IMG/VR virus record: IMGVR_UViG_3300037471_001733
Coordinates: 22,201 to 86,200 of that record
Source of the DNA: a virus
Taxonomy: Duplodnaviria; Heunggongvirae; Uroviricota; Caudoviricetes
Length of the DNA stretch: 64,000 nucleotides
Strand: one strand, 5' to 3'
The notes under the pieces are model-generated. The model did not search any database. It was not told the origin of the DNA and saw nothing but the letters and a program-made list of their open reading frames with translations. Shown here piece after piece: positions 1-64,000 of this stretch (position 1 is the first letter of the stretch; every line of letters starts with the position of its first letter). The position numbers and the translations under genes are program-made.

Positions 1-110
1 ACGCCGCCGGCAGGAACTGCCCACGACATGACAGGGAAAAGCACCTGCGCGGGGGCATCGCCGGCACCCTCAATGGATACAGGGCCGACAACAACGGCTT
101 GAAGGGTCAT
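1..110 (-). CDS. hypothetical phage structural protein, N-terminal part only (gene continues left of window)
   Basis: ATG at 110 on minus strand directly downstream of the 117..650 gene, open to window edge; co-oriented with morphogenesis operon. Confidence 0.3.
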   Translation of the reverse strand, partial: MTLQAVVVGPVSIEGAGDAPAQVLFPVMSWAVPAGG

Positions 111-116
111 GGCTGC

Positions 117-650
117 TCAGCTAATTGATGCGACCGTGCCGTCGCTGTTGTAGGTCCACGTCTGCAGCGTCACGCTGCCGCTCGTGACGGTGGAGACTTT
201 CTTTTTGCCGTTAACGGTGGTGTAGTTGACCGTGTAGGTCACGCCGTTGACGGTGTACGTCGCAACGGATTTGTCCGAGTTGTACGTATAGGTTGCGCCG
301 CTATTGATGATCCCCAGCAGCTTCAAATCGGCGGCATTGGTCGTCACCGAGAACCGCTTGGTGCCAGCTGAGAAATTGACCGGCAGCGTGGCGCTGCTAC
401 CGGACTGAGGCGATGTGCGCTCAAACGTATCGCCGCCGAGATACGTTCCCTCGCCGGTCTCCCACTGTCCGGTCGGCTGGTAGTTGGCATCCACGGCCTC
501 ATAGCGGTACGGGATGCGCGCGTTTACCGCAGCAACCGATTGCAGCGTGCGACGGCCCGGGAAAGGCGTCGTGGGGGACAGCGTGACGTTGCCAGTGCCG
601 GTACTTGTGCTCGTCTGAGCCACCGCGTCATGGAATTCCTTGATCGGCAT
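117..650 (-). CDS. Thr/Ser/Gly-rich structural protein (neck/tail-proximal component)
   Basis: 177 aa ORF immediately after head-closure gene; beta-rich T/S/N/G composition typical of virion proteins. Confidence 0.45.
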   Translation of the reverse strand: MPIKEFHDAVAQTSTSTGTGNVTLSPTTPFPGRRTLQSVAAVNARIPYRYEAVDANYQPTGQWETGEGTYLGGDTFERTSPQSGSSATLPVNFSAGTKRFSVTTNAADLKLLGIINSGATYTYNSDKSVATYTVNGVTYTVNYTTVNGKKKVSTVTSGSVTLQTWTYNSDGTVASIS

Positions 651-654
651 GTGT

Positions 655-1017
655 TCAGCTCTTCAGGTTCGTGTTCTCACAAGCCAGGTCGATGAACGCC
701 CTGTCGGAAGTCGGCATGACGGCGCGGATGTCGTAAGGCCTGCCGTCAATGAGCAATCGCATCCCGGCGTCAATACCGGTGCGATGTCGGATGCGCACGG
801 ACGCGCGCACCGTGGAGAGATCTGCGCCGCCCTTCACAGCCTCAAGGCCGTTGACGTGACGCACGTCAGCCCAAAGCCGCGCGATCTCGGTCCAATCGCC
901 GACGACCTCCTGGCCGAAGTCGTCCTTTCCGCTGGGACGCTGTTGCAACGTCACCCGGAAGTTGAAGGCGCCGGCACCCATTAGCCGTAGACCTTGAATG
1001 GTTCCAGCAGTCCGCAC
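655..1017 (-). CDS. head closure / head-tail joining protein (Phage_H_T_join-like)
   Basis: 120 aa; size, position after connector and motif pattern (W..I..LWA.V....G.E.......ST....R.R.R) resemble HK97 gp7/SPP1 gp16-type head-tail joining proteins. Confidence 0.55.
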   Translation of the reverse strand: MRTAGTIQGLRLMGAGAFNFRVTLQQRPSGKDDFGQEVVGDWTEIARLWADVRHVNGLEAVKGGADLSTVRASVRIRHRTGIDAGMRLLIDGRPYDIRAVMPTSDRAFIDLACENTNLKS

Positions 1018-1550
1018 AGATACGGCAGCGCCGTCATCTGCTTGCCTGCAACAGCCTCACGGTTCGCATAGAAGGCGCCGACGTGCAGCAAGATCCACTG
1101 TCGAATGGACTGCGGCACATCTGCGGGGCTGGACCCGAAACCGGCGACGTAGCGCACGCGCACCGTGTTGATTTCGGCGCGCGTCGTCGGCCATGCCTTC
1201 TCGAAGGCTGGCACTAGGTATGCCGGCGACACGTCGTTGCTGTTGTCTAGAACGTAGTCCGCAGGGTCCAGCGTGGCTAGCACGCCGTCCTCATCCACGT
1301 ACTGCAGCGACTCGACGCCCAGCACCCTGGGCCACTCCAGGCGCAGCGCCTCGCCGAATGCGTCCGTCGTCATCTGCCACGTTGTGCTGATGAGCGTGCG
1401 CTGCATCTGGCCTTCGGCAAGTTGCCGAGCGGCGGTTATGAGGCCGCCTATCAGCAAGTCCTCTTCGTCGTGATCGACTCGAAGGTGCAGCTTTGCCTCT
1501 GCGACGCTCACCGGTTCGGTGGTCGCATCCACGAGCTTTACGGTTGACAT
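981..1550 (-). CDS. gp6-like head-tail connector (Phage_connect_1 family)
   Basis: 189 aa; N-terminal 'AEAKLHLRVDHDEEDLLIGGLITAARQLAEGQMQRTLI' is the hallmark of HK97 gp6-like connector proteins. Confidence 0.6.
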   Translation of the reverse strand: MSTVKLVDATTEPVSVAEAKLHLRVDHDEEDLLIGGLITAARQLAEGQMQRTLISTTWQMTTDAFGEALRLEWPRVLGVESLQYVDEDGVLATLDPADYVLDNSNDVSPAYLVPAFEKAWPTTRAEINTVRVRYVAGFGSSPADVPQSIRQWILLHVGAFYANREAVAGKQMTALPYLCGLLEPFKVYG

Positions 1551-1553
1551 GCG

Positions 1554-3239
1554 CTACCTTCTTGGACGCTTCGTGTCGTTCAGACGTGGCGCGAAGCCGC
1601 TGCCGCTCGGAGCGCGGCGATATACCTGCGTCGTGTAGACATAAGCCGACAGTGCCGACTGCTGCGTCGCAGCACGCACTACCACTGCACTCAGAGGCGC
1701 CGAGGCAGAGGCTGCATTGACCACGACGGCCGTGACCGGAACGCTGGCGTTCTGAGCAACCTGCACGATCGTGCTCAGGTCTATCGACGTGCTCACGGGG
1801 TGGCTGGCGTCGATGTAGGCGCTCAGGCCAGAAACAGCCTCTGGCTGGCTCAGAACCCCGACACTGAGACCCGCGCTGCGGGTCATGGTGTCAAGCACCG
1901 CAGCACTGACATCAGCAGCCGCCGTGACGCTGACGGCCTCCATGACCATCAGCGACAAGCCGGCCTGCGTCGACTGTGCCGCCGCGATCACGACGTCAAG
2001 CGCCGTCTCCACCGCCTGCTCAACACTCAGTGCCGCACTCAGCGCGGCCTCGACGGCTTGGGTGACCGATACAGGAACTGACAGCTCTGCCTGGAGCAGC
2101 ATCGGCACGTTGATGCAGACATCCAGCGCTGCCGACGTGACCGGCTGATCAAGAACCGCTACCGAGACCTCGGCAAAAGCTTCAACGGGCGTTTCAATCG
2201 CCGCCGACATCTCCACCGTCAACTCGGGGATGGAGTGGATCTGCAGCGACAGATCGGCCGCTAGGGTGTTGCTGAAGAGCACACCGACGCTGAAGGGGAA
2301 ACTTACCTCCGCGTTGGACACCCGGCTGAAAACCGGCATGCCAACCTGCTCGTGCGCGTAAGTCGCCGCCCAGCCGATGTCGGCCGACCAGGCCAGCGGC
2401 AGCCCTTCGTCATAGAACGGGGTGCCAGGCGTCTGCGGCGGCACCGCACCGAGGCCGCCGAGTTCCAGCACTGCGAGACTGCGGAAGCCGGCGTCCTGTC
2501 GGATGTAGACGCTCAGCCCAGTGTTGGCTGAACGCGCCTCCAGCACTGCTGCGGACAACAGCACCTCTGCCGAGCGCGGCTCGTACACGCTGACCGACAG
2601 CGCTGCATCCAGCGAGGCGCTGCGCTGGTTGAACGCCGGCTGCACACCAAGGGGCTGGTATGCATAGATCGCCGACCAGCCGATGTCCGAGGCCCACGCT
2701 TGCGGAAGGCCCTCATCGTTGGCCGGAACCCGCGGCGTCTGCGGCGGCGCTGCTGAGATGCCGCCGGCTTCAAGTAGCGCCAGGCCGCGGAAACCGCTGG
2801 CCGTGGTGACGATCTGCGCGCTCAGTTCGGCGCTGTTCGTGCGCGCGGCCTGCACCGGCGCCGACAGCGGCGCCGACACAGAGCCGGCCTGCTGGACCGC
2901 TACGGACAGCGCCGCATCAGCCTTGGAGACCGGGACGCTGATTGCGCTAAGGCCGCCAGCCTCCAGCAACGCCAGGCCACGGAAACCGCCTTGCCGAATG
3001 TAGACGCTCAGCGGCGCGCTGAGGGTCACGCCCGTGCGCGGCGCGCTGATGCCGCCCAGCTCCAACAGCGCAACACTGCGCCAGCCGCCGTCCAGACGTA
3101 CCAGCGCGCTCAGCGGCGCGCTGGCCGTGGGCTTTGTGCTGACGGCTACCGAGAGCCCAGCCGAGGTGGTGCGCCCGGGGCCGAGCGCACTGACGCCACC
3201 CAGCTCTGGTAGCGCCAGCGAGCGAAAACCGCCCGCCAC
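1554..3239 (-). CDS. 561-aa tandem-repeat protein (repeat unit F-R-x-L-A-L-L-E-x-G-G-x-S-A ... DEGLPxAW..DIGW), unknown function
   Basis: continuous ORF with at least 5 copies of the FRxLALLExGG motif and two longer ~110-aa repeats; Ala/Ser/Val/Gly-rich. Confidence 0.5.
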   Translation of the reverse strand: MAGGFRSLALPELGGVSALGPGRTTSAGLSVAVSTKPTASAPLSALVRLDGGWRSVALLELGGISAPRTGVTLSAPLSVYIRQGGFRGLALLEAGGLSAISVPVSKADAALSVAVQQAGSVSAPLSAPVQAARTNSAELSAQIVTTASGFRGLALLEAGGISAAPPQTPRVPANDEGLPQAWASDIGWSAIYAYQPLGVQPAFNQRSASLDAALSVSVYEPRSAEVLLSAAVLEARSANTGLSVYIRQDAGFRSLAVLELGGLGAVPPQTPGTPFYDEGLPLAWSADIGWAATYAHEQVGMPVFSRVSNAEVSFPFSVGVLFSNTLAADLSLQIHSIPELTVEMSAAIETPVEAFAEVSVAVLDQPVTSAALDVCINVPMLLQAELSVPVSVTQAVEAALSAALSVEQAVETALDVVIAAAQSTQAGLSLMVMEAVSVTAAADVSAAVLDTMTRSAGLSVGVLSQPEAVSGLSAYIDASHPVSTSIDLSTIVQVAQNASVPVTAVVVNAASASAPLSAVVVRAATQQSALSAYVYTTQVYRRAPSGSGFAPRLNDTKRPRR

Positions 3240-3250
3240 AGTGGGCTACC

Positions 3251-3727
3251 TCAGGCGGCGCCGACGATGGGCACGGCCGCCGCGTCGGTGGTCAACGTCT
3301 GGGTGTACTGAGTCGTGGAGCCATCGGTCTTCTTGACCGTCAGCGTCGCGCCGGAAATGCTGAAGTCAGCGCGCAGGCCGGTGGTCTCAAGCCACTCGGT
3401 GCCTCCCACCAAGCTCTCGTACACGTTCGACGGAACGACCATGTAGTCATGCCACACGGGCAGCGCACCGGTTTCGTTCACTGCCACGCGCAAGCGGCCG
3501 AGAGTACCGGTGTCGGTGGCATTGATGGCCACGCTGTAGTAGCCGTTCTCCATGTGCGTTGCGGTAGTCGTTTCCGACTTTTGCGCGAAGGCTGCGGCGT
3601 TCTTGGACAGGCGGATCTTTGCTTGAGTCAGCGACAGAGCAGTCTCGGCCGTGAAACCATCGGTGCTGTCAACAAACGGACCGAGCACCAGCGTGGCGGC
3701 CGTGGATTGCTTGAGAAGAGTGCTCAT
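3251..3727 (-). CDS. hypothetical virion-associated protein
   Basis: 158 aa ORF, 4-nt overlap with upstream gene, T/A/S-rich. Confidence 0.4.
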   Translation of the reverse strand: MSTLLKQSTAATLVLGPFVDSTDGFTAETALSLTQAKIRLSKNAAAFAQKSETTTATHMENGYYSVAINATDTGTLGRLRVAVNETGALPVWHDYMVVPSNVYESLVGGTEWLETTGLRADFSISGATLTVKKTDGSTTQYTQTLTTDAAAVPIVGAA

Positions 3728-4455
3728 TGCGCGGACCTCAGTCGGAATTGATGCATGGAACGAGGGGCCTGTGACTGGCTGCTGCCGGAGCCGAGAACTT
3801 CGATGGCGGCCAGCGTCCAGGTCTGTGAAGCGGGGGCCGTCATGCCAATCGCGTAGGTGCCAGTGGCGCCTGAATCGGCGTGGTAGCCGTGGTACACGCA
3901 GTACTCGTTGGCCAGTGTGTCGTTGTTCTGCGCAACGGCAGCAGTGCGCTGCGTGAACGTCCCGGCATTGCTGCGGTATGTCTGCGATGTCAACGCAGTG
4001 GCCGCACGGTCGCCGATGAACATCACCGCCGCCGAGTTGGCCCCGGTGGTCGTCAAGTTGACGGACGGAGCCGTGCCGGTACCGGAGCCAGAGACAACGG
4101 CACCGACGCCGCCAGCACTGCGGAACTGGTACGCCGTCGCGCCGAACACGATGCCATCGTCTCCTTCAGTGCCAGCGCCGCGCGAGACCGAGATCGTCAC
4201 GGACGCTGCCGTGGACGCAGTGGCGGTCCAGATGTAGAGCTCAGCGTGCGACGAGTCGACCGCGACGTCCGCGCGTTGCGTGTACGTGTTCGTCGCGCTG
4301 TCGCTAACGACTAGGCCGTCAATGTGCGATTTCAGGGTGCCAATGACGACGATCAGGTCGCCAACCTGCGTCGTGAGCGACATGGTCAGCGCGCTGCCGA
4401 AGGCCTGGGCCCATGTGCTCGTGTTTACGCTGGTGACAAAGGTTGGTGCTGCCAT
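3724..4455 (-). CDS. hypothetical Thr/Ser/Ala-rich protein
   Basis: 243 aa ORF tightly packed in operon. Confidence 0.45.
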   Translation of the reverse strand: MAAPTFVTSVNTSTWAQAFGSALTMSLTTQVGDLIVVIGTLKSHIDGLVVSDSATNTYTQRADVAVDSSHAELYIWTATASTAASVTISVSRGAGTEGDDGIVFGATAYQFRSAGGVGAVVSGSGTGTAPSVNLTTTGANSAAVMFIGDRAATALTSQTYRSNAGTFTQRTAAVAQNNDTLANEYCVYHGYHADSGATGTYAIGMTAPASQTWTLAAIEVLGSGSSQSQAPRSMHQFRLRSAQ

Positions 4456-4457
4456 GG

Positions 4458-5933
4458 TCAGGTTCTCTGGTAAGCGCCGCGGGTCCAGTTGCCAGCCACG
4501 CGCGGGACGCCATCCATGTCGATGTCGTACGGCGCCGCCAAGTCGATGCCGGCCGCAAAGCTGGCGGTGCTGGCGATGTGGTAATCGGCGCCGGCGTAGT
4601 TCTTGAAGATGGACGTCGGCACGCTGAAAATTGCGTTCGTTCCGGAGCCGCTGTAACTCGTGTTCGAAAACGCGTTATGCGACACCACTGAACCGCTTCC
4701 GGCCGTGATGGAGCCGCCGCTACCGATCCAGAGGTTGTTGCGCACGGTGTTGCCGCTGCCGTCCGGGAACTGGATGCCGGCGTTTCCTTCGAGGCCGCGG
4801 ATGAACGTGTTGTTGACGATCACGCAGCCAGTGCCGTTGCCGCCGTTGGTCGGGTTGCCCAGGAAGCCGATGGCGGCATCGCCGACATAGAACGTGTCGA
4901 AGACATTGCCGTACACGAAGATCGCGGGCTTGCGGCTCTGCGAGCGGTTGACGGCCACGGCGATGAGCGCGGTGCCGCCGAGCCCAGACTGGTAGCTGTT
5001 GCGCCAGACGTTGTGCCGAATGACGGTGTCGAACACCGAGAAATACACGTTGACGATTTCGCCGTGGTGCGTGCCGTTGCTCCACGCGTTCTCGCAGGCG
5101 TTGTATTCGATCACGCAGCCATCGGTCTGACGGATGAAGAAGACGTTGCTGCTGCGGTTTATGTAGTTGCGACTGAAGACGATTCCCGTACCCTGAATGT
5201 CGTTCGAGTCTGTATCGAACGTGTACGGCCGGTAGTTGCTGTCGGTCTGCGGGCCAATGCCGTAGCAGTAGCAGCGCGTGATGGTGACGTTGTTGACGGC
5301 TGTGCCGCCGAAGCGGATGTTCTGGCCGCGGGCGTTGCCGCCGGGGCCGGTGGTCGTTCCGTTGCCGCCGGACGTCGAGTGGTCGATGCGGATGCCGTAG
5401 CTGTCGCCGTCGAACCAGTTCAACTCGTTGCGCGTGCCGCCGTCAATGATCCAGTTGCTCGTGTTGATGGTGATCGGTTCGAGCTGGCTGGTGAAGTACG
5501 CCTGGCCGGTGCCGAAGGAATCTGACCAGCCCTGGTTGGTGCCGTGATCCGAGATAGTGGCCTTCTTGATCGTGATGTAGAGCGATCCGTTCGTGGCCGT
5601 GCTCAGCGTGCGCGTGGTGTAGGTACCAGACTTCAGGTAGTACGTGAATCCGCGCTGAAAATTGACTGTGCTCCAGGGCGCCACGTTGTTCCAGTCATCC
5701 CCGGATTGGTCACCAGAGGGCAGCGGACCAACGTACTTGGCATTCGTCGGCGCCTGCGCCTGCTGATCGATCTGCATTGACAGGCCGGCAGATAGAAGCC
5801 GCTGGTACCGCAATGCGAGGGAAAGCGGGCCCGACGCAATGGCGGACGCCGGCTGCGCAAACGACTCCGATGGTCGCTTGCGCTGCGGTCGCCCCATGCC
5901 GGCGCGCACTGCAATGGGCCTGCTGTACGCCAT
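4458..5933 (-). CDS. right-handed parallel beta-helix (pectate-lyase fold) protein, tailspike/depolymerase-like
   Basis: 491 aa; repeated N-x-x-I/V-x-x-N and NNxF/NNxW coils (GNVFDT.., CVIVNNTFIRG.., GNTVRNNLWIG.., VVSHNAFSN..) characteristic of pectin-lyase-fold beta-helix repeats. Confidence 0.6.
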   Translation of the reverse strand: MAYSRPIAVRAGMGRPQRKRPSESFAQPASAIASGPLSLALRYQRLLSAGLSMQIDQQAQAPTNAKYVGPLPSGDQSGDDWNNVAPWSTVNFQRGFTYYLKSGTYTTRTLSTATNGSLYITIKKATISDHGTNQGWSDSFGTGQAYFTSQLEPITINTSNWIIDGGTRNELNWFDGDSYGIRIDHSTSGGNGTTTGPGGNARGQNIRFGGTAVNNVTITRCYCYGIGPQTDSNYRPYTFDTDSNDIQGTGIVFSRNYINRSSNVFFIRQTDGCVIEYNACENAWSNGTHHGEIVNVYFSVFDTVIRHNVWRNSYQSGLGGTALIAVAVNRSQSRKPAIFVYGNVFDTFYVGDAAIGFLGNPTNGGNGTGCVIVNNTFIRGLEGNAGIQFPDGSGNTVRNNLWIGSGGSITAGSGSVVSHNAFSNTSYSGSGTNAIFSVPTSIFKNYAGADYHIASTASFAAGIDLAAPYDIDMDGVPRVAGNWTRGAYQRT

Positions 5934-5936
5934 GAC

Positions 5937-6380
5937 TCAGCCGTCGATCTCTTCGATCGCCAGGTTGATCGTCACGTTGCCCGTGCCGCTGGCACTGCGG
6001 ATGCTGACCTGGCCGCTGACAGGCACCGGGAACTCCCAGCCGGGCGCGGCGACGTACTTGTCGATGCCGCCGTTGGCGTTGGGGCCCATGCGCCACAGGA
6101 TTGCGCCGTCCAGCGTCGGGGCTGCGGCCCAGGTCGTATAGACGCTGAAGGACGCCGCTGCGCTGGACGGGTTCAGCTTGCTGGGCGTGATCGCGCCGCC
6201 GGGCGTCGTGCCTCCGGAACTGCGCTGCACCAGGATTTCGTTGACGGCCGATGCCGTGTCCATCCCTTTGATGTCGATGACGGTGATGCGCAACGGCTTG
6301 GTGGAACTGGCGACGATGGTGAGCAGGTCGGCCGTCGTGCTGAGCGTGGTGCGGGCACGCGAAACTGAGAAGAGAGGCAT
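5937..6380 (-). CDS. hypothetical structural protein
   Basis: 147 aa ORF, 4-nt overlap with the beta-helix gene, S/T/G-rich. Confidence 0.45.
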   Translation of the reverse strand: MPLFSVSRARTTLSTTADLLTIVASSTKPLRITVIDIKGMDTASAVNEILVQRSSGGTTPGGAITPSKLNPSSAAASFSVYTTWAAAPTLDGAILWRMGPNANGGIDKYVAAPGWEFPVPVSGQVSIRSASGTGNVTINLAIEEIDG

Positions 6381-6398
6381 TGCAGGTTCTCCAGAAGA

Positions 6399-6650
6399 TC
6401 AGGGCTGCAGGTCCTGGCGAGACACCACGACCGCCCCGCTTGCGCTATCCACGTAGACACGCACGCCGGCCAGTTCGACCACGACCCACTCGACGTTCGA
6501 CTGAGCCTCCGTCCCGACATCCCTGATGCCGCGGCGGCGGAAGATCGCGCCTTCGGTGTCATGGAGCGCGACACGGACGGAGCCGTTGGACGCTGCGCGC
6601 ATGCCGCTCTGTGCGTCTGCGTCGATTTCGAAGGGGATGGGCTGGGTCAT
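6399..6650 (-). CDS. small hypothetical protein
   Basis: 83 aa ORF between terminator hairpin and the 147 aa gene. Confidence 0.35.
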   Translation of the reverse strand: MTQPIPFEIDADAQSGMRAASNGSVRVALHDTEGAIFRRRGIRDVGTEAQSNVEWVVVELAGVRVYVDSASGAVVVSRQDLQP

Positions 6651-6663
6651 GAGGTGTTGGCGC

Positions 6664-6686
6664 GAAAAAGCCGCCTCGTGGGCGGC
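6664..6686 (-). terminator. rho-independent terminator-like hairpin (GCCGCC-CACGA-GGCGGC + U-run) after the 162-aa gene
   Basis: perfect 6-bp GC stem, T-run on minus strand (A-run 6665-6669 on plus). Confidence 0.5.
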
Positions 6687-6727
6687 TTGTTAGGTGATCC
6701 GTATCTGAGAGCGCTATTAGTTGCGCC

Positions 6728-7216
6728 TCAGACTTCATCCCAGGAAAAGTAGACGCTGTCACCTTGCGCGAGGCCGCCCGTCGCAGTCGACTGCACTTCG
6801 CACATCAGGACCAAGTGGTCGCCCTTTTCGCCAGTGCTCGTGTACGGGCCGGCGCCAAGACTCAGCGCGGAGCCGGACGTGTAGCCAAAGAAGTTGTTGT
6901 AGCCGGTGGTAGCCGTGGCCTCGGCCGGCGTGGCGTAGGTGGTCACGGCCTTTGCCCACAGCAGAACACCGGTGCCCAGGCTGTTGGTGCCGTCGGAGTA
7001 CGCCTTGATGCCGGTGATCTGCGAGTACGTGCCGCCGGTCACCTCCAGGCGCAACCACTTCTCATACGAGAAATCGCTGCCGCTGGTCGGCTTGACCATC
7101 GGGTTGTTCAGATCGACGGCGCTGTTGTCCGCATTTTTGAACCGGATGCCACTGGCCGCGTCCGTCGCGGTTGCACCGGCCCCATTTTTTTGCACGATGC
7201 GAGTCGTTGCGGCCAT
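6728..7216 (-). CDS. hypothetical structural protein (possible decoration/fibre subunit)
   Basis: 162 aa ORF with GAGGAGG RBS, bracketed by two terminator hairpins, T/G/A-rich. Confidence 0.5.
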   Translation of the reverse strand: MAATTRIVQKNGAGATATDAASGIRFKNADNSAVDLNNPMVKPTSGSDFSYEKWLRLEVTGGTYSQITGIKAYSDGTNSLGTGVLLWAKAVTTYATPAEATATTGYNNFFGYTSGSALSLGAGPYTSTGEKGDHLVLMCEVQSTATGGLAQGDSVYFSWDEV

Positions 7217-7226
7217 GTGGCCTCCT

Positions 7227-7252
7227 CAAAAAGAAAAGCCGCCCGAAGGCGG
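7227..7252 (-). terminator. rho-independent terminator (GCCGCC-TTCG-GGCGGC + UUUUCUUUUU) after the 145-aa gene
   Basis: GC stem with tetraloop followed by T-rich run on the minus strand. Confidence 0.55.
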
Positions 7253-7276
7253 CTTGATGGTTGCAAGTGAAGCGGC

Positions 7277-7714
7277 TTAGGCCGGCGTGCTAGCCGGGTG
7301 GCCCTTGATCACGTTCACGGCGATGGGCGTGCCAGCGCCGTGGGTGCCGCTGAAATCAGCGGTGACCTTCAGGTAACGGCGTTCGCCGATGTAGGCCACC
7401 TTGGCGACGGTGGCCGCAGCGTGAGCAGCGGTCAGCGAGCGCACGATGCCGCCGGTGCCCACGCTGGAGTCAGCGTTGGTCAGAAGGCGCACGTCATCAC
7501 TGGTCACGGCGGTGTACGTGGTGTCGTCCTTCGAGTGAGTCAGCAGGAACTCGATCTTGTTGGACGTGGTGAACGTGATGCCGCCGACGCCGACACCGAT
7601 GGAGACAACGGCGCTGTCGAAGCCCTTGAGATCAATGGCAGAGGAGGTCGTGTCGCTGGACAGCGTGGCGTTGAGCGCCGGCACGATGGAGATGTTGTTA
7701 GCGAGGTCTCGCAT
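7277..7714 (-). CDS. hypothetical major structural/decoration-like protein
   Basis: 145 aa ORF directly after the major capsid gene and followed by a strong terminator (pattern of a highly expressed gene). Confidence 0.5.
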   Translation of the reverse strand: MRDLANNISIVPALNATLSSDTTSSAIDLKGFDSAVVSIGVGVGGITFTTSNKIEFLLTHSKDDTTYTAVTSDDVRLLTNADSSVGTGGIVRSLTAAHAAATVAKVAYIGERRYLKVTADFSGTHGAGTPIAVNVIKGHPASTPA

Positions 7715-7785
7715 GACAATTCCTTTGGAAGCCTGGGTGAAGAAAGGCCTGTCAGTGCAGGCCTTTTTCAGTGGTCAGTCGTGGA

Positions 7786-9033
7786 TCAGGACGCGGAAAT
7801 TTTGAGCTTCTTCATCGCGTCGCTCTGACGCACGCCGCCACCGACGCGCTTGCGGGCGCGGTACACCACGAGGCCGTTGTCGGCTTCGGTGATGTAATCG
7901 GCCTGGAAGCCCAGGCCGATGCGATCAACGATGGTGTATGCGCGCTTGAAGTCACCCCACAGCACCGGGTAGGCGCTGGCCGCGATGTCCGGAAGGTCAG
8001 GGAACTCAACGTACGGAGCGCCCAAGATCGTGTTCGCCACGGCGTTGGCGAAGCCAGGGGTCCAGAGGTAGTTGCCTTGGCCGTCCTTAAGCTTGCGGAT
8101 GTCACGGATGGTCTTGCGGTTCAGCGCGAACATCGCGTTGGCAGCGTAGGCCGTCTTCAGCTCGAACTGCAGGTTGATCAGGCCGTCAGACGTGATCTTG
8201 GTAGCGTCGCCGCTGACCACCTCACCGATGCCAGAGGCCACCAGCAGGCCCTCCATTTGCTGAGCGGCGGAGCCAACGCCGTTGATGGACTCGGCGCCTT
8301 CCTTCACGGCCATCTGCTCGGCGACTTCCATGCGCAGCTCGCCAAGGAGGTCGTAGTCCGAATCCTCCAACATCTGTTGCGACACGCGGTTGCGCGCGAA
8401 CATTTCCGGGGCCGTGATCTCGCCCATCCCATACTTGGGATCGGTCGTGTCCGTACGGGTCTCGATTTCACCGACGCGCTTGGCGCTGCCGGTGCCGACA
8501 CGCTTGGGCCACTTGTACGAGTGGCCGCCGATAATGCGCACGGTGGCGAGTCGACGGATGGGCGACTGCTCCACGATGTCCTTGAGGATCGCGCGCTCCA
8601 GATCCGGCGGGGCAAGCAGGTAGCCGGCGGACTGGTCGTCGCCCTTCACCAGAGACGCCATGTGCGTCTTGATGACCTGCATGTCCTCCAGCGAGCGGGC
8701 CTCATGGCGGGTGCGCATCACGCGGTTGAACGCGGCTTGCAGCTTGGCGTTCTCGGCGGCGGAGTCGGCAGCGGTGGAGCCGGGGCGCTGCAGCATGGTC
8801 TGGACTTGATCCAGTTGCTCCTGCATGGCCTTCGCAGCATTCTGCTGGGCCAGCAGTTGCTGGTTCATGTTCTCGTAGCGATCCAGCGTATCGCTGATCG
8901 CCTCGACCTTGGCAGTCAGGTCGCCAACGGCCTTGCCGTCAGCCTTGGCCGAGATGAGCTTGTCGTTGTGCTCACGCAGTTGCGTGACGGCTTCCATTAC
9001 TTCCTGGATGCCATCATTGGTGATGTTGGGCAT
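7786..9033 (-). CDS. major capsid protein, HK97 family
   Basis: 415 aa; N-terminal coiled-coil delta-domain then 'SAGYLLAPPDLERAILKDIVEQSPIRRLATV' HK97-fold signature; position after portal/protease. Confidence 0.85.
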   Translation of the reverse strand: MPNITNDGIQEVMEAVTQLREHNDKLISAKADGKAVGDLTAKVEAISDTLDRYENMNQQLLAQQNAAKAMQEQLDQVQTMLQRPGSTAADSAAENAKLQAAFNRVMRTRHEARSLEDMQVIKTHMASLVKGDDQSAGYLLAPPDLERAILKDIVEQSPIRRLATVRIIGGHSYKWPKRVGTGSAKRVGEIETRTDTTDPKYGMGEITAPEMFARNRVSQQMLEDSDYDLLGELRMEVAEQMAVKEGAESINGVGSAAQQMEGLLVASGIGEVVSGDATKITSDGLINLQFELKTAYAANAMFALNRKTIRDIRKLKDGQGNYLWTPGFANAVANTILGAPYVEFPDLPDIAASAYPVLWGDFKRAYTIVDRIGLGFQADYITEADNGLVVYRARKRVGGGVRQSDAMKKLKISAS

Positions 9034-9051
9034 TTGGATTCCTACAGACGT

Positions 9052-9074
9052 AAAAAAGCCCGCTCGGGGCGGGC
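9052..9074 (-). other. stable stem-loop (GCCCGC-UCGGG-GCGGGC + U6) between protease and capsid genes, immediately upstream of capsid RBS
   Basis: seen in sequence; attenuator/processing hairpin candidate. Confidence 0.35.
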
Positions 9075-9099
9075 TTCGTTGGGCTTGGGGACGGTTTGG

Positions 9100-10182
9100 C
9101 TACTTGCTGATGAGGCTCAGGATGTGGGCCTTCAGGTTCGCCAGCTCGGTTGCGCTTTGCTCGTCACGAGCAGGCGCGGCCGGAGCCGCAGGTGCGGCAG
9201 CGGCGGGTTCCCGAGACTCGTCGCGAGGCCCGGTGTGCAGCGCGGCCTTGGCCAGTGCGATGACGCACTTGGCCTCGGCCGCAGAAAGGCCAACCGCATC
9301 ACGCAGTTGGCGCTCAAGGATGCGGACCTCAGGCGTGCCGTCGTCGTCGCCGGCAGGCACGAGGTCTTGCGGGGTGTTCTTGAAGAAGGGCAGCATGGCC
9401 GAGCGCGCATGCGTCAGCGCGGCCTTCTTCTCCTTCTTCTTGGCCGGCACCATCGTGTCGGCGAATCCTTTGTCCACGGCGTCCTGGCCGCGGAACCACG
9501 TTTCGGCGTCAACCCACGAGGCGATTTCGGCGCGGTCGCCACCGGTGCGCGCGACGTAGATGTCGATGAGGCCGGCTTCCAGCGTGTCCAGCACGTCGGC
9601 TTCCTTGCGCAGGGCCTTGGCGTTGCCGGCGAGAATCGTCCACGGCGCGTGGATCATGAAGTTCGCGCCTTCAGCGATGCGGATCTCGTCGCCGGCCATC
9701 GCAATTACGGAAGCGATGCTGGCGGCAATGCCATCGACGTGCACGATGATCTTGGCCTTGTGCGTGGCCAGCGCGTTGTAGATGCTGACGCCGTCGAACA
9801 CGGACCCGCCTGGCGAGTTGATGTGTACGTGCAGCTCATCAGCATCCAGCGCGGCGAGTTCGCGCACTGTGTCCTCGGCATTAACGCCGCCGTCCCAGTA
9901 GCCGCCGATGTCGCCGTATACAAACAGCTTCGGCGCTTCGCCTTCGTCGGCGGCCAAGCGCAGGTGGCCAGGGCCCAGCGCGCGCGGCGCCAGATTCATT
10001 GCCCGCTCGGGCAGGCCGGCGAGATTGATGACGGGTTTGGTCATTGCGGCCGTCCCTTCCTCATTGCTTTCTTGTTCCTCGCCCAACTCGGAGAGGACTG
10101 CGGCCAGCGACACCTGAGCGTCGCGGATGCGAGATTCGTTGCGGGCGCTCAGCACGCGCCCGGCGTTCAGACGTTGGCCCAT
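9100..10182 (-). CDS. prohead protease (ClpP/S14-like) fused to C-terminal scaffold-like domain
   Basis: 360 aa; 'INSPGGSVFDGVSIYNAL...HVDGIAASIASVIAMAGDEIRIAEGANFMIHAPW' ClpP-type serine protease core; Ala/Pro/Glu-rich C-terminus. Confidence 0.8.
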   Translation of the reverse strand: MGQRLNAGRVLSARNESRIRDAQVSLAAVLSELGEEQESNEEGTAAMTKPVINLAGLPERAMNLAPRALGPGHLRLAADEGEAPKLFVYGDIGGYWDGGVNAEDTVRELAALDADELHVHINSPGGSVFDGVSIYNALATHKAKIIVHVDGIAASIASVIAMAGDEIRIAEGANFMIHAPWTILAGNAKALRKEADVLDTLEAGLIDIYVARTGGDRAEIASWVDAETWFRGQDAVDKGFADTMVPAKKKEKKAALTHARSAMLPFFKNTPQDLVPAGDDDGTPEVRILERQLRDAVGLSAAEAKCVIALAKAALHTGPRDESREPAAAAPAAPAAPARDEQSATELANLKAHILSLISK

Positions 10183-10185
10183 GGG

Positions 10186-11481
10186 CTACCCTTGGTTGCG
10201 CGCTGAAAGCGCTTGACTGGATGCCGCCAAGTCGTTGTTGTCTTGCTGTGCCGGGGCCGCGCCAGCGGGGTTGCTTGGCATGCCTAATTCCGGATCAGAG
10301 GCGTCGCCCATGTTCACGGGCGCGCGGTAGATTTCGCCGCCCTCGTACGGGTTCTGCTCCTCGTAGGCGCGGATCTCGTTCGCGTTGAGCGCGCCCATCT
10401 GCCAGAGGCGGAAGTAGTACTCGGCGCGGTCACGCGCGGCGCCGCGCATCAAGGCATTGGCGTTGAACTTCGCGTAGATACCGTCGTCCAGGTCACGCTC
10501 GCTAAGCAGGTTGCAGTCGATGCTCTGCTCGATGCGTTCGTACCAAGGCGCCAGGCAGTGCACCACGTGCGCCAGGAACATCTGCTCCGCGCTGGCGTAA
10601 GTGGCCGTCTTGTCGCTGTAGCCGACCATCAGTGGCGCGCACCTAAAAATTCTGCACACCTCTTCGATCTGGTGACGTCTCGTTTCGAGATGCTGGCTAT
10701 CAACGCCCGTCATCGACGTCGGCACAAACTTGGCGCCGCGGTCAAGAATCATCGGGCGGAATCTCGCTTCGCCTGTCATGTTCTTCTCGACCCAGTTGCG
10801 CAGAGCAAGGAACTGGTCCGGAAGCAGCTTGTCGTCCACGCTGTAGATGCCAGTGGACTGCGCGCCATTGGCATGCATCAGCGCATGCGCCTCTTCGGTC
10901 GCCATCGCAAGGCCTATGGCCTCGCGAGCCAACTGCAACGGCTTTAGGCCGTCATAGCCGTTCCAACTCAGCCCTTTGACGTGCCAGATCGCCTCAGCCG
11001 GGAAGTCCTGCGACTGCCCAGTGATCTCGCTGCTTACGCGGTACACCGGCCGGCGGAACTGGTCCACATCCACGCACACCTCGTGCGGGAGAAACGGGAT
11101 CAACTCGCGGATCTTGCCGTTGACGACGTTCTTGAACGCCACGAAACGACCGGCCAAGCACACATGCGCGGCCAGCATCTCGCGGAACTCGAAGGACGTC
11201 TGCCAAGGGTTCGGCCGGCGGTACAGCACGCGATACAGCGGGTGGTCCTTCGCCGGATCGCTGCCGCCGTCGTCACGCTCCTTGTAGAGCTTCAAGGGCA
11301 CCTGCGCGATGCCCTCGGCAATCACGCGCACGCACGCCAGGACCGTCGTCACCTGCAGCGCGGTTTCCACCGTGACGTTCTGACCCGAACGCGACGCAGG
11401 AAACCAGCCGCTCCAGAAAGGCTCAGTGAACGCCTGCGCCCGGCGCTGCCGCGGCGCCATCATCTTCGACAGGAAACTCAC
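10186..11481 (-). CDS. portal protein, HK97 family
   Basis: 431 aa; Phage_portal pattern, located between large terminase and protease. Confidence 0.85.
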   Translation of the reverse strand: MSFLSKMMAPRQRRAQAFTEPFWSGWFPASRSGQNVTVETALQVTTVLACVRVIAEGIAQVPLKLYKERDDGGSDPAKDHPLYRVLYRRPNPWQTSFEFREMLAAHVCLAGRFVAFKNVVNGKIRELIPFLPHEVCVDVDQFRRPVYRVSSEITGQSQDFPAEAIWHVKGLSWNGYDGLKPLQLAREAIGLAMATEEAHALMHANGAQSTGIYSVDDKLLPDQFLALRNWVEKNMTGEARFRPMILDRGAKFVPTSMTGVDSQHLETRRHQIEEVCRIFRCAPLMVGYSDKTATYASAEQMFLAHVVHCLAPWYERIEQSIDCNLLSERDLDDGIYAKFNANALMRGAARDRAEYYFRLWQMGALNANEIRAYEEQNPYEGGEIYRAPVNMGDASDPELGMPSNPAGAAPAQQDNNDLAASSQALSARNQG

Positions 11482-11756
11482 TCGGCAGCCTTCCCGTCAC
11501 CGGCACGCGCGCGGATGCCCATCAGGCCCAGGCCCAGCGCCAGCAAGCCGCCGACGATGAAGCCAGCCGGCAGGGAGTACAGGCCGGTGCCATAGGCAAC
11601 AGCCCCGGCGCCGCCCAGCGCCAGCATGTCCGGCATCAGAAAGGCCAACAGTTCGCCGCCGGCCGCAATCAGGCCCAGCATGGCGCGGCCAAGGGTCAAC
11701 ATTCGGCGGGCCAGAAATGTCCTGGCACCGGCGATCTTCGTTCGCAGGTTTTTCAC
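11478..11756 (-). CDS. small membrane protein (hypothetical)
   Basis: 92 aa ORF with two hydrophobic helices between terminase and portal; overlaps both neighbours by 4 nt. Confidence 0.35.
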   Translation of the reverse strand: MKNLRTKIAGARTFLARRMLTLGRAMLGLIAAGGELLAFLMPDMLALGGAGAVAYGTGLYSLPAGFIVGGLLALGLGLMGIRARAGDGKAAE

Positions 11757-13513
11757 GGCGTCAGGACTTCCCAGAATGACTTTCCAGTGGACTCGGTGGT
11801 TCTGGACATCAAGCCCACGGCCATCACAGCCGCCACGATGAGGTCGATGCGGCCCGTGGCCTTTTCCTTGCTGAGCTTGCGGTTCTCGGCGTCATCCATC
11901 ACCGTCACCGCGTTGCTCGCACACCAGTTGAAAACTGGGTGGTCGTTGTGCGCCAACTCGTTGTTGAGCAGCATTCGCTCGAACTCTTCAACGGCTGGCG
12001 AAGCCTCTTTGTAACCTTGCCCGAACGCGACCATGGGCGGTAGGCTGATGCCTTCGTCGTCGGCAAGCGCCAGCAAGTCTTCGATGCGCCAGCGGTCGTA
12101 TGCGACGCCCTGGATCTCGAATGCCTCGGACAGCGCGGACAGCCGCTGCAGCACGTTGCGCTTGCTGATCGCGCGCCCCGGCGTGGTGTCCAAGTGCCCG
12201 GCAGCTTTCCACTGCACGTAGGGCACTCGATCGGTTTCGGCCTTCTTCTGCAGCCCCTCATCAGGCAGCCAGGCGAACGGCACTAGGTGCCACGGCTCGC
12301 CTTCCTCTTGCGGCTCAACCAGCAGCACCAGCCCCGTAAGGTCGGTGGTGGACGACAGGTCCAGCCCGGCCCAGGCTCGCCGGCCGCGCAGGTCTTGCCA
12401 GTTGAAGGTGCGAATCGCACTCTTCCAAACGTCGGCCGACAGCCACGGCGAATCGGCATCCGTCCACTGGCAGAAATTCAGCCGGCGGACGATCGCCTCC
12501 TTAGACGGCATGCCGCGCGCTTCGGTCACCTGCTCGCGCAGGTACTTCATGCCCGGCAGATCGGCGTCCTGCAGCGAAGGGTTGGCCTTCACCCAGCACG
12601 ACTCGTCCGAGAAAGGATCCTCGCCTTCATCTAGGGCGCACACGAAACTGAAGAACGCATCGTCCTCCAGCGTCCCCGCTGCGACCTTTGCGCCGTACTC
12701 GTGGTACGCCCAGCACGGCCCCCGTTTGTCGGAGCCGCTGTTGGTGATCATGAAGATCAGCGCCTGCCGCCGGCTCTTGGTGCCGGCGCGCATCATCTCC
12801 ACGACCGTGTTGGTCTTGTGCTCGTGCAGCTCGTCGATGAGCGCAATGTGCGGCCGCGGGCCGGACTGCCCATCGTCCGAGCTGATCGGGCGGAAGAAGC
12901 TGCCGGCCTGCAGGTAGGCCAGGTTCCACACCCGCTCGCCCGTGCCGCTCTTGGTCAGCCGCTTAGCGAGTTCCGGCGACTGGTCCACCATGGCCACCGC
13001 GTCGCGGAAGAGGATCATGGCCTGATCCTTCTTCGTCGCCGCAGCGTAGACCTCTGCGCGCGCCTCGCTGTCGGCGGTCAGGCCAAGAAGCCCAATGCCC
13101 GCCGAAAGGGGCGACTTCCCGGAGCCCTTGGCCGTCTCGACGTAGGCAACACGGAACCGCCGCCAGCCGTCAGAACCCTTCCAGCCGAACAGACTGCCGA
13201 TGACGAATTTCTGCCACGGCAGAAGCTCGAAGGGCTTTCCCTCAAAGTCGCCGCCGTTGAGCTTCAGGACGTTGCGGTAGTACCGCAGCGCCTTCAGGGC
13301 GGTCTCCAGGTCCCAATTCAGGCCGCGTGCCGGGCCTTTCTCCAGGTCGCGCAGGTGGCGCGCGCATGCCGCGCGCACATGCGGGCCGGCGATGCGTTTG
13401 CCGTCAACGACGGATTGGGCGTACTCGGTGACCGGATCGTCACCAGTCGGGACGTCAGCCGAAGAATTCCTGTAAGTGGTCTTCCTTTTGGTCGTCGTCG
13501 GCGTTTTGGACAT
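11753..13513 (-). CDS. terminase large subunit (Terminase_1 family)
   Basis: 586 aa; Walker A 'VETAKGSGKS', 'ALIDELHEH' and C-terminal nuclease region. Confidence 0.85.
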   Translation of the reverse strand: MSKTPTTTKRKTTYRNSSADVPTGDDPVTEYAQSVVDGKRIAGPHVRAACARHLRDLEKGPARGLNWDLETALKALRYYRNVLKLNGGDFEGKPFELLPWQKFVIGSLFGWKGSDGWRRFRVAYVETAKGSGKSPLSAGIGLLGLTADSEARAEVYAAATKKDQAMILFRDAVAMVDQSPELAKRLTKSGTGERVWNLAYLQAGSFFRPISSDDGQSGPRPHIALIDELHEHKTNTVVEMMRAGTKSRRQALIFMITNSGSDKRGPCWAYHEYGAKVAAGTLEDDAFFSFVCALDEGEDPFSDESCWVKANPSLQDADLPGMKYLREQVTEARGMPSKEAIVRRLNFCQWTDADSPWLSADVWKSAIRTFNWQDLRGRRAWAGLDLSSTTDLTGLVLLVEPQEEGEPWHLVPFAWLPDEGLQKKAETDRVPYVQWKAAGHLDTTPGRAISKRNVLQRLSALSEAFEIQGVAYDRWRIEDLLALADDEGISLPPMVAFGQGYKEASPAVEEFERMLLNNELAHNDHPVFNWCASNAVTVMDDAENRKLSKEKATGRIDLIVAAVMAVGLMSRTTESTGKSFWEVLTP

Positions 13514-13955
13514 GAACCTTGGACCTCGCGGCCGGCGTCAGCCCGAACTCGACCAGCCACGCCTTGAAGCGCCGGTCGGCATCGGCCAGCATGGCCACCG
13601 CCGGGTTCGCTTTGATGCTGCGGTCGCCCTGCGTGTTCGTTGTTTCGTAGGTAGGGCCGTCCTGGTTCACCAGTTCCTGATACCGCAGGATCTCGGCGTA
13701 CACGGCGCAGCCTCTCTCAAGGGCGTAGGCATCGGCCTCGGTTAGCACGCCCATCCGATCCAGCAGCACAGACATGCGGCCCCAGGCAACCTTGGCCTCG
13801 TCGGACAAGTGGCTGGGGCAACTAGGTATCTCGCGGCGTGGTTTGGGCTCGCTCTTGTTGAGCGCGCGCCTTCCCGGGTTGCCTGTAACTATTTTTAAGT
13901 GGCTCGGTTTTGGCCTGCGCCCCGCCATATCTCTATTCCTTGACTGGCCAGCCAT
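13455..13955 (-). CDS. terminase small subunit, P27 family
   Basis: 166 aa; 'KPSHLKIVTGNPGRRALN' N-terminus typical of P27-family TerS; precedes TerL. Confidence 0.7.
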   Translation of the reverse strand: MAGQSRNRDMAGRRPKPSHLKIVTGNPGRRALNKSEPKPRREIPSCPSHLSDEAKVAWGRMSVLLDRMGVLTEADAYALERGCAVYAEILRYQELVNQDGPTYETTNTQGDRSIKANPAVAMLADADRRFKAWLVEFGLTPAARSKVHVQNADDDQKEDHLQEFFG

Positions 13956-14214
13956 CCACCCCGATCACCGGCCGAACTCGATGACCTAGATCTCGCGCCG
14001 TTTTGTCACGGTGACAGGGGGTACATAGCCCCTGAGCCTGGCCCGGGTCTTCGTGGAAGTCCTTGCCGCCGTTGACTAGCGCGACTTTGTGGTCCAACTG
14101 AGTTGCGGCAGCAAGTCGGCCATGGCGTGAGCACTCAGCACAAAGCGGGTTCAGCCGCAAGTAGTAGTCGCGGAACCGCTGCAGCGGGCGGCCACGCAAG
14201 CGATCAGTGGCCAT
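13933..14214 (-). CDS. HNH endonuclease (terminase-associated)
   Basis: 93 aa; CxxC ... DHKVAL..GG ... CxxCH HNH motif; directly upstream of TerS. Confidence 0.7.
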   Translation of the reverse strand: MATDRLRGRPLQRFRDYYLRLNPLCAECSRHGRLAAATQLDHKVALVNGGKDFHEDPGQAQGLCTPCHRDKTARDLGHRVRPVIGVDGWPVKE

Positions 14215-14272
14215 GCGCGCCTCGGGAAAGAAAAGGCCCGCCTGCCGGAGAGCCGGGGCGAGCAGAAACCTG

Positions 14273-14359
14273 TGGCGCGGACGGCTGGGCTCGAACCAGC
14301 GACCTGCAGCGCTGGTCTTTGCGAACCCGCTGCTTCTCTACCGGCTGAGATACGCCCGC
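14273..14359 (-). tRNA. tRNA-like gene, 87 nt with encoded CCA; canonical acceptor, D and T arms but aberrant extended anticodon arm (loop CGCAAA) - possible pseudo/unusual phage tRNA
   Basis: minus strand GCGGGCG-TA-TCTCAGCCGGTAGAGA-...-GCTGGTTCGAGCCCAGC-CGTCCGC-G-CCA; no 5bp/7nt anticodon arm can be folded. Confidence 0.4.
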
Positions 14360-14370
14360 GTCGGAAACGA

Positions 14371-14394
14371 AAAAGCCCGCGCGAGGCGGGCTTT
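14371..14394. terminator. bidirectional terminator-like hairpin (GCCCGC-GCGAG-GCGGGC flanked by A-run and T-run)
   Basis: seen in sequence between tRNA-like gene and Zn-ribbon/HNH gene. Confidence 0.5.
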
Positions 14395-14552
14395 GAGAAA
14401 TCTGCAGAGACACCTATCCCACGGACCTGTCGGAATTGGGATAGATTCACCGGGAGGCCGTAAGCGTAGCCGGCGTGGGCCAATTGTACGGCTTGTTGTC
14501 TTGCACACGCAACAGGGGCTGTCAAGGGCTCGCGAGCGACGCCCACATATCT

Positions 14553-15449
14553 CTATAACCCCAACTGCAGTTGACCAAGAGACTTGCTTCCCTTGGACCG
14601 GTTGCACCCAAAGCACTCGCACTGCGTGTTGCTATAGCTGTGTGGACCTCCATCGCGCAGGCTGACAACGTGACCAAGCTCCGGTGCGCCCTCAATCCTC
14701 TTGCCCATCTTCGACCTCGGCGTCTTAATGCCGCAAATCTTGCAGCGCCAGCCGTCGCGCTCAAAGACAGACAGCTTGTCCACCTTCTCGTACTCGCAGC
14801 CGAACTTTCTGGCGCGACGCCGATGCGTGGTGCCGCTAGTGGCTCTGTAACGGTAGCTCAGCTGACAGGCTATCGAGCAGTACTTTTGGCGCAGGTCGCC
14901 ATAGTCCGGCGTGAACGCAACTTCGCAGAAGCCGCACTTGCGAGGCGACCGGTCGCGGCTACGCTCTTGCTTCTTCCGATTGTAAACCTTGCTCCTGCAT
15001 TTGCTGCTACAGAAGTTCGCATCCGGCATCTTGGCCATGAAGTCGCGCCCGCAGGACGGGCTGGCGCAGACCCTGGCATAGCGCAGCTTATTCTGGCCGC
15101 GCTCCTTTTTCTCCGGCGCTGGAACGCACTCATAGCAGAACTTGCGCGGCTTGCCGTTCTTAAATAGTGGCTTTGGGTGGCGGCAGCCGTTTTCATTCCG
15201 GGTCCTGCACTCGTCGGAGCAATGACTGCGGCGCAGCTTCGTCGGCTTGAAGGGCATTCCACAGTAGGCGCATAACCGCGGCGGTTTCGGAGGCACGGGC
15301 GGATTCTTCCGTGGTCGTCCAGCGCCAGGACGGCGGCCGCCAGAGTTTGGACGCGGGCCACCGCGCTTTGAACGCGACGCCTCGACCAGTGCGCATAGCG
15401 CGCCTTTGCAGCCGCCAACAGACAGCCGCCTATACTCGCCTTCAACCAT
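14553..15449 (-). CDS. multi-zinc-ribbon protein with C-terminal HNH endonuclease domain
   Basis: 298 aa; at least 6 CxxC pairs, C-terminal 'ELGHVVSLRDGG...CECFGCNRSKGSK' HNH motif; AGGAAG RBS. Confidence 0.65.
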   Translation of the reverse strand: MVEGEYRRLSVGGCKGALCALVEASRSKRGGPRPNSGGRRPGAGRPRKNPPVPPKPPRLCAYCGMPFKPTKLRRSHCSDECRTRNENGCRHPKPLFKNGKPRKFCYECVPAPEKKERGQNKLRYARVCASPSCGRDFMAKMPDANFCSSKCRSKVYNRKKQERSRDRSPRKCGFCEVAFTPDYGDLRQKYCSIACQLSYRYRATSGTTHRRRARKFGCEYEKVDKLSVFERDGWRCKICGIKTPRSKMGKRIEGAPELGHVVSLRDGGPHSYSNTQCECFGCNRSKGSKSLGQLQLGL

Positions 15450-15649
15450 GCTGACTTCCTATACAAGTTGGTATGGCCAGAGACCCGGTCGTGTTGCAAG
15501 CGCGACTGGGTTTCGCCATTTTGGCCTAGAACCAACAAATCTGCTGGACAAAACCACAGTTCCCAGGGCGCCAAGAATTTCCTCTCAAAACGCGCCTCTG
15601 AACAGCAAGGTCAACCGATGGTTTACAAGCCGAGGGCTGGGAAGAACTG

Positions 15650-16190
15650 ATTGGGGTATTGGGGGGTGCGCCTCGACTCTCCCCACGCCCAGCCGCGCCA
15701 GCTGTCAGCGCACGAGCTGCCGCTCAGCACGAGCTGCGCCGCTCGATCCCTGCTGGTGCTGGTGCTGCGCGTTGTCACGAGGGGTGCGGCGCCGCCTGGC
15801 TGTCGAGTGCCTGCGGTTATGTGGCGAGGGTCTGCCGCTGCGCCAGTGCACCCGGGCCGCTGCGCGGCCGTGCTCCTGGTGGTGGCGTGCTGGAGCTCCG
15901 ACCGATCGGCGCAGGCAAGCGCCATGGTGCGAACGGTGCACGAGGGAATGCGGCGCAGTGCTGGTGCCTGCGGCTTAGTGGAGTGCTGCGGCTTTGTGGA
16001 GTGGCGCAACTAGTGGAGTGCGCCGTGCTGCAGGGCATGGCGCCATGGACAGGGGTGCAGCGCTGCTGCGCCGCTGGTGCTGTCTCACCCGTGCCGATCG
16101 GCTTCCGCTGCAGGGGCGCTGGTGCTGGAATGCAGGCACCAAAGCAAAAGGGCCGCACGAGGCGGCCCATGGCGTGGAGTGCTTTGGTCT
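15650..16190. repeat. GC-rich non-coding stretch with short tandem motifs (GCACGAGCTGC x2, GCTGGTGCTG xn, TAGTGGAGTGC/TGTGGAGTGG x3)
   Basis: no convincing ORF/RBS; repeats seen directly in sequence. Confidence 0.3.
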
Positions 16191-16440
16191 AGGTGCTGGC
16201 GGCTTTCCGCTCCCGTCCTATACGGATGGCATGGGCAAGCGCGGCCATCTCCCGACCGTTGTCGTAAGGGCCGCGCGCCACCGGCTTTTTGCTGATGCCT
16301 GCGGCTGGCAGCAGGCCAACGAAGCCGGCTTCGTCCACGAAGTCTAGATATGTCATGGCGCCGATGGTCTTGACTGCGATGACACAAGCAACGCTGCCGC
16401 CGCCGATGGTGGGGCGCATGAAAAGGTCCCCGGCTTGCAT
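16189..16440 (-). CDS. small hypothetical protein (leftward operon, gene 8)
   Basis: 83 aa; start ATG preceded by CTGAGGAGGGGACGCC (stop-in-RBS coupling). Confidence 0.4.
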   Translation of the reverse strand: MQAGDLFMRPTIGGGSVACVIAVKTIGAMTYLDFVDEAGFVGLLPAAGISKKPVARGPYDNGREMAALAHAIRIGRERKAAST

Positions 16441-16452
16441 GGCGTCCCCTCC

Positions 16453-16746
16453 TCAGTGGGCCAGCAGATGCCGCACGCTGGCGCCATCCGGTATCCGCAG
16501 CATTGCCGCCACTGCATCCACGTATTCCGGTGCAGGCCGGCGCAATTTGTACTGCTGGTCTCCATACGAGTTGGGAATGGTGCGCGATTCAATCAAGCCG
16601 CGTTCCCTAAGCGCGCGGAATGCCCGGGTGTCATCTTCTGGCGCCACCTCAGCAGCGGCGGCAATGTCATGCCATGAGGGGAGACGGATAGTCCCGTCTG
16701 CATTGGTACGGGAAGCGAGCAGGGCATACAGACGATTGAGGTTCAT
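16453..16746 (-). CDS. winged-helix/HTH_36-like small DNA-binding protein
   Basis: 97 aa from internal ATG with GAGGGG RBS; 'LYALLASRTNADGTIRLPSWHDIAAAAEV...RALRERGLIE' wHTH pattern. Confidence 0.5.
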   Translation of the reverse strand: MNLNRLYALLASRTNADGTIRLPSWHDIAAAAEVAPEDDTRAFRALRERGLIESRTIPNSYGDQQYKLRRPAPEYVDAVAAMLRIPDGASVRHLLAH

Positions 16747-16757
16747 GGCGCGGCCCC

Positions 16758-17132
16758 TCAGATGTCCCAGACGCCATCCACGGTCGCGCCGTGCGCCGCC
16801 TCGTGGGCGTGCGCCGCGATGGCCGCCACGAGGCGCCCGCCGGGCGTTGCTTCCAACGTATCGCCCTCGCTGCACTGGTACTGCAGGCACCGCGCCAGCG
16901 AATGGAACCATGCGGCGGTCTGATTTGGCATGGGGCGCGCCAGCAGTGCACGCAGGCCCTGCAGCGGCTGCCGATCCTCCGGGTAACGCCCCTCATAGCG
17001 GGTTGCGTGGGCGTAGTTGTTGGCTGCACGCAGCGAGATAGCCGCCTGCGCCGCATCGTCGGCGATGCCCTGGGAAACGGCCCATTGCGCCACGGTGGCC
17101 ACGTGCAGATCAGAGCAGATAAAGCAAGACAT
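16758..17132 (-). CDS. hypothetical protein (leftward operon, gene 6)
   Basis: 124 aa; AGGAG RBS 8 nt upstream. Confidence 0.5.
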   Translation of the reverse strand: MSCFICSDLHVATVAQWAVSQGIADDAAQAAISLRAANNYAHATRYEGRYPEDRQPLQGLRALLARPMPNQTAAWFHSLARCLQYQCSEGDTLEATPGGRLVAAIAAHAHEAAHGATVDGVWDI

Positions 17133-17182
17133 GGTGTGATCTCCTATTGCCGCTCATGCTGGCGGCGCAGCGGGTTGAAGGG

Positions 17183-17452
17183 TTAGTCCTCGCGCGGTGT
17201 CTCAATTTGATGCGGCAGGGGTCGCCCCATGCCGTCGGCGCAGTAAAGGGACGTAGAAGCACCGCACGGCAGGTATGCCGGCGCGTCAATTGGCCCGCCT
17301 GCCGTCACATCCATACATGCCCCGTACCGAAATTGCCGCCGGTCTTGATGCAGATGGATCAATTCGACCGTCTGCCGTTGGACTTGCCCGCCGGTCACAT
17401 TGTGGAAAGCGCCAGCAGCAGCGCGGCGGATGGTTTCTGATTGCATGGACAT
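17183..17452 (-). CDS. hypothetical protein (leftward operon, gene 5)
   Basis: 89 aa from ATG at 17452 preceded by conserved CTGAGGAGCGAACC cassette. Confidence 0.5.
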   Translation of the reverse strand: MSMQSETIRRAAAGAFHNVTGGQVQRQTVELIHLHQDRRQFRYGACMDVTAGGPIDAPAYLPCGASTSLYCADGMGRPLPHQIETPRED

Positions 17453-17466
17453 GGTTCGCTCCTCAG
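17450..17466 (-). promoter_or_regulatory. translational-coupling cassette CTGAGGAGCGAACCATG (copy 3 of 3 identical)
   Basis: identical 17-mer (stop TGA + GGAG RBS + 6 nt + ATG) at 17450-17466, 17679-17695, 18174-18190. Confidence 0.5.
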
Positions 17467-17681
17467 TTGAAGCCCTTGTCCGCCTCGATCTGGCGCAGGA
17501 TCTCGACTGCCTCAGCGATCGGCACGAAGTCAGACAGGGGGTCAACAATCGTTTTCTTGCCCACGGTCACCAGCACGACGCGAAACTTTCCGCGCGCCGC
17601 CTCAGTGCTGATTCCGGGCATGCCGGTGGCGGCGCGCGCGGCAAGGGTGGCGGCTCGCAATTGCTTGAGTTGCTCAAACAT
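17463..17681 (-). CDS. hypothetical protein (leftward operon, gene 4)
   Basis: 72 aa; start inside cassette copy 2. Confidence 0.5.
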   Translation of the reverse strand: MFEQLKQLRAATLAARAATGMPGISTEAARGKFRVVLVTVGKKTIVDPLSDFVPIAEAVEILRQIEADKGFN

Positions 17682-17695
17682 GGTTCGCTCCTCAG
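17679..17695 (-). promoter_or_regulatory. translational-coupling cassette CTGAGGAGCGAACCATG (copy 2)
   Basis: identical 17-mer. Confidence 0.5.
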
Positions 17696-17931
17696 ATACC
17701 GAAAACTTGATTGATCGCAGCGCGGCGCAGTGCCTCGCAGTGCATCTGCGCCACGGGTTGATTGATCTCGTCCACCACGTCAAGTGCATCGTTAACGGCA
17801 TCCATGAGATGCGCCATGGCGATATCTTCCGGGTTTGCTTCTACGTGATTGCGCAACTGCAGGCGGGCGCTCAGCAGGTTTTCGACGATCACGTCGAATT
17901 GCTTGACATGCATGGTCACAGGGGTGGGCAT
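17692..17931 (-). CDS. hypothetical protein (leftward operon, gene 3)
   Basis: 79 aa from ATG 17931 (TGA-AAGGTCGAGCC-ATG junction). Confidence 0.5.
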   Translation of the reverse strand: MPTPVTMHVKQFDVIVENLLSARLQLRNHVEANPEDIAMAHLMDAVNDALDVVDEINQPVAQMHCEALRRAAINQVFGI

Positions 17932-17942
17932 GGCTCGACCTT

Positions 17943-18176
17943 TCAGCGCATGTTGATGTAACCCGGCATGCCGAGTGCGCGCGCCAGCACGTTTGCCGCG
18001 TGGCGGTCTGCAAGGTTGCATATCAGGTACTTGGCCTGCGCGACCGCTTCGAAGTGCGCGCTCTGCGCCTCTTCGTATTCCTGATGGGTTCGATTGCTGT
18101 CGCCGATCATGTGCACGTGGCCACCGATGGCGGGCCGCAATTCCTTGGCGATGCTGATGGCAGTTCGGATATTCAT
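17943..18176 (-). CDS. hypothetical protein (leftward operon, gene 2)
   Basis: 77 aa from ATG 18176 inside cassette copy 1. Confidence 0.5.
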   Translation of the reverse strand: MNIRTAISIAKELRPAIGGHVHMIGDSNRTHQEYEEAQSAHFEAVAQAKYLICNLADRHAANVLARALGMPGYINMR

Positions 18177-18190
18177 GGTTCGCTCCTCAG
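18174..18190 (-). promoter_or_regulatory. translational-coupling cassette CTGAGGAGCGAACCATG (copy 1)
   Basis: identical 17-mer. Confidence 0.5.
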
Positions 18191-18318
18191 TGCGCCGCAC
18201 GAATGGCGGCAATGTCTGCATGGATCAGCGCGCGGACTTGCAGGCGGCGCACGAGGGATTGATCGTTGCGCATGGGTAGCAGAACCCGCAGCGCATACAT
18301 AAGAGAGAAACGAGACAT
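18187..18318 (-). CDS. 43-aa leader ORF (first gene of leftward operon)
   Basis: MSRFSLMYALRVLLPMRNDQSLVRRLQVRALIHADIAAIRAAH; GGGGTTGAG RBS; its TGA sits in cassette copy 1; just downstream of leftward promoter. Confidence 0.3.
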   Translation of the reverse strand: MSRFSLMYALRVLLPMRNDQSLVRRLQVRALIHADIAAIRAAH

Positions 18319-18366
18319 CTCAACCCCTTGCCACTGATTACGCGCGGCGCCGTTTGGTATGTCTCT

Positions 18367-18395
18367 AATGTAGGCGATACGACTACATGATGCAA
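18367..18395 (-). promoter_or_regulatory. leftward promoter (-35 TTGCAT, 17-nt spacer, -10 TACATT) with embedded palindromic operator O1 ATGTAGGCGATACGACTACAT (TGTAG-N9-CTACA)
   Basis: seen in sequence; operator occupies the spacer. Confidence 0.55.
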
Positions 18396-18667
18396 GCCCT
18401 TGCGCAAACTTTTTTCATGCGCCATGGCGGCGCGGCTGCACGTATATTGATAGTGCTGCGCCGCATAGGTGCGGCTTTGCTTTGCCTGCTCGCTTTTGCC
18501 TGCTGGTGCTGCAGCATGGGCACGAGTGCCTGCGCCATGGATGCGCCGCACTGGTCTGCGCGCCGTGCGCCGCCTCGTGCTGATCAGCTGCGCCGCCGGT
18601 CGAGCTGGTGCGCGACGTTGAGCGGCTGCCTCGTGCTGGCAATCGAGCGAGTGCGCGACCTGGCGCA

Positions 18668-18766
18668 CCCCCTCTGATGGAAACACAGGCAACCCCCTGG
18701 AGTGGAAACACAGGCCAGGCGCACCCTCTCCACGGGAATTACGGAACCCCCTGAGATGGAAACAGG
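18668..18766. repeat. iteron cluster A: 3 direct repeats plus 1 degenerate copy of CCCCCT-N4-GTGGAAACA(CA)GG
   Basis: 18668-18689, 18693-18714, 18747-18766; degenerate 18724-18744. Confidence 0.6.
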
Positions 18767-18784
18767 AATTCACAAATAAACTAC

Positions 18785-18813
18785 TTGCGTTCTGTAGTCG
18801 TTGCGCCTACATT
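18785..18813 (+). promoter_or_regulatory. rightward promoter (-35 TTGCGT, 17-nt spacer, -10 TACATT) with operator O2 TGTAGTCGTTGCGCCTACA
   Basis: mirror-image twin of the leftward promoter/O1, about 430 bp away; GGAG RBS and ATG 18873 downstream. Confidence 0.55.
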
Positions 18814-18872
18814 GGACACATCGCAGCACTGCTGCAGCGGCGCCACCCGCGACGAGTGGCACTGGAGTTGAT

Positions 18873-19547
18873 ATGTTTGGAAAATACGGCAAGCGGATTA
18901 CCGATCCTGCGGAACTGCGCGAGTATCGTTTGAGCTATGTCCCGGCCGCGCTGCGCGACCAGTGCCAGCACGTGAAGTGCAAAACCGGCGATGCTGAGGC
19001 GTGGATCTGGAGCGACAAGGGCCGCGCCTACGCGGTGGGTTTCTCCGGTCGCGGCAAACACCCGTGGTCGCGCAATGGTGGCCAGGGAGCGGCCTACTAC
19101 TTCAAAACCCCGGAAGCGCGCCGCTCCTGGGTTGCGGAACTGTTTGCAGACGCCATGGCCGACGCAAAGCGCGCCGAGGAGCGCAAGGCGCAAAAGGCCG
19201 CAGCGCGTGCAAAGCCGCACGCCTTGCAGGTGGGAGATGTGTTGCGCTCCTCCTGGGGGTACGACCAAACCAATATCGACTATTACGAGGTCACGAAGCT
19301 TGTCGGCTCACAGATGGTCGAGGTTCGGCGCATTGCCTGCCAGTCTGAGGAAACCGCGCACATGCAAGGCGTGAGCGTTCCCGCCCCTGGCCACTACATC
19401 GGCGAGCCGAAGCGTTGCAAGGTCTCCGACTACGGCAACCGCGACTCGGTCAAGGTGTCCGAGGTGGCGCACGCCTACAAGATGACCCCGCGCATCGTCG
19501 GCGGCGTCAAGGTTTTCAACTCGTCTAGCTGGACGGCCTACGCCTGA
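18873..19547 (+). CDS. hypothetical protein (first rightward gene of module)
   Basis: 224 aa from ATG with GGAG RBS at -8. Confidence 0.5.
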   Translation: MFGKYGKRITDPAELREYRLSYVPAALRDQCQHVKCKTGDAEAWIWSDKGRAYAVGFSGRGKHPWSRNGGQGAAYYFKTPEARRSWVAELFADAMADAKRAEERKAQKAAARAKPHALQVGDVLRSSWGYDQTNIDYYEVTKLVGSQMVEVRRIACQSEETAHMQGVSVPAPGHYIGEPKRCKVSDYGNRDSVKVSEVAHAYKMTPRIVGGVKVFNSSSWTAYA

Positions 19548-19605
19548 TCAACCAGGGCCGCTCATGCGGCGGCCCCCTTACGTGAATTTCACAGGAGCAC
19601 CGACC

Positions 19606-19908
19606 ATGGGCACCACGACCGGCCGACTCTTCCGCACGATCCGCAGCACGGGACGTGGAAGCGACTACTTCGGCACCTGCGACCAGTGCGGCAAGCACAT
19701 GAGCGAATGCCACGTGAGCCAAGTTCAGCGCGAATATCGGCGCGACGATGGCACCACGTACACCGGGCCCGTGACCGGCGGCGCCTATGGGCATCGTGAG
19801 TGCTTGGTCAAGCACTTCGGCGAACCCGTCCCAGCGGTGACGCGCGAATCCGTGCGAGTTTCGCCCTTTACTGATCCGGCGCGCTTCCCCAAAACGCTGC
19901 GCGCCTGA
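19606..19908 (+). CDS. small zinc-binding protein (CDQC...H...C)
   Basis: 100 aa from ATG with AGGAG RBS; stop lies in TGACCCCTTCC motif. Confidence 0.5.
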   Translation: MGTTTGRLFRTIRSTGRGSDYFGTCDQCGKHMSECHVSQVQREYRRDDGTTYTGPVTGGAYGHRECLVKHFGEPVPAVTRESVRVSPFTDPARFPKTLRA

Positions 19909-19916
19909 CCCCTTCC
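19906..19916 (+). promoter_or_regulatory. conserved post-gene motif TGACCCCTTCC (copy 1 of 3; stop codon is first triplet)
   Basis: identical 11-mer at 19906, 20338, 21883, each time ending a gene. Confidence 0.4.
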
Positions 19917-19944
19917 GTAGATTGCACAGCAGGAGCACCACACC

Positions 19945-20340
19945 ATGGGAGCAGCAGCAGAACACCGGGGCAATGCCCTGATCCGCAGGCAGGCCGGCGC
20001 AGCGCATGCCGCGCGCCAAGCCATCGAGGACGCAGCGCGCGCCGCGCAGGTGGCCGAGGACTGCAACGAGTTTGCCCGCCAAGCGTGGGCGTATCTGCTC
20101 GACCCTTCCGGCCTGCGGCAACCCGCAGTGGAGCGCGCAAAGACTCGGCGCGGCTGGGCTAAGCGCCATGCGGAACTCAGTGCCGCGCATTGCGCATGGG
20201 TTGATGCGGACCATCGCAACGCCATGGCCTACCTTAGCGCCTGCATCCGCCGCGCGAAAGCCGCGCATGCGCTACTCACATTTGCGCTGGGCGGCTGGAC
20301 GATCCCGGATCACATTGAAGTGCCGCGCGCTGCGGCTTGA
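19945..20340 (+). CDS. hypothetical protein
   Basis: 131 aa, AGGAG RBS; ends in TGACCCCTTCC copy 2 (20338-20348). Confidence 0.5.
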   Translation: MGAAAEHRGNALIRRQAGAAHAARQAIEDAARAAQVAEDCNEFARQAWAYLLDPSGLRQPAVERAKTRRGWAKRHAELSAAHCAWVDADHRNAMAYLSACIRRAKAAHALLTFALGGWTIPDHIEVPRAAA

Positions 20341-20453
20341 CCCCTTCCGGCGCACTCGCAAGGGTGCGCATTGCGATGCAGCCACGCGGAAGCATCGCAA
20401 TGCGCCAGCGCGCATAACGGCGCCGTCCCGGCTTGAGGCGGCAGGAGATTCAG

Positions 20454-22262
20454 ATGTCAGCACAAGACTTGATTGTTAGGATCAACGCAGCCGCCCAGGT
20501 GGCCCCGGAGCAACTGCCCAAAGGGGCGCAGCCGCGCGACCACATGATTGCCTTTGAGTACACCGACGCCCACGGCACGCGCGGCTGCATGCGCATCCTG
20601 AACACCCGGGCGCGGCTGCTGGCCTTCGCTGAGCAGGTGCGGAAGAACGCGGCAGCATTCGACGGCAAGCCGCGCAGCAAGCCCGCCGGGCCGCGCAAGA
20701 TTGCCGGCGCATCCCCGCTTTCCACGGCGCGCGCACTGCTCAAGGATGGCGCGCGGGTTGAAGCCCTCGCAGCGCTTGAGGCGCGCGGCGGGGAGGTGTT
20801 TTTCGGCGCCGCTGGCGTGCCTGTGCTGCATCAGGTTGCACAGCGCGTGGAGCACGAGGGCCGCCGCTGGGTTGTCACGCGCTGCGCCGTTGATGGTCTC
20901 ATCTACCTCATTCACGAGGCGTCCGGGCTGTCAGCAGGCGGCAAGGGCTTGCCTGAGATGCGCAGCATTGCGGATGCCCTGGCGCGGCTTGAGCTCGTGC
21001 ACCGGGACGAGGCGGAAAACGGCTACCGGCAGCGAATGATTGCTGCGATCGAGCAAGCGGCGGATTACGACCAGCAGGCGGCGCGCGCGGCTTTCGAGGC
21101 GTGCGATGGTCTCAAGAGCAAGGATGCCGCGCCGGTGGCTCAGGAAGCGTACCAGCAGGCGCGCGCGCTGTCGGCGGCGCAGGTGGCGCCCGATGTCGAG
21201 CCGGCAGTAGATGCAGACCCCTCCCCGGTGGAAAGCGAAGCCGAGGCGGCACCCCCTGTAGCGGAAACGCCTGCGGCAGCTGACACCCCTGCAGCGGAAA
21301 TCGAGTCCAGCGCGCCGGCGGTTGCGCCAGCATCCCCTCCGGCGGATTCACAGGCAGGCGCTGCACCCCCTGCGATGGAAAGCGCGCAGCCTGCGCCGCT
21401 TGCCACCGCGCCAGGCCGATCGGATGCGCTCATCGCGCGGGCCATCGCTTGGGTTGCCGTAGTCTGGGGAACCGCCAGCGTGCCGAGCGTTGCGGACTAC
21501 CGCGCCGGCCGGTGCGATGACACATTCCCGTGGGCGGGCGGCAGCCGCGCCGCCGGCTATCTGACATGGGCCGACCTCATTGGCGAGTGCATGGCCGCGC
21601 TGGAGCGCGACGACAGCGCCGACCAGGCGGCACGAGACGCCGCACTGCAACCACCGACCCCCATCCGTAGGAAAGGCCCGCGACAACATGAGCAGCACAC
21701 CCCATCCCGTGCAACCCGCAGTGCCAACCGGCCGCGAGTGGTGGACCCGCGGGCTGCTCGACTGGCACGCCGAGGCGCTGCACGCCGCCCAGGAGATCGC
21801 CGCGCTGCGCGAATCACTGGCTGCGGAGCGCGCAATGGTCCGCGAGCTGCAGGAGGCGCTCGCTGCCCGCCGGCAGGCCGCTTGACCCCTTCCCGGGGAA
21901 TCACGGCGCCACAAGCTTGCCGCCCCTGGCGCGACGCCAGCGAAACCCGAGACTGCACCCATAAAAACCTGGAGCACAGCATGACCTACACCGAAGCCAT
22001 CCAAGCCCTGCGCGACGCTATTGCGCAGGCCCCGAAGGGTGAAAAGCTGCAAGCCTTCCAAGCCAAGCGGGAGAAGATAATAGGGGCAATGCCCAAGGTG
22101 GAAATCTGTGGCGGCGAGCAGTGCATCCGCTATCCCAAGGGCTACCGCTTTGACTGCGGTCGCGAGGTCCACACGGACTGGATGTGGCAACCGTTTGCCA
22201 GCGAGGAAATCGCCATGCGGCCTGGCAACCTGCCGTACATCCTGCGCATGCCGGCTGCCTGA
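20454..22262 (+). CDS. iteron-containing ORF (candidate replication-initiator-like protein); 3' third is probably read-through overlapping two separately translated small genes
   Basis: ATG 20454 with AGGAG RBS; no in-frame stop until 22262; central P/A/E-rich linker encoded by iterons; Arg-rich junk-like translation 21650-21980. Confidence 0.4.
   Translation: MSAQDLIVRINAAAQVAPEQLPKGAQPRDHMIAFEYTDAHGTRGCMRILNTRARLLAFAEQVRKNAAAFDGKPRSKPAGPRKIAGASPLSTARALLKDGARVEALAALEARGGEVFFGAAGVPVLHQVAQRVEHEGRRWVVTRCAVDGLIYLIHEASGLSAGGKGLPEMRSIADALARLELVHRDEAENGYRQRMIAAIEQAADYDQQAARAAFEACDGLKSKDAAPVAQEAYQQARALSAAQVAPDVEPAVDADPSPVESEAEAAPPVAETPAAADTPAAEIESSAPAVAPASPPADSQAGAAPPAMESAQPAPLATAPGRSDALIARAIAWVAVVWGTASVPSVADYRAGRCDDTFPWAGGSRAAGYLTWADLIGECMAALERDDSADQAARDAALQPPTPIRRKGPRQHEQHTPSRATRSANRPRVVDPRAARLARRGAARRPGDRRAARITGCGARNGPRAAGGARCPPAGRLTPSRGITAPQACRPWRDASETRDCTHKNLEHSMTYTEAIQALRDAIAQAPKGEKLQAFQAKREKIIGAMPKVEICGGEQCIRYPKGYRFDCGREVHTDWMWQPFASEEIAMRPGNLPYILRMPAA
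21218..21385. repeat. iteron cluster B inside coding sequence: 4 repeats plus 1 degenerate copy (CCCCTCCCCGGTGGAAAGCG, CCCCCTGTAGCGGAAACGCC, CCCCTGCAGCGGAAATCG, CCCCCTGCGATGGAAAGCGC)
   Basis: 21218-21237, 21252-21270, 21286-21303, 21366-21385; degenerate 21334-21354; each encodes P-P/A-V/A-E-S/T. Confidence 0.6.
21688..21885 (+). CDS. small coiled-coil protein (65 aa), overlaps the long ORF in another frame
   Basis: AGGAAAGG RBS; ends in TGACCCCTTCC copy 3 (21883-21893). Confidence 0.45.
   Translation: MSSTPHPVQPAVPTGREWWTRGLLDWHAEALHAAQEIAALRESLAAERAMVRELQEALAARRQAA
21980..22262 (+). CDS. small Cys-containing protein (94 aa)
   Basis: internal ATG with GGAG RBS, same frame as long ORF, clean stop. 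Confidence 0.45.
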
Positions 22263-22345
22263 CGCATTGTCCGGTGGCGCAGCCTTTGGCGTTCAGCGCT
22301 ATTTGAACAAGGTGCGCGGTTTAGTTCAGGCGTACTTGAATAGCG

Positions 22346-22395
22346 CCCCCCCATGTAGTGAAAACAGGGCATCAACCCCATCCAGCGGATACAGG
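22346..22395. repeat. iteron cluster C (2 copies: CCCCCCCATGTAGTGAAAACAGGG, CCCCATCCAGCGGATACAGG)
   Basis: second copy overlaps RBS of next gene. Confidence 0.5.
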
Positions 22396-22404
22396 AGTCA
22401 AACC

Positions 22405-22695
22405 ATGGGAAGTATCAACCTCGGCCGCCACCACGTCGCCATCAGCGATCAATGGACGATCTACACCCCTGGCCTACCTGGCTGGCAGATGCTGGGCGTG
22501 ATCACCCGCAGCAAGGGTGGCGAGCAGATCACGAAGGCGCTGGCCCGCAGCCCGAAGGGCGAGCTCTGCGCGGTGCGTGGGCTGTCAGCCGAGCCGCTTG
22601 TCCAGCGAAAGGCTGAAGCGGCGCTGGCGGCTGCGATGCGCGAGGCCCATCCGGTGGAAACAGATGGCACCCATTCCGAGGGAAACAGGGCTTGA
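22405..22695 (+). CDS. hypothetical protein (96 aa) with C-terminal iteron-encoded tail
   Basis: AGGAG RBS; last 15 codons are iteron cluster D. Confidence 0.5.
   Translation: MGSINLGRHHVAISDQWTIYTPGLPGWQMLGVITRSKGGEQITKALARSPKGELCAVRGLSAEPLVQRKAEAALAAAMREAHPVETDGTHSEGNRA
22646..22690. repeat. iteron cluster D (2 copies: CCCATCCGGTGGAAACAG, CCCATTCCGAGGGAAACAGGG)
   Basis: seen in sequence. Confidence 0.5.
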
Positions 22696-22719
22696 ATATG
22701 TAGGTTAAGCGCCTACACT
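22692..22719 (+). promoter_or_regulatory. promoter/operator O3 (-35 TTGAAT, 16-nt spacer containing TGTAGGTTAAGCGCCTACA, -10 TACACT); predicted leaderless start at ATG 22726
   Basis: third TGTAG-N9-CTACA palindrome with same architecture as O1/O2; -10 ends 6 nt before ATG, no RBS. Confidence 0.5.
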
Positions 22720-22725
22720 GGCATC

Positions 22726-22956
22726 ATGAGCACCTTACCGCCGCGCACGCCAGAGAACATCAAAGCCTTCCGCCAGCGTGCCGGCTGGACGCAGGAGAAG
22801 GCATGCGAGATGGCGTGCATCCACGACCGCCAAACCTGGCGTAAGTACGAAAACGGCACGCTCAAGATGAGCGAAGAGCGCTGGCGGCTGGCGCACTTTA
22901 TGGCCAACCTGCACCCCGACTTCGACGTTCGGCCGCGTACCAAGGCTGCGGCCTAG
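22726..22956 (+). CDS. XRE-family helix-turn-helix regulator (candidate repressor of the TGTAG-N9-CTACA operators)
   Basis: 76 aa; 'IKAFRQRAGWTQEKACEMACIHDRQTWRKYENG' HTH_XRE signature. Confidence 0.7.
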   Translation: MSTLPPRTPENIKAFRQRAGWTQEKACEMACIHDRQTWRKYENGTLKMSEERWRLAHFMANLHPDFDVRPRTKAAA

Positions 22957-22989
22957 CCTTCGCCCTCTGAGTACCGCCGGGAGGCGGCG

Positions 22990-23334
22990 TCAACCGTTTG
23001 GGTTCTGTGCCAGCCAAGCCCGGATCATCGCCTTGACCGCGGCGTGCAGGCCGTGTGGCGCGTAGACGCCACGCACTTCCTCGATACCTCTTTCCTTGAG
23101 CAGGGCCCTTCTTGCTCGATTCCTCTCTGTCGAGCTCTTCCCCGAAGGGGCTTTCGCGGTGGCGTTCATGAGCAGTTCCGTGCCATCGATTTTCTTCTCA
23201 GGCAAGGAGCAGGGGGCCAGTTCGCACTCTGCGGGAGCATTTGAGGGGGGCGGTTTGTTCTCGACCATTTGGCATTGACCCGTCGCGCGCGACGGTCCAT
23301 CATTCTTCGCTTTTCGACGATCAGAAGCCGCCAT
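22990..23334 (-). CDS. ribbon-helix-helix-like small DNA-binding protein (start possibly internal at ~23166)
   Basis: 'KSSTERNRARRALLKERGIEEVRGVYAP' resembles RHH/antitoxin-like S.AER.R.YR.R....G...V.VW.P motif. Confidence 0.45.
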   Translation of the reverse strand: MAASDRRKAKNDGPSRATGQCQMVENKPPPSNAPAECELAPCSLPEKKIDGTELLMNATAKAPSGKSSTERNRARRALLKERGIEEVRGVYAPHGLHAAVKAMIRAWLAQNPNG

Positions 23335-23433
23335 AAGTTGTGATGCGGCCGGAGTGCGCTAGTTGCAAGAACTATCAATTGGCATTCTCAAGGCGCAAGC
23401 GTGTCTTGCCAAGACTTTGTTGCACAGAGAGCG

Positions 23434-23449
23434 GCATGGATGCCGCTTT
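23434..23449. promoter_or_regulatory. perfect 16-bp palindrome GCGGCAT-GG-ATGCCGC in divergent intergenic region
   Basis: seen in sequence. Confidence 0.35.
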
Positions 23450-23568
23450 TGCGTTTGTGCAATCACCTCGAAAGGTTCCTGCCAGAGGATGCCGCCGATT
23501 GCCCACTATGGGGCAGGAACCAGTTCCACAATCGAAGCGCCACGCACTACGAAGAGTGGAGTTGCGCC

Positions 23569-24279
23569 ATGGACTGCGGCAAGAGAAGAACATGGGAGTG
23601 TGGCGTGACAACGAACTCTAAGAGGCTTTCTGGTAGACCATCTTTTAATTGGTCTATACCTGAGCCAGAAGAAGTTAAAGAAGTTAGATTGAAAGCCAAT
23701 TTGTCTCAGAGAGAAGCTTGTAATCTTTCTGGGATTAAAGAAGTAATGACTTGGAGTAATTGCGAAACTAGGAGAGCCGATGGCACTCCTAAGGCCCGCA
23801 TGGACCCAATTAGATGGGAATATTTCCTTCTAATAGTTGGACAACATTCCAAATTCGTTATTCTTCCGAGACTCGGGGTTGAACAGCCAAGAGAGGCGGC
23901 AGCTTTAACTAGGAAAGGTCCGTCTCTGCCTGGGGAGAACATTACTTTCGCAGTCGAGAGCCGAACTAGTGAAGACGAGTGGCGCTTGGTAGAAGGCGGA
24001 CAGTTCACAGCTCTGACTGCGGCATGTGTGGCCATAGACACGATGGTTGCCTGCAGGAACCTAAATGAACTAAGGGTGTCGCGTTACTCAGGTGGCGACT
24101 TCGTGATGGCAGTGCATGGGCCTGGTGTCTCTATGGACGAAGGCCCGAAGCGTTTTACCCATGCAAAGGCTGCGCCATCTCGAAGGACTGGGACTGACAG
24201 GAACGGAGCAGACCCAGGAGACCCAGATAATGATGGAAATGGAAGCAGAAATTCCAATGGTTTCGACCCTCAGGATTGA
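23569..24279 (+). CDS. HTH_XRE-domain protein with uncharacterised approx. 150-aa C-terminal domain, encoded in a low-GC island
   Basis: GGAG RBS; 'VKEVRLKANLSQREACNLSGIKEVMTWSNCE' HTH; AGA/AGG/TCT/AAT-rich codon usage unlike the rest of the window. Confidence 0.6.
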   Translation: MDCGKRRTWECGVTTNSKRLSGRPSFNWSIPEPEEVKEVRLKANLSQREACNLSGIKEVMTWSNCETRRADGTPKARMDPIRWEYFLLIVGQHSKFVILPRLGVEQPREAAALTRKGPSLPGENITFAVESRTSEDEWRLVEGGQFTALTAACVAIDTMVACRNLNELRVSRYSGGDFVMAVHGPGVSMDEGPKRFTHAKAAPSRRTGTDRNGADPGDPDNDGNGSRNSNGFDPQD

Positions 24280-24306
24280 CATTCCCCGAAATAGGGAAGC
24301 CCAGGA

Positions 24307-25227
24307 TCAGCCACCTTGGGCATGCAGGAACCTTCGCATTTCTCGCTCCACCTCGCCGAGCATCTCGCTCATGCGGTCAAGCATGTGGCCCGCAAAGCGG
24401 CGCTGGACATCGGTCTCGCCAAGCGACTCACGAACCAGGCCGGTGCCTCGGCAGAAGCGGCACTTCATCTGCAGCGCAGAGCCGTAGGCACCCTGGGTAT
24501 CCTTCCCTCCTTTCTTGCCGACGCGCGGCTGCGATTGAAGTACCGATCCGACGCCGCAGCACGGACCACAACGGGGATTGAGCCAACTGCGCAGCACGCG
24601 GCCTGTGATCGCCGCCACAGCCTTGTCGGACAGGCTGCTTTGCTGGGCTGCCTTGGTGACCCGTCGATGCCATTCTTGATGCCGAGCTCGCAACTGCTCG
24701 TCGGTCTCGCCCTGCCGCCGTCTCGGTTCGGCCGGCAGCCGGAGTCCCTGCAGCGGGAACTTTGAGGCTTCGATGGTTGCCCAGCGGAACAGCGCGTCGC
24801 GCGCCGACTCCAGCGTCCTCAGCTTCGACAACATCAGCGCTTGCTCGGAGATCGCCTCGCGCTTAGCTTGGTCGCGCAGCGCTTCAAGGTCGGCGATCTT
24901 CTGCTCAAGCACCTCCTTGTCCTGCGCCGCCTGGCTCAGCATCAGCCGCGAAACCTCCTTCGCTGCCGACTTGATCGCCTCCTCCAGTTGGATCTGACGC
25001 CTCAAGGCCAGCGCGTGATCGCCTTTCACGCCGTCCCACTCGACGTGCAGTCTGAGCAGCAGTGGCGCAAGCGCACGCTCGGCATTGCCGCGATACCGGC
25101 TCTCGACGCAGCCGGCGGCGATGAGCAAGTCGACGTCCGTGATGCGTAGTCTGTTGACTTTCAAGCGCTTGGCAGTGATGGCCTGGCCGTACCGCTCTTC
25201 AATGGTGATAGGGGCGTCGGAAGTCAC
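24307..25227 (-). CDS. DnaJ-type zinc-finger (2x CxxCxGxG) protein with coiled-coil, at the lambdoid Q position
   Basis: 306 aa; 'CGPCCGVG' and 'CRFCRGTG' motifs; last gene of early-right operon. Confidence 0.55.
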   Translation of the reverse strand: MTSDAPITIEERYGQAITAKRLKVNRLRITDVDLLIAAGCVESRYRGNAERALAPLLLRLHVEWDGVKGDHALALRRQIQLEEAIKSAAKEVSRLMLSQAAQDKEVLEQKIADLEALRDQAKREAISEQALMLSKLRTLESARDALFRWATIEASKFPLQGLRLPAEPRRRQGETDEQLRARHQEWHRRVTKAAQQSSLSDKAVAAITGRVLRSWLNPRCGPCCGVGSVLQSQPRVGKKGGKDTQGAYGSALQMKCRFCRGTGLVRESLGETDVQRRFAGHMLDRMSEMLGEVEREMRRFLHAQGG

Positions 25228-25278
25228 AGCGAATCCTCTCGGTCCTGCTTCAAATTTCCAGATTGACGGAGACGCCGG

Positions 25279-25749
25279 TCACGGCTTTTTGGCGGATTGC
25301 ACGGCTTCTTGGTAGATGGACTCGTAGATGCCGCGCAGCCAGGTGGTCACGATGGTCTTGGCCAGGAGCAGCACGTCACCAATGACGTTGCTGGCCATGC
25401 TGATGGGCCACACGATCATCCAGTGCACGATACGGCCAGCTTGGCGCGCGGGAGACAGGTGGGCGTAGCTTTCCCGTCCGGGGTTGTTGTCCACAGCATC
25501 GCGCACGAAGCGGCGGTAGCGCCAGATGCTCCAAACCACGCCGATCAGCACATAGCCTATGGCCCCGTAGAGCACGTGTTGCGGCGGCACCTGGAAGAAC
25601 AGATAGGCCACGAAGCCGGCGATCACCGCGAAGAAAAGCGCAAAGCCGGTGGACTCCATGGCCTCGCAGAAGATGGCCACGAGGACCAGCGCAGAGAGGG
25701 CGATCCAGTTGAGCAGGTAGCCTGTGACCAGGCCCATCACAAATTCCAT
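25279..25749 (-). CDS. 4-TM inner-membrane protein
   Basis: 156 aa; four hydrophobic helices; GGAAGGAA RBS; preceded by 320-bp intergenic region with hairpin. Confidence 0.5.
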   Translation of the reverse strand: MEFVMGLVTGYLLNWIALSALVLVAIFCEAMESTGFALFFAVIAGFVAYLFFQVPPQHVLYGAIGYVLIGVVWSIWRYRRFVRDAVDNNPGRESYAHLSPARQAGRIVHWMIVWPISMASNVIGDVLLLAKTIVTTWLRGIYESIYQEAVQSAKKP

Positions 25750-26070
25750 GTCGATTCCTTCCAGAGTTTTCGATCAGGGCATGGCCCTGCTGATATTCGG
25801 CACGATCAGGCGTATTCGCTTCCGATTTGGCCCGGAGCGTCCGAGGCTGAACATTGATTTTTGTGATTGCTAGCCGAGGGACATCTAGCGAACCCGCAGT
25901 GTCCGCAAAGGTTCCTGCGCAGCACCGTGATGCCAGGCGGCAGCCACGAGATCGGTCCCGGGCCGGCAAGCCTAGCTTTGAGCCGCCGCGCCTCGTCGAC
26001 ATCGCATTGGCGGCACCAGCACGCCCCGAACTGCTTGCGCATGGGGCTGCCTCGGCCTGAATTCGGGCGC

Positions 26071-26421
26071 TTACCGCGGGGCATCAGCCCTCCCTGCATC
26101 GAGGCGCAGCAGGTGATGGGCGCCGCGCGGCTCGCTTGATCTGGGCACGTCGTCTTGCCGCTGGAGATGGCGCACGATGCGCTCGGCCCAGGGCTCCATC
26201 AGGATGACGACCGTGCCGTAGAGCGTCTCGCGCAGCGGCTCCCGCGTCTTGAGGTCGACAACAAATCTGCCGGCGCTGTCAGCGACATAGCGCACCAACT
26301 CACGCCGCTCCTCGTCGGCCGTCAACACGTAGCTGCGTTCTATGCCGTCAAGCAGCACCCTCACCTTTCCTGGGCAGCCGCCGATGTATGCAGGGTCCGT
26401 GGGGTCTAGGCTCAGTCGCAC
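26071..26421 (-). CDS. hypothetical protein
   Basis: 116 aa ORF. Confidence 0.4.
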   Translation of the reverse strand: MRLSLDPTDPAYIGGCPGKVRVLLDGIERSYVLTADEERRELVRYVADSAGRFVVDLKTREPLRETLYGTVVILMEPWAERIVRHLQRQDDVPRSSEPRGAHHLLRLDAGRADAPR

Positions 26422-27008
26422 GCGTCACCCTCTCCGTCGCTGTCCAGATTGCGCTGCCACTTGGCCAGCCGTGCTTCGAGCTCCAGCGTTCCGGACAGGT
26501 TGCTCCAGCCTGGGTGTGACAGCTCCAACTCGGGCCCGCCCTCACCCACTAGGCGCCAGCCTCCCTCGTGAACGCCTCCTCGCTCCCAAAGTGCCACGCT
26601 GGTTATGTCGTCTCCGCCTGCGCCGTCGATGCCGACCTTGTACGGGTACGGCTCGCCCAGGTGATGCCGCTGAAACGCCTTCATGTGGCCCACCTCGCCG
26701 GGCGCACCGGTGATAGCGGCGATGTAGGCATCCACCAGCTCCTGCACTCGCAGCGGTTCGCCCACCTTCAGCGTGCCTGCTGGGACCGTGCCCAGCACCA
26801 TCGTGCATGGCCCATCGGGCACCGGCACCCACTTCTTGACCACCTCCACAGGCTCGCCGTTGACCCGTACCGAGAAGATGGTCCGCTTGGCCGGCGCGCG
26901 TTCGGGTTCTGACTCAGGCGCCAGCATCGGCGCCGGGGGCAGCGGGTGGCGCAGCACGGTGGCCCTGAGGGTGTGCTGCCACAGCAGGCGCTTGATGGTC
27001 TTGCTCAT
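26412..27008 (-). CDS. hypothetical protein
   Basis: 198 aa ORF. Confidence 0.45.
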   Translation of the reverse strand: MSKTIKRLLWQHTLRATVLRHPLPPAPMLAPESEPERAPAKRTIFSVRVNGEPVEVVKKWVPVPDGPCTMVLGTVPAGTLKVGEPLRVQELVDAYIAAITGAPGEVGHMKAFQRHHLGEPYPYKVGIDGAGGDDITSVALWERGGVHEGGWRLVGEGGPELELSHPGWSNLSGTLELEARLAKWQRNLDSDGEGDACD

Positions 27009-27271
27009 GCTGCGACACCTTTCTGGACAAAAGGCTTCTGAGCCTGGACTTCCTCCACGTAGAAGCGTCTGAATTCCGTCTCATCCGGGGAGAGATAGCG
27101 GACTCGGACCGTCGCCGCAGCGTCTTGCTTGGCGATGTTCTCCCGATAGCGGTCCCACTCTTTGGCGATGGCAATGTTTTCGAGGAACTGCTTGTCAAAG
27201 CTCCAACTGAGCACATCAAAGGTGCCCCAGTTCTCGCCCACCTCGCACAACAGGTAAATCGTTTCCATCAC
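27005..27271 (-). CDS. hypothetical protein
   Basis: 88 aa, 4-nt overlaps both sides. Confidence 0.45.
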   Translation of the reverse strand: MMETIYLLCEVGENWGTFDVLSWSFDKQFLENIAIAKEWDRYRENIAKQDAAATVRVRYLSPDETEFRRFYVEEVQAQKPFVQKGVAA

Positions 27272-27564
27272 CAGTTTCCTTCCTCGCTGCCTCGCGCGTC
27301 CGCCTGGATCACCTGCAGCGACTCCCTATTGCTGAGAATCAGTGTGCGGATACCCGGCGGCAGGTGCTCTGCGAGCCACTTCTTTGCGCCGTTGTGCATG
27401 TCGGCGGACAGGGTGGGCGTGTTGATGCGCAGCACAAGCACGTCACCAGGCTTCAGCGTGAGCTTTGCTGCCTCGGTGATGAGTGGGAACGTCGGCTCTG
27501 GCTCGATACGGCGCCGCTCCCACAAAACTTCCGGGTTCTGGTTCAGGGTGGCCGGCATGGTCAA
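27268..27564 (-). CDS. hypothetical protein
   Basis: 98 aa. Confidence 0.45.
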   Translation of the reverse strand: MTMPATLNQNPEVLWERRRIEPEPTFPLITEAAKLTLKPGDVLVLRINTPTLSADMHNGAKKWLAEHLPPGIRTLILSNRESLQVIQADARGSEEGNW

Positions 27565-28172
27565 GCCTCCACAGGACGGCGCTGCAGGCTTGGCAAAGCC
27601 AGCGCGCCACGGTTGCGCTTGATGATCCAGTACGTCAGCAGCACACCACCCAGCACGGACGCCAGTACCAGGCCGATGGCCAGCAAAGCAAGCGCCGCCT
27701 TCGGGTCGTCAATATCGAGGTCCAAGTCCTTGAACAAGCTGCCGGCGCCATCGAGCGCGCCGCCCATGTTCTGGAATGCGTCGTATGTGTTCTTGAGGTT
27801 GGCGAACGTGTTCCAAGACGTGATGGCGAGATTGGTCAAGGACCGCTCGCGCCACAACTCAATCCACGAATGGATCATGATCACCCAACCGCTCATGAGC
27901 GCCGGGATGATGACGAGGACGTACCAAAGCCCCGACATCTGCTTTGCGTACTCCTTGGGCAGACAGCCGGCGGCTATTGCTATGCCGGACAGCATCAGCA
28001 TGAGTACGGCCGAGAAGCCCACTGCAGACTGCACTGCGCCGCTCCAGACAACGAGGCGCATCCAGCCGCCGAGGGCTTTTACCTCATCCCAGACTTTGCC
28101 GCAGACGCGAGCGTTCCAGTACGAGATGCCTATGGTCAGCAGGATCAGGCCGACAAGAAGAAGTGTGTTCAA
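27561..28172 (-). CDS. polytopic membrane protein (4-5 TM)
   Basis: 203 aa with multiple hydrophobic helices. Confidence 0.5.
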   Translation of the reverse strand: MNTLLLVGLILLTIGISYWNARVCGKVWDEVKALGGWMRLVVWSGAVQSAVGFSAVLMLMLSGIAIAAGCLPKEYAKQMSGLWYVLVIIPALMSGWVIMIHSWIELWRERSLTNLAITSWNTFANLKNTYDAFQNMGGALDGAGSLFKDLDLDIDDPKAALALLAIGLVLASVLGGVLLTYWIIKRNRGALALPSLQRRPVEA

Positions 28173-28414
28173 GCAAAGACTCCGAAAGTGAGACGAGACA
28201 GAAGGGACGCTTTGGGGCGGGCCGGCGGCGTCACCGCTTCCTTGATGAGCCGCGCAATCTCTTCAGGTGACTCGCGCACATGCACATACTTGCCATGCGT
28301 CAGGTAGACGGCGGTCAATGTGCTAGAGCTGCGATGGACGTGCGTTATGTGCTCGGCGATGAGCCATTCATCTAGGCCGCAGTCACTGGTGAACTTTATG
28401 GGGTGCATGTTCAA
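28169..28414 (-). CDS. hypothetical protein
   Basis: 81 aa. Confidence 0.4.
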   Translation of the reverse strand: MNMHPIKFTSDCGLDEWLIAEHITHVHRSSSTLTAVYLTHGKYVHVRESPEEIARLIKEAVTPPARPKASLLSRLTFGVFA

Positions 28415-28461
28415 ACTCCTATTTGAGAAGGTCTACTCGGCCGGTGAGCACAAATTGCGCT

Positions 28462-28791
28462 TCATCCATACAGCTTCCTGATGGTTTCGTTGAGCACCGA
28501 CAGTTCGGTGGCCTTGTAGACGGCCCACATGCGCTTCTCCCCATGCCAGCCATTCCGACTACCTTGATGGCAGTCTTTGCACAGCGGCAGAACCAAAAAA
28601 TGTCGGCCTTGCTCGATGTGATGGGCGTCACTTGGGCCGGGATGACCGCACACGCCGCAGGACAACTCCTTCACGCGCGCGATGTGATCAGACTCAGAAG
28701 CCGTGATCGCCTTGGCGTTCTTGGTCCTCACCTCTGCTTTTCCTTCCACGCCATAAAGGGCTGCCGAAAGCGCTTGTTGAAGCACTCCCAA
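28462..28791 (-). CDS. HNH-type zinc-binding nuclease-like protein (Ref/HNH-like)
   Basis: 109 aa; 'SCGVCGH...HHIEQG...LCKDCHQGSRNGWHG'. Confidence 0.5.
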   Translation of the reverse strand: MGVLQQALSAALYGVEGKAEVRTKNAKAITASESDHIARVKELSCGVCGHPGPSDAHHIEQGRHFLVLPLCKDCHQGSRNGWHGEKRMWAVYKATELSVLNETIRKLYG

Positions 28792-29372
28792 GCGGTGGAG
28801 TCGACGTCAAGGTGCGATCTAGATTCGACCCCGCAGATTTCACGCACCACCATGGCGGACAGTTCCGCCCGACTCTTGGAACCCGGTCCGGATTGGTCTA
28901 ACGCCCAGAGCCAAACGGTCTCCGTGGTTGGCTCGCGTTGGAGCCACTGCTGGAACTGCTCGTCGTTGCACCACTGCGCCGCGAGCGCTGCCTTGCTGCC
29001 GCCGCGGGCCTCCATGCGCTGCTTGGCTTCGCGCTCGCGCATCGGCATGGTCTTGAGCGCAGCCAAGGCCAGTGCTGCGCCAGGTGTGCCGAACTGCTTG
29101 AAAGCCGCTCGGGCGAAGCGCGGGTCGATGTCGACACTGAGCCTCAACGCGCCTTTGGCCATGGTCTGCACCGGGCCGCTTGCGCCTTCGATGGCCTCGG
29201 CTTCGTCCTTGCTGCGGAGTGCGATCAACGCCATGGGCGTGCCCCTACTGCCGAACAGATCGAAGGCCGCCTGTGCGAGCTCTGCCGCGATATTCACGGG
29301 CAGTCGCAGAGTTCCGTCGCCCATCGTGCGCCCTGCTCCGCTGGTGGCCTCGATGATCCCTTCTTCGCTCAC
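28728..29372 (-). CDS. hypothetical protein with internal approx. 40-aa duplication
   Basis: GTG start with GGGGAGG RBS overlapping upstream stop (GTGA); repeats GDGTLRLPVNIAAELAQAAFDLFGSRGTP / AKGALRLSVDIDPRFARAAFKQFGTPG. Confidence 0.45.
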   Translation of the reverse strand: MSEEGIIEATSGAGRTMGDGTLRLPVNIAAELAQAAFDLFGSRGTPMALIALRSKDEAEAIEGASGPVQTMAKGALRLSVDIDPRFARAAFKQFGTPGAALALAALKTMPMREREAKQRMEARGGSKAALAAQWCNDEQFQQWLQREPTTETVWLWALDQSGPGSKSRAELSAMVVREICGVESRSHLDVDSTAWECFNKRFRQPFMAWKEKQR

Positions 29373-29554
29373 AGCACCTCCCCGAATGCGCCAGCCAGCG
29401 CCCAGCCCAGGCCGGCGCCGGACGCCGCCGCAAAGTCGCGCGTCAGTTGGCTCCACGCGGACGGGTCCAACTGCCAAGCGGAGAACGCTGCCACGAGATA
29501 GCTGATGCCGGCGCCAATAGCGAACCCGGCTGTGGCCTTGATCGCGGTTTTCAT
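29369..29554 (-). CDS. small 2-TM membrane protein (61 aa)
   Basis: GAGGGG RBS; MKTAIKATAGFAIGAGISYLVAAF... Confidence 0.4.
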   Translation of the reverse strand: MKTAIKATAGFAIGAGISYLVAAFSAWQLDPSAWSQLTRDFAAASGAGLGWALAGAFGEVL

Positions 29555-29796
29555 GCGGCACCCCTCGTCGCGCAGCTGCGCCCGGCATAGACCTGCTCCA
29601 GCGCGTCGTTGGGCTTGGCGTCGCGCCACTCGGTGCTCGTGCTGATCACGCGCGGCTCCCGGTCGGGCAGCAGCGAGACAAGGTCCATGCGCTCGCACAG
29701 CACTTCGACCTGGAGCACCACACGCCCGTACCAAGTGCGGCGCGGGCGGACGCGGCCGGTCAGCGAGCGGTGGTATATGGGAGGCAGCGCGGCCAT
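29551..29796 (-). CDS. hypothetical protein
   Basis: 81 aa, ATGA overlap. Confidence 0.4.
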   Translation of the reverse strand: MAALPPIYHRSLTGRVRPRRTWYGRVVLQVEVLCERMDLVSLLPDREPRVISTSTEWRDAKPNDALEQVYAGRSCATRGAA

Positions 29797-29798
29797 GG

Positions 29799-30161
29799 TC
29801 AGGCGCCCTCCTGCACGCCGTAGAAGGCTGCCAAGATCAGTCGATGGATGTAGGCGTCTGCTACCCCGATATCGACCTCCTCAACGCCACCATCCGCGTA
29901 CAACGTCCCGGGGATGAAGCCGGCCGCGATCAGTGGCTGGTAGAGGTCGTAGCACCAGTCGCTGTTGCCGAACGGGCGCTTGCCGCTGAACCCATCCTGC
30001 TCGTCCCACAGCGTCTGCAGCAACTTGCACAGGTAGTCGCGCACGCGCAAGTTTGCGCCCGCGTCAGAGTCGAAGCGCAGATCCAGCGCGGCCAACAGCC
30101 CCTTGTCGGCCTGCTGCTCCGGCATTGGCACGTACTGCACACCGTCGATCACAACCGTCAT
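29799..30161 (-). CDS. hypothetical protein
   Basis: 120 aa. Confidence 0.45.
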   Translation of the reverse strand: MTVVIDGVQYVPMPEQQADKGLLAALDLRFDSDAGANLRVRDYLCKLLQTLWDEQDGFSGKRPFGNSDWCYDLYQPLIAAGFIPGTLYADGGVEEVDIGVADAYIHRLILAAFYGVQEGA

Positions 30162-30361
30162 ACCTCCTCCACCTCATGCAGGAAAGACAGCGAATGGACA
30201 GCCACGTCCGCCACCCCGTACTGCTTCGCAATCTGCTGCTTCAGGTCGTCGAAGTGCTGCTGCGAGTCGATGCGCAGCCGGGCGACGAAGATGCCGTCCA
30301 GATCTATCGTGCGGCTGCGGCCCATGTCGGCCACGGCGTGGTAGTGATACGCATACGCCAT
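30158..30361 (-). CDS. hypothetical protein (67 aa)
   Basis: internal ATG giving ATGA overlap with upstream gene. Confidence 0.35.
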   Translation of the reverse strand: MAYAYHYHAVADMGRSRTIDLDGIFVARLRIDSQQHFDDLKQQIAKQYGVADVAVHSLSFLHEVEEV

Positions 30362-30579
30362 CACTCGGCTCCCTTGTCGGCCTGCTTCGACTTGTCCAAG
30401 TAATCGGCCCACTGGATGAGTTGCAGGCCCAAGAATCTGGCGCATTCCGTGGTCATGAACACAGCGCTTTGGGATGTGCCGCCAGTACTCAGCAGCACCT
30501 TCTCGTCCTTGCCCTCGCAGACGCCAATGCCGACAGAGACGGCTCCCTTGTTTTGCGGCGGGTGGAAACCGTGGCTCAT
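30361..30579 (-). CDS. hypothetical protein
   Basis: 72 aa. Confidence 0.4.
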   Translation of the reverse strand: MSHGFHPPQNKGAVSVGIGVCEGKDEKVLLSTGGTSQSAVFMTTECARFLGLQLIQWADYLDKSKQADKGAE

Positions 30580-30761
30580 TCGTTAGCTCCTTTGTTGGCC
30601 TTCTGCGCCTCGTACTCCGCCCGCGTCACCGGCTCGGGCAGCCGCTTGCACACAGGCGCACCGCGCACGCGCTCGTGGGTGAGCTCGACGCCGTAGCGGA
30701 TGACCAGCTTGCCGCCGCAGTGACGGCAGACCTGGCCGTTGTTGTCGGGGCCGCTGCTCAC
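30576..30761 (-). CDS. zinc-ribbon protein (CRHCGG...C)
   Basis: 61 aa. Confidence 0.45.
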   Translation of the reverse strand: MSSGPDNNGQVCRHCGGKLVIRYGVELTHERVRGAPVCKRLPEPVTRAEYEAQKANKGANE

Positions 30762-31447
30762 TGGTTGGGCCCTTTGATGCTTGCCGGTAGGCTGTAGAGC
30801 TGCAGTTCCTGCGCGTTCTCAACCATGAGATCCAGTGCGGCCGACTGCGCTGGCGTCGGGCCGGGCGCCTCACCGTTGAGGATTTGGTCGATGGCCTCGC
30901 CGTAGTACGAGCCCTTGTATGGCTGGTTATCGCGCTGGCGCTGCGGGTTGCGCCGCGGCGGCACTTGGCCGCTGCGCCTTTGAGACAGCGCCTCGCGCAA
31001 CTGCGTCGGCGTCATCATGCTGGCGCTGAGCACAGGTTTGTCGCCGCACCGGCTGCCGTCGCACTCCCCGCAGCACTCGCCATTTGCATCGGCCGCCTCC
31101 TTGGCCCTCCGCTCCTGCAGCGCCTTGAACGCAGCCTCGCCCGCAATGACATATGGCGTGAACACTCCGTACCCATGACGCTCTTCGGCTGGCGGCACCT
31201 GCGCGGTATGCAGCGGTCGCTGCACTGGGTTGGACGATGCCGGCCACTGGCGAGGCGGGACCATGCCTTGCGGCCTTGGGATCGGATGCGGCGGCACATG
31301 GCCGCGGTAGTCCATCAAGGCCATTGAGTCCTGCAGATCGAGCCACGCGCGAAGCGCCAGGACGATGGCCGCGAAGGCCAGAGCAACCACCGCGACAAGG
31401 ATGTACGGCGCGGCCGGCGATGTAGCGAAGTCGATGAACCAGCCCAT
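30758..31447 (-). CDS. single-pass membrane protein with Cys-rich (CCGECDGSRCGD) soluble domain
   Basis: 229 aa; N-terminal TM helix; follows SPFH gene. Confidence 0.5.
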   Translation of the reverse strand: MGWFIDFATSPAAPYILVAVVALAFAAIVLALRAWLDLQDSMALMDYRGHVPPHPIPRPQGMVPPRQWPASSNPVQRPLHTAQVPPAEERHGYGVFTPYVIAGEAAFKALQERRAKEAADANGECCGECDGSRCGDKPVLSASMMTPTQLREALSQRRSGQVPPRRNPQRQRDNQPYKGSYYGEAIDQILNGEAPGPTPAQSAALDLMVENAQELQLYSLPASIKGPNQ

Positions 31448-31456
31448 GGCGCACCC

Positions 31457-32305
31457 TTACCTGACGGACACCAGAGGCTGCGCGCCGTACGGGACCATGA
31501 TCGTGGTGTTGCCGTCCTTCGCGGCAATCGCGCGCTGGGCCTCGATCTCACGCATCTTCAGCACCTGCGGCGTGATGCTGGCAGCAAGGATCTCGTTGGC
31601 TTTGGCAGTGGCCTGCGCGCGCAATACATCAGCCTTGGCGATGCGCTCCACTACCTCCATCTGCCGTGCCGTCTCAGCCTTCTCCAGCGCCAGTTCCTTC
31701 TGCTTGGCCTCGATTTCCTTGTCCTTGGCTGCGGCGTTGCGGATGGCCTGCTCAATGGCAGGGTCCGTCACCATGTTGCGCACGTTGATGTTGGTGATGA
31801 CGAAGGCCTCCTTGTCGGTGTCGTCCAGCGCCTTTTGCAGTGCCTTCTGGATCGCTTGGCCGACCTCGTTGCGCTTGGTGTGCATCGTGGTGGCATCGAA
31901 GTCCGCAAACGCCTTGTAGATGGCTTCGCGCCCCTCGCGGCTCACGCGGTTGAATCCGACGACCGAATCTCCGTTGTCAAGCTTGCGGACATCGCCCTGG
32001 TACTTGATGAACAGGGCCGCGACCTTGGCCGGGTTGACGCGGAAGTAGATGTCGAGGTCCACGTCCTGCATGGAGAGGTTGTCCTTCGACTTCGGCGCCA
32101 TGTTGTCGAACGACACGGCGATTTCCTTGGTCGTGAACTCGTCCACCGTCTTGAACATCGTGAAGTACACGCCCTGAGGAAGTGTCTCGGGGCTGACCTT
32201 GCCGATGGTCCGCTCGACGCCCACGTTGCCGGTGTCGATCTGCGTGCAGGCGCCCAGCAGCATGACGATGCCCATCAGGGCCAGGGAGAACAGTCGCTTG
32301 ATCAC
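31457..32305 (-). CDS. SPFH/band-7 (prohibitin/HflC-like) lipoprotein
   Basis: GTG 32305 (alt ATG 32275); lipobox 'LLGAC'; SPFH core 'GVERTIGKV...LDIYFRVNP...' and long C-terminal coiled coil. Confidence 0.7.
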   Translation of the reverse strand: MIKRLFSLALMGIVMLLGACTQIDTGNVGVERTIGKVSPETLPQGVYFTMFKTVDEFTTKEIAVSFDNMAPKSKDNLSMQDVDLDIYFRVNPAKVAALFIKYQGDVRKLDNGDSVVGFNRVSREGREAIYKAFADFDATTMHTKRNEVGQAIQKALQKALDDTDKEAFVITNINVRNMVTDPAIEQAIRNAAAKDKEIEAKQKELALEKAETARQMEVVERIAKADVLRAQATAKANEILAASITPQVLKMREIEAQRAIAAKDGNTTIMVPYGAQPLVSVR

Positions 32306-32316
32306 AGGTTCTTCTT

Positions 32317-32508
32317 TCAAAGCAGGTTGGTGGACGGGAGGTAATAGGCCGACGCAACGAGCGCCAGCAGGACGAGCACGAGCGCGCCGAGACGCAGACC
32401 GTGCCGGGTGACAAGGCGCGCGGCTTGGCTGCGCTCCTTGTGGTCGAAGAACTGCCAGGCGCCGTAGCCGAGCACCAGCAGCACGATGAGCAGGAGCAGG
32501 TGTTTCAC
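32317..32508 (-). CDS. 2-TM small membrane protein (63 aa), candidate partner of SPFH protein
   Basis: MKHLLLLIVLLVLGYGAWQFF...LGALVLVLLALVASAYY. Confidence 0.45.
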   Translation of the reverse strand: MKHLLLLIVLLVLGYGAWQFFDHKERSQAARLVTRHGLRLGALVLVLLALVASAYYLPSTNLL

Positions 32509-32696
32509 TGGACCATCTCCGGTGCAAGGTGAAGGTTTGCGGTCAGTGCGGGCCGCATCTCGACCTCGTGTTCTGACTCAGTGGCGCATGCAGTGGCGCC
32601 GCCCACCGCGCGCAGCACGAGGCACGCGCCGACAGCGCCGCTGGCCACGCCGACAAGGGCGAACAGGCTGACAGCGAACAAGACGGGATGCTTCAT
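32505..32696 (-). CDS. small secreted/lipoprotein-like protein (63 aa)
   Basis: signal-peptide-like N-terminus MKHPVLFAVSLFALVGVASGAVGAC. Confidence 0.4.
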   Translation of the reverse strand: MKHPVLFAVSLFALVGVASGAVGACLVLRAVGGATACATESEHEVEMRPALTANLHLAPEMVQ

Positions 32697-32931
32697 TGCT
32701 GCACCTGCACAAAGACCGAACAAACGGCCCGCAGTTGGTCCGAAACCACCCCCGCCGGATCTAGCTTTTCCTCCTGCCCAGCCGGCTGTTCCTTGGCTTG
32801 GACCCCCTTGCAAAACCTGTCACGCGCAGGCCGGCGGTCCAGTTGAATGAGGTCGCGGGGAAGGACGTAGAAGGGAGGGACGATTGGGAACTTCAACATC
32901 GGGGGGCCTCTTGGGAACGAATCGGACGCAG

Positions 32932-33255
32932 TTACTTCAGTTTCGAAGCGCCGGACAGATGCCGGAACTTGGCCGCGATCAGCAGGCACTGCTGCTCAAC
33001 CCAGCCCATGAATCGCCACATGCGCGACGGCGCGAAAAGCTTTGCCTCTGGACCGCAAGGTCCGTCGGATGCACGCATCTCGCCCACCCGCATGGCCCAC
33101 GCATTGCCCTGCTGGTACTTGCTGCGCGACTTCAGATGGAAAGTGCCTGTGTACTGGTCCATGACATGGTCAAAGCCGTCCCAGTGCTCCTGGCAGTACG
33201 CGGCGCCATTGCGGCGACTGATGTGCAGGTGCTTGCAGCCGGTGCAGGGCTTCAT
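32932..33255 (-). CDS. zinc-finger protein (CTGC...C..H)
   Basis: 107 aa. Confidence 0.45.
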   Translation of the reverse strand: MKPCTGCKHLHISRRNGAAYCQEHWDGFDHVMDQYTGTFHLKSRSKYQQGNAWAMRVGEMRASDGPCGPEAKLFAPSRMWRFMGWVEQQCLLIAAKFRHLSGASKLK

Positions 33256-33728
33256 CAGACGTCCTCCTCAATCCAGCCGCCACCATCCTTCTTGGGGCGC
33301 GGGAAGATCACCTTGAACACAAGCGGATAGGCGTCAGCCGCAACACGCATCTTCACTTTCGCGTCGTCCTGATAGACAGCCTTGGCGCCCTTCACGTCGC
33401 GGAGCTCAAGCCTCCCATCGGCAGCCAACACCGCGAAGTCGGGCGTGAGGAATGTGTTGTCCGCGAGACGCAGCTTCACACCCTCAAAGCGGAACCACAG
33501 CACGCGGCCGGCGACGCGCTCAGCCTCAAGGTACTTGGCGTACTTGGCCTCAAGCGGGTTCATCTCGCCGGTCTTGAGCCTGCCAAGCGCGTACAGCCCG
33601 GCCTTTGTGCTGGCCGGCTTGGCTGGCGCTGGCGGCGCCTTAGCGGCCGGCGTCGACACGGGCTTGCCCTGCTTGGCCTTGTGCTCAGCCAACTGCTCCT
33701 CTGACCAGCGAAGCATCGTGCCCATCAC
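33255..33728 (-). CDS. DUF1064/VRR-NUC-like PD-(D/E)XK nuclease
   Basis: 157 aa; 'NPLEAKYAKYLEAERVAGRVLWFRFEGVKLRLADNTFLTPDFAVL...LRDVKG'. Confidence 0.55.
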   Translation of the reverse strand: MMGTMLRWSEEQLAEHKAKQGKPVSTPAAKAPPAPAKPASTKAGLYALGRLKTGEMNPLEAKYAKYLEAERVAGRVLWFRFEGVKLRLADNTFLTPDFAVLAADGRLELRDVKGAKAVYQDDAKVKMRVAADAYPLVFKVIFPRPKKDGGGWIEEDV

Positions 33729-33955
33729 GCACCGCCTTTCGGATCAGCGGCGAGACCACGCCAAGGGGCGTTCTGCCAGCCGCTGAGGGCCCGGCGGAAC
33801 TCGACGGCCTCGGCTTTGTCGGGCCCGGAGAAATTCCATTGGCGGCCGTCCCACCATCCCCAATACAAATCGCCCTCGATGTCGCGCTGGTACAGGCCAG
33901 GGCGCACCGGCTGGACGTCTGCCGAATACCACGGCGTGAGCTTCTGATTACTCAA
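33725..33955 (-). CDS. hypothetical protein
   Basis: 76 aa. Confidence 0.4.
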   Translation of the reverse strand: MSNQKLTPWYSADVQPVRPGLYQRDIEGDLYWGWWDGRQWNFSGPDKAEAVEFRRALSGWQNAPWRGLAADPKGGA

Positions 33956-34149
33956 TCGCCCTCTCCTTCGCTTTCGTCGTCCGGTTCAAAACCAAGCGGC
34001 ATCACGCCCGCCTCAAGGCACATCACGACATCGCATTCGTCGCACCTGGCCGTGCCGTCAAACTCGTCGTTCGTATGCATCTCGATCAGCGTCAGAGGGC
34101 GACCGCATGACTTGCAGTTCGGCTCCATGTGCAGGGCTTCGGCGGTCAT
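33952..34149 (-). CDS. zinc-ribbon protein
   Basis: 65 aa, CKSCG...CDEC. Confidence 0.4.
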   Translation of the reverse strand: MTAEALHMEPNCKSCGRPLTLIEMHTNDEFDGTARCDECDVVMCLEAGVMPLGFEPDDESEGEGD

Positions 34150-34373
34150 GCGTGACCGCCTTCCTTGTCGAGTTCCACGACCGCCGCGGCCACGTCATAG
34201 GCCCCGCCGTCCTGGTTCATTGCGCGCCGGCCGGTGGCCACATCAATCAGCGTCCAACCGCGCATGGTCGATGTGACCCGCAGCAGGCGCCCGTCGCGCA
34301 GCTTCACGCGCACGCCGTCTGCGATGTGGCCGCGCATCGGGTGGAATGCCGCGGACTCCACAAAGTCGCTCAT
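34146..34373 (-). CDS. hypothetical protein (75 aa)
   Basis: internal ATG with ATGA overlap. Confidence 0.35.
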   Translation of the reverse strand: MSDFVESAAFHPMRGHIADGVRVKLRDGRLLRVTSTMRGWTLIDVATGRRAMNQDGGAYDVAAAVVELDKEGGHA

Positions 34374-34606
34374 GCCGGCGCCCTCCATTGCACCCAGGCA
34401 CCCCGGGCGTAGACCACCGAGTACGCCGTGGCCAACGGGATCAGGCCCCATGCCTCAACCTGCCATGCGAAAACCATCCAGAAGGGCTGGCCTGCCAAGC
34501 CGATCAGCGGCGCCCACTTCCGGCCGCGTGCGCTGTGCCCCATCGAGAGCCACATCGCCGTAAGGCCGAACAGAGCCAGTGCGGACTGGATCAGCGCACT
34601 GCTCAC
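34370..34606 (-). CDS. small 2-TM membrane protein
   Basis: GTG start in GTGA overlap with upstream stop. Confidence 0.4.
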   Translation of the reverse strand: MSSALIQSALALFGLTAMWLSMGHSARGRKWAPLIGLAGQPFWMVFAWQVEAWGLIPLATAYSVVYARGAWVQWRAPA

Positions 34607-34815
34607 GTCGCCGACCTCGCCGCCTGCAGGGCAACCATCAGCGCGTCCAGTTCTTCCCACCGCGCCGACACCGCGAAGCGCAAGGCCAGATCCTTGCCGG
34701 TCGCGATGACGTTGGCGCCTTCGAGGTTGCTCCACTGCATCACCGACACCGTGAAGCCGTCGCGGCCCTCAAGGAATACCTCGGTGGTCGGGTTCTTGAG
34801 CGTCTCCAGCTTCAT
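34603..34815 (-). CDS. hypothetical protein
   Basis: 70 aa. Confidence 0.4.
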   Translation of the reverse strand: MKLETLKNPTTEVFLEGRDGFTVSVMQWSNLEGANVIATGKDLALRFAVSARWEELDALMVALQAARSAT

Positions 34816-35015
34816 GCGGCGGTCCTCACAGGCTCAGGCGCCAGGTCAGCTTCCGGGATGAGCCCTTCGCAGACCGTGCCGCCGATCACCACGACCCACC
34901 AAAAGCGCTGGGCGCCGTCCAATAGGTCGATGAGCCGGCAGCGCTTGCCGGCGTTGCCGAGCTCGCTGCGCAGAATGATTGCGGTGTCGCCCGGTTTCAC
35001 GCCGTCACCTCGCAA
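34812..35015 (-). CDS. hypothetical protein (paralog of next gene)
   Basis: 67 aa; VKPGDTAIILRSELG...RFWWVV vs CKPNDIAIIVRTDPG...TCWWLK. Confidence 0.4.
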   Translation of the reverse strand: MRGDGVKPGDTAIILRSELGNAGKRCRLIDLLDGAQRFWWVVVIGGTVCEGLIPEADLAPEPVRTAA

Positions 35016-35323
35016 GGTTTGCTGGTGTCGCGCAGCACCTCGTCCTGGCCATCCGAGTCGCGCAGCGGGCGCAGCCAGTCATCTGGCACGGCGCCGATCT
35101 TCACTGTCCGCCCAGCCTCGTAGAGCTTGCCGTTCTGCTGAGCCGTCACCGGCAGCACGACCGGGATGTGTTCCTTGAGCCACCAGCAGGTCTTGCTGCG
35201 GTACTCCATGGTCCGGTCCACTTGGACGACCTTGCCGAGAAGCGCCGTCATGCCCGGGTCCGTCCGCACGATGATGGCAATGTCATTGGGCTTGCAGTTG
35301 AGCGCCACAGCTTCGCTCCTCAC
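34997..35323 (-). CDS. hypothetical protein (paralog of previous gene)
   Basis: 108 aa. Confidence 0.4.
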   Translation of the reverse strand: MRSEAVALNCKPNDIAIIVRTDPGMTALLGKVVQVDRTMEYRSKTCWWLKEHIPVVLPVTAQQNGKLYEAGRTVKIGAVPDDWLRPLRDSDGQDEVLRDTSKPCEVTA

Positions 35324-35456
35324 GCACGCGCCAGCGCAGCCTTGCGCGCGTCAGCCCACTGTGTGGCGTCCCGGTGCATACCGAGACCCCAGCAGGTCAG
35401 CGACACCAATGCCCGCTCGATCAGGCCCCACAAGAAATCGAACAGCGGCCAGCGCA

Positions 35457-36125
35457 TCACGCGCCTCTCGTGGCGTCGATGCCGTGGGGCGGCGGGGCGC
35501 CTACACCGTCGCGTATCGCCGCATCAACAGCCGCATCGAACGCTGCACCCTCTGGGACATGCTGGCCGGGCCAGTACGCCGCCTCCATCTCGTCCAGATC
35601 AGCATGGCGCAGCCAGCGATACCGGGCTGCATCCAGGGCATCCTGTTGCGCCGGCTGCGCGGCGCTCAGAAGCAGCGGCTGCAGGCTGGCGAACTGATCC
35701 TCGTCCAGCAGTGCCGCCAGGCGCGCGCCCAGCTTGCGCAGCGGCTCCGGACTACTGGCGATCATGTGCTGAACCACGCACTCCGCCTGCTCGATCACCT
35801 GCGGTGAAGGCTCGCCGTCGTCGTTGGGCTCGCTGCGCTTTGCGGGCTGCCACGCCTGCGCGCCTGCTTGATCCGGCGCGACGCACACCAGCACAACCCG
35901 GGCAGCGCCGCCGCAGTGCGCGGCTTGGGCCTCTGCCTCCTCGTGCGTCAGCAGGTGCTGGCCGTAGGTATCTGGGCCGTAGGCCACGACATAGCCGATG
36001 GGCTTGCCCCACAGGCTGCGCCGCGGCGGGGCCGCAGGCACAGGCGGCCTCTGGCTGGGGGCGTCAGGATTCACGTTGGAGAACTTGCGGTGGTCCATAG
36101 CTATTAATCCAGGTTCGGTACTCAT
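35457..36125 (-). CDS. hypothetical protein
   Basis: 222 aa. Confidence 0.4.
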   Translation of the reverse strand: MSTEPGLIAMDHRKFSNVNPDAPSQRPPVPAAPPRRSLWGKPIGYVVAYGPDTYGQHLLTHEEAEAQAAHCGGAARVVLVCVAPDQAGAQAWQPAKRSEPNDDGEPSPQVIEQAECVVQHMIASSPEPLRKLGARLAALLDEDQFASLQPLLLSAAQPAQQDALDAARYRWLRHADLDEMEAAYWPGQHVPEGAAFDAAVDAAIRDGVGAPPPHGIDATRGA

Positions 36126-36295
36126 TGCGTCAGCCCAATCTCGGCACGCGGATAGCGCAAGTTGTGCTTCTTGGCCGCATGAATCTCAGGTTCATCACAG
36201 CCCTCCCAGTACAGGCACGCCCAGCGTGACGAGCGTTATGGCCGCCAGCAGCGCAGAAGCGGCGACAACGGCCACGGCGTGGATTGCTGCGCGTG

Positions 36296-36583
36296 TCATT
36301 GATCGCTCCACGCAGCCGCCCGCAGATCGCGTATCGCAGCGTCCTTGGCTTTGTCCAGGCCGACGTAGCAGCGGTCGGTGGAGTCCACCACGTATAAGTC
36401 CGCATCGACGCCGGGCTCCCTCGCGTAGCCCTTGAAGCGCAGCGACAGCAGCACCAGCACCTCTCCGTCATCTGTGGCCACCAACGCATAGGAGCCAAAG
36501 CCGTAGTCGTGCCATGCGGCGTCATCTATGCGCGCCAGGCGCTCCTGCGTGGCGCAGGATTGATCCAGAACCGGGGTGTTCAA
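36296..36583 (-). CDS. hypothetical protein
   Basis: 95 aa. Confidence 0.4.
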   Translation of the reverse strand: MNTPVLDQSCATQERLARIDDAAWHDYGFGSYALVATDDGEVLVLLSLRFKGYAREPGVDADLYVVDSTDRCYVGLDKAKDAAIRDLRAAAWSDQ

Positions 36584-37467
36584 GCAGGGACTCCTTCCGC
36601 TTCCGCCGCAGCCTTCGCGGCCTCGTTAGCAACCATCTCCGCGCACTCGCGCACGAGCTGCGCGGGGCTCTGCGACAAGACGGCTTCGGCAACAGAGCAG
36701 TACGTCTCCAGCGTCGCCACCACCAGATCCAGTTCGCTGTTGTCGTCGGGCTTGGTCAGGTCGCGCAGCCGGCGCAAAGTGGCGGCCACCATGCGGCCGA
36801 CGCCATGCATCTGCGCCTTGAGCACCGTCTTGCCACTCGCGTCCTTCACGCCATCCGGCTTCGGGCTCGCCGCAGTGACGACGTTCTTGTCCATGTAGAC
36901 CCGGCGCAGCACCTCCTGCTCTGCGCGCACCAGCACGCCGCGGGTGCAGTTCGGGTGCTCGCGCTGCGCGTCGTGCACGAGCAGTAGCCCGGCCACAGCT
37001 TCCAGGCCCAGGCGGTCCAGCGGGCACACACCGGGCTTGCCCAGCGGCGCCAGCGGATCAACCTGCTTGCCGGGCTTGGGCTTCGGGCAGAACCGCTTCA
37101 GTTCTTCGAGCACGCGCTGCGCGGTGACGACGGCGAATTCGTGTTCGGCGCCCAGCCCCCAGTTGCAGAGCACGACAGCGATGTTCGCGGCGCCAGCAAG
37201 GATCTGGGCATGGCGCACTTGGCCGTTGCCGGCAGCAATGGCAGACAGAGCACCGTGCTGGCGCAGCGACACCTCAACGAGCTTGCGCTGCTGCAGCGGC
37301 CAGTTCCCCATCTGCAGTCGGACGATGGGCTCGCGGCGCAGGCATCGGGCCCGCAGCGCCAGCGGCTGGCGCCACAGCACAGGCCGCGGCTTGGGCACGA
37401 GATGCAGTTGCGGAACAGGCCGGGCCTTCGGCTGCTCGGTGCGCTTGTTCATTGCGGCAGACCTCAT
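36580..37467 (-). CDS. hypothetical phage protein (~295 aa)
   Basis: ATG 37467 gives ATGA overlap with upstream gene. Confidence 0.45.
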   Translation of the reverse strand: MRSAAMNKRTEQPKARPVPQLHLVPKPRPVLWRQPLALRARCLRREPIVRLQMGNWPLQQRKLVEVSLRQHGALSAIAAGNGQVRHAQILAGAANIAVVLCNWGLGAEHEFAVVTAQRVLEELKRFCPKPKPGKQVDPLAPLGKPGVCPLDRLGLEAVAGLLLVHDAQREHPNCTRGVLVRAEQEVLRRVYMDKNVVTAASPKPDGVKDASGKTVLKAQMHGVGRMVAATLRRLRDLTKPDDNSELDLVVATLETYCSVAEAVLSQSPAQLVRECAEMVANEAAKAAAEAEGVPA

Positions 37468-37940
37468 TCCCCGCCCTCCACTCGGAACATCCAGCGCGAC
37501 GCATCGACACAGGCCATGTCGCCACACGTCCCATCCGACTGGCGCGCGCAGTTGCTGCACGACTTCTCATCCGCCGGCACATCCTCGGCGCGCATTTCCT
37601 GCCAGCGCTGCAGGGTGTCGATGGCCTCGGCTACGTCCTTGGCCTGATCCTTGGCGCCGCGTAGGCCAGCGCACAGCAGCTTCTTAATGCTGTGCTGCAG
37701 GCAAGGCGACGTGACGCCGAACAACTCCAAGACCCGGTACACATCGACCGTCTGGAGCTTCGAAACGTCCTTGAAGTAGTGCGGGTGCTTCCGCAGCGAG
37801 ATCGGCGCTCCTGCGGGCTCCTGAGCGGCCGCAGGGGTATCGGCGCGTGGCTCATGATCGTCGCACCACCAGATTTCAGGCCCGCGCATTTGGCAATTGG
37901 CCTTCTGGCACGTCGCGCAGTTGCGTTGCGTCGCGCTCAT
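37464..37940 (-). CDS. Cys-rich zinc-binding protein
   Basis: 158 aa from ATG 37940 (ATGA overlap); CATCQKANC...CSNCARQSDGTCGDMAC. Confidence 0.45.
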   Translation of the reverse strand: MSATQRNCATCQKANCQMRGPEIWWCDDHEPRADTPAAAQEPAGAPISLRKHPHYFKDVSKLQTVDVYRVLELFGVTSPCLQHSIKKLLCAGLRGAKDQAKDVAEAIDTLQRWQEMRAEDVPADEKSCSNCARQSDGTCGDMACVDASRWMFRVEGGE

Positions 37941-38482
37941 GCGGCGATACCTCCCCAGGAAAACACGGACGCGCCGTTCATGGCTTCTGCCCAGTTGTGC
38001 CCGCGGCAAATTTGCGTCACCGACGAATACGGCATGCCGGTCCGCTCAGCGATGCTCTTCAACGACATTCCGGCGCTCCTCAGTTCGCGCAGCTCTCGCG
38101 CCTTCTCCATGGAGTACCGCTTGGCTTTCGCGCGCACTCCTGCCGTCTTGGCAGCCCTTACGGCGGGAGTTCTGTACACACCGCGCTTCGCGTGCTCGGC
38201 GTTGCACTCGGCGCGCGTCGCCAGCTTCAGATGACACAGGCACCGCTGGTGGAAACAGCCCGGCATTACCAGAAAGCCATCAGGGATCGGTCCTTTGGTT
38301 TTCTGCCAGAGCCACCTGCGGACGTTCGTGCCACGCAAGCCCTGCACCGACGCTTGAGGGACCCCCATGCGCATTGATCCCTTCCAGAGGCGGCACTCAC
38401 CCTCTTCGACCGTGCGCGCGTCCAGCCACGCGCCAATCCACGCCTGAACGTGCGCGTCATGAGGTTTCTTTGGCTTGGTCAT
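37937..38482 (-). CDS. HNH endonuclease (HNH_3-like) with C-terminal sigma-70 region-4-like HTH
   Basis: 181 aa; 'GECRLWKG...GFLVMPGCFHQRCLCHLKL' plus 'LRSAGMSLKSIAERTGMPYSSVTQICRG'. Confidence 0.5.
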   Translation of the reverse strand: MTKPKKPHDAHVQAWIGAWLDARTVEEGECRLWKGSMRMGVPQASVQGLRGTNVRRWLWQKTKGPIPDGFLVMPGCFHQRCLCHLKLATRAECNAEHAKRGVYRTPAVRAAKTAGVRAKAKRYSMEKARELRELRSAGMSLKSIAERTGMPYSSVTQICRGHNWAEAMNGASVFSWGGIAA

Positions 38483-38727
38483 GCCGCGACCACCGCGCGC
38501 ACCAGCGCCTTGAAATGCTTCACGTGCGCGTCGTGCTTGACCACCTTGGCGGCAGCAGTGCACTCCGGGCAGTGCAGGAGCACCCTGCGGTAGCGGCTGC
38601 AGCCTTCGATGCTGCTGAGCTGCTTGTGGCAGCCGTCGCAGCGCGCCGTGACAGCGTGACCGGGGCCGGCGGGCTTGTAGCGGACGTCCTGCGCGCCGCG
38701 CACGGACTCATAGCGGGTGGCGGTCAT
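38479..38727 (-). CDS. zinc-ribbon protein
   Basis: 82 aa; CDGCHK...CPEC. Confidence 0.4.
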   Translation of the reverse strand: MTATRYESVRGAQDVRYKPAGPGHAVTARCDGCHKQLSSIEGCSRYRRVLLHCPECTAAAKVVKHDAHVKHFKALVRAVVAA

Positions 38728-39125
38728 GCGGCACCCCCAGTCGCCTTGGCAATGACGGCTCGGGCGTTCGCCTCAGCCTTGGAAGCCGCCAGCATGGCGC
38801 GCTCGTGTGCAACACGTTCCCGGCCAGCGTCGCCGAAGTTCTCGTGCGCCACCGTGTACGCCATGGCGGCCTTCGCCTCGGCGTTGCGCGTCGTCAGCAC
38901 GTCTTGGAGCGCCGCCAGCAACTCAGGCGCGGCAGCGAACAAGTCCGGCCCGTAGCTGCCGAAGTAGCCGGAGAAGTTGACGTAGAAGTCATTCCACGAC
39001 TGGCTGCCATCGGTGTTGGAGAAGCTGCTGGCGTTCTCGATTCGGAACTGGTCGCGGGTCTCGCCCTCTGGCGCGCAGGAGGTGACACGCAATGGCCCTG
39101 GCGTGAGTTTTGGTTTTGCGGTCAT
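38724..39125 (-). CDS. hypothetical protein; paralog of 46401..46769
   Basis: 133 aa from ATG 39125; shared '...ELLAALQDVL...AIAKATGG' with plus-arm gene. Confidence 0.4.
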   Translation of the reverse strand: MTAKPKLTPGPLRVTSCAPEGETRDQFRIENASSFSNTDGSQSWNDFYVNFSGYFGSYGPDLFAAAPELLAALQDVLTTRNAEAKAAMAYTVAHENFGDAGRERVAHERAMLAASKAEANARAVIAKATGGAA

Positions 39126-39967
39126 GCAGAGGCTCCCTTGGCACCGGCCGCGCTCATGGCGGCGTCGATGGCCTCGCGCGAGAGTCCGTTGCCGGCAACG
39201 ATCCCCTCGCGCCGCAGCCCGGCCCAGTCGCCAACCCGACGGATCAGCCAGTCCAGGCGCGTGGCGTCGGGATGGGGCTGCACCAGCGGAGGTGCGAACT
39301 GCCGCTCCGCATAGAGGCGGATCACCTCGTTCTGCTGGTCGATCTCGTTGCGCAGGCGCTTGTTCTCGGCGATCACCTGAGCCAGCAGCCGCTGCTGGCA
39401 CTCCTCGACTCCGCTGCTGTCGCAGGTGTCGCAGTCATCGCACGGCTTGGCCGGCTCGGGCTGCGCCACCGAGGCGCCAGCCGGCTTCAGCAGCGCGTCA
39501 TCAAGCAGCACGAGGGCGTCGCCAATGGCCGGAACGTACTCCGCCGCAGGCACGACGAGCGTTTGCCGCGTGCGACGCAGAGCGACACGCAGCCGCTCAA
39601 GATCCGCCTCACGCTGATTCAGCGCAGCCCACAGCGCCCGCACCTCAGCGTTGTTGTGGTCCCGCTCGCAGTTGAGGCAGGCATCGCCAGGGATGCGCGT
39701 TTTCCAGCCGCAGACCTCGCATGCCTCCAGCGCCTGTTGGTCGTAGGTCTCAGCCTGCTGACCATCGTCAGCCGCACCGCGTGCCCGGATGGCAGCCTCA
39801 AGATCAACCGGCCCACCGTACATCGCCACCAGATCAATGCACGCCTCGCGCTCGGCTTCCGTCACCAGCGCAGCGAAGCGCTCCAGAACCGGCACGACAT
39901 CGGGACTAGGCTCCAGGCGCTCGGGATGAGCCTCGCGGGCCAGCTTCACAACCTCCTCGCGCGTCAT
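39122..39967 (-). CDS. hypothetical protein with CxxC pairs and coiled coil
   Basis: 281 aa. Confidence 0.45.
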   Translation of the reverse strand: MTREEVVKLAREAHPERLEPSPDVVPVLERFAALVTEAEREACIDLVAMYGGPVDLEAAIRARGAADDGQQAETYDQQALEACEVCGWKTRIPGDACLNCERDHNNAEVRALWAALNQREADLERLRVALRRTRQTLVVPAAEYVPAIGDALVLLDDALLKPAGASVAQPEPAKPCDDCDTCDSSGVEECQQRLLAQVIAENKRLRNEIDQQNEVIRLYAERQFAPPLVQPHPDATRLDWLIRRVGDWAGLRREGIVAGNGLSREAIDAAMSAAGAKGASA

Positions 39968-40302
39968 GCCTTCGCTCCTTCGTCATCGCCACACATGCGC
40001 AGCCAGTCAGCCATGGCAATGAACCGCGGCCCCCAATCGTCAGCCGGCAGGTCAGGCTCATGCTCGTCGTCGTGCCAGTAGATCCAGCCGCCGATGGCCG
40101 CCGACAGTTCACGCAGCCGCTGCAGCGACTCCTCAGGCACCACGTCTTGGCCGTAGCTGCGATCCGGCGCGGTCTCCGTCGCCATGGCCCACAGCGAGAA
40201 CTCGTTGCCCATGATCCATCCAGCGCAATAGCAGTCCTCGCTGATGTCGCTCATCAGCTCGTAGAGCTCGTTCTGCTGAGGGGTCAGGTTTTGCTCGCTC
40301 AT
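39964..40302 (-). CDS. hypothetical protein
   Basis: 112 aa. Confidence 0.4.
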   Translation of the reverse strand: MSEQNLTPQQNELYELMSDISEDCYCAGWIMGNEFSLWAMATETAPDRSYGQDVVPEESLQRLRELSAAIGGWIYWHDDEHEPDLPADDWGPRFIAMADWLRMCGDDEGAKA

Positions 40303-40880
40303 GCCTTGGCTCCTTCAGCGGGCTCGTCTTTTCGGCGTTGGTCAGCTTCGCCAGCCAAGTGCAGGCCATGAATCGCTAGCGCCTCACGAATCCTGGCGAT
40401 GGATGTGGGTCCAATGCCGCCGAACCGGCGCCGAGTCAGGTCCGCAGGAGTGAGCCTCGTCAGGGCGCCAATCGTTCGCACGCCATTGCGGTCCAAGGAG
40501 CCGGTCACCCTGGGCGTGAGGCCATCAAGCGCGGCGGGCGAGAAGGCCAGGAAGCCGACGTCATCAGGGTGCGGGCCCTGCTCGTGGCGCGGCTCGATGA
40601 GCGGCGGACGGGCCGGAGACGGCGCAGGAGCGGGCTCGGGCGCCGGCACAGGGATCGTGAAGCTCACCGGCTTCAGGCGCACCTTCAGCATCTCGTCGGC
40701 CACCATGTACGACACGATGGCAACCTGCTCCGGGCTGATGTCGCCGCCGTAGGCGCCCAGCAGGGACTGCATGGCACCCTCAGCGAGCTTGTCGCGCAGC
40801 TTGGTCAATTGCTTGCTCATGCTCCAGCCCTCCGCGCAGTCGGCCGGTAACTCTCCCAAGGAAACGGCACCCAGCGACAC
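40299..40880 (-). CDS. protein with C-terminal RNA-polymerase alpha-subunit CTD-like helix-hairpin-helix domain
   Basis: 193 aa; 'IGALTRLTPADLTRRRFGGIGPTSIARIREALAIHGLHL' matches alpha-CTD HhH pattern ([27 protein letters not shown]). Confidence 0.5.
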   Translation of the reverse strand: MSLGAVSLGELPADCAEGWSMSKQLTKLRDKLAEGAMQSLLGAYGGDISPEQVAIVSYMVADEMLKVRLKPVSFTIPVPAPEPAPAPSPARPPLIEPRHEQGPHPDDVGFLAFSPAALDGLTPRVTGSLDRNGVRTIGALTRLTPADLTRRRFGGIGPTSIARIREALAIHGLHLAGEADQRRKDEPAEGAKA

Positions 40881-41650
40881 GTCTCGGCCAGTCGATCAAA
40901 GGTGCGCTCACCAACGAACTGCTTGAAGCCCGCCGAGTTCTGGTTCGTGAGCAGGATGGTCGGCTTGACATCGCGGTAACGGCCGTCCAGCACGTCGAAG
41001 ACGATGTTCTGCTCGCTATCGGTGCCGTACTGCACGCCAACCTCGTCGATGACCAGCAGGTCCAGGTCCGTCAGGTAGCGCAGCACCTGCGTCTCGCTCT
41101 TCTCGCTGTCGCGCCGCCACGTCTCGCGGATCATGCGGATCAGGTCCATGCAGGTCACGTAGCGCACATCCGGCGAAAGCAGCGACTGCAGGACAGCGCC
41201 AGCGAGGTGGCTTTTGCCGGTGCCCGGCTTGCCGGCCAAGATCAGCCCGGAGCCCTTGCGCGAGTGCTCGGCAAAGTTCTCCGCGAAATCGCGCGTCACC
41301 GTCAGCGCATGGCGCTTCTCGTCGGTGTCGGCCACGAAGTTGTCGAACGTGCGGCCGATGAAGCGCGTCGGGATCATGGCGCTGGCCAGCATCCGGCTAT
41401 GGCGCTCTTCAGCGTCGCGGCGCTTTTGCTCAGCCTCGGCCGCGCGGTCCTCCTTGGCCTTGGCCTCTTCGCAGGCAGGACAGCGCGACCAGATGCGGCC
41501 GAAGATGTTGCGGCTCGTGTAGTCCCCGTGCTCGAGGCAAGAGGCTGCGCGCTCTTCCACCTGGCGCCTCACGGTGTCAGACAAGCGATCCATCGTCATC
41601 CACGCCTTCGCGGTAGTCCTTGGAGTCAAAACCAGCGTGCTTGCTGGCAC
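40817..41650 (-). CDS. DnaC/IstB-like AAA+ helicase loader
   Basis: 277 aa; Walker A 'GKPGTGKSHLAGAV', Walker B 'LLVIDEVG'. Confidence 0.7.
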   Translation of the reverse strand: MPASTLVLTPRTTAKAWMTMDRLSDTVRRQVEERAASCLEHGDYTSRNIFGRIWSRCPACEEAKAKEDRAAEAEQKRRDAEERHSRMLASAMIPTRFIGRTFDNFVADTDEKRHALTVTRDFAENFAEHSRKGSGLILAGKPGTGKSHLAGAVLQSLLSPDVRYVTCMDLIRMIRETWRRDSEKSETQVLRYLTDLDLLVIDEVGVQYGTDSEQNIVFDVLDGRYRDVKPTILLTNQNSAGFKQFVGERTFDRLAETCRWVPFPWESYRPTARRAGA

Positions 41651-42734
41651 CTTGGCTGCCGGCGACCGGCAGTTCGTCCATCCAGCGCCCCTGGTTCAAC
41701 CAAGTAGACGGATGCGGGATGTACTTGCCGCCATCGCGCGTCCAGTCAGTGGACTGCTTCTGCACCTTGATGGCATTCAGCATCGTGGCCAGCAGCTCAA
41801 CTCCAACTTGGCGCTTTTCAAAGGCGCGACGTGCCGCGTCAATGCCGACCTTCCTCGGGTATGCGCTCCAGAAATCCTCGAATCGACCGTCACCCCCAGG
41901 GGGGTTAGGGGGGTATTGGTTCCCTTGACGGTTAATTGACGGTTCTCCGTACCGTTTTTGGGACTGCTTCTCGGGAAAAACGGTACCGCTTCCACGGAAA
42001 AACGGTACTGCTTCACCATCCTCCGAAGCTGTACCGTTTTTGGCATAGCTTCCCAGACGTCGAGTCCGCTCCGCGATTGTTGCCGCGCGCAACTTGCTGG
42101 GAGTGCCTTCGTTCTTGCACAGCGGGTCCAAGTCGTACTGGCGGAACAGCCTCATTTCTGCCGCGCTGGCCTCCTCCGGCGTTTCAAACACCTCCAACAC
42201 CTCGCGCACCAGCAGGCGGCCGGCAGCGATCTGCTCGCGCGGCCACTTGCCGCTTCCACGATAGGCGTCTGCCTCGGGGTCTCCGCAAAAAGAGCGCTTA
42301 CCCAGGTAGAAATTGCCCGTCTCCGGGTCTGTCACTCGGTACGTGTAGTGCGTGGCTGACGCCGTAGGCAGGCCAAGCAGCCGATAGACCGGGATGGAGC
42401 CGGTCACACCAACGCGCTTGCCCGTGTCCATAAGCAGACCGGCGTCTTGCAAGTTCTTGATGTTCTTGATGAGAGTCTTGCGGTCGCAGCAGGTGTCCTG
42501 CTCCAGCCGCAGGATGCTCGGGTAACAGAACCCGAACTCGTCGGCGTAGTTGGCAAGGCAGACCATCAAGAACTTTTCGCTGGACTTCGGCATGTCCAGC
42601 TTGAAGGCGTAGGCGAGGGCTGGGATGCTCACAGCGGACCTCCCCGCACGTTCCATTGCCGCGCAGCCTCTACTGCAGCCTCCATGGCGTCTTCCAGCAC
42701 CACATCGGGCCCGTGCGACTCGCACTGCCAGCAC
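41577..42734 (-). CDS. phage replication initiation/replisome-organiser protein (N-terminal HTH_36 domain)
   Basis: 385 aa; 'FLMVCLANYADEFGFCYPSILRLEQDTCCDRKTLIKNIKNLQDAGLL' plus conserved C-terminal 'FEDFWSAYPRKVG...YIPHPSTWLNQGRW'. Confidence 0.65.
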   Translation of the reverse strand: MLAVRVARARCGAGRRHGGCSRGCAAMERAGRSAVSIPALAYAFKLDMPKSSEKFLMVCLANYADEFGFCYPSILRLEQDTCCDRKTLIKNIKNLQDAGLLMDTGKRVGVTGSIPVYRLLGLPTASATHYTYRVTDPETGNFYLGKRSFCGDPEADAYRGSGKWPREQIAAGRLLVREVLEVFETPEEASAAEMRLFRQYDLDPLCKNEGTPSKLRAATIAERTRRLGSYAKNGTASEDGEAVPFFRGSGTVFPEKQSQKRYGEPSINRQGNQYPPNPPGGDGRFEDFWSAYPRKVGIDAARRAFEKRQVGVELLATMLNAIKVQKQSTDWTRDGGKYIPHPSTWLNQGRWMDELPVAGSQGASKHAGFDSKDYREGVDDDGSLV

Positions 42735-42895
42735 TCGACCTTGGCGTTGAATGCCAGGTCGCCGTTGTTGTCCGTGGTCGGGCTGACCTCAGCGCATGCG
42801 TTGCCGTCGTTGCAGAACGGGCACGGCTTCAGGCCGGCGTTGATTTTTTCCAGCTCAGCGTTGAACCGTTTGCTGTTGAAACGGGGGTTGCTCAT
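42629..42895 (-). CDS. lar: Lar-family restriction-alleviation protein
   Basis: 88 aa; 'LKPCPFCNDGN...VECWQCESHGP...AVEAARQWNVR' zinc-ribbon pattern of Lar family. Confidence 0.6.
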   Translation of the reverse strand: MSNPRFNSKRFNAELEKINAGLKPCPFCNDGNACAEVSPTTDNNGDLAFNAKVECWQCESHGPDVVLEDAMEAAVEAARQWNVRGGPL

Positions 42896-43092
42896 GCGCG
42901 CCCCCTTTGCTCTACACTTCTCTCCACAGCTTCCTCTGCGTGATAGAGGTTGCGAAATGAGGCCTCGGCTGTTGGCGCAGTCGAGGCCTCGCCACTTGCA
43001 GCGCTGCTTTTGATGCAGCCGCCATCGGCACGGCGAGCGAAGTCGCCATGTCCGAGGTCAGCGTGAGCAGCGCGCAAAAACATGGAATTCCT

Positions 43093-43368
43093 TCAGCCGG
43101 CGCGGCGCCATCCAAGCGCCACAGCCAACTCGCGGAAGAAGGACGGGCGCTCAGGCTTGGCGCGGGGCGTTTGGGGCTCTTGCGGGGCCTGGCGCTTGGC
43201 TTCGCGGGCCTTCCTCTCGGCGTCTTGCTCGGCCCACTGCTTGCGCAGGTACTCGGCCTGCCAGTTGGCAAAAGCAACGTGTGCCTGCGCCGCGCGGAAC
43301 TCTTCGAGACGCTCCGCGCGCTGCGCGAGCCGGGCCTTGTAGGCGGGGACGGGGCGGCTGGGCTTCAT
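43093..43368 (-). CDS. hypothetical coiled-coil protein
   Basis: 91 aa. Confidence 0.4.
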   Translation of the reverse strand: MKPSRPVPAYKARLAQRAERLEEFRAAQAHVAFANWQAEYLRKQWAEQDAERKAREAKRQAPQEPQTPRAKPERPSFFRELAVALGWRRAG

Positions 43369-43970
43369 AGGAGGGGCTGACCAAAGTGACGGGCGAGGTA
43401 GTCATTCAGGGCCGCACTCCAGTAGTGCGCGTCCTTTACCTTGTCCTTTTCCTGCTCACACAACTCGCAGGGCACCGGCGGCGGCGCACCGTAGGCTTCA
43501 AACGGGTGCGGGAAGACTCCCGGGCCGCGCCGGAGATTGCAGGCACGGCAGACGGGCTGGACGAAGAGCAGATGGTTGTAGTCGCGGTGCTCGTAGTCCT
43601 GGGCCTGCTCACCACAGTCGACACACTTCAGGGTATGGACCCTCGGGAGCAGGCCCTTCCTCACCGCGCAGCTCACCGTGGCGTGGGCCCTGGTCAAGAT
43701 GGCTTGCTTGATGTTGAAGCGCAGGCTGCGGCACTTGTCACATCGCTGCGGTCGCAGCCAACCGCCCATGCCCTTCAGATAGCCGGGCGCAGCAACATCG
43801 GTCGACTGAAACGTTGCCAAGCAGTCTCTGCAGCACTGATGCTTGGGCTCGCTCGCGGCCACTCGCCTCTTCGGCGGCGGGCAGTTCCCGCAGAACTTGG
43901 CCGAGTAGTGCCGGTTGATGATCTTTCCGGAGCAGCGCGGACACAGGCGGTCGTTGGGGTCGAGCCTCAT
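43365..43970 (-). CDS. Cys-rich multi-zinc-finger protein
   Basis: 201 aa; at least 8 CxxC pairs. Confidence 0.5.
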   Translation of the reverse strand: MRLDPNDRLCPRCSGKIINRHYSAKFCGNCPPPKRRVAASEPKHQCCRDCLATFQSTDVAAPGYLKGMGGWLRPQRCDKCRSLRFNIKQAILTRAHATVSCAVRKGLLPRVHTLKCVDCGEQAQDYEHRDYNHLLFVQPVCRACNLRRGPGVFPHPFEAYGAPPPVPCELCEQEKDKVKDAHYWSAALNDYLARHFGQPLL

Positions 43971-44287
43971 GACTGCCCCCTTTTGGTGGTGTTACCGCAG
44001 TGTTCAAAGACCTGAACGCGGCCTTCTACGGGGTGTGCTTTGCAAGAAACTGTTGCGGTGCAGCACGGTGCTGCTGGAGCGAAATGCTCCGTGCTTCGGT
44101 TGGTGCGGTGCGAGGGGAAATGCGCCCTCTGGATGACAGGCCCGGCGATCTTCGACCATTCGGTCGAGTCGTTGCAGATTTGTACACTTAATGGTTTAAG
44201 GACATTGGCCCATGTACATGACGCGGTGTACCTTTGCCCCATGGAAACGCAGCAATTCGTGACGCGCATCACAGGGAGCGGGTTCAT
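43967..44287 (-). CDS. hypothetical protein (weak)
   Basis: 106 aa ORF overlapping antisense ORF. Confidence 0.25.
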   Translation of the reverse strand: MNPLPVMRVTNCCVSMGQRYTASCTWANVLKPLSVQICNDSTEWSKIAGPVIQRAHFPSHRTNRSTEHFAPAAPCCTATVSCKAHPVEGRVQVFEHCGNTTKRGQS

Positions 44288-44652
44288 TACACCGGCTCCG
44301 TTGCATCTGCGGGCACAGCAGATGCGCCTTGGCCATCAGTCCAAATCTCTTTCCCGTCGTCAGGATGCAAATGGAATCGCGTGACCTTGCCGCCGGTATT
44401 CCGCTCAATCAGTACAGACAATTTCGGGTTGCTGGGACTCAGCCCGTACATGACGTTGCGGAGGCGACCGAGGGAGACACCACAGCTGGCAGCGAACTCT
44501 TTCCTAGCTTTCGCGTTGGGCAAAGCTTTGACGAAGTCGTACAGCGGGGTGATGTACAGACTGCGGTCGCGTCCATTGACCTTCGTAGCGGTGTAGGTTC
44601 CGGTGCACATAACACCGAATCCTACACTGATGAATGCATACCTAGCAAACAC
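44287..44652 (-). CDS. Cro/YdaS-like HTH regulator (first gene of early-right operon; start may be internal)
   Basis: 'LYDFVKALPNAKARKEFAASCGVSLGRLRNVMYG...LIERNTGGKVTRFHLHPDD' matches Cro/YdaS-type pattern. Confidence 0.55.
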   Translation of the reverse strand: MFARYAFISVGFGVMCTGTYTATKVNGRDRSLYITPLYDFVKALPNAKARKEFAASCGVSLGRLRNVMYGLSPSNPKLSVLIERNTGGKVTRFHLHPDDGKEIWTDGQGASAVPADATEPV

Positions 44653-44685
44653 CGTTCGTGGCCTGCCGCGCAGTCCACTACTGGT

Positions 44686-45180
44686 GTGAGTGACGACCGC
44701 TTAATCCGTATCAGCAATCTGCGCAGGGTGTGCGCCGAGCGCAGGCTCAAGACCGCCGATCTACACCGGCTCCTGCCCTATGCCCGCTACACCTACTGGC
44801 GTGACGTACTGGAGGGCGACAAGCCCTTTGGAGAGAAGGCAGCGCGCAAGGTAGAAGCCAAGCTCGGCCTGCCCGACCGGTGGCTGGACACGCCGCGGGA
44901 CCCTGTTGAGTTCCGCGAGGTGTTACCCAGCGTGCCCGACGACGACGAAGACGAGCACCCAGATGAAGGGGGCCATGAATCGCACTGGCGCCACATCGCG
45001 GAGCTGTTTGCCGATATCTGCACGGAGCAGGACATCAAGATGCTGCCGTCCACCTTCTTGCTGATCGTTGATGCCGGCGTCCAGCGCGTGAATGAAGCGG
45101 CCGACAAGCGCAAGGCTTCCGAGGTTTTCAGCAAGCTTCTTCGCGTACTACAGCACGGCAAAGACCAAAATAGGGGCTAA
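44686..45180 (+). CDS. HTH DNA-binding regulator (candidate CI-like repressor, no peptidase S24 domain); start uncertain (GTG 44686 or 44728)
   Basis: divergent from Cro-like gene; 'RRLKTADLHRLLPYARYTYWRDVLEGDKPFGEKAARKVEAKLGLPDRWLD'. Confidence 0.45.
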   Translation: MSDDRLIRISNLRRVCAERRLKTADLHRLLPYARYTYWRDVLEGDKPFGEKAARKVEAKLGLPDRWLDTPRDPVEFREVLPSVPDDDEDEHPDEGGHESHWRHIAELFADICTEQDIKMLPSTFLLIVDAGVQRVNEAADKRKASEVFSKLLRVLQHGKDQNRG

Positions 45181-45281
45181 TACCTCTTTTCGTAAAACCG
45201 CACCCCCGGGCTTTGCCTTGGCGTAACGAATTACGGAACCTGTAGTTCTTGCAGTAGTCTTCACCACTATGAACCGCACGG

Positions 45282-45596
45282 GTGTTGCGGTTTGGAGCAG
45301 TGGTGGGATCGGTCTGGAACGAAGAAAAGCACGGCAGCCGCCTTCTCGTGGCCGCTAACGAGGGACATGCCCCGGCGCCGACGGAACCCCCGTCGATCAC
45401 GGCGGGGCTGCTGCAGCAGAGATTGCGCAGCAACGCTCCAATCAAGGCCATGAGCAACGCCGCGGCTGATGCCCTGGTCGGGCTGCTCGCTGGCGACACC
45501 GACGCCGCTACGGTGCGCGCGTGGATCGCTGATCTTGACGCCATGGTGCGCAAGGAGATCGTCTTGCCCTCCCAGGGGCCCGTCGGGCTCGCCTAA
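45282..45596 (+). CDS. hypothetical protein
   Basis: 104 aa (GTG start). Confidence 0.4.
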   Translation: MLRFGAVVGSVWNEEKHGSRLLVAANEGHAPAPTEPPSITAGLLQQRLRSNAPIKAMSNAAADALVGLLAGDTDAATVRAWIADLDAMVRKEIVLPSQGPVGLA

Positions 45597-45618
45597 CCAA
45601 CCCCTTTAAGCAAGCAAG

Positions 45619-45643
45619 AAGCCGCCTTCGGGCGGTTTTCTTG
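45619..45643 (+). terminator. rho-independent terminator (AGCCGCC-TTCG-GGCGGTT + TTTCTT)
   Basis: seen in sequence after 45282..45596. Confidence 0.5.
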
Positions 45644-45769
45644 GCACACCGTACTGTGTATTTTATCAGTACGTATTTACTTAGGTAATCGAAAAGCACA
45701 CCGTTTTGTGTTGACCGTCGCCGGGCTGCGGTGTTGTAATGACTCCAACGCGCTACACCAAAAAGCGCA

Positions 45770-46111
45770 ATGGAGACGGCAATGAACACCAGTGGCAGCG
45801 GCTACTCCTTCCAGAGTTTTCTGGGGGCGATCCCGGTAACTGTCTTCTATTGGGTAGAAGACGGTTTCGTGACGCCGATGACCTGCGATGTCGGCGGGAA
45901 GGTTGCATCGCTGCTGGATGACGGAGACCACTTCTCTCCGGTGCAGCTTCGCGTTTGGCAGCGCGCCGCCGAAGCCGACTACAGCCGCCGCACTGGCGCC
46001 GACTTCGAGCCCGATCCCACCGACTTCTTCAGCGACCCCGCAGGATGCGCCACGCGCTCGCTGGCCAGCTACTTCGACCGCGTTGATGCGGCTGCTCGGT
46101 GGGGTGCGTGA
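45770..46111 (+). CDS. hypothetical protein
   Basis: 113 aa. Confidence 0.4.
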   Translation: METAMNTSGSGYSFQSFLGAIPVTVFYWVEDGFVTPMTCDVGGKVASLLDDGDHFSPVQLRVWQRAAEADYSRRTGADFEPDPTDFFSDPAGCATRSLASYFDRVDAAARWGA

Positions 46112-46404
46112 TGACCACCCTCTACGCCGAATTCTCTGCCTTCGCCGCAGAGTTCAAAGCCGCCCGCCCCGAGCGCTTCGGCCGCCGTTCTGAACGCGCT
46201 AAACGCTCTGAAGCACCGTTCCGTGGCGTTCCTGCGCGCCTGGACGTTGATGCTGCGCGCGCTGAGCTGAGGGAACTGGTTGCGCGTCACGACGCGCGCT
46301 ATGAGTACAGCGACGACTACTCCGTCTGGGCTCGCGGTCAGGCTGAAGCCCAGCGGATCGCGGATCTGCGGTCGGCGATCGCCAAGGCTGGGGCAGCGGC
46401 ATGA
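46099..46404 (+). CDS. hypothetical protein
   Basis: 101 aa. Confidence 0.4.
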   Translation: MGCVMTTLYAEFSAFAAEFKAARPERFGRRSERAKRSEAPFRGVPARLDVDAARAELRELVARHDARYEYSDDYSVWARGQAEAQRIADLRSAIAKAGAAA

Positions 46405-46769
46405 ACGGCGCACATCTGACTAGCCAGCGGGCCATCAATGGGCCGTCGAAGCCGACAGCCGATGCTCCTGAAGGCGGCGACTACGCCATCGTTGTTGACG
46501 GACAGATCATCGCTGAGGTGTTCTACCGGTCATCGCCCACGCACACGCATGACGCGTGCGCCACTGCCCGCCTGTTCTCTGCCGCGCAGGACCTTCTGGA
46601 CGCCCTGCAAGACCTCCTGCGCGCCAACACCGAGGCGGCGAACTTCTCGATGAGCATGGTCACCGACCGCGAGGAGTTCGATGGCTTCCTGCGCGAGTGC
46701 GAGGCCAAGGTGGATGCGGCTGAGACGAAGGCTCGGGCTGCGATTGCAAAAGCGACTGGAGGCGTGTGA
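46401..46769 (+). CDS. hypothetical protein; paralog of 38724..39125
   Basis: 122 aa. Confidence 0.4.
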   Translation: MNGAHLTSQRAINGPSKPTADAPEGGDYAIVVDGQIIAEVFYRSSPTHTHDACATARLFSAAQDLLDALQDLLRANTEAANFSMSMVTDREEFDGFLRECEAKVDAAETKARAAIAKATGGV

Positions 46770-47251
46770 TGCGCGGCGTGTTTGCCGACCTGCGTGACCG
46801 AGTGTTTGGCCGCCTGGTAGTTGTGGACATGCATGACAAGCTGCCCACCGGCCAAGTGCTGTGGCTGTGCCTGTGCGAGTGCGGTGAAACGAAGGCTGTT
46901 CAGAGCGGCCACTTGACAAGCGGCCGCATCAGTTCCTGCGGCTGCCTGAAGCGCGAGAGTCAGCCTGCGCACCTGTGGACCGCCGAGAACATCGCCAAGT
47001 CCAGTGCTGCCCGCCTGACCAAGCGCGCAGCACGCTTTGAGCAGGCCCGCCGCCGTGTATGGGGGCTTCTCACTCCTGTTGAGAGCATCGACCGCCAAGG
47101 TGAGGAGTTCTGGCGTTGCGCGTGTGTGTGTGGTGGAGAAAGAACTGCCTGGGCAGCCGACATACGCCGCGGCAAGACCATCTCTTGCGGCTGCAGTCGG
47201 CGTGGCTTGTCCTACGGCAAGGCTCATGACGGAGTCGCGACATGCGCGTGA
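46766..47251 (+). CDS. tandem zinc-ribbon protein (2x WxCxCxCG...SCGC)
   Basis: 161 aa. Confidence 0.45.
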   Translation: MMRGVFADLRDRVFGRLVVVDMHDKLPTGQVLWLCLCECGETKAVQSGHLTSGRISSCGCLKRESQPAHLWTAENIAKSSAARLTKRAARFEQARRRVWGLLTPVESIDRQGEEFWRCACVCGGERTAWAADIRRGKTISCGCSRRGLSYGKAHDGVATCA

Positions 47252-47649
47252 TGCTCATCGCCTGCTCGAAGGCCAAGCGCCCGCACGAAGCGGTTGCGGC
47301 CGAGCTCTACCAGGGCGACCTGTTCAAGAAGGCTCGCGCACTGGCCGAGAATCGCGGGGCCCGCTGGTTTGTGCTTTCGGCCAAGCATGGAGTGGTTTCG
47401 CCCGACCGCGTGCTGCACCCCTACGACGACACACTGGCGCATGCCACGCGGGACCGCCTCGCCGCCTGGAATGCGCTGGTGCTGTCTCAACTGGTCGAGG
47501 CCAAGCTGCTGGCTGAGCCGCTGGAGATCCTGGCTGGCCGCTGCTACCGCGGCTGGGCTTCATGCCTGGATGCGACTGTTCCGATGCGCGGTATGGGCAT
47601 CGGCAAGCAGAAGGCGTGGCTTGCCGAGCAACTGCGGAGGGCTGCGTGA
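47242..47649 (+). CDS. hypothetical protein
   Basis: 135 aa. Confidence 0.45.
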   Translation: MRVMLIACSKAKRPHEAVAAELYQGDLFKKARALAENRGARWFVLSAKHGVVSPDRVLHPYDDTLAHATRDRLAAWNALVLSQLVEAKLLAEPLEILAGRCYRGWASCLDATVPMRGMGIGKQKAWLAEQLRRAA

Positions 47650-47822
47650 TGGCCCGCCGAGACGGTTTAGCACGCGGCTCCAAGTGGCTACTGCCCAGCG
47701 GCCGCGTGGCAACGGTGGATGTCCTGAAGGGCTACCACGTCACGCTGCGGTACGCGGACGACACGGACGAGTCTGTGGAACTGCTGCTGTCGTTCCTGAC
47801 GCAACACGGCATCGAAGTATGA
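47649..47822 (+). CDS. small hypothetical protein (57 aa)
   Basis: ATG overlapping upstream TGA. Confidence 0.3.
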   Translation: MARRDGLARGSKWLLPSGRVATVDVLKGYHVTLRYADDTDESVELLLSFLTQHGIEV

Positions 47823-48043
47823 GCAGCCTCACCGAAGCCACGCTGGCCGAAGGCGACTTCACTGCCCGCGAGCGCGCACTGTTGCAGGCGCTCCAGCCGT
47901 TCGCTTACTACGGAAGCCTCGACGGCACCGTGCATCACTTTGCCGCGCTGTTCCCTGTGCACGAGCGCGAGCGGATCAAGGAAGAGTTTGCGCGGGCAAC
48001 CCGCGTGTACCGGAAGGCGACTTCCGCCAAGGAGGAATCGTGA
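47819..48043 (+). CDS. small hypothetical protein (74 aa)
   Basis: ATGA overlap. Confidence 0.35.
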   Translation: MSSLTEATLAEGDFTARERALLQALQPFAYYGSLDGTVHHFAALFPVHERERIKEEFARATRVYRKATSAKEES

Positions 48044-48456
48044 ATGCTGTCATCGAATCTTGGTTCCCATCGAGGGCGAAGAAGCCCGCGAAGCCACAGC
48101 AAACCCGCCTAGGCCGTCGCCGGATGCTAGACCTCAACACCATCGCGCCGGCTGCGGTCCCCGGCCCGTACATCAAGCGCGCTGGCGACCGCTGCCTGTA
48201 CGCCGAAGTCGGCGGTGAGATGGTGCTGCTGGGCATGGCGTTCCAAGGTCTGCACCCGACGATCACCCCGGCGATGAGCGAAGCGACTGCGCAGCAGTTC
48301 AAGGCGGCCCCGGACCTGTTTGCGGTGACGCTGGAGCTGGCGCGGCTGGCCGACCAGGCGCACGAGCTTGATGAGCAGGCGCTGCGCCAGCGCGTTGCTG
48401 CGCTGTTCGACCCGGCTGAGGTTGCGCTGGCCCGTGCGACTGGCCTGCTGGGGTGA
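48040..48456 (+). CDS. hypothetical protein
   Basis: 138 aa. Confidence 0.4.
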   Translation: MNAVIESWFPSRAKKPAKPQQTRLGRRRMLDLNTIAPAAVPGPYIKRAGDRCLYAEVGGEMVLLGMAFQGLHPTITPAMSEATAQQFKAAPDLFAVTLELARLADQAHELDEQALRQRVAALFDPAEVALARATGLLG

Positions 48457-48459
48457 GTC

Positions 48460-48675
48460 ATGAGCGCGCAACTCCACCAATCTGCGATCCGCATCCTGTT
48501 TGCGGCCCGACAAGCTGACCCGCTGCAGGTTGATGCGCTGATCGCTCGGCACGAGCGTGAGTGCGTCGCCGAGATGGCCGAAGAGGCAGCGGCTGGCCAA
48601 CTGACGTGCCCGCCGTGCACGAGAAATTGCAGCCAGGGCCTCACCTGTCCTGCCCGTCAACAGAAAAATGGTTAA
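48460..48675 (+). CDS. small Cys-containing protein
   Basis: 71 aa. Confidence 0.35.
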   Translation: MSAQLHQSAIRILFAARQADPLQVDALIARHERECVAEMAEEAAAGQLTCPPCTRNCSQGLTCPARQQKNG

Positions 48676-48943
48676 GGAGCCGACCATGGACCAGAACAGC
48701 GCCATCCTTTATCGCCGCGCCCGCGAAGAAGACTTTGTGGACACGGAGCCGGCAGCGTTCGACGGCCACATCCCGCTGTCCGAGTGCAGCGAGGAAACGC
48801 AGTCCCTCTGGGCCGAGCACCAGATAGCGGCCTGCGCGCGCTGCCGGTATGGCTGCAACCCGCCGCTGCCGAGTTGTACTGGCGGCATCGGCATCAAGGA
48901 GATCTTGGGATTTCTGTTCTATCCCCTGGCGCGGAGGGCTTGA
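48668..48943 (+). CDS. Cys-rich small protein
   Basis: 91 aa. Confidence 0.35.
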   Translation: MVKEPTMDQNSAILYRRAREEDFVDTEPAAFDGHIPLSECSEETQSLWAEHQIAACARCRYGCNPPLPSCTGGIGIKEILGFLFYPLARRA

Positions 48944-48944
48944 A

Positions 48945-49103
48945 ATGCTGGATCACTACTTCCTGGCCGGCGACGGCCCCAAGGAACTGATCGACCGTGA
49001 GTTTGTGCGCACGCGCAACGACCGGGCACGGTCGCTGGTGTGGGACGTGCTCGCCTTTGTCGGCGGCATCGGCCTGTTCGTGCTGTCTTACCTCAGCCGC
49101 TGA
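48945..49103 (+). CDS. small membrane protein (52 aa)
   Basis: C-terminal TM helix. Confidence 0.3.
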   Translation: MLDHYFLAGDGPKELIDREFVRTRNDRARSLVWDVLAFVGGIGLFVLSYLSR

Positions 49104-49112
49104 AAGCAAACC

Positions 49113-49604
49113 ATGACCGAAAAACAAACAATCACCGAAGAGTCCGGTATCCACAATGAGTGGTACGAAGAGGCCAAGAAAGTCACGCTGGAAACTCTGC
49201 CGGCCTTCGTCACCAAGCTGTGCAACGACTACTCGCACGACTACGGGACCATCTGCCACGCCATGGCTGCCGCGATGACGGCGGCCATGAACGCAGTGGA
49301 CAGTTCGCCTACCGGTGGCATCACCGGATTCCAGGCCGGCTGCGTCATGTGGATGGTGCTGAAGCACGCATTCCACAAGGATGGGCCGATGTCTCTCGTG
49401 GACTGGACGAACCTGCTTTATCCGCAGTACGCCGATCGCTTCACCACGATTCCCAAGCAATCCTGGGAACGAGTTCGCGAGATAGCGCAGAAGAAACTCA
49501 GTGAAGACGACAAGCGTTACTGGTCGCTAGGCGTGCTGTCTCACATGCAGTCCATCGCTGAACACGGTATCCCGCCCTTCGGGCTGAAGGTTGCCGCCAA
49601 CTGA
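49113..49604 (+). CDS. hypothetical protein
   Basis: 163 aa. Confidence 0.45.
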   Translation: MTEKQTITEESGIHNEWYEEAKKVTLETLPAFVTKLCNDYSHDYGTICHAMAAAMTAAMNAVDSSPTGGITGFQAGCVMWMVLKHAFHKDGPMSLVDWTNLLYPQYADRFTTIPKQSWERVREIAQKKLSEDDKRYWSLGVLSHMQSIAEHGIPPFGLKVAAN

Positions 49605-49658
49605 GCTACGGGCGCACCGGCTGCCCTGACGCCGGCATCCAACCTCTCGGAGACCGCC

Positions 49659-50366
49659 ATGACGTATCGTGCAGTTGACCCTTTGACCGGCAAGTCCATA
49701 GGCCTCGGCAACTACAAGCCGCGGCCTGAACTGGAGAAGCGCTTGGCCGAGCAGGTGCAGCGCAAGACCAGCGAAGGCACGTTCAAGACCGGCGCCGATG
49801 GGCGCACAACGTTCGTGCCCAAGTTCATTGAGGAGGCAGCTGCGCATGCGGTCACCGCCGCACCGTTGACGCAGTTCAAGCCGGGCGACCGCGCGCGAGT
49901 CATCGCCTCTGCTGCTGAGCTGCACGAGGCCGGCTTCAGCGCGGGCTTCTCCGCATTTCTTGCTGGGCGCGAAGTTGTGATTGAGGAAGAGGCCCGGTGC
50001 GGGTTTGGTCAGGCCCGTCACCTCGTGAGCTTTACCTACACAGATAGTTGGGGCGACTCGGCCAGCGTCAGGGCGGTGTTCCTGAGTCGCATCCATGAAG
50101 CCGAGGGCGACGACGAGCGAGAAGCCATGGGCCTGACCTCGGCTGAGGCTGGCGTGCTGTCGCCTAGCGAGGCCGCTCGGGAATTTGATCCGTTCGCGGA
50201 GCCGTTGGGCATTGGCGACTACGTGGAATGCGTACGCGAAGACAGCATGCTCTTTGGCTGTCGCGGAGAGGTTGACCAAATCGACGGCACATGGGTGCAC
50301 GTGCTTGGGCTTGGCGGGTGGGATGCCGACCATCGCCACTTCCTGAAGCTCATCGCCAAGGCCTGA
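49659..50366 (+). CDS. hypothetical protein
   Basis: 235 aa. Confidence 0.45.
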   Translation: MTYRAVDPLTGKSIGLGNYKPRPELEKRLAEQVQRKTSEGTFKTGADGRTTFVPKFIEEAAAHAVTAAPLTQFKPGDRARVIASAAELHEAGFSAGFSAFLAGREVVIEEEARCGFGQARHLVSFTYTDSWGDSASVRAVFLSRIHEAEGDDEREAMGLTSAEAGVLSPSEAAREFDPFAEPLGIGDYVECVREDSMLFGCRGEVDQIDGTWVHVLGLGGWDADHRHFLKLIAKA

Positions 50367-50432
50367 CCATCTAACTGATCCATGCCCGGCGCGGGCTGCG
50401 CGCCAATTCCACAGAAGACGGAGACGGAAACC

Positions 50433-51374
50433 ATGACTACTGCACTCGCTCTCATGAGCAACCGCCTGGCGCAACGCTTCGGCATGGTCGAAGACGCCGA
50501 GTTGATTCCTGTGCTCAAGGCAACTGCGTTCAAAGGTCAGGTCAGTGACGCGCAGATGACGGCGCTGCTGATCGTTGCCGATCAATACGGCCTGAATCCG
50601 TGGACCAAGGAAATCTACGCTTTCCCAGACCCGCAGAACGGCATCGTGCCGGTGGTCAGCGTTGACGGCTGGAGCCGCATCATCAATGAGCACCCCGCCT
50701 TCGACGGCATTGAGTTCGAGTTGTCCGGCAAGGGCGATGACATGGAGATGCTGTGCCGCATCTTCCGCAAGGACCGCAGCCGCCCGATCGCAGTGACGGA
50801 GTACTTGACCGAGTGCAAGCGTGAAACGAAGCCTTGGAAGTCTCACCCGCGACGCATGCTGCGTCACAAGGCTGAGATCCAATGCGCCCGATTGGCCTTC
50901 GGCTTCGCTGGGCTCCACGACCACGACGAGGCGGAGCGCATTGTGGAAGCATCGTCTGGCGCACCGAAGAACATGGGGGCAGCCCAGGTGGTCGAGGCCG
51001 CCGCAGCTGCGGAAATGCCGCTCGGCCTGCTGGAGTCAGCCGAGAGCGCTGCGACCGAAGGGGTGGCCATCTATCAGGAATTCTGGAAGTCAACCGGCCC
51101 GGAAAACCGCAAGGCGCTGGCTGGCCACCATGCGCGGCTGAAGCAAGCAGCCATTGACGCCGACGCGGCGCGCACGGTGGAGATGCCCACGACCGGCGGC
51201 CAAGCCGAGCAGCCCACGCTGGACCTGGTGGCGCTGGAGCGGCGCATCGGCAGCTGCAACGACGCTCAGGTGTTGCTGCTCATTGCCGACGACGTGGCCA
51301 CGCTGCCCGAGGGTGAGGATCGCGCGCGGCTGGAGAAGTTGATCGCGGTGCGCGGCGAAGCGCTGGAGGGCTGA
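50433..51374 (+). CDS. Bet/Red-beta-RecT superfamily single-strand annealing protein
   Basis: 'LNPWTKEIYAFPDPQNGIVPVVSVDGWSRIINEHPAFDGIEFE' strongly resembles lambda Bet/RecT core. Confidence 0.7.
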   Translation: MTTALALMSNRLAQRFGMVEDAELIPVLKATAFKGQVSDAQMTALLIVADQYGLNPWTKEIYAFPDPQNGIVPVVSVDGWSRIINEHPAFDGIEFELSGKGDDMEMLCRIFRKDRSRPIAVTEYLTECKRETKPWKSHPRRMLRHKAEIQCARLAFGFAGLHDHDEAERIVEASSGAPKNMGAAQVVEAAAAAEMPLGLLESAESAATEGVAIYQEFWKSTGPENRKALAGHHARLKQAAIDADAARTVEMPTTGGQAEQPTLDLVALERRIGSCNDAQVLLLIADDVATLPEGEDRARLEKLIAVRGEALEG

Positions 51375-51377
51375 TCT

Positions 51378-52064
51378 ATGGCGCTAATCGTCCACACCGA
51401 CCCGCAGGGTAGTGAGGCGTGGCTCGCGGCACGCCGCGGCATCCCGACCGGCAGCCGTTTCAAGGATTGCCGTGACTACCTAAAGCCCACGGCAGCCGAG
51501 GTCAAGGCCGGCGCCACGCGCGGCAAGCCCTCCGCGAAGCTGCTGGGCTATGCGATGGATCTGGCGCGCGAGCGGGTCGGTGGCCATGTGCCTCCCGTGT
51601 TCCAGACCGCCGCGATGCGTACCGGCCATATCGAGGAGCCAAAAGCACGACTCGCCTACGAGGAAGAGACCGGCAACATCGTGATCGAAGCCGGCTTCAT
51701 CACGACGGAAGACCGGCGCTGGGGCGTGTCGGTGGACGGCCTCGTGAAGCCCAAGGGTGGAATCGAGGTGAAGACTATGGTGAGCAGCGCCACGCTGTTC
51801 AAGGCCGTGGTCGAAGGCGACATCAGTGAGTACATCGACCAGATCAACGGCGCGATCCTGCTGCTTGAACTGGACTGGCTCGACCTTGTGCTCTGGGCGC
51901 CCGACCTGGCGCACCTGGGGCGCGGGCTCACCATCCGCCGCATCTGGCGTGACGAAGCTGCGATCCGAGCACTGGAAGCGGACCTGCTGACCTTCGTGGC
52001 GCTGGTCAATGACTTCGAGGCCGCGCTGCGTGCGCCGGCAGTGGAAACCGAAGGAGCCTTCTGA
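51378..52064 (+). CDS. YqaJ-type viral recombinase exonuclease (PD-(D/E)XK)
   Basis: 'QGSEAWLAARRGIPTGSRF' N-terminal YqaJ motif; paired with SSAP. Confidence 0.65.
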   Translation: MALIVHTDPQGSEAWLAARRGIPTGSRFKDCRDYLKPTAAEVKAGATRGKPSAKLLGYAMDLARERVGGHVPPVFQTAAMRTGHIEEPKARLAYEEETGNIVIEAGFITTEDRRWGVSVDGLVKPKGGIEVKTMVSSATLFKAVVEGDISEYIDQINGAILLLELDWLDLVLWAPDLAHLGRGLTIRRIWRDEAAIRALEADLLTFVALVNDFEAALRAPAVETEGAF

Positions 52065-52321
52065 TGGCAATCGACAAGTCCCTGCGCGGCGGCCAGTTCG
52101 AGACCGTCTACAGGAAGGACACGATTTCGCTCGAATGGGTGCAGCCGGGTCCAGACAGGAAGTCGCTAGTGCTCGCAACCGTCGATACGCAATTGTGCGA
52201 CGAAGATTTTGCGCTTGAGCAGGCGTTTGCGGAGTTTCAGCGGCACCTGATGTCTTCGTTCCTCAAGCACAGGCTGGGCTTTGTCTCGGTTAGGCCGGGA
52301 GACGGGCCGGACACGCACTAG
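52064..52321 (+). CDS. hypothetical protein
   Basis: 85 aa. Confidence 0.35.
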   Translation: MAIDKSLRGGQFETVYRKDTISLEWVQPGPDRKSLVLATVDTQLCDEDFALEQAFAEFQRHLMSSFLKHRLGFVSVRPGDGPDTH

Positions 52322-52484
52322 ACACTTTTCGGGCGATCCCAGCGTGATGAGCTTTTTCCAATCTTCGTCTCCTCCCTAGCGGGCTTGCTCATCACGCGCA
52401 GCTTCGGCTGCCGCCTTTCTTCTTTCTGCGGCGAACAACAGCACGACGGGGTCTGCTTCCTCCCTGTACTCCTCCTTACCCGTC

Positions 52485-53357
52485 GTGCGGCGGCGTGTGC
52501 TGCCAGCCGCTCTTTCTTTTGATGGCAACTGCGAAAACCCCGGGGCTACGAGCGCGGCCAGCAGAGCCGCGCCGCCAGCCCCACCAACCAACTACAGCGA
52601 GATTCACGTGATCCACTACCACGGACTGCCGATTACGCCGGACACGGCAGCAGAGCGTGCTATTGCTGGCGGCCATGCGTTTGTGTCATTCGCGCACCCT
52701 GAGCAATTGGGTCTCGCTGCGGCTGTGGCGCAATCATTCGCCATTGATAACGGCGCGTTCTCGGCTTGGCGGGCCGGCCGTCCGGTAACGGACTGGACGC
52801 CTTTCTACGAATGGGCTGCCGCAGCCAAGCGCATCCCTGGCTGCGACTTCGCCGTCATACCTGATGTCATTGACGGCACTGAGGCTGACAACGATGCGTT
52901 GCTTGCCGAGTGGCCGCTGCCCAACTGGTTCGGGGCGCCCGTGTGGCACATGAACGAGGGCCTGGATCGCCTGGAGCGCTTGGCCACCGTCTTCCCTCGC
53001 GTGTGCATCGGCAGTTCTGGCGAGTTCGCAATGGTGGGAACGCCGACGTGGTGGGGCCAGATCGCCCGCGCCATGCGTGTTGTGTGCGACGACGATGGGC
53101 GCCCGATGTGCAGGCTCCATGGCCTGCGCATGCTGGACCCGGAAGTGTTCAAGCATCTCCCGTTTTCCAGCGCAGACAGCACGAATATCGGCCGCAACAT
53201 TGGCATCGATCAAGCTTGGCGCGGCACCTATACGCCGCCGACGAAAGAGGCGCGGGCAGCTGTCATGCGCTCGCGCATTGAGGCTGAGAACGCGCCAGCA
53301 CGCTGGGCGTTTCGCATCCCCGAGTTCCATCCTGAAGACCAAGGGAGCCTGCTGTGA
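52485..53357 (+). CDS. candidate DpdA-like DNA (7-deazaguanine) transglycosylase (TGT-like); start uncertain
   Basis: directly upstream of queC-queE-queD with 4-nt overlap; 'IDNGAFS' resembles TGT catalytic 'DSGGFQ' motif. Confidence 0.45.
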   Translation: MRRRVLPAALSFDGNCENPGATSAASRAAPPAPPTNYSEIHVIHYHGLPITPDTAAERAIAGGHAFVSFAHPEQLGLAAAVAQSFAIDNGAFSAWRAGRPVTDWTPFYEWAAAAKRIPGCDFAVIPDVIDGTEADNDALLAEWPLPNWFGAPVWHMNEGLDRLERLATVFPRVCIGSSGEFAMVGTPTWWGQIARAMRVVCDDDGRPMCRLHGLRMLDPEVFKHLPFSSADSTNIGRNIGIDQAWRGTYTPPTKEARAAVMRSRIEAENAPARWAFRIPEFHPEDQGSLL

Positions 53358-53890
53358 GCAAAGTTATCCTGTTGTCCGGCGGCCTGGATTCCGCCCTGTG
53401 CTTGGCTCGCTACGGCGCCGACTTGGCCATTGGCTTCAATTACGGACAGCCGCATGCGATTGAGTTGGCCCATGCCGAGCGCATTGCAAGGCAGCACGGC
53501 GTGCCTTTCGAGATCCATGCGCTGCCGACCATGCCGCGCGTCAACGACGTCGTCTTCGCCGGCCGCAATGCGGTGATGCTGACGGCAGCCGCAGCCATTG
53601 CTCAGGCGCGCGGCCACGACGCGGTGTTGATCGGCTGCAACTTCTCGGATGCCACCCGGTTTCCTGACTGCCGGCCGGAATTCATTCGCAACATCAGCAA
53701 GGCGCTTGAGTCGGCATATGGCGTAAGCGTCTGCGCGCCGCTGCTGTTGTCCACCAAGACGCAGATAGTGGCAGAGGCCAAGCAACGCGGCATCACGGAC
53801 ACCTGGACCTGTTACGCGCCCACAACTGATGGTCAGCAGTGCGGCCAGTGCTACTCCTGCCAGGGCATCGCCTCAGCGAGCGCGTCATGA
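53354..53890 (+). CDS. queC: 7-cyano-7-deazaguanine synthase QueC (short form)
   Basis: PP-loop 'LLSGGLDS', C-terminal Cys cluster CGQCYSCQ. Confidence 0.75.
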   Translation: MSKVILLSGGLDSALCLARYGADLAIGFNYGQPHAIELAHAERIARQHGVPFEIHALPTMPRVNDVVFAGRNAVMLTAAAAIAQARGHDAVLIGCNFSDATRFPDCRPEFIRNISKALESAYGVSVCAPLLLSTKTQIVAEAKQRGITDTWTCYAPTTDGQQCGQCYSCQGIASASAS

Positions 53891-54507
53891 CCTATACCGT
53901 CAAGGAGATCTTCTACACGCTGCAGGGCGAGGGCTTGCACGCCGGGCGCCCAGCGGTGTTCTGCCGCTTCGCCGGGTGCAACCTGTGGAGCGGGCGTGAG
54001 CAGGACAGGAGCAAGGCGGCATGCCGTTTCTGCGACACCGAGTTCCGCGGCGGCACGAAGTACCGCACGCCCGAGGATTTGGCTGATGCCATTGAGCAGG
54101 CGTGGGCGCCGCAGGTGGTGGCCCGACGCATGGTGGTGCTCACCGGCGGCGAGCCGGCGCTGCAGGTGGATCAGGCGCTTGTGCACTTGCTGCAGGCCCG
54201 CGGGTTCTATGTCGCCATCGAGACGAACGGCACCAAGGAACTGCCGCAGGGTCTGGATTGGGTGTGCGTGAGCCCCAAGGGCGATGAGCCGCTGCGTGTG
54301 GTGCATGGCAACGAGCTGAAGCTGGTGTACCCGCAGATGCTGGCACTGCCGCAGCGGTTTGAGGAGTTGGCCTTCGACCACTTCCTTCTGCAGCCCATGG
54401 ACGGCCCGTTCCTTGAGGCCAACACCCAGGCTGCCATCGAGTTCTGCATGGGCAACCCAAAGTGGCGGCTCTCGGTGCAGACCCACAAGTACATCGGAGT
54501 GCGCTGA
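53887..54507 (+). CDS. queE: 7-carboxy-7-deazaguanine synthase QueE (radical SAM)
   Basis: 'IFYTLQGEGLHAGRPAVFCRFAGCNLW' QueE N-terminal signature. Confidence 0.8.
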   Translation: MTYTVKEIFYTLQGEGLHAGRPAVFCRFAGCNLWSGREQDRSKAACRFCDTEFRGGTKYRTPEDLADAIEQAWAPQVVARRMVVLTGGEPALQVDQALVHLLQARGFYVAIETNGTKELPQGLDWVCVSPKGDEPLRVVHGNELKLVYPQMLALPQRFEELAFDHFLLQPMDGPFLEANTQAAIEFCMGNPKWRLSVQTHKYIGVR

Positions 54508-54509
54508 CC

Positions 54510-54965
54510 ATGCCCACCACCATCATGAAACGCCTGGAGTTCGACGCCGGGCACCGCATCCCCAACCACGCCAGCAAGTGCCGCAACCTGCACGGCCACA
54601 GGTACGCGCTGGAAATCACGCTGGTGGGCGAGCCCATCGACGCCCCCGGCACCAGCAGCCACGGGATGCTGGAGGACTTCAGCGACGTGAAGCGCTTGGC
54701 GATGGAGCACCTCGTGGAGCCCTGGGACCACGCTTTCCTGGTGTACGAGGGCGACACGCAGGTGCTGGCGCTGCTGGCCGCGCTGCCCGGCCACAAGACC
54801 GTGGTGCTGCCGCGCGTGCCCACGGCCGAGAACCTCGTGGCGCTGGCCTTTGAAACGCTGGCGCCGATCTACACCGACCGCTTCGGCAACGGGCTGCGCC
54901 TGGAGCGCGTGCGCCTGTGGGAAACGCCGACGTGCTGGGCGGACTTCAGTTCCACAACCAACTGA
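54510..54965 (+). CDS. queD: 6-carboxy-5,6,7,8-tetrahydropterin synthase QueD
   Basis: 'RLEFDAGHRIPNHASKCRNLHGHRYALEI' QueD/PTPS signature. Confidence 0.75.
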   Translation: MPTTIMKRLEFDAGHRIPNHASKCRNLHGHRYALEITLVGEPIDAPGTSSHGMLEDFSDVKRLAMEHLVEPWDHAFLVYEGDTQVLALLAALPGHKTVVLPRVPTAENLVALAFETLAPIYTDRFGNGLRLERVRLWETPTCWADFSSTTN

Positions 54966-54973
54966 CGAGCACC

Positions 54974-56038
54974 ATGTTCAAAAACTTGACCTTGTTGCGC
55001 ATCAGCAGCGACTGGCTGCCCGATGCCATCGCTGCCGAGGACCAGCTGGCGCGCGAGCCCTTCACCGCCTGCGGTGCGACACAACCCGCGAGTGCTGGCT
55101 GGGTGCCGCCGCGAGGTGTGCCGCATGCGCCGCTGCTGGAGGTCATCGGCGGCCATTGGATTCTGTCGTTGATGTCAGAGCGCCGGCTGCTGCCCGGATC
55201 TGTCATCAAGGACCGCGTTGCCGAGATGACTGCCGAGTTCGAGAAGGCCAACGGCTACAAGGTCGGCAAGCGCCAGCGCAAGGAACTGGTGGCGCAGGCC
55301 GAGCAGGAGTTGCTGCCGAAGGCATTCACGAAACGCTCGCTGACCAAGGTGTGGCTCGACCCCCGCGCCCGCCTCCTAGCGGTCGACACCGGCAGCGCCA
55401 GCGCGGCCGAGTCTGTGGTTTCGATGCTGGTCAAGAGCCTGGACGGCTTTGGTGTGCAGCCTGTGACGACTTGGCTGGCGCCGGCCGGCGCGATGGCGGC
55501 TTGGATCAGCGAAGGCTGCGCGCCAAGCGGCTTCAGCCTGGACCGCGAGTGCGAGCTCAAGTCCACGGACGAGATGAAGAGCGTCGTCCGCTACGCCCGC
55601 CACTCGCTGGACAACGATGACGTGCGCCGCCACATCGCATCCGGCAAGCGCCCGACGCGCCTGGCGCTGTCCTGGGGCGACCGCGTGGCGTTCACCTTGA
55701 CCGATGGGCTTGTGCTCAAGCGCATCGAGTTTCTTGACGTCGCCATGGAAGGCCGCTCCGAAGTGGACGCGGCAGAGGCCTTTGACGCTGATGCTGCTAT
55801 CGCCTGCGGCGAGCTCAGCCGCCTGATACCGGATCTGCTGGCGGCGCTTGGTAACGAGGCTGAGCAGTCGCGCATCCACGAGGAAGAATCCAGCCCCAAG
55901 GCTGCGCTACAGGACCCCGCAGTGCCGAATTTGGACCACATCAGTACATCAGCGCTCTACTTGGCAGCGCAGGTGGAGCAGCAGATGGCTCCGATACGCG
56001 CGGCCCTGTCCGAGACTGCAGGAGCCGCCAAGGCATGA
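54974..56038 (+). CDS. rdgC: recombination-associated protein RdgC
   Basis: 'MFKNLTLLRIS...GWVPP...VIKDRVAEM...' collinear with RdgC. Confidence 0.75.
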   Translation: MFKNLTLLRISSDWLPDAIAAEDQLAREPFTACGATQPASAGWVPPRGVPHAPLLEVIGGHWILSLMSERRLLPGSVIKDRVAEMTAEFEKANGYKVGKRQRKELVAQAEQELLPKAFTKRSLTKVWLDPRARLLAVDTGSASAAESVVSMLVKSLDGFGVQPVTTWLAPAGAMAAWISEGCAPSGFSLDRECELKSTDEMKSVVRYARHSLDNDDVRRHIASGKRPTRLALSWGDRVAFTLTDGLVLKRIEFLDVAMEGRSEVDAAEAFDADAAIACGELSRLIPDLLAALGNEAEQSRIHEEESSPKAALQDPAVPNLDHISTSALYLAAQVEQQMAPIRAALSETAGAAKA

Positions 56039-56616
56039 GCCTGCACATCGTCCCGATCACGCTTGAGCAGGCCAAGAGGTTCGTGCGCCGGCACCACCGC
56101 CACAACAAGCCGCCCACGGGCTGGAAGTTCGGCGTGGGCCTGTGCCACAGCGCCGGGCCGCTAGTGGGAGTGGCGACCGCTGGGCGCCCGGTGTCGCGCG
56201 AGATCCAGGAGCGCGAGCCGCTGACGCTGGAGGTCAACCGCACGTGCACGGACGGCACGCGCAACGCCAACTCGATGCTCTACGGCGCGATCTGGCGCGC
56301 GGCCAAGGCCCTGGGCTACACGCGCGCCATCACCTACATCCAAGGCAACGAGACGGGCGCCTCGCTCAAGGCTGCGGGCTGGGTGAAGGTGCGCGACCTA
56401 GATGCGCGCGGCTCCTGGAAGGAGTCGAGCAAGAAGTTGGCGCACCTGCGCGACGACGAGGGCACGGGCGGCGTGGCGCGGCAGCTGTGGGAAATCCGCG
56501 CTGCGACCGCCGGCCCAGTGGTGCTGCCCGACCTGGGCGCCGACGACGATCTGACAGACGACACAGAAGACCCCACGGGCGACTTGTTCGCCGAAGCTGA
56601 AGGAGAGCCCGCATGA
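56035..56616 (+). CDS. hypothetical protein
   Basis: 193 aa. Confidence 0.4.
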   Translation: MSLHIVPITLEQAKRFVRRHHRHNKPPTGWKFGVGLCHSAGPLVGVATAGRPVSREIQEREPLTLEVNRTCTDGTRNANSMLYGAIWRAAKALGYTRAITYIQGNETGASLKAAGWVKVRDLDARGSWKESSKKLAHLRDDEGTGGVARQLWEIRAATAGPVVLPDLGADDDLTDDTEDPTGDLFAEAEGEPA

Positions 56617-56774
56617 CCATCGTCGCCCGCCAACCCATCCGCCAAGCCTTCAAGGCCGCCCTCAAGATCGACCCGCACAAGACGCTGGAGCAGTGCATCG
56701 AGGACGCCATCCAGACCGTCGCCAAGGAGCGACGCCTGCCGGCCGAGTTGGTGCGGCAGGCCATTGAGGACTGA
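56613..56774 (+). CDS. small hypothetical protein
   Basis: 53 aa. Confidence 0.3.
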   Translation: MTIVARQPIRQAFKAALKIDPHKTLEQCIEDAIQTVAKERRLPAELVRQAIED

Positions 56775-56778
56775 CACC

Positions 56779-57249
56779 ATGAGCACGAATCCCATTGCCT
56801 CCATCACCGAGTGGATGGATGGAGCAGGCCACGGACCCGAGAGCCTGCCGCTGTACTTCGCTCTGACGCTGGAAGAAGGCGGGCAGGAGATGCTGGACCC
56901 GGTGTCGCTGCTGCACCCCAACGACAGGGTTGAGCCCACCGAAAGGCTTGGACTGATGCTGAAGAACCTGAGCCGAATGATCCGCAACGGCGATGTGCGC
57001 TTGGATGTGGCCAACCGCGCGGAGCTACTGGATGCAGCGCTGGACACCGCCTGGGTTGCCCTGTGCCTGGCGCGCACGCTCACCGGCGACAGGCTGGGAG
57101 AGGCTTGGGCGGAACTGCATCGCAGCAACGTGACGGACAAGCAGCAGGACGGCGTGTTCGTCAAGGACGCATCAGGCAAGGTCTGCAAGCCGAATGGCTA
57201 CAGAGGCCCGAACTTCGCGCAGTTCCTATTAGCGGCAAAGACTAGTTGA
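56779..57249 (+). CDS. possible MazG-like NTP pyrophosphohydrolase
   Basis: 156 aa, GAGGA RBS; all-helical with acidic motifs; assignment tentative. Confidence 0.35.
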   Translation: MSTNPIASITEWMDGAGHGPESLPLYFALTLEEGGQEMLDPVSLLHPNDRVEPTERLGLMLKNLSRMIRNGDVRLDVANRAELLDAALDTAWVALCLARTLTGDRLGEAWAELHRSNVTDKQQDGVFVKDASGKVCKPNGYRGPNFAQFLLAAKTS

Positions 57250-57335
57250 TTTGTGTGACTATGCGTCGAGAAATGCCTTATCCACAGGCTTTTTAATACA
57301 CTCAGTCAGTGCCGCGTTGACCCAGGAGCCTGCCC

Positions 57336-57665
57336 TTGAACCAAGACGACAAGCCAATCCGAGAAGCCCGTGCGGCGCTTCTGGAACTGCGCGGCCTCGG
57401 CATCGAAAAGCCTGCGCGTGCACAGCAACTGTTCGCGCGCATCGGGCTGGCGCTGGATGCCGTTGCTGCGGACCAGCACATGAGCCTGTTCCTCGCCGCC
57501 TATGCCGTGCTTCAGCAGCGCCAGCACGGAGGCGTCACGCCGCACGGATGGGAGCAGTTGTGGAATGCGGCTGACGCGCTGCTGGGGCACTACGGGATCA
57601 CCGGACCGGCAGACGTGGATGCGCTGCAGGAGCAACTTGACGAACGAATGGAGCAGCCGGCTTGA
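57336..57665 (+). CDS. hypothetical protein (TTG start)
   Basis: 109 aa after an 86-bp AT-richer gap. Confidence 0.35.
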   Translation: MNQDDKPIREARAALLELRGLGIEKPARAQQLFARIGLALDAVAADQHMSLFLAAYAVLQQRQHGGVTPHGWEQLWNAADALLGHYGITGPADVDALQEQLDERMEQPA

Positions 57666-58108
57666 ACTACATGATCGACCAGCCCTCTTGGGCGGATGCG
57701 CCAGCGTGGGCCACGCATCTGCTGCGCCATGACACCAATTTTCCGCACGAGGTCTACGCCTGGGCATGCGATGGCGGTGACAGACGCCTTTATGCCGGCC
57801 CGGCTGGGCATGTCAATGCGCGACTGCAGCTTGTTGTTGGCGAGCACGACGACCTGTGGAAGATGATCGAAACGCGGCCGGCAGCGCCAGCCGCCGACAT
57901 AGGGCACTGCGGCCAGTGCCACTTCGCCGGCCCCGTGGAGATGAGGATGTGCCTATGCCGGCGCCACGCCCCAACAGGCGTGCGCAATCCGCCGCATGTA
58001 GTTGACATTCGGAGCGGCTGCCTGTCGTCGGCGGCGCCAGCGTTTCCGCTCATGGCCGCAGAGCGCGACTGGTGCGGCGACTTTCGGCGCCGGGAGGCTG
58101 GAGCATGA
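57662..58108 (+). CDS. Cys/His-rich hypothetical protein
   Basis: 148 aa. Confidence 0.4.
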   Translation: MNYMIDQPSWADAPAWATHLLRHDTNFPHEVYAWACDGGDRRLYAGPAGHVNARLQLVVGEHDDLWKMIETRPAAPAADIGHCGQCHFAGPVEMRMCLCRRHAPTGVRNPPHVVDIRSGCLSSAAPAFPLMAAERDWCGDFRRREAGA

Positions 58109-58461
58109 GCAACGACACCTATCTGACCATCGTGTACCGCGGCATCCAGGCCGGCGACGAAGCCCGCGCACTGACCGAGCACCCGAAAGCCTCGGTGCTC
58201 GCATGGGGGCATCAACTGCTCAAGCGCGACATCCTGCAGGAGACGGTGGACTGCCAAGCCGCCGAGATCGCGTCGCTCAAAGCCGCGCTGGAGCACTCGC
58301 AGCGTGCCGGCGGAACGCAGCAGCAACCTGGCGATCAGATGGCAAGGCTGCGCGAACTGTCAGCACTGGATGATCGGATCAACGCGCTGCGCGACAAGCG
58401 CGACACGCTGCTGCGCTTGATTGCGGAAAGCCACGCGGGCACCACCGGGAGCGCGGCATGA
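58105..58461 (+). CDS. hypothetical coiled-coil protein
   Basis: 118 aa, ATGA overlap. Confidence 0.4.
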   Translation: MSNDTYLTIVYRGIQAGDEARALTEHPKASVLAWGHQLLKRDILQETVDCQAAEIASLKAALEHSQRAGGTQQQPGDQMARLRELSALDDRINALRDKRDTLLRLIAESHAGTTGSAA

Positions 58462-59000
58462 GAAACGAGAACGCTAATCCCGCGCCGGCCATCCAAGTCG
58501 CCGAAATCGTGGAGATACTGCCCACACGCATCTGGATCGAGTCCGATTTTTTGGGCGGGCGCCATGTCGTGCTGCAGCACCAGGACTGCGAGCAGTTCAC
58601 CTACGCGAGCTTTGGCTACGACTGGCGCTACACCAGCAACGCCGGCACGTATGAAGCCGCGCGGCAGATTGCGCTGGCGCTCGGAGCGCAAGAACCGATT
58701 GAGGAGCGCACGCGCGGCCTGGAGCCGCCTGACTCGACGGCGATGCAGTACCTGGCGCTCACGGACGCCATGCACTACGAGGCCGGCCCGCAACTGCTGT
58801 CGCCGGAGGAATACGCCGCCGCGCTGTACGCCGATGCCGCACGCTACCGCTGGCTCATGGGCGACTGCGACGGCGACGCGCAGGACGACGTGATTCAGTG
58901 GCTCGCCAAGACGGTAGCCAGCAAGGGCTGCATTGATGCGCTCATCGACAACGCCAGGATGGACCCGGCCACAGGCGCCATTGAGGGAGCGCAGCCATGA
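58458..59000 (+). CDS. hypothetical protein
   Basis: 180 aa. Confidence 0.4.
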   Translation: MRNENANPAPAIQVAEIVEILPTRIWIESDFLGGRHVVLQHQDCEQFTYASFGYDWRYTSNAGTYEAARQIALALGAQEPIEERTRGLEPPDSTAMQYLALTDAMHYEAGPQLLSPEEYAAALYADAARYRWLMGDCDGDAQDDVIQWLAKTVASKGCIDALIDNARMDPATGAIEGAQP

Positions 59001-59668
59001 GCACCGTCACCATCAGCCGCGCCACGCTAGAGCGCTGGGAGGGTTTGCTGTTCGCTGCCCACCAAGGCATTGCGCACAAGTCGGTAGTGCGTGATGTGCG
59101 CGGCGAGATGCAGACCACGTTGGCGGACGCGGACACCATCGCACACAGCGAGTGGAAGTGCGGCAACGAGTTCCTGCCATACCACCCGCAGGCATCACAC
59201 GCACCGCCCGACTACAGGGATGGCTGGAATGCCTGCTTTAAGGCGGCAATGGCGCTGCGCCAGCCCATCCCCGAATCCATGCTCACCGGTCCAGCGCTTG
59301 GCGAGGCCATCGAGGCAGCGCGCGCCAAGAAAGGCGTCACCAAGAAGGCCATGGCCGACCACTTCGGCGTTGAGCCGCCGTCGATTCAGGGCTGGGTCAA
59401 CTGCGGCACCATCAGCAAGGAAAAGCTGCCGAAGCTTTGGGCGTACTTCAGCGACGTGGTCGGCCCGGAGCATTGGGGGCTTAGCGCCTACGCGGCGCCG
59501 GTCTCGCGATTCAGCGACGCGGATGTCAAGCAAATCATGGCGCTGGTCCACGACGCCAAGAACGCCTCCGTGATGATTGGCAAGGGCTGCGACTACGCCG
59601 CCTGGTATCGCAAGGCAGAGAAAGCTACCGATGAAATTGAGGCGCTGCTGCGCGCTGCTGGAGGTTGA
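58997..59668 (+). CDS. XRE-family HTH regulator with N-terminal extension
   Basis: 'GVTKKAMADHFGVEPPSIQGWVNCGTISKEKLPKLWAYF'. Confidence 0.55.
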   Translation: MSTVTISRATLERWEGLLFAAHQGIAHKSVVRDVRGEMQTTLADADTIAHSEWKCGNEFLPYHPQASHAPPDYRDGWNACFKAAMALRQPIPESMLTGPALGEAIEAARAKKGVTKKAMADHFGVEPPSIQGWVNCGTISKEKLPKLWAYFSDVVGPEHWGLSAYAAPVSRFSDADVKQIMALVHDAKNASVMIGKGCDYAAWYRKAEKATDEIEALLRAAGG

Positions 59669-59669
59669 C

Positions 59670-59780
59670 ATGGACGAGACCCTGCACACCGGCCTGACGC
59701 TCGCTGCCCTCATCGGAGCCATCCTGTTTCTGGCGTGGGCCTGGACCCGCGAGGACCGGCGCGACGAGCGCGGGGACTGA
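59670..59780 (+). CDS. 36-aa single-TM peptide
   Basis: GGAGG RBS. Confidence 0.35.
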   Translation: MDETLHTGLTLAALIGAILFLAWAWTREDRRDERGD

Positions 59781-59782
59781 CG

Positions 59783-60076
59783 ATGCCCGATGCCCTGCTT
59801 TTCCTCGCAGACGTGCTCCTGCTGGCGCTGGTGATCGTCGGCATGTGCCTACTGCACAGCCAGCAGAAGAACCGCGAGAAGGTCGATGCTGCCGTGCGCG
59901 AACTCAACACAGCCGTGCAACGGGTGTTGGACGCGCGCGACAAGATCATTGAACTCGGCTACGAGCAGGACCGCAAGGCCGCCGAGCTGCGCCAGTACCT
60001 CAACGGCTTCGCGGGCTGGCTGTCGCTGCAGCGGGCCATTCACGATGCGGCCGAAGCCGCCACCAAGAAGGACTGA
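59783..60076 (+). CDS. membrane-anchored coiled-coil protein
   Basis: 97 aa, N-terminal TM. Confidence 0.4.
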   Translation: MPDALLFLADVLLLALVIVGMCLLHSQQKNREKVDAAVRELNTAVQRVLDARDKIIELGYEQDRKAAELRQYLNGFAGWLSLQRAIHDAAEAATKKD

Positions 60077-60078
60077 GC

Positions 60079-60519
60079 ATGGCCGTATCCGCGATTCAAC
60101 CGAAGCGCCCCAAAACCTCTGGCTGGGTTCCGGTGCCAGCATGGCAACAGCAGAAGCGGCACATTGAGCTGGTGTGCGACTTCCCTTCTGAGGCGTGGCT
60201 GCACCGCAGCAGCGGCATCTACGTGATCAGTTCTGTGGAAGTGGCTCACGACCCAGGGCAGCCCGACCTTGGGCCGGAATACCACCTGAGTATGAGCCGC
60301 AATGGTGGGCGCTGCACCAGCGGCGATGCGCTGTGGGTGCTGTCCTGCTTCGACGTGTCCGACGCGAAGGAAGACAACCATGTGCCCAACGGCATCGCCA
60401 GGAATTGGTGGCGCCCGGTGGCCGACAACCTCAGCGGCTACGAGTGCCCGTGCCAGGATGAAGAGCCGGCGATGCGAGAGGACAAGGGCGACTATGTTTG
60501 GCGCGGAGTGACGCGGTGA
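60079..60519 (+). CDS. hypothetical protein
   Basis: 146 aa. Confidence 0.4.
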   Translation: MAVSAIQPKRPKTSGWVPVPAWQQQKRHIELVCDFPSEAWLHRSSGIYVISSVEVAHDPGQPDLGPEYHLSMSRNGGRCTSGDALWVLSCFDVSDAKEDNHVPNGIARNWWRPVADNLSGYECPCQDEEPAMREDKGDYVWRGVTR

Positions 60520-60758
60520 GCCTGTTCACCGTTCTGACGCCCGCTGAGGCTGAGTTGATGCAGACCGAAATCCGCCTGCTGCGCGAAACCGTGAAAGGCC
60601 TATCCACCGTGCTCAACATCGCCCGCACGCATAAATGCGGCAGCGTGGGCGACTACATCCCGACAAATGCAGGCAGCCAAGTACGGTGTGCAGATGCGCT
60701 GGCCATGGCGCATACAGCGCTGCTACTTGGGACCAGGAAACCGCTGGAGAAAAACTGA
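60516..60758 (+). CDS. hypothetical protein (GTG start)
   Basis: 80 aa, GTGA overlap. Confidence 0.35.
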   Translation: MSLFTVLTPAEAELMQTEIRLLRETVKGLSTVLNIARTHKCGSVGDYIPTNAGSQVRCADALAMAHTALLLGTRKPLEKN

Positions 60759-61036
60759 TGACCACCACCCAGACACCCGAGATGCTGGACGAGCTGCTGC
60801 GCGTCACGACCCCGGCGCAACCTCGGATCGACTACGACACGCTGCGTGCGCGGTACGAGTGGCTGTGCAGCAACCTGGGCAAGCTCTACAGGGTTGAAGC
60901 CCTTCGACGCGCTGGTGCCGCAGACGGCGACCCCGTGGACGCCACGAGATTCGAGTTCAGGAAGTGGGATGGCTGCGTGTTTGACCCGGCCAGCGTGGAT
61001 GCATTGGTGGCGAAGGCTATGAAGGGGGAAGGCTGA
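60758..61036 (+). CDS. hypothetical protein
   Basis: 92 aa, ATGA-type overlap. Confidence 0.4.
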   Translation: MTTTQTPEMLDELLRVTTPAQPRIDYDTLRARYEWLCSNLGKLYRVEALRRAGAADGDPVDATRFEFRKWDGCVFDPASVDALVAKAMKGEG

Positions 61037-61227
61037 TGGCGAGCCCATACGCCAGATGCACCTGCCCCCTGGGAAGCACCTGCTCCTGTGGTGCCCTGAC
61101 CTACGGCGACCTACAGAACCACGAGGTCAAGATGCTGCGCGAGGCCGTGACGAAGCTGCGCAATAAGGCAAAGGCCGCGGCGCCGGCAGACACGCAGGCG
61201 GCGCTGGGGCTGGAGGGCAAGCCTTGA
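61036..61227 (+). CDS. small Cys-rich protein
   Basis: 63 aa. Confidence 0.35.
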   Translation: MASPYARCTCPLGSTCSCGALTYGDLQNHEVKMLREAVTKLRNKAKAAAPADTQAALGLEGKP

Positions 61228-61424
61228 ACAGCCGCAGCACCCGCTGGCACGCTCGCGTCGGCATGGCATGGCTTGCCGCCTCATTCCTCTGCGACTTCGG
61301 CCGCTTGGCCGTTGACAGGCTCAGCACTGTGGACAGCGTGCTCTTTGGCGCGCAATTGGTCTGCATCGCGGTATCGGCCGCTCATGCCGTCGCGTCGATC
61401 GCTACATGGAGGTCGCAACCTTGA
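61224..61424 (+). CDS. small membrane protein
   Basis: 66 aa. Confidence 0.35.
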   Translation: MNSRSTRWHARVGMAWLAASFLCDFGRLAVDRLSTVDSVLFGAQLVCIAVSAAHAVASIATWRSQP

Positions 61425-61738
61425 AGCTGCGTCAACTCAAGCGGAAGCACGTCGGGCGCCTGCGCCTGCGCATCGTCATGGCGCGCATGGCCGCGCTGAG
61501 GATCGAGTGGGACCGCGCCTTAGACGACATGGCCGGCGCGATGGCAAAGGCCATCCTTGGCTATGGCGAGGCGATCAAGCAGCGCCTGCTACTGGTCTTC
61601 AACAAGACCGGCGATCTCGTGGCCCACAGCGATACCGCTTGCCAACCGGACACGCCGATGACCATGGGCCTGATCCCCGCCAACACGCAAATCAAAGGCC
61701 ACATCGCCAGTGCGCCGCTGGAAATGCATGACCGATAG
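61406..61738 (+). CDS. hypothetical protein
   Basis: 110 aa. Confidence 0.35.
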   Translation: MEVATLKLRQLKRKHVGRLRLRIVMARMAALRIEWDRALDDMAGAMAKAILGYGEAIKQRLLLVFNKTGDLVAHSDTACQPDTPMTMGLIPANTQIKGHIASAPLEMHDR

Positions 61739-62237
61739 CAACTTCCCCGACACCCCTACCCTGCGCGACGAGTTCGCTCTGCACGCCCCCATTGATTTCA
61801 ACGCGGCGCTGCGCCTATGGGGCGATGCGGACGCTGACTTGGTCAACGACGCGAACCGGGTCACGTTCATGATGCTCTGGGCGATGCACCGGTACGACTA
61901 CGCCGACGCCATGCTGGCTCAGCGCGACGAGCCACAGCGTGAGCCCGGGCAGCCGTTGCCATCCGGTGAGGACCGGCGCCTGGACCGCAAGCTGGTGACG
62001 CTCGACTTCTGGGACTACCGCGTCACGAAGCCTCTGGCCACCGCCGGCATCGAGACCCTGCGACAGCTGCTGGCGCTGGACATCTACCAGCTCGACGCCA
62101 TCAAGGGCATCGGGCCGGACGGGCTGCGCGACATCATCGACCGGCTCAACCGCGAGGGGCTGCGCCTGGCGCCAAAGGCAGCGCCAGCATTCGTGGACGA
62201 TGCGCCTGGGATCGGCGAAGAGACGATTGGGGGCTGA
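61728..62237 (+). CDS. RNA-polymerase alpha-CTD-like (helix-hairpin-helix) domain protein
   Basis: 'LDFWDYRVTKPLATAGIETLRQLLALDIYQLDAIKGIGPDGLRDIIDRLNREGLRL' collinear with alpha-CTD ([55 protein letters not shown]). Confidence 0.55.
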   Translation: MTDSNFPDTPTLRDEFALHAPIDFNAALRLWGDADADLVNDANRVTFMMLWAMHRYDYADAMLAQRDEPQREPGQPLPSGEDRRLDRKLVTLDFWDYRVTKPLATAGIETLRQLLALDIYQLDAIKGIGPDGLRDIIDRLNREGLRLAPKAAPAFVDDAPGIGEETIGG

Positions 62238-62239
62238 TC

Positions 62240-62425
62240 ATGTTCTGGAATGCACTTCTGCTAGTAGTGTTCTGCGTCGCGCTGCCGATTTTCGCTGGCA
62301 TGCTGAGAGAGGGAGCATCCCCGAAAGAGCTTGGCCAATTCGTGACCTCGCAATGGGGCATGACCATCTTCTTCCCGATTGGGATGGTCCTGTTCGTGAT
62401 TTGGCTGCTTGAGTACAGGCCTTGA
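62240..62425 (+). CDS. 2-TM small membrane protein
   Basis: 61 aa. Confidence 0.4.
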   Translation: MFWNALLLVVFCVALPIFAGMLREGASPKELGQFVTSQWGMTIFFPIGMVLFVIWLLEYRP

Positions 62426-62555
62426 GTGCACCGACCACCGGCTGGCCGCCGCCCGCGCTGGCGCAGGACGACTGCTTTGAGCTTTTCCGGTGGTTCGCGT
62501 CCAAGCCTGACGCGCGGCGGCTGGTGCGCGAGCACTGCGCGCGCATCGCTGCGAA

Positions 62556-62957
62556 TCAGGGGCGCGCCTTGCGCTCAATGTCCTCAGCCGTTTCCGGCCG
62601 GCGCGCGATCCAGCCCTGCGGCTCGTCGTGCTCGCTGACAGTGGGTTTCGCGGGCAGGGATTCGCCCGGGGCGGTTGGGGCCGGCATCCAGTGCGTGACG
62701 TTGAACATTTCATAGCCGCAGCTCATCCACTGGCCGTCGATGTAGAGGCCCAGCAGCTTGCGCGTCGGGTTGCGCAGGTCGGGCGAATAGAAGATCACGT
62801 CCTCGCGGTCCACCGGCAGCCGCTCGCTGACCGGAATCCAAGGTTCCGGCTGCGTCTGCGGGGCGGCGGCCAGCACGCTTTCCGCCCAATCCAGCAGCTT
62901 CAGTTCGTCCGCGTAGAACAGTTCGACGGACAGCTTCGGAAGCGTCGGTGTAGTCAT
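62556..62957 (-). CDS. DUF551-like phage protein
   Basis: 'EPWIPVSERLP...GQWMSCGYEMFNVTHWMPAPTAP'. Confidence 0.5.
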   Translation of the reverse strand: MTTPTLPKLSVELFYADELKLLDWAESVLAAAPQTQPEPWIPVSERLPVDREDVIFYSPDLRNPTRKLLGLYIDGQWMSCGYEMFNVTHWMPAPTAPGESLPAKPTVSEHDEPQGWIARRPETAEDIERKARP

Positions 62958-62986
62958 TGGTACTCCAGAAAATCAGATTCGTGGGC

Positions 62987-63484
62987 TTATCTGATGGTTA
63001 TTTCCGCGCTTTTCAGCATGGCGCGCAGTTCTTCAACCTCGATCCGGCAGGTTTGCTCCGGCGGTCGGCCTTGCCCGGTTTCTCTGAAGTGAATGGCGCT
63101 CTCCATAGCGGTGAGGCACCGTTGAGCAAGGTCGTGCCAGCCTTGCGGCTCCGGCTGCGCCTGCGGGGCGGCGGCCAGGATTGCGATGGCGGCCTCCACC
63201 CGGTCGTCGGGGTACTGGGTGGTGTCACGCAGCTTGGCCTCCGCTTCCAGCGCACGGCGCTTCCAGTCCAGCAAATCCTCCCGGGCGCCTTCGTAGGCGT
63301 CGCGGAAGTCGTTGGGCTGCGCCTGCGGGGCGGCGTCCTCCAGTTCCCGTAGCGCCGAAATCATCGCGGCGCGGGCCTCGTTGGTGGCGGCGTCGGACCA
63401 CGCGCCGGCATTGCCTGCCCGCCACTTGGCTTCAGCGTAGGTGTCCAGCAGGGCAATCAGCTTGTTGGTGGTGGGTCGGTTCAT
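62987..63484 (-). CDS. hypothetical protein sharing AAPQAQPEP segment with neighbour
   Basis: 165 aa. Confidence 0.4.
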   Translation of the reverse strand: MNRPTTNKLIALLDTYAEAKWRAGNAGAWSDAATNEARAAMISALRELEDAAPQAQPNDFRDAYEGAREDLLDWKRRALEAEAKLRDTTQYPDDRVEAAIAILAAAPQAQPEPQGWHDLAQRCLTAMESAIHFRETGQGRPPEQTCRIEVEELRAMLKSAEITIR

Positions 63485-63559
63485 GGTTCGTAATCCAGAT
63501 AATTTGACGTAGGGCTAGGGTAGTTAAGGACCTCTTATCTCAAATAAGAAAAATCGTGT

Positions 63560-64000
63560 TCAAGTCGGGAAGGCGGTGTGCTCCACGCCATCCAGCAGGC
63601 GGCCGGCGGCCTTCTTGCCAACGTGGATTGCCGTGTCGCCGTCAGGCAGCGAGCGGCAGCGCACGGTCGGCCCGTAGACCTGGGCCAGCCGCTGCACTTC
63701 GCTCGCATCGCTGCCAGCACCCAGCCATTCTCCCCACTGCTTGAACAGGAACGGCACGCCGGCAGCTGCGCATTGGTCGCGCAGATCTCGGGCCCACTGC
63801 AGGTGCATCGGCCGCGCCTTCGGGCCGCTCTCGCCGCCGACGATGACCCAGCTGATGAGCGACAGCATCGCGGCGCTGGCACCGCTCTCCCCCCAGGGGC
63901 GCACTGTCCGCCGCAGGTCTACCGGTCCCAGCAGAGGCTCCATGGACAGGAACCGCACGCGCGCTGGCGTGGCCAGCAGCTTCGGCGCGTCGCGGTCGGC
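63560..64000 (-). CDS. Gp37/Gp68-like (DUF5131) phage protein, 5' partial (extends past window end)
   Basis: 'SMEPLLGPVDL...WVIVGGESGPKARPMHLQWARDLRDQCAAAGVPFLFKQWGEW'. Confidence 0.5.
   Translation of the reverse strand, partial: ADRDAPKLLATPARVRFLSMEPLLGPVDLRRTVRPWGESGASAAMLSLISWVIVGGESGPKARPMHLQWARDLRDQCAAAGVPFLFKQWGEWLGAGSDASEVQRLAQVYGPTVRCRSLPDGDTAIHVGKKAAGRLLDGVEHTAFPT

Follow-up and report, generated by a model that had tools for sequence, protein, structure and literature searches.

The placement of 7-deazaguanine bases in phage DNA is an established anti-restriction strategy, and a gene cassette for it is in itself no surprise. One described arrangement unites DpdA with preQ0 synthesis genes in phage clusters that have no amidotransferase (group 2 of Hutinet et al. 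2019), for example in Escherichia phage CAjan, Mycobacterium phage Rosebush and Pseudomonas phage iggy. In CAjan, deletion of dpdA abolishes dPreQ0 (PMC7544227). A different branch, the 'singleton' DpdA clade, occurs in gamma-proteobacterial phages that carry no precursor-synthesis genes, among them Pantoea phage MED16 and P22-like or lambdoid phages of Salmonella, E. coli and Klebsiella (BTP1, SPN3UB, SfI); Hutinet et al. (2019) left the functional divergence of this clade open. DNA of MED16, the only chemically analysed phage of the clade checked here, contains dADG by LC-MS/MS, with about 0.13% of G modified and no visible restriction protection (PMC8306585). In bacteria, the restriction-modification of dpd islands (DpdA/DpdB/DpdC, DpdD-K) relies on DpdA together with preQ0 and ADG (PMC10164549). 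Type IV CBASS contains a TGT-like and minimal QueC-like pair, Cap10/Cap9, that deazaguanylates the CD-NTase.

Layout and setting of the cassette

The window, that is, the whole 64,000-nt stretch of viral DNA analysed, contains four tightly coupled genes on the plus strand, dpdA-like, queC, queE and queD, spanning 52608-54965. The first, ORF1 (52608..53357, 249 aa), belongs to a mostly 'singleton' phage DpdA clade. It overlaps the minimal queC (53354..53890, 178 aa, with a GGGAG ribosome-binding site) by the 4 nt GTGA, and queC overlaps queE (53887..54507, 206 aa, true start ATG 53887) by the 4 nt ATGA. The queD gene (54510..54965, 151 aa, true start ATG 54510) follows directly. Family matches, all far beyond chance, and overlaps bear out the original prediction of a four-gene 7-deazaguanine cassette, including the 4-nt overlap between its first two genes.

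The sole sizeable gap within the operon, 286 non-coding nt at 52322..52607 on the plus strand, lies 5' of dpdA and is a possible regulatory region. A hairpin with a T-run can be read in it at 52398-52420; terminator-like sites, this one among them, are about as frequent as chance would give. No Rfam family, the preQ1 riboswitch included, was found in a search of the whole window and of the gap upstream of dpdA, and a promoter scan of 48.5-57.5 kb returned no sigma-70-like site.

Nine nucleotides past queD, in the same operon, lies an rdgC-like recombination-associated gene (54974..56038, plus strand; PF04381, E 1.9e-97), which is context and stands outside the pathway. It is translationally coupled, again through an ATGA overlap, to a gene for an XF1762-family or Mom-like GNAT protein (56035..56616, plus strand). 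That protein scores 184 bits against NF045478 (cutoff 50) and E 6.5e-37 against phrog_1384, 'Mom-like DNA modification protein', while its score against Pfam Mom, 23.2 bits, falls below the cutoff of 27.1; it possibly represents a second DNA-modification function of the operon. The genes flanking the cassette encode RecT, a YqaJ exonuclease, an 85-aa ORF, RdgC, the XF1762/Mom-like protein and a MazG-like protein, and the location is where a tailed phage or prophage has its early and recombination genes. Because an HK97-type capsid protein, a portal protein and TerL are encoded within the window, the DNA to be modified should be the phage genome. A nucleotide search of phage genomes gave short patches at 66-78% identity and no close relative. 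No tRNA genes occur within the window.

Like the group 2 clusters, the locus joins DpdA with QueC, QueE and QueD, and homology of its DpdA-like protein to CAjan DpdA is detectable. As in group 2, no ArcS, Gat-QueC or QueF was seen in the cassette or its neighbours, from which dPreQ0 or dADG is predicted. Unlike group 2, the cassette has neither FolE nor YhhQ, and its four overlapping genes form a module within an early operon of the recombination type, instead of a cluster of 12 genes in the genome of a lytic member of the Queuovirinae. It differs from CAjan also in its DpdA clade (249 aa here, 306 aa in CAjan) and in its QueC, shorter by about 60 residues than the 240-aa protein of CAjan.

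The DpdA-like protein and its clade

The original prediction gave the first gene 290 aa. All homologues begin instead with MIHYHG, which places the start at GTG 52608, and the gene predicted on an identical Logan contig starts there too; a start at 52485, which makes the listed reading frame 41 codons too long at its N-terminus, was dropped. ORF1 matches PHROG 887 (E 1.2e-68) and is 39% identical to the MED16 DpdA, gp38 (E 1e-52). Identity to CAjan DpdA is 25%, BLASTP between the two gives E 2e-9, and the profile-profile check proposed for this gene came out positive, the family profile A3 aligning with CAjan DpdA at an hhalign probability of 98.9% (E 2.2e-17, 177 columns). The TGT-like motif IDNGAFS noticed earlier is present as residues 46-52 and aligns with LDSGAFS of CAjan DpdA. 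Residues D47, H171, D190 and S191 are invariant among 52 diverse family members and align with LDSGAFS, LHAFG and CDSS of the CAjan protein; judged by colinearity, these ORF1 residues probably correspond to Cap10 D73, H226 and D248. ORF1 has a TGT-type (beta/alpha)8 barrel and is homologous to an experimentally validated DpdA, and its closest solved structure is Cap10.

The proposed relationship to TGT holds by profile-profile and structure comparison and is visible only there, unlike with ordinary HMM searches. No Pfam or NCBIfam model matches ORF1; Pfam TGT (PF01702) gives no match at E<=1 in any of the 52 diverse family members. Searches of PDB sequences with phmmer and with the A3 HMM found no TGT or DpdA, only spurious GCN4 coiled coils, and hhalign of the family profile against the single E. 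coli Tgt sequence gives a probability of 0.5%. No PADLOC DpdA model matches either ORF1 or MED16 DpdA. Alignment A3 contains no conserved Cys cluster of the zinc-binding CxCxxC...H kind. ORF1 lacks both the zinc subdomain shared by TGT and bacterial DpdA and the tRNA-binding elements; neither mark of a tRNA-guanine transglycosylase, the PF01702 match or the zinc subdomain, is present.

These features bear on an auxiliary metabolic or tRNA role, in which the cassette would supply the host with more queuosine precursor, or tRNA would be the substrate of the TGT-like protein, so as to tune translation during infection. Such a role has been suggested for known phages with preQ0 genes and no DpdA (PMC6884629); the founding members of the TGT superfamily, moreover, act on tRNA. 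Yet ORF1 groups with DNA-acting DpdA, is without zinc and tRNA-binding elements, and is encoded among DNA recombination and DNA-modification genes, so that we regard this role as highly improbable. The evidence supports ORF1 as a DNA-guanine transglycosylase of the TGT superfamily, for which insertion into DNA is predicted from YhhQ-like or QueC/QueE/QueD neighbours.

Relatives of ORF1 mostly stand alone or are followed by a YhhQ-like importer, and a downstream biosynthetic module is rare. A Vut_1/YhhQ-type precursor transporter gene lies directly downstream in 54 of 79 IMG/VR relatives. None of 31 genome loci has QueC or QueE within 10 kb (a QueD-like gene alone occurs in 3), and QueC is absent from the 6-kb flanks of all 79 IMG/VR loci that a fresh search with the DpdA profile retrieved. 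Across the clade, then, the downstream slot may hold a YhhQ-type importer, a QueD-like gene, QueC or, as here, QueC-QueE-QueD. The DpdA proteins of the 'singleton' phages are of one family with ORF1 (39-60% identity along the full length), and their genes have a similar early-region position in temperate-type phages; the locus differs from theirs in carrying QueC-QueE-QueD in the slot downstream of dpdA.

Many relatives of ORF1 are prophage genes in bacterial chromosomes, as would suit self-marking of the kind found in the bacterial dpd islands, with lysogen DNA marked by the modifying arm of a defence system. The cassette genes, however, include no homologue of or PADLOC match for DpdB (the ATPase partner), DpdC or DpdD-K, and none of the neighbouring genes was seen to encode a restriction component. 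ORF1 also differs from bacterial DpdA in having no zinc site, at 13% identity, and phage DpdA works without DpdB (PMC6884629). We give self-marking very little credence.

Precursor synthesis and the minimal QueC

QueE and QueD are canonical by their sequences. QueE scores 316.7 bits against TIGR04508 (cutoff 240) and, with a C-x14-C-xx-C cluster motif at residue 31, is a Cx14CxxC-type radical-SAM 7-carboxy-7-deazaguanine synthase. QueD, a 6-carboxytetrahydropterin synthase, matches PF01242 (E 1.2e-29) and falls just below the cutoff of TIGR03367 (87.8 against 89.25); its signature CRNLHGH, of the form CxxxHGH, is at residue 24. QueD is distinguished by CxxxHGH from DpdL, a proposed CDG decarboxylase with LxxxHRH (PMC10516641), and assignment of the queD product to DpdL was ruled out on this ground.

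The reported absence of folE was upheld: E. coli FolE found no tblastn match at E<=10 anywhere in the window, and no GTP cyclohydrolase was matched by Pfam among the 30 window ORFs scanned. The precursor would therefore come from the host enzyme. Since CAjan requires its own folE for detectable modification (PMC7544227), a cassette without folE may yield low-level modification only.

QueC is clearly a member of PF06508 (E 1.8e-38; 132.6 bits, domain cutoff 22), although it stays below the cutoffs of TIGR00364 (118.9 against 150.3) and NF008317 (66.9 against 378), and so outside the equivalog. It contains SGGLDS at residue 8, YGQPHAIE at residue 30, GRN, FPDC, K135 and a zinc motif, C153-x9-C163-xx-C166-xx-C169, with one residue more than C(x)8C. 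SGGLDS, YGQPHAIE and the Cys4 motif, which represent the P-loop, YxQxHxxE and zinc site, are invariant in the short-QueC family, and almost every residue of the QueC signature defined by experiment (PMC13329287) is kept. The canonical combination of VPxRN, YPDC, pocket Leu and about 220 aa is absent. A 23-residue segment equivalent to E. coli residues 62-84, including the conserved pocket Leu (E. coli L75), is missing; VFAGRN replaces VPxRN, with RN kept and Pro changed to Ala; and FPDC replaces YPDC, its Phe being invariant across the family. E. coli QueC Y131F is only partly active (PMC13329287). From its motifs and its linkage to queE and queD, QueC is predicted to be an ATP-dependent enzyme acting on 7-carboxy-7-deazaguanine.

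The short length of QueC had been singled out as notable. The 178 residues stand, but they are no oddity of this window, since the protein belongs to a conserved family of about 175 aa that neighbours DpdA. The pairing is itself conserved: a DpdA-like gene lies within about 1.3 kb in 19 of 19 short-QueC viral loci, and metagenome loci repeat the pattern. This minimal family was not found in a 2026 survey of PF06508.

The end product of the cassette may be dADG rather than dPreQ0, a reading considered because the minimal QueC has the architecture of the amide-forming Cap9 and because MED16 DNA carries dADG. The pathway would be the same, with the minimal QueC stopping after conversion of CDG to its amide, ADG, which the DpdA-like protein would insert to give dADG DNA. 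The truncated architecture of short QueC is shared with Cap9, whose product is an amide rather than a nitrile (10.1101/2025.04.06.647259; PMC13329287), and the missing segment and invariant FPDC fit the same picture. MED16, with its 39% identical DpdA, contains dADG, and so does phage 7-11, another DpdA-only phage, which may belong to the same clade or to another (PMC8306585, PMC6884629). Many phages have short QueC without QueD or QueE, and their hosts normally already make preQ0, a pattern more sensible if the product differs from preQ0. A QueC homologue has also been proposed as an ADG synthase in Campylobacter phages (PMC10516641). On the other side, the remaining catalytic-signature residues of short QueC are all intact, and MED16 and 7-11 carry dADG without a phage QueC, so the enzyme is not needed there. 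We hold an ADG-forming QueC to be a genuine if somewhat unlikely possibility.

The resemblance to Cap9 also admits a reading in which the TGT-like protein and minimal QueC are a phage counterpart of type IV CBASS Cap10/Cap9 and would attach CDG to an amine of a protein (deazaguanylation) or interfere with that defence, rather than placing a free base in DNA. QueC and Cap9 (PDB 9nto_B) align over their whole length, with catalytic motifs retained in a truncated Rossmann architecture (PMC13329287). The TGT-like and QueC-like genes adjoin in both systems, both pairs would use CDG, and the elements missing here, the TGT-like zinc subdomain and the QueC insert, are those missing in the CBASS counterparts; QueE and QueD would supply CDG, the substrate of Cap9. 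The locus nevertheless lacks a nearby CD-NTase, effector or Cap11, and thus the operon of type IV CBASS. RecT, an exonuclease, RdgC and the Mom-like protein surround it, QueE and QueD share its early phage operon, and its presumed target is DNA and not a protein N-terminus. Of the PADLOC models, only that of Cap9 matches QueC (73.7 bits) and none matches ORF1. Sequence similarity is greater to DpdA and canonical QueC: ORF1 is clearly homologous to the DNA-modifying CAjan and MED16 enzymes, and QueC scores 132.6 bits with Pfam QueC against 73.7 with Cap9, and 58 against 37 bits in the PDB search. The YhhQ-type importer often adjoining DpdA of this clade, furthermore, points to a free-base substrate. 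A CBASS-like function is therefore very unlikely.

A broader and rather doubtful version treats the DpdA-like/minimal QueC pair as a phage-side sister of Cap10/Cap9, the minimal QueC being an amide-forming ligase and not a nitrile synthase. ADG would be made, or CDG coupled to another amine or a protein, and the DpdA-like protein would place this amide-linked 7-deazaguanine into DNA or else target or counteract defence proteins that carry a deazaguanyl group. If true, a widespread phage module would carry out chemistry other than the textbook preQ0 route, and would point to an evolutionary origin of CBASS accessory genes.

Predicted pathway and its meaning

We consider it probable that the cassette is a phage-encoded module that puts a 7-deazaguanine base into the phage's own DNA after replication. 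Host GTP cyclohydrolase I would provide dihydroneopterin triphosphate, which QueD would convert to 6-carboxytetrahydropterin and the Cx14CxxC radical-SAM enzyme QueE to CDG. The minimal QueC would adenylate and amidate CDG to ADG and, if it performs the second ATP-dependent step, dehydrate ADG to preQ0. The DpdA-family enzyme would then exchange guanines in duplex phage DNA for the 7-deazaguanine base by a TGT-type mechanism, with Asp47 and Asp86 as putative base-binding residues and His171 and Asp190 as the putative catalytic pair. The outcome would be restriction-resistant DNA containing dPreQ0 or dADG, either of which is the likely product. What the four genes encode, their coupling in an operon, the DpdA fold and homology of ORF1 and its conserved pairing with the minimal QueC are shown here, whereas we infer the chemistry of the cassette, which base results, how much of it DNA contains, and the restriction protection. 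Counted against this pathway are the lack in ORF1 of a Pfam, NCBIfam or PADLOC match and of a zinc subdomain, a QueC that falls below the NCBIfam cutoff, with a missing segment and the Phe substitution, the need of CAjan for its own folE, and the low modification of MED16 DNA with no visible protection.

What sets this copy apart is an unusually small QueC together with a little-studied branch of DpdA. The minimal QueC family is undescribed, and whether its product is preQ0 or ADG could explain dADG in phages of the DpdA clade to which ORF1 belongs. In practice, such genes are a sign that the DNA may withstand restriction enzymes and impair nanopore basecalling. The structural resemblance of both proteins to Cap10/Cap9 suggests that DNA-modification genes of phages are linked with an accessory module of bacterial immunity. 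The window and its relatives provide evidence from genomic context that the 'singleton' DpdA clade still works with 7-deazaguanine bases.

A compact DpdA at the head of the cassette

The first gene of the cassette, ORF1 (52608-53357, + strand), was originally given 290 aa and a start at GTG 52485. That start was wrong: the product has 249 aa, and MIHYHG, from GTG 52608, is the start in every homologue and in the gene call of an identical Logan contig. The 4-nt overlap with queC (GTGA) stands.

ORF1 has no match in Pfam, NCBIfam or PADLOC. None of 52 diverse family members matches TGT at E<=1, and the family HMM finds no match among PDB sequences. ORF1 does match PHROG 887 (E 1e-68). With gp38 of Pantoea phage MED16 it shares 39% identity along its entire length (E 1e-52); gp38 has been reported to be a DpdA and to match TGT in HHpred, and about 0.13% of G in MED16 DNA is present as dADG (PMC8306585). 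In HHpred-type comparisons, hhalign of the family against E. coli Tgt alone returned nothing, while its profile matched DpdA of phage CAjan (probability 98.9%, E 2.2e-17, 177 columns). CAjan loses its dPreQ0 when dpdA is deleted (PMC7544227). Across the ORF1 family no residues are invariant but D47, H171, D190 and S191, which in the alignment with CAjan DpdA fall on LDSGAFS, LHAFG and CDSS; D47, H171 and D190 would match, in order along the chain, the Asp that binds the nucleobase and the His and Asp of the catalytic pair in Cap10. The family has no conserved Cys cluster and hence, like Cap10, does without the zinc subdomain of TGT and bacterial DpdA. Judged by its homology, ORF1 is a DpdA to which standard tools are blind, and the CAjan and MED16 matches uphold the TGT-like, DpdA reading of the original prediction.

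Phage clusters of group 2, with DpdA and preQ0 genes and no amidotransferase (PMC6884629), are the known class to which the cassette belongs. It differs from them in having a DpdA of the clade known so far mainly as "singletons", whose function was flagged as open in 2019 (PMC6884629), in missing FolE, and in the presence of a minimal QueC.

The short QueC family and the proposed pathway

The three predicted synthesis genes all have the expected family matches. QueC matches PF06508 (E 2e-38) but scores below the cutoff of the NCBIfam equivalog (118.9 against 150.3). QueE matches TIGR04508 (queE_Cx14CxxC; 316.7 bits, cutoff 240) and contains the C-x14-C-xx-C motif. QueD matches PF01242 (E 1e-29), and its CRNLHGH fits the CxxxHGH signature of QueD rather than the LxxxHRH of the proposed decarboxylase DpdL (PMC10516641).

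The shortness of QueC, pointed out as notable beforehand, is real but not particular to the window. Homologues are many in a large protein database, the best 120 being mostly 171-180 aa, and on sequence grounds the short form is that of a family rather than an accident. An alignment of 40 homologues shows as invariant LLSGGxDS, Y-x-Q-x-H-x-x-E, R71 and N72 (inside DVVFAGRN), F103-P-D105-C106-R107, K135, C153-Y154 and C163-xx-C166-xx-C169. The canonical signature, determined experimentally by Libby et al., comprises SGGxDS, YxQxHxxE, VPxRN, YPDC, L75, K165 and a zinc motif with Y189 (PMC13329287). Compared with it, short QueC keeps the RN of VPxRN but not the Pro, has Phe for the Tyr of YPDC, and is missing the region of E. 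coli QueC residues 62-84, which holds the pocket Leu. The Y131F form of E. coli QueC has only partial activity (PMC13329287). Cap9 of type IV CBASS has the same truncated architecture; the window QueC aligns end to end with it (PDB 9nto_B) and scores 73.7 bits with the PADLOC QueC/Cap9 model. The product of Cap9 from CDG is the amide, not the nitrile (10.1101/2025.04.06.647259). No description of the minimal QueC family was found in the literature searched, including a 2026 survey of PF06508.

We consider it likely that the cassette acts as a whole pathway. H2NTP would come from host FolE, QueD and QueE would make CDG, and minimal QueC would take CDG to ADG, perhaps further to preQ0. DpdA would then swap guanines in replicated phage DNA for that base, and the modified DNA would be protected against restriction. 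As predicted, no folE was detected, either by tblastn at E<=10 or among 30 window ORFs scanned with Pfam. Modification may be low in level; detectable modification in CAjan needed the phage's own folE (PMC7544227), and in MED16 the modified share of G is only about 0.13%.

Which base is installed is uncertain, with preQ0 slightly ahead. Installation of ADG instead is possible, if somewhat doubtful; it is suggested by the Cap9-like architecture and invariant Phe of short QueC and by the dADG of MED16 and of a second DpdA-only phage, 7-11, and it would give phages an evident reason to carry QueC alone in hosts that normally produce preQ0 themselves. A role in tRNA or metabolism seems very improbable for the cassette beside DNA modification.

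Operon and phage setting

All four cassette genes lie in the same direction on the + strand and are translationally coupled: queC (53354-53890) has a GGGAG ribosome-binding site, queE (53887-54507) has its true start at ATG 53887 in an ATGA overlap with queC, and queD (54510-54965) starts at ATG 54510. The operon continues on the same strand with rdgC (54974-56038), an XF1762/Mom-like GNAT gene (56035-56616; ATGA overlap with rdgC; NF045478, 184 bits; phrog_1384, "Mom-like DNA modification protein"), a 53-codon ORF, and a MazG-like nucleotide pyrophosphohydrolase gene (56764-57249; phrog_671, E 3e-14). Coupling of the Mom-like gene to rdgC in this operon makes a second DNA modification possible, and the phage may thus carry an adenine-directed one. 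The Mom-like gene was not seen beside DpdA-like genes at the other loci examined. The MazG-like gene is two genes 3' of the cassette; in Cellulophaga phage phiST, too, a MazG/dUTPase-like gene belongs to the deazaguanine cluster (PMC10516641).

Upstream are RecT (50382-51374), a YqaJ-type exonuclease (51378-52064), an 85-codon ORF and, directly 5' of dpdA, a 286-nt non-coding gap (52322-52607) with no Rfam match. It contains a GC hairpin at 52398-52411 with a T-rich run after it, which might act as terminator or attenuator between recombination and modification genes, though sites of this kind are no more frequent here than expected by chance.

On the - strand lie a structural and packaging block (7786-15449) with HK97-type capsid (7786-9033), portal (10186-11481), TerL (11753-13513) and an HNH protein (14553-15449), and a replication module with a DnaC/IstB-like ATPase (40817-41650) and an HTH_36 protein (41577-42734); the window encodes replication proteins of the DnaC-like and O-like kinds. 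These genes mark the setting as a tailed phage or prophage, with about 64% GC; no tRNA genes were found in the window. Prophage defence of the Dpd type is most unlikely, since neither DpdB nor DpdC was found among the cassette genes and no restriction genes among their neighbours.

Gene neighbourhoods and precursor supply

The ORF1 family is very large: the database gave >6,000 matches, none of them named, and relatives in Pseudomonas and Achromobacter are 76-80% identical. At none of 31 genome loci is QueC or QueE within 10 kb of the DpdA-like gene; three have only a QueD-like neighbour, and at four a Vut_1/YhhQ-like gene adjoins, as it does separately in Acinetobacter phage AB3P2. There the neighbour (L002:8001-9193) is annotated merely "hypothetical protein". 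Approached from the DpdA side, 54 of the 79 closest IMG/VR loci (L121-L199) have as next gene downstream, within about 50-300 nt, a transporter gene of Vut_1/YhhQ type (e.g. L129:1637-2868); three have a QueD-like gene there, and none has QueC within its 6-kb flanks. YhhQ is a preQ0/preQ1 importer, also present in the CAjan cluster (PMC7544227). In environmental phages, then, most of the "singleton" clade pairs DpdA with an importer.

Structural resemblance to Cap9 and Cap10 raises the alternative of protein deazaguanylation or anti-CBASS activity, which we regard as very unlikely given this importer linkage, the absence of a CD-NTase nearby and the clear homology of ORF1 to DNA-acting DpdA.

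Some QueD-like genes directly following DpdA-like genes (L014:1284-1745, L186:5054-5473, L189:6672-7112, L034:6989-7486) encode SxxxHGH, which is neither the catalytic CxxxHGH nor the LxxxHRH of DpdL; their products could be T-fold enzymes that act in some other way on a deazaguanine or pterin.

Seen from short QueC, a DpdA-like gene lies no more than about 1.3 kb away at all 19 closest IMG/VR loci, adjoining QueC or separated from it by queE alone, and a metagenome scan gave the same pairing. The partner belongs to the ORF1 family or to a 197-aa distant relative, found at L036:5411-6004 and at L038, L041, L045-L047, L050-L052, L203, L204 and L208. This 197-aa family has no Pfam match, aligns with the DpdA-like family by hhalign (57%, E 1e-4), shares GIDNGAF, PDV and DSADGT (SADxT) with it, and could represent one more DpdA subfamily, smaller still.

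Supply genes accompanying the DpdA-short QueC pair vary: QueE and QueD (the window, L034, L041, L205), QueE only (some loci), a YhhQ-like importer (L035-L037), FolE and QueE (L206), or none (some loci). FolE in viral loci occurs almost only with long, canonical phage QueC genes. Gene order varies too, with QueE-QueC-DpdA-FolE at L206:4405-6900 and DpdA-QueD-QueC-QueE at L205:3977-6200; the module of DpdA and synthesis genes has been reshuffled repeatedly. With supply genes so variable, DpdA is the constant element. Minimal QueC is its dedicated partner wherever a QueC occurs, and the "precursor supply" slot is variable, only rarely holding the full QueC-QueE-QueD set seen in the window.
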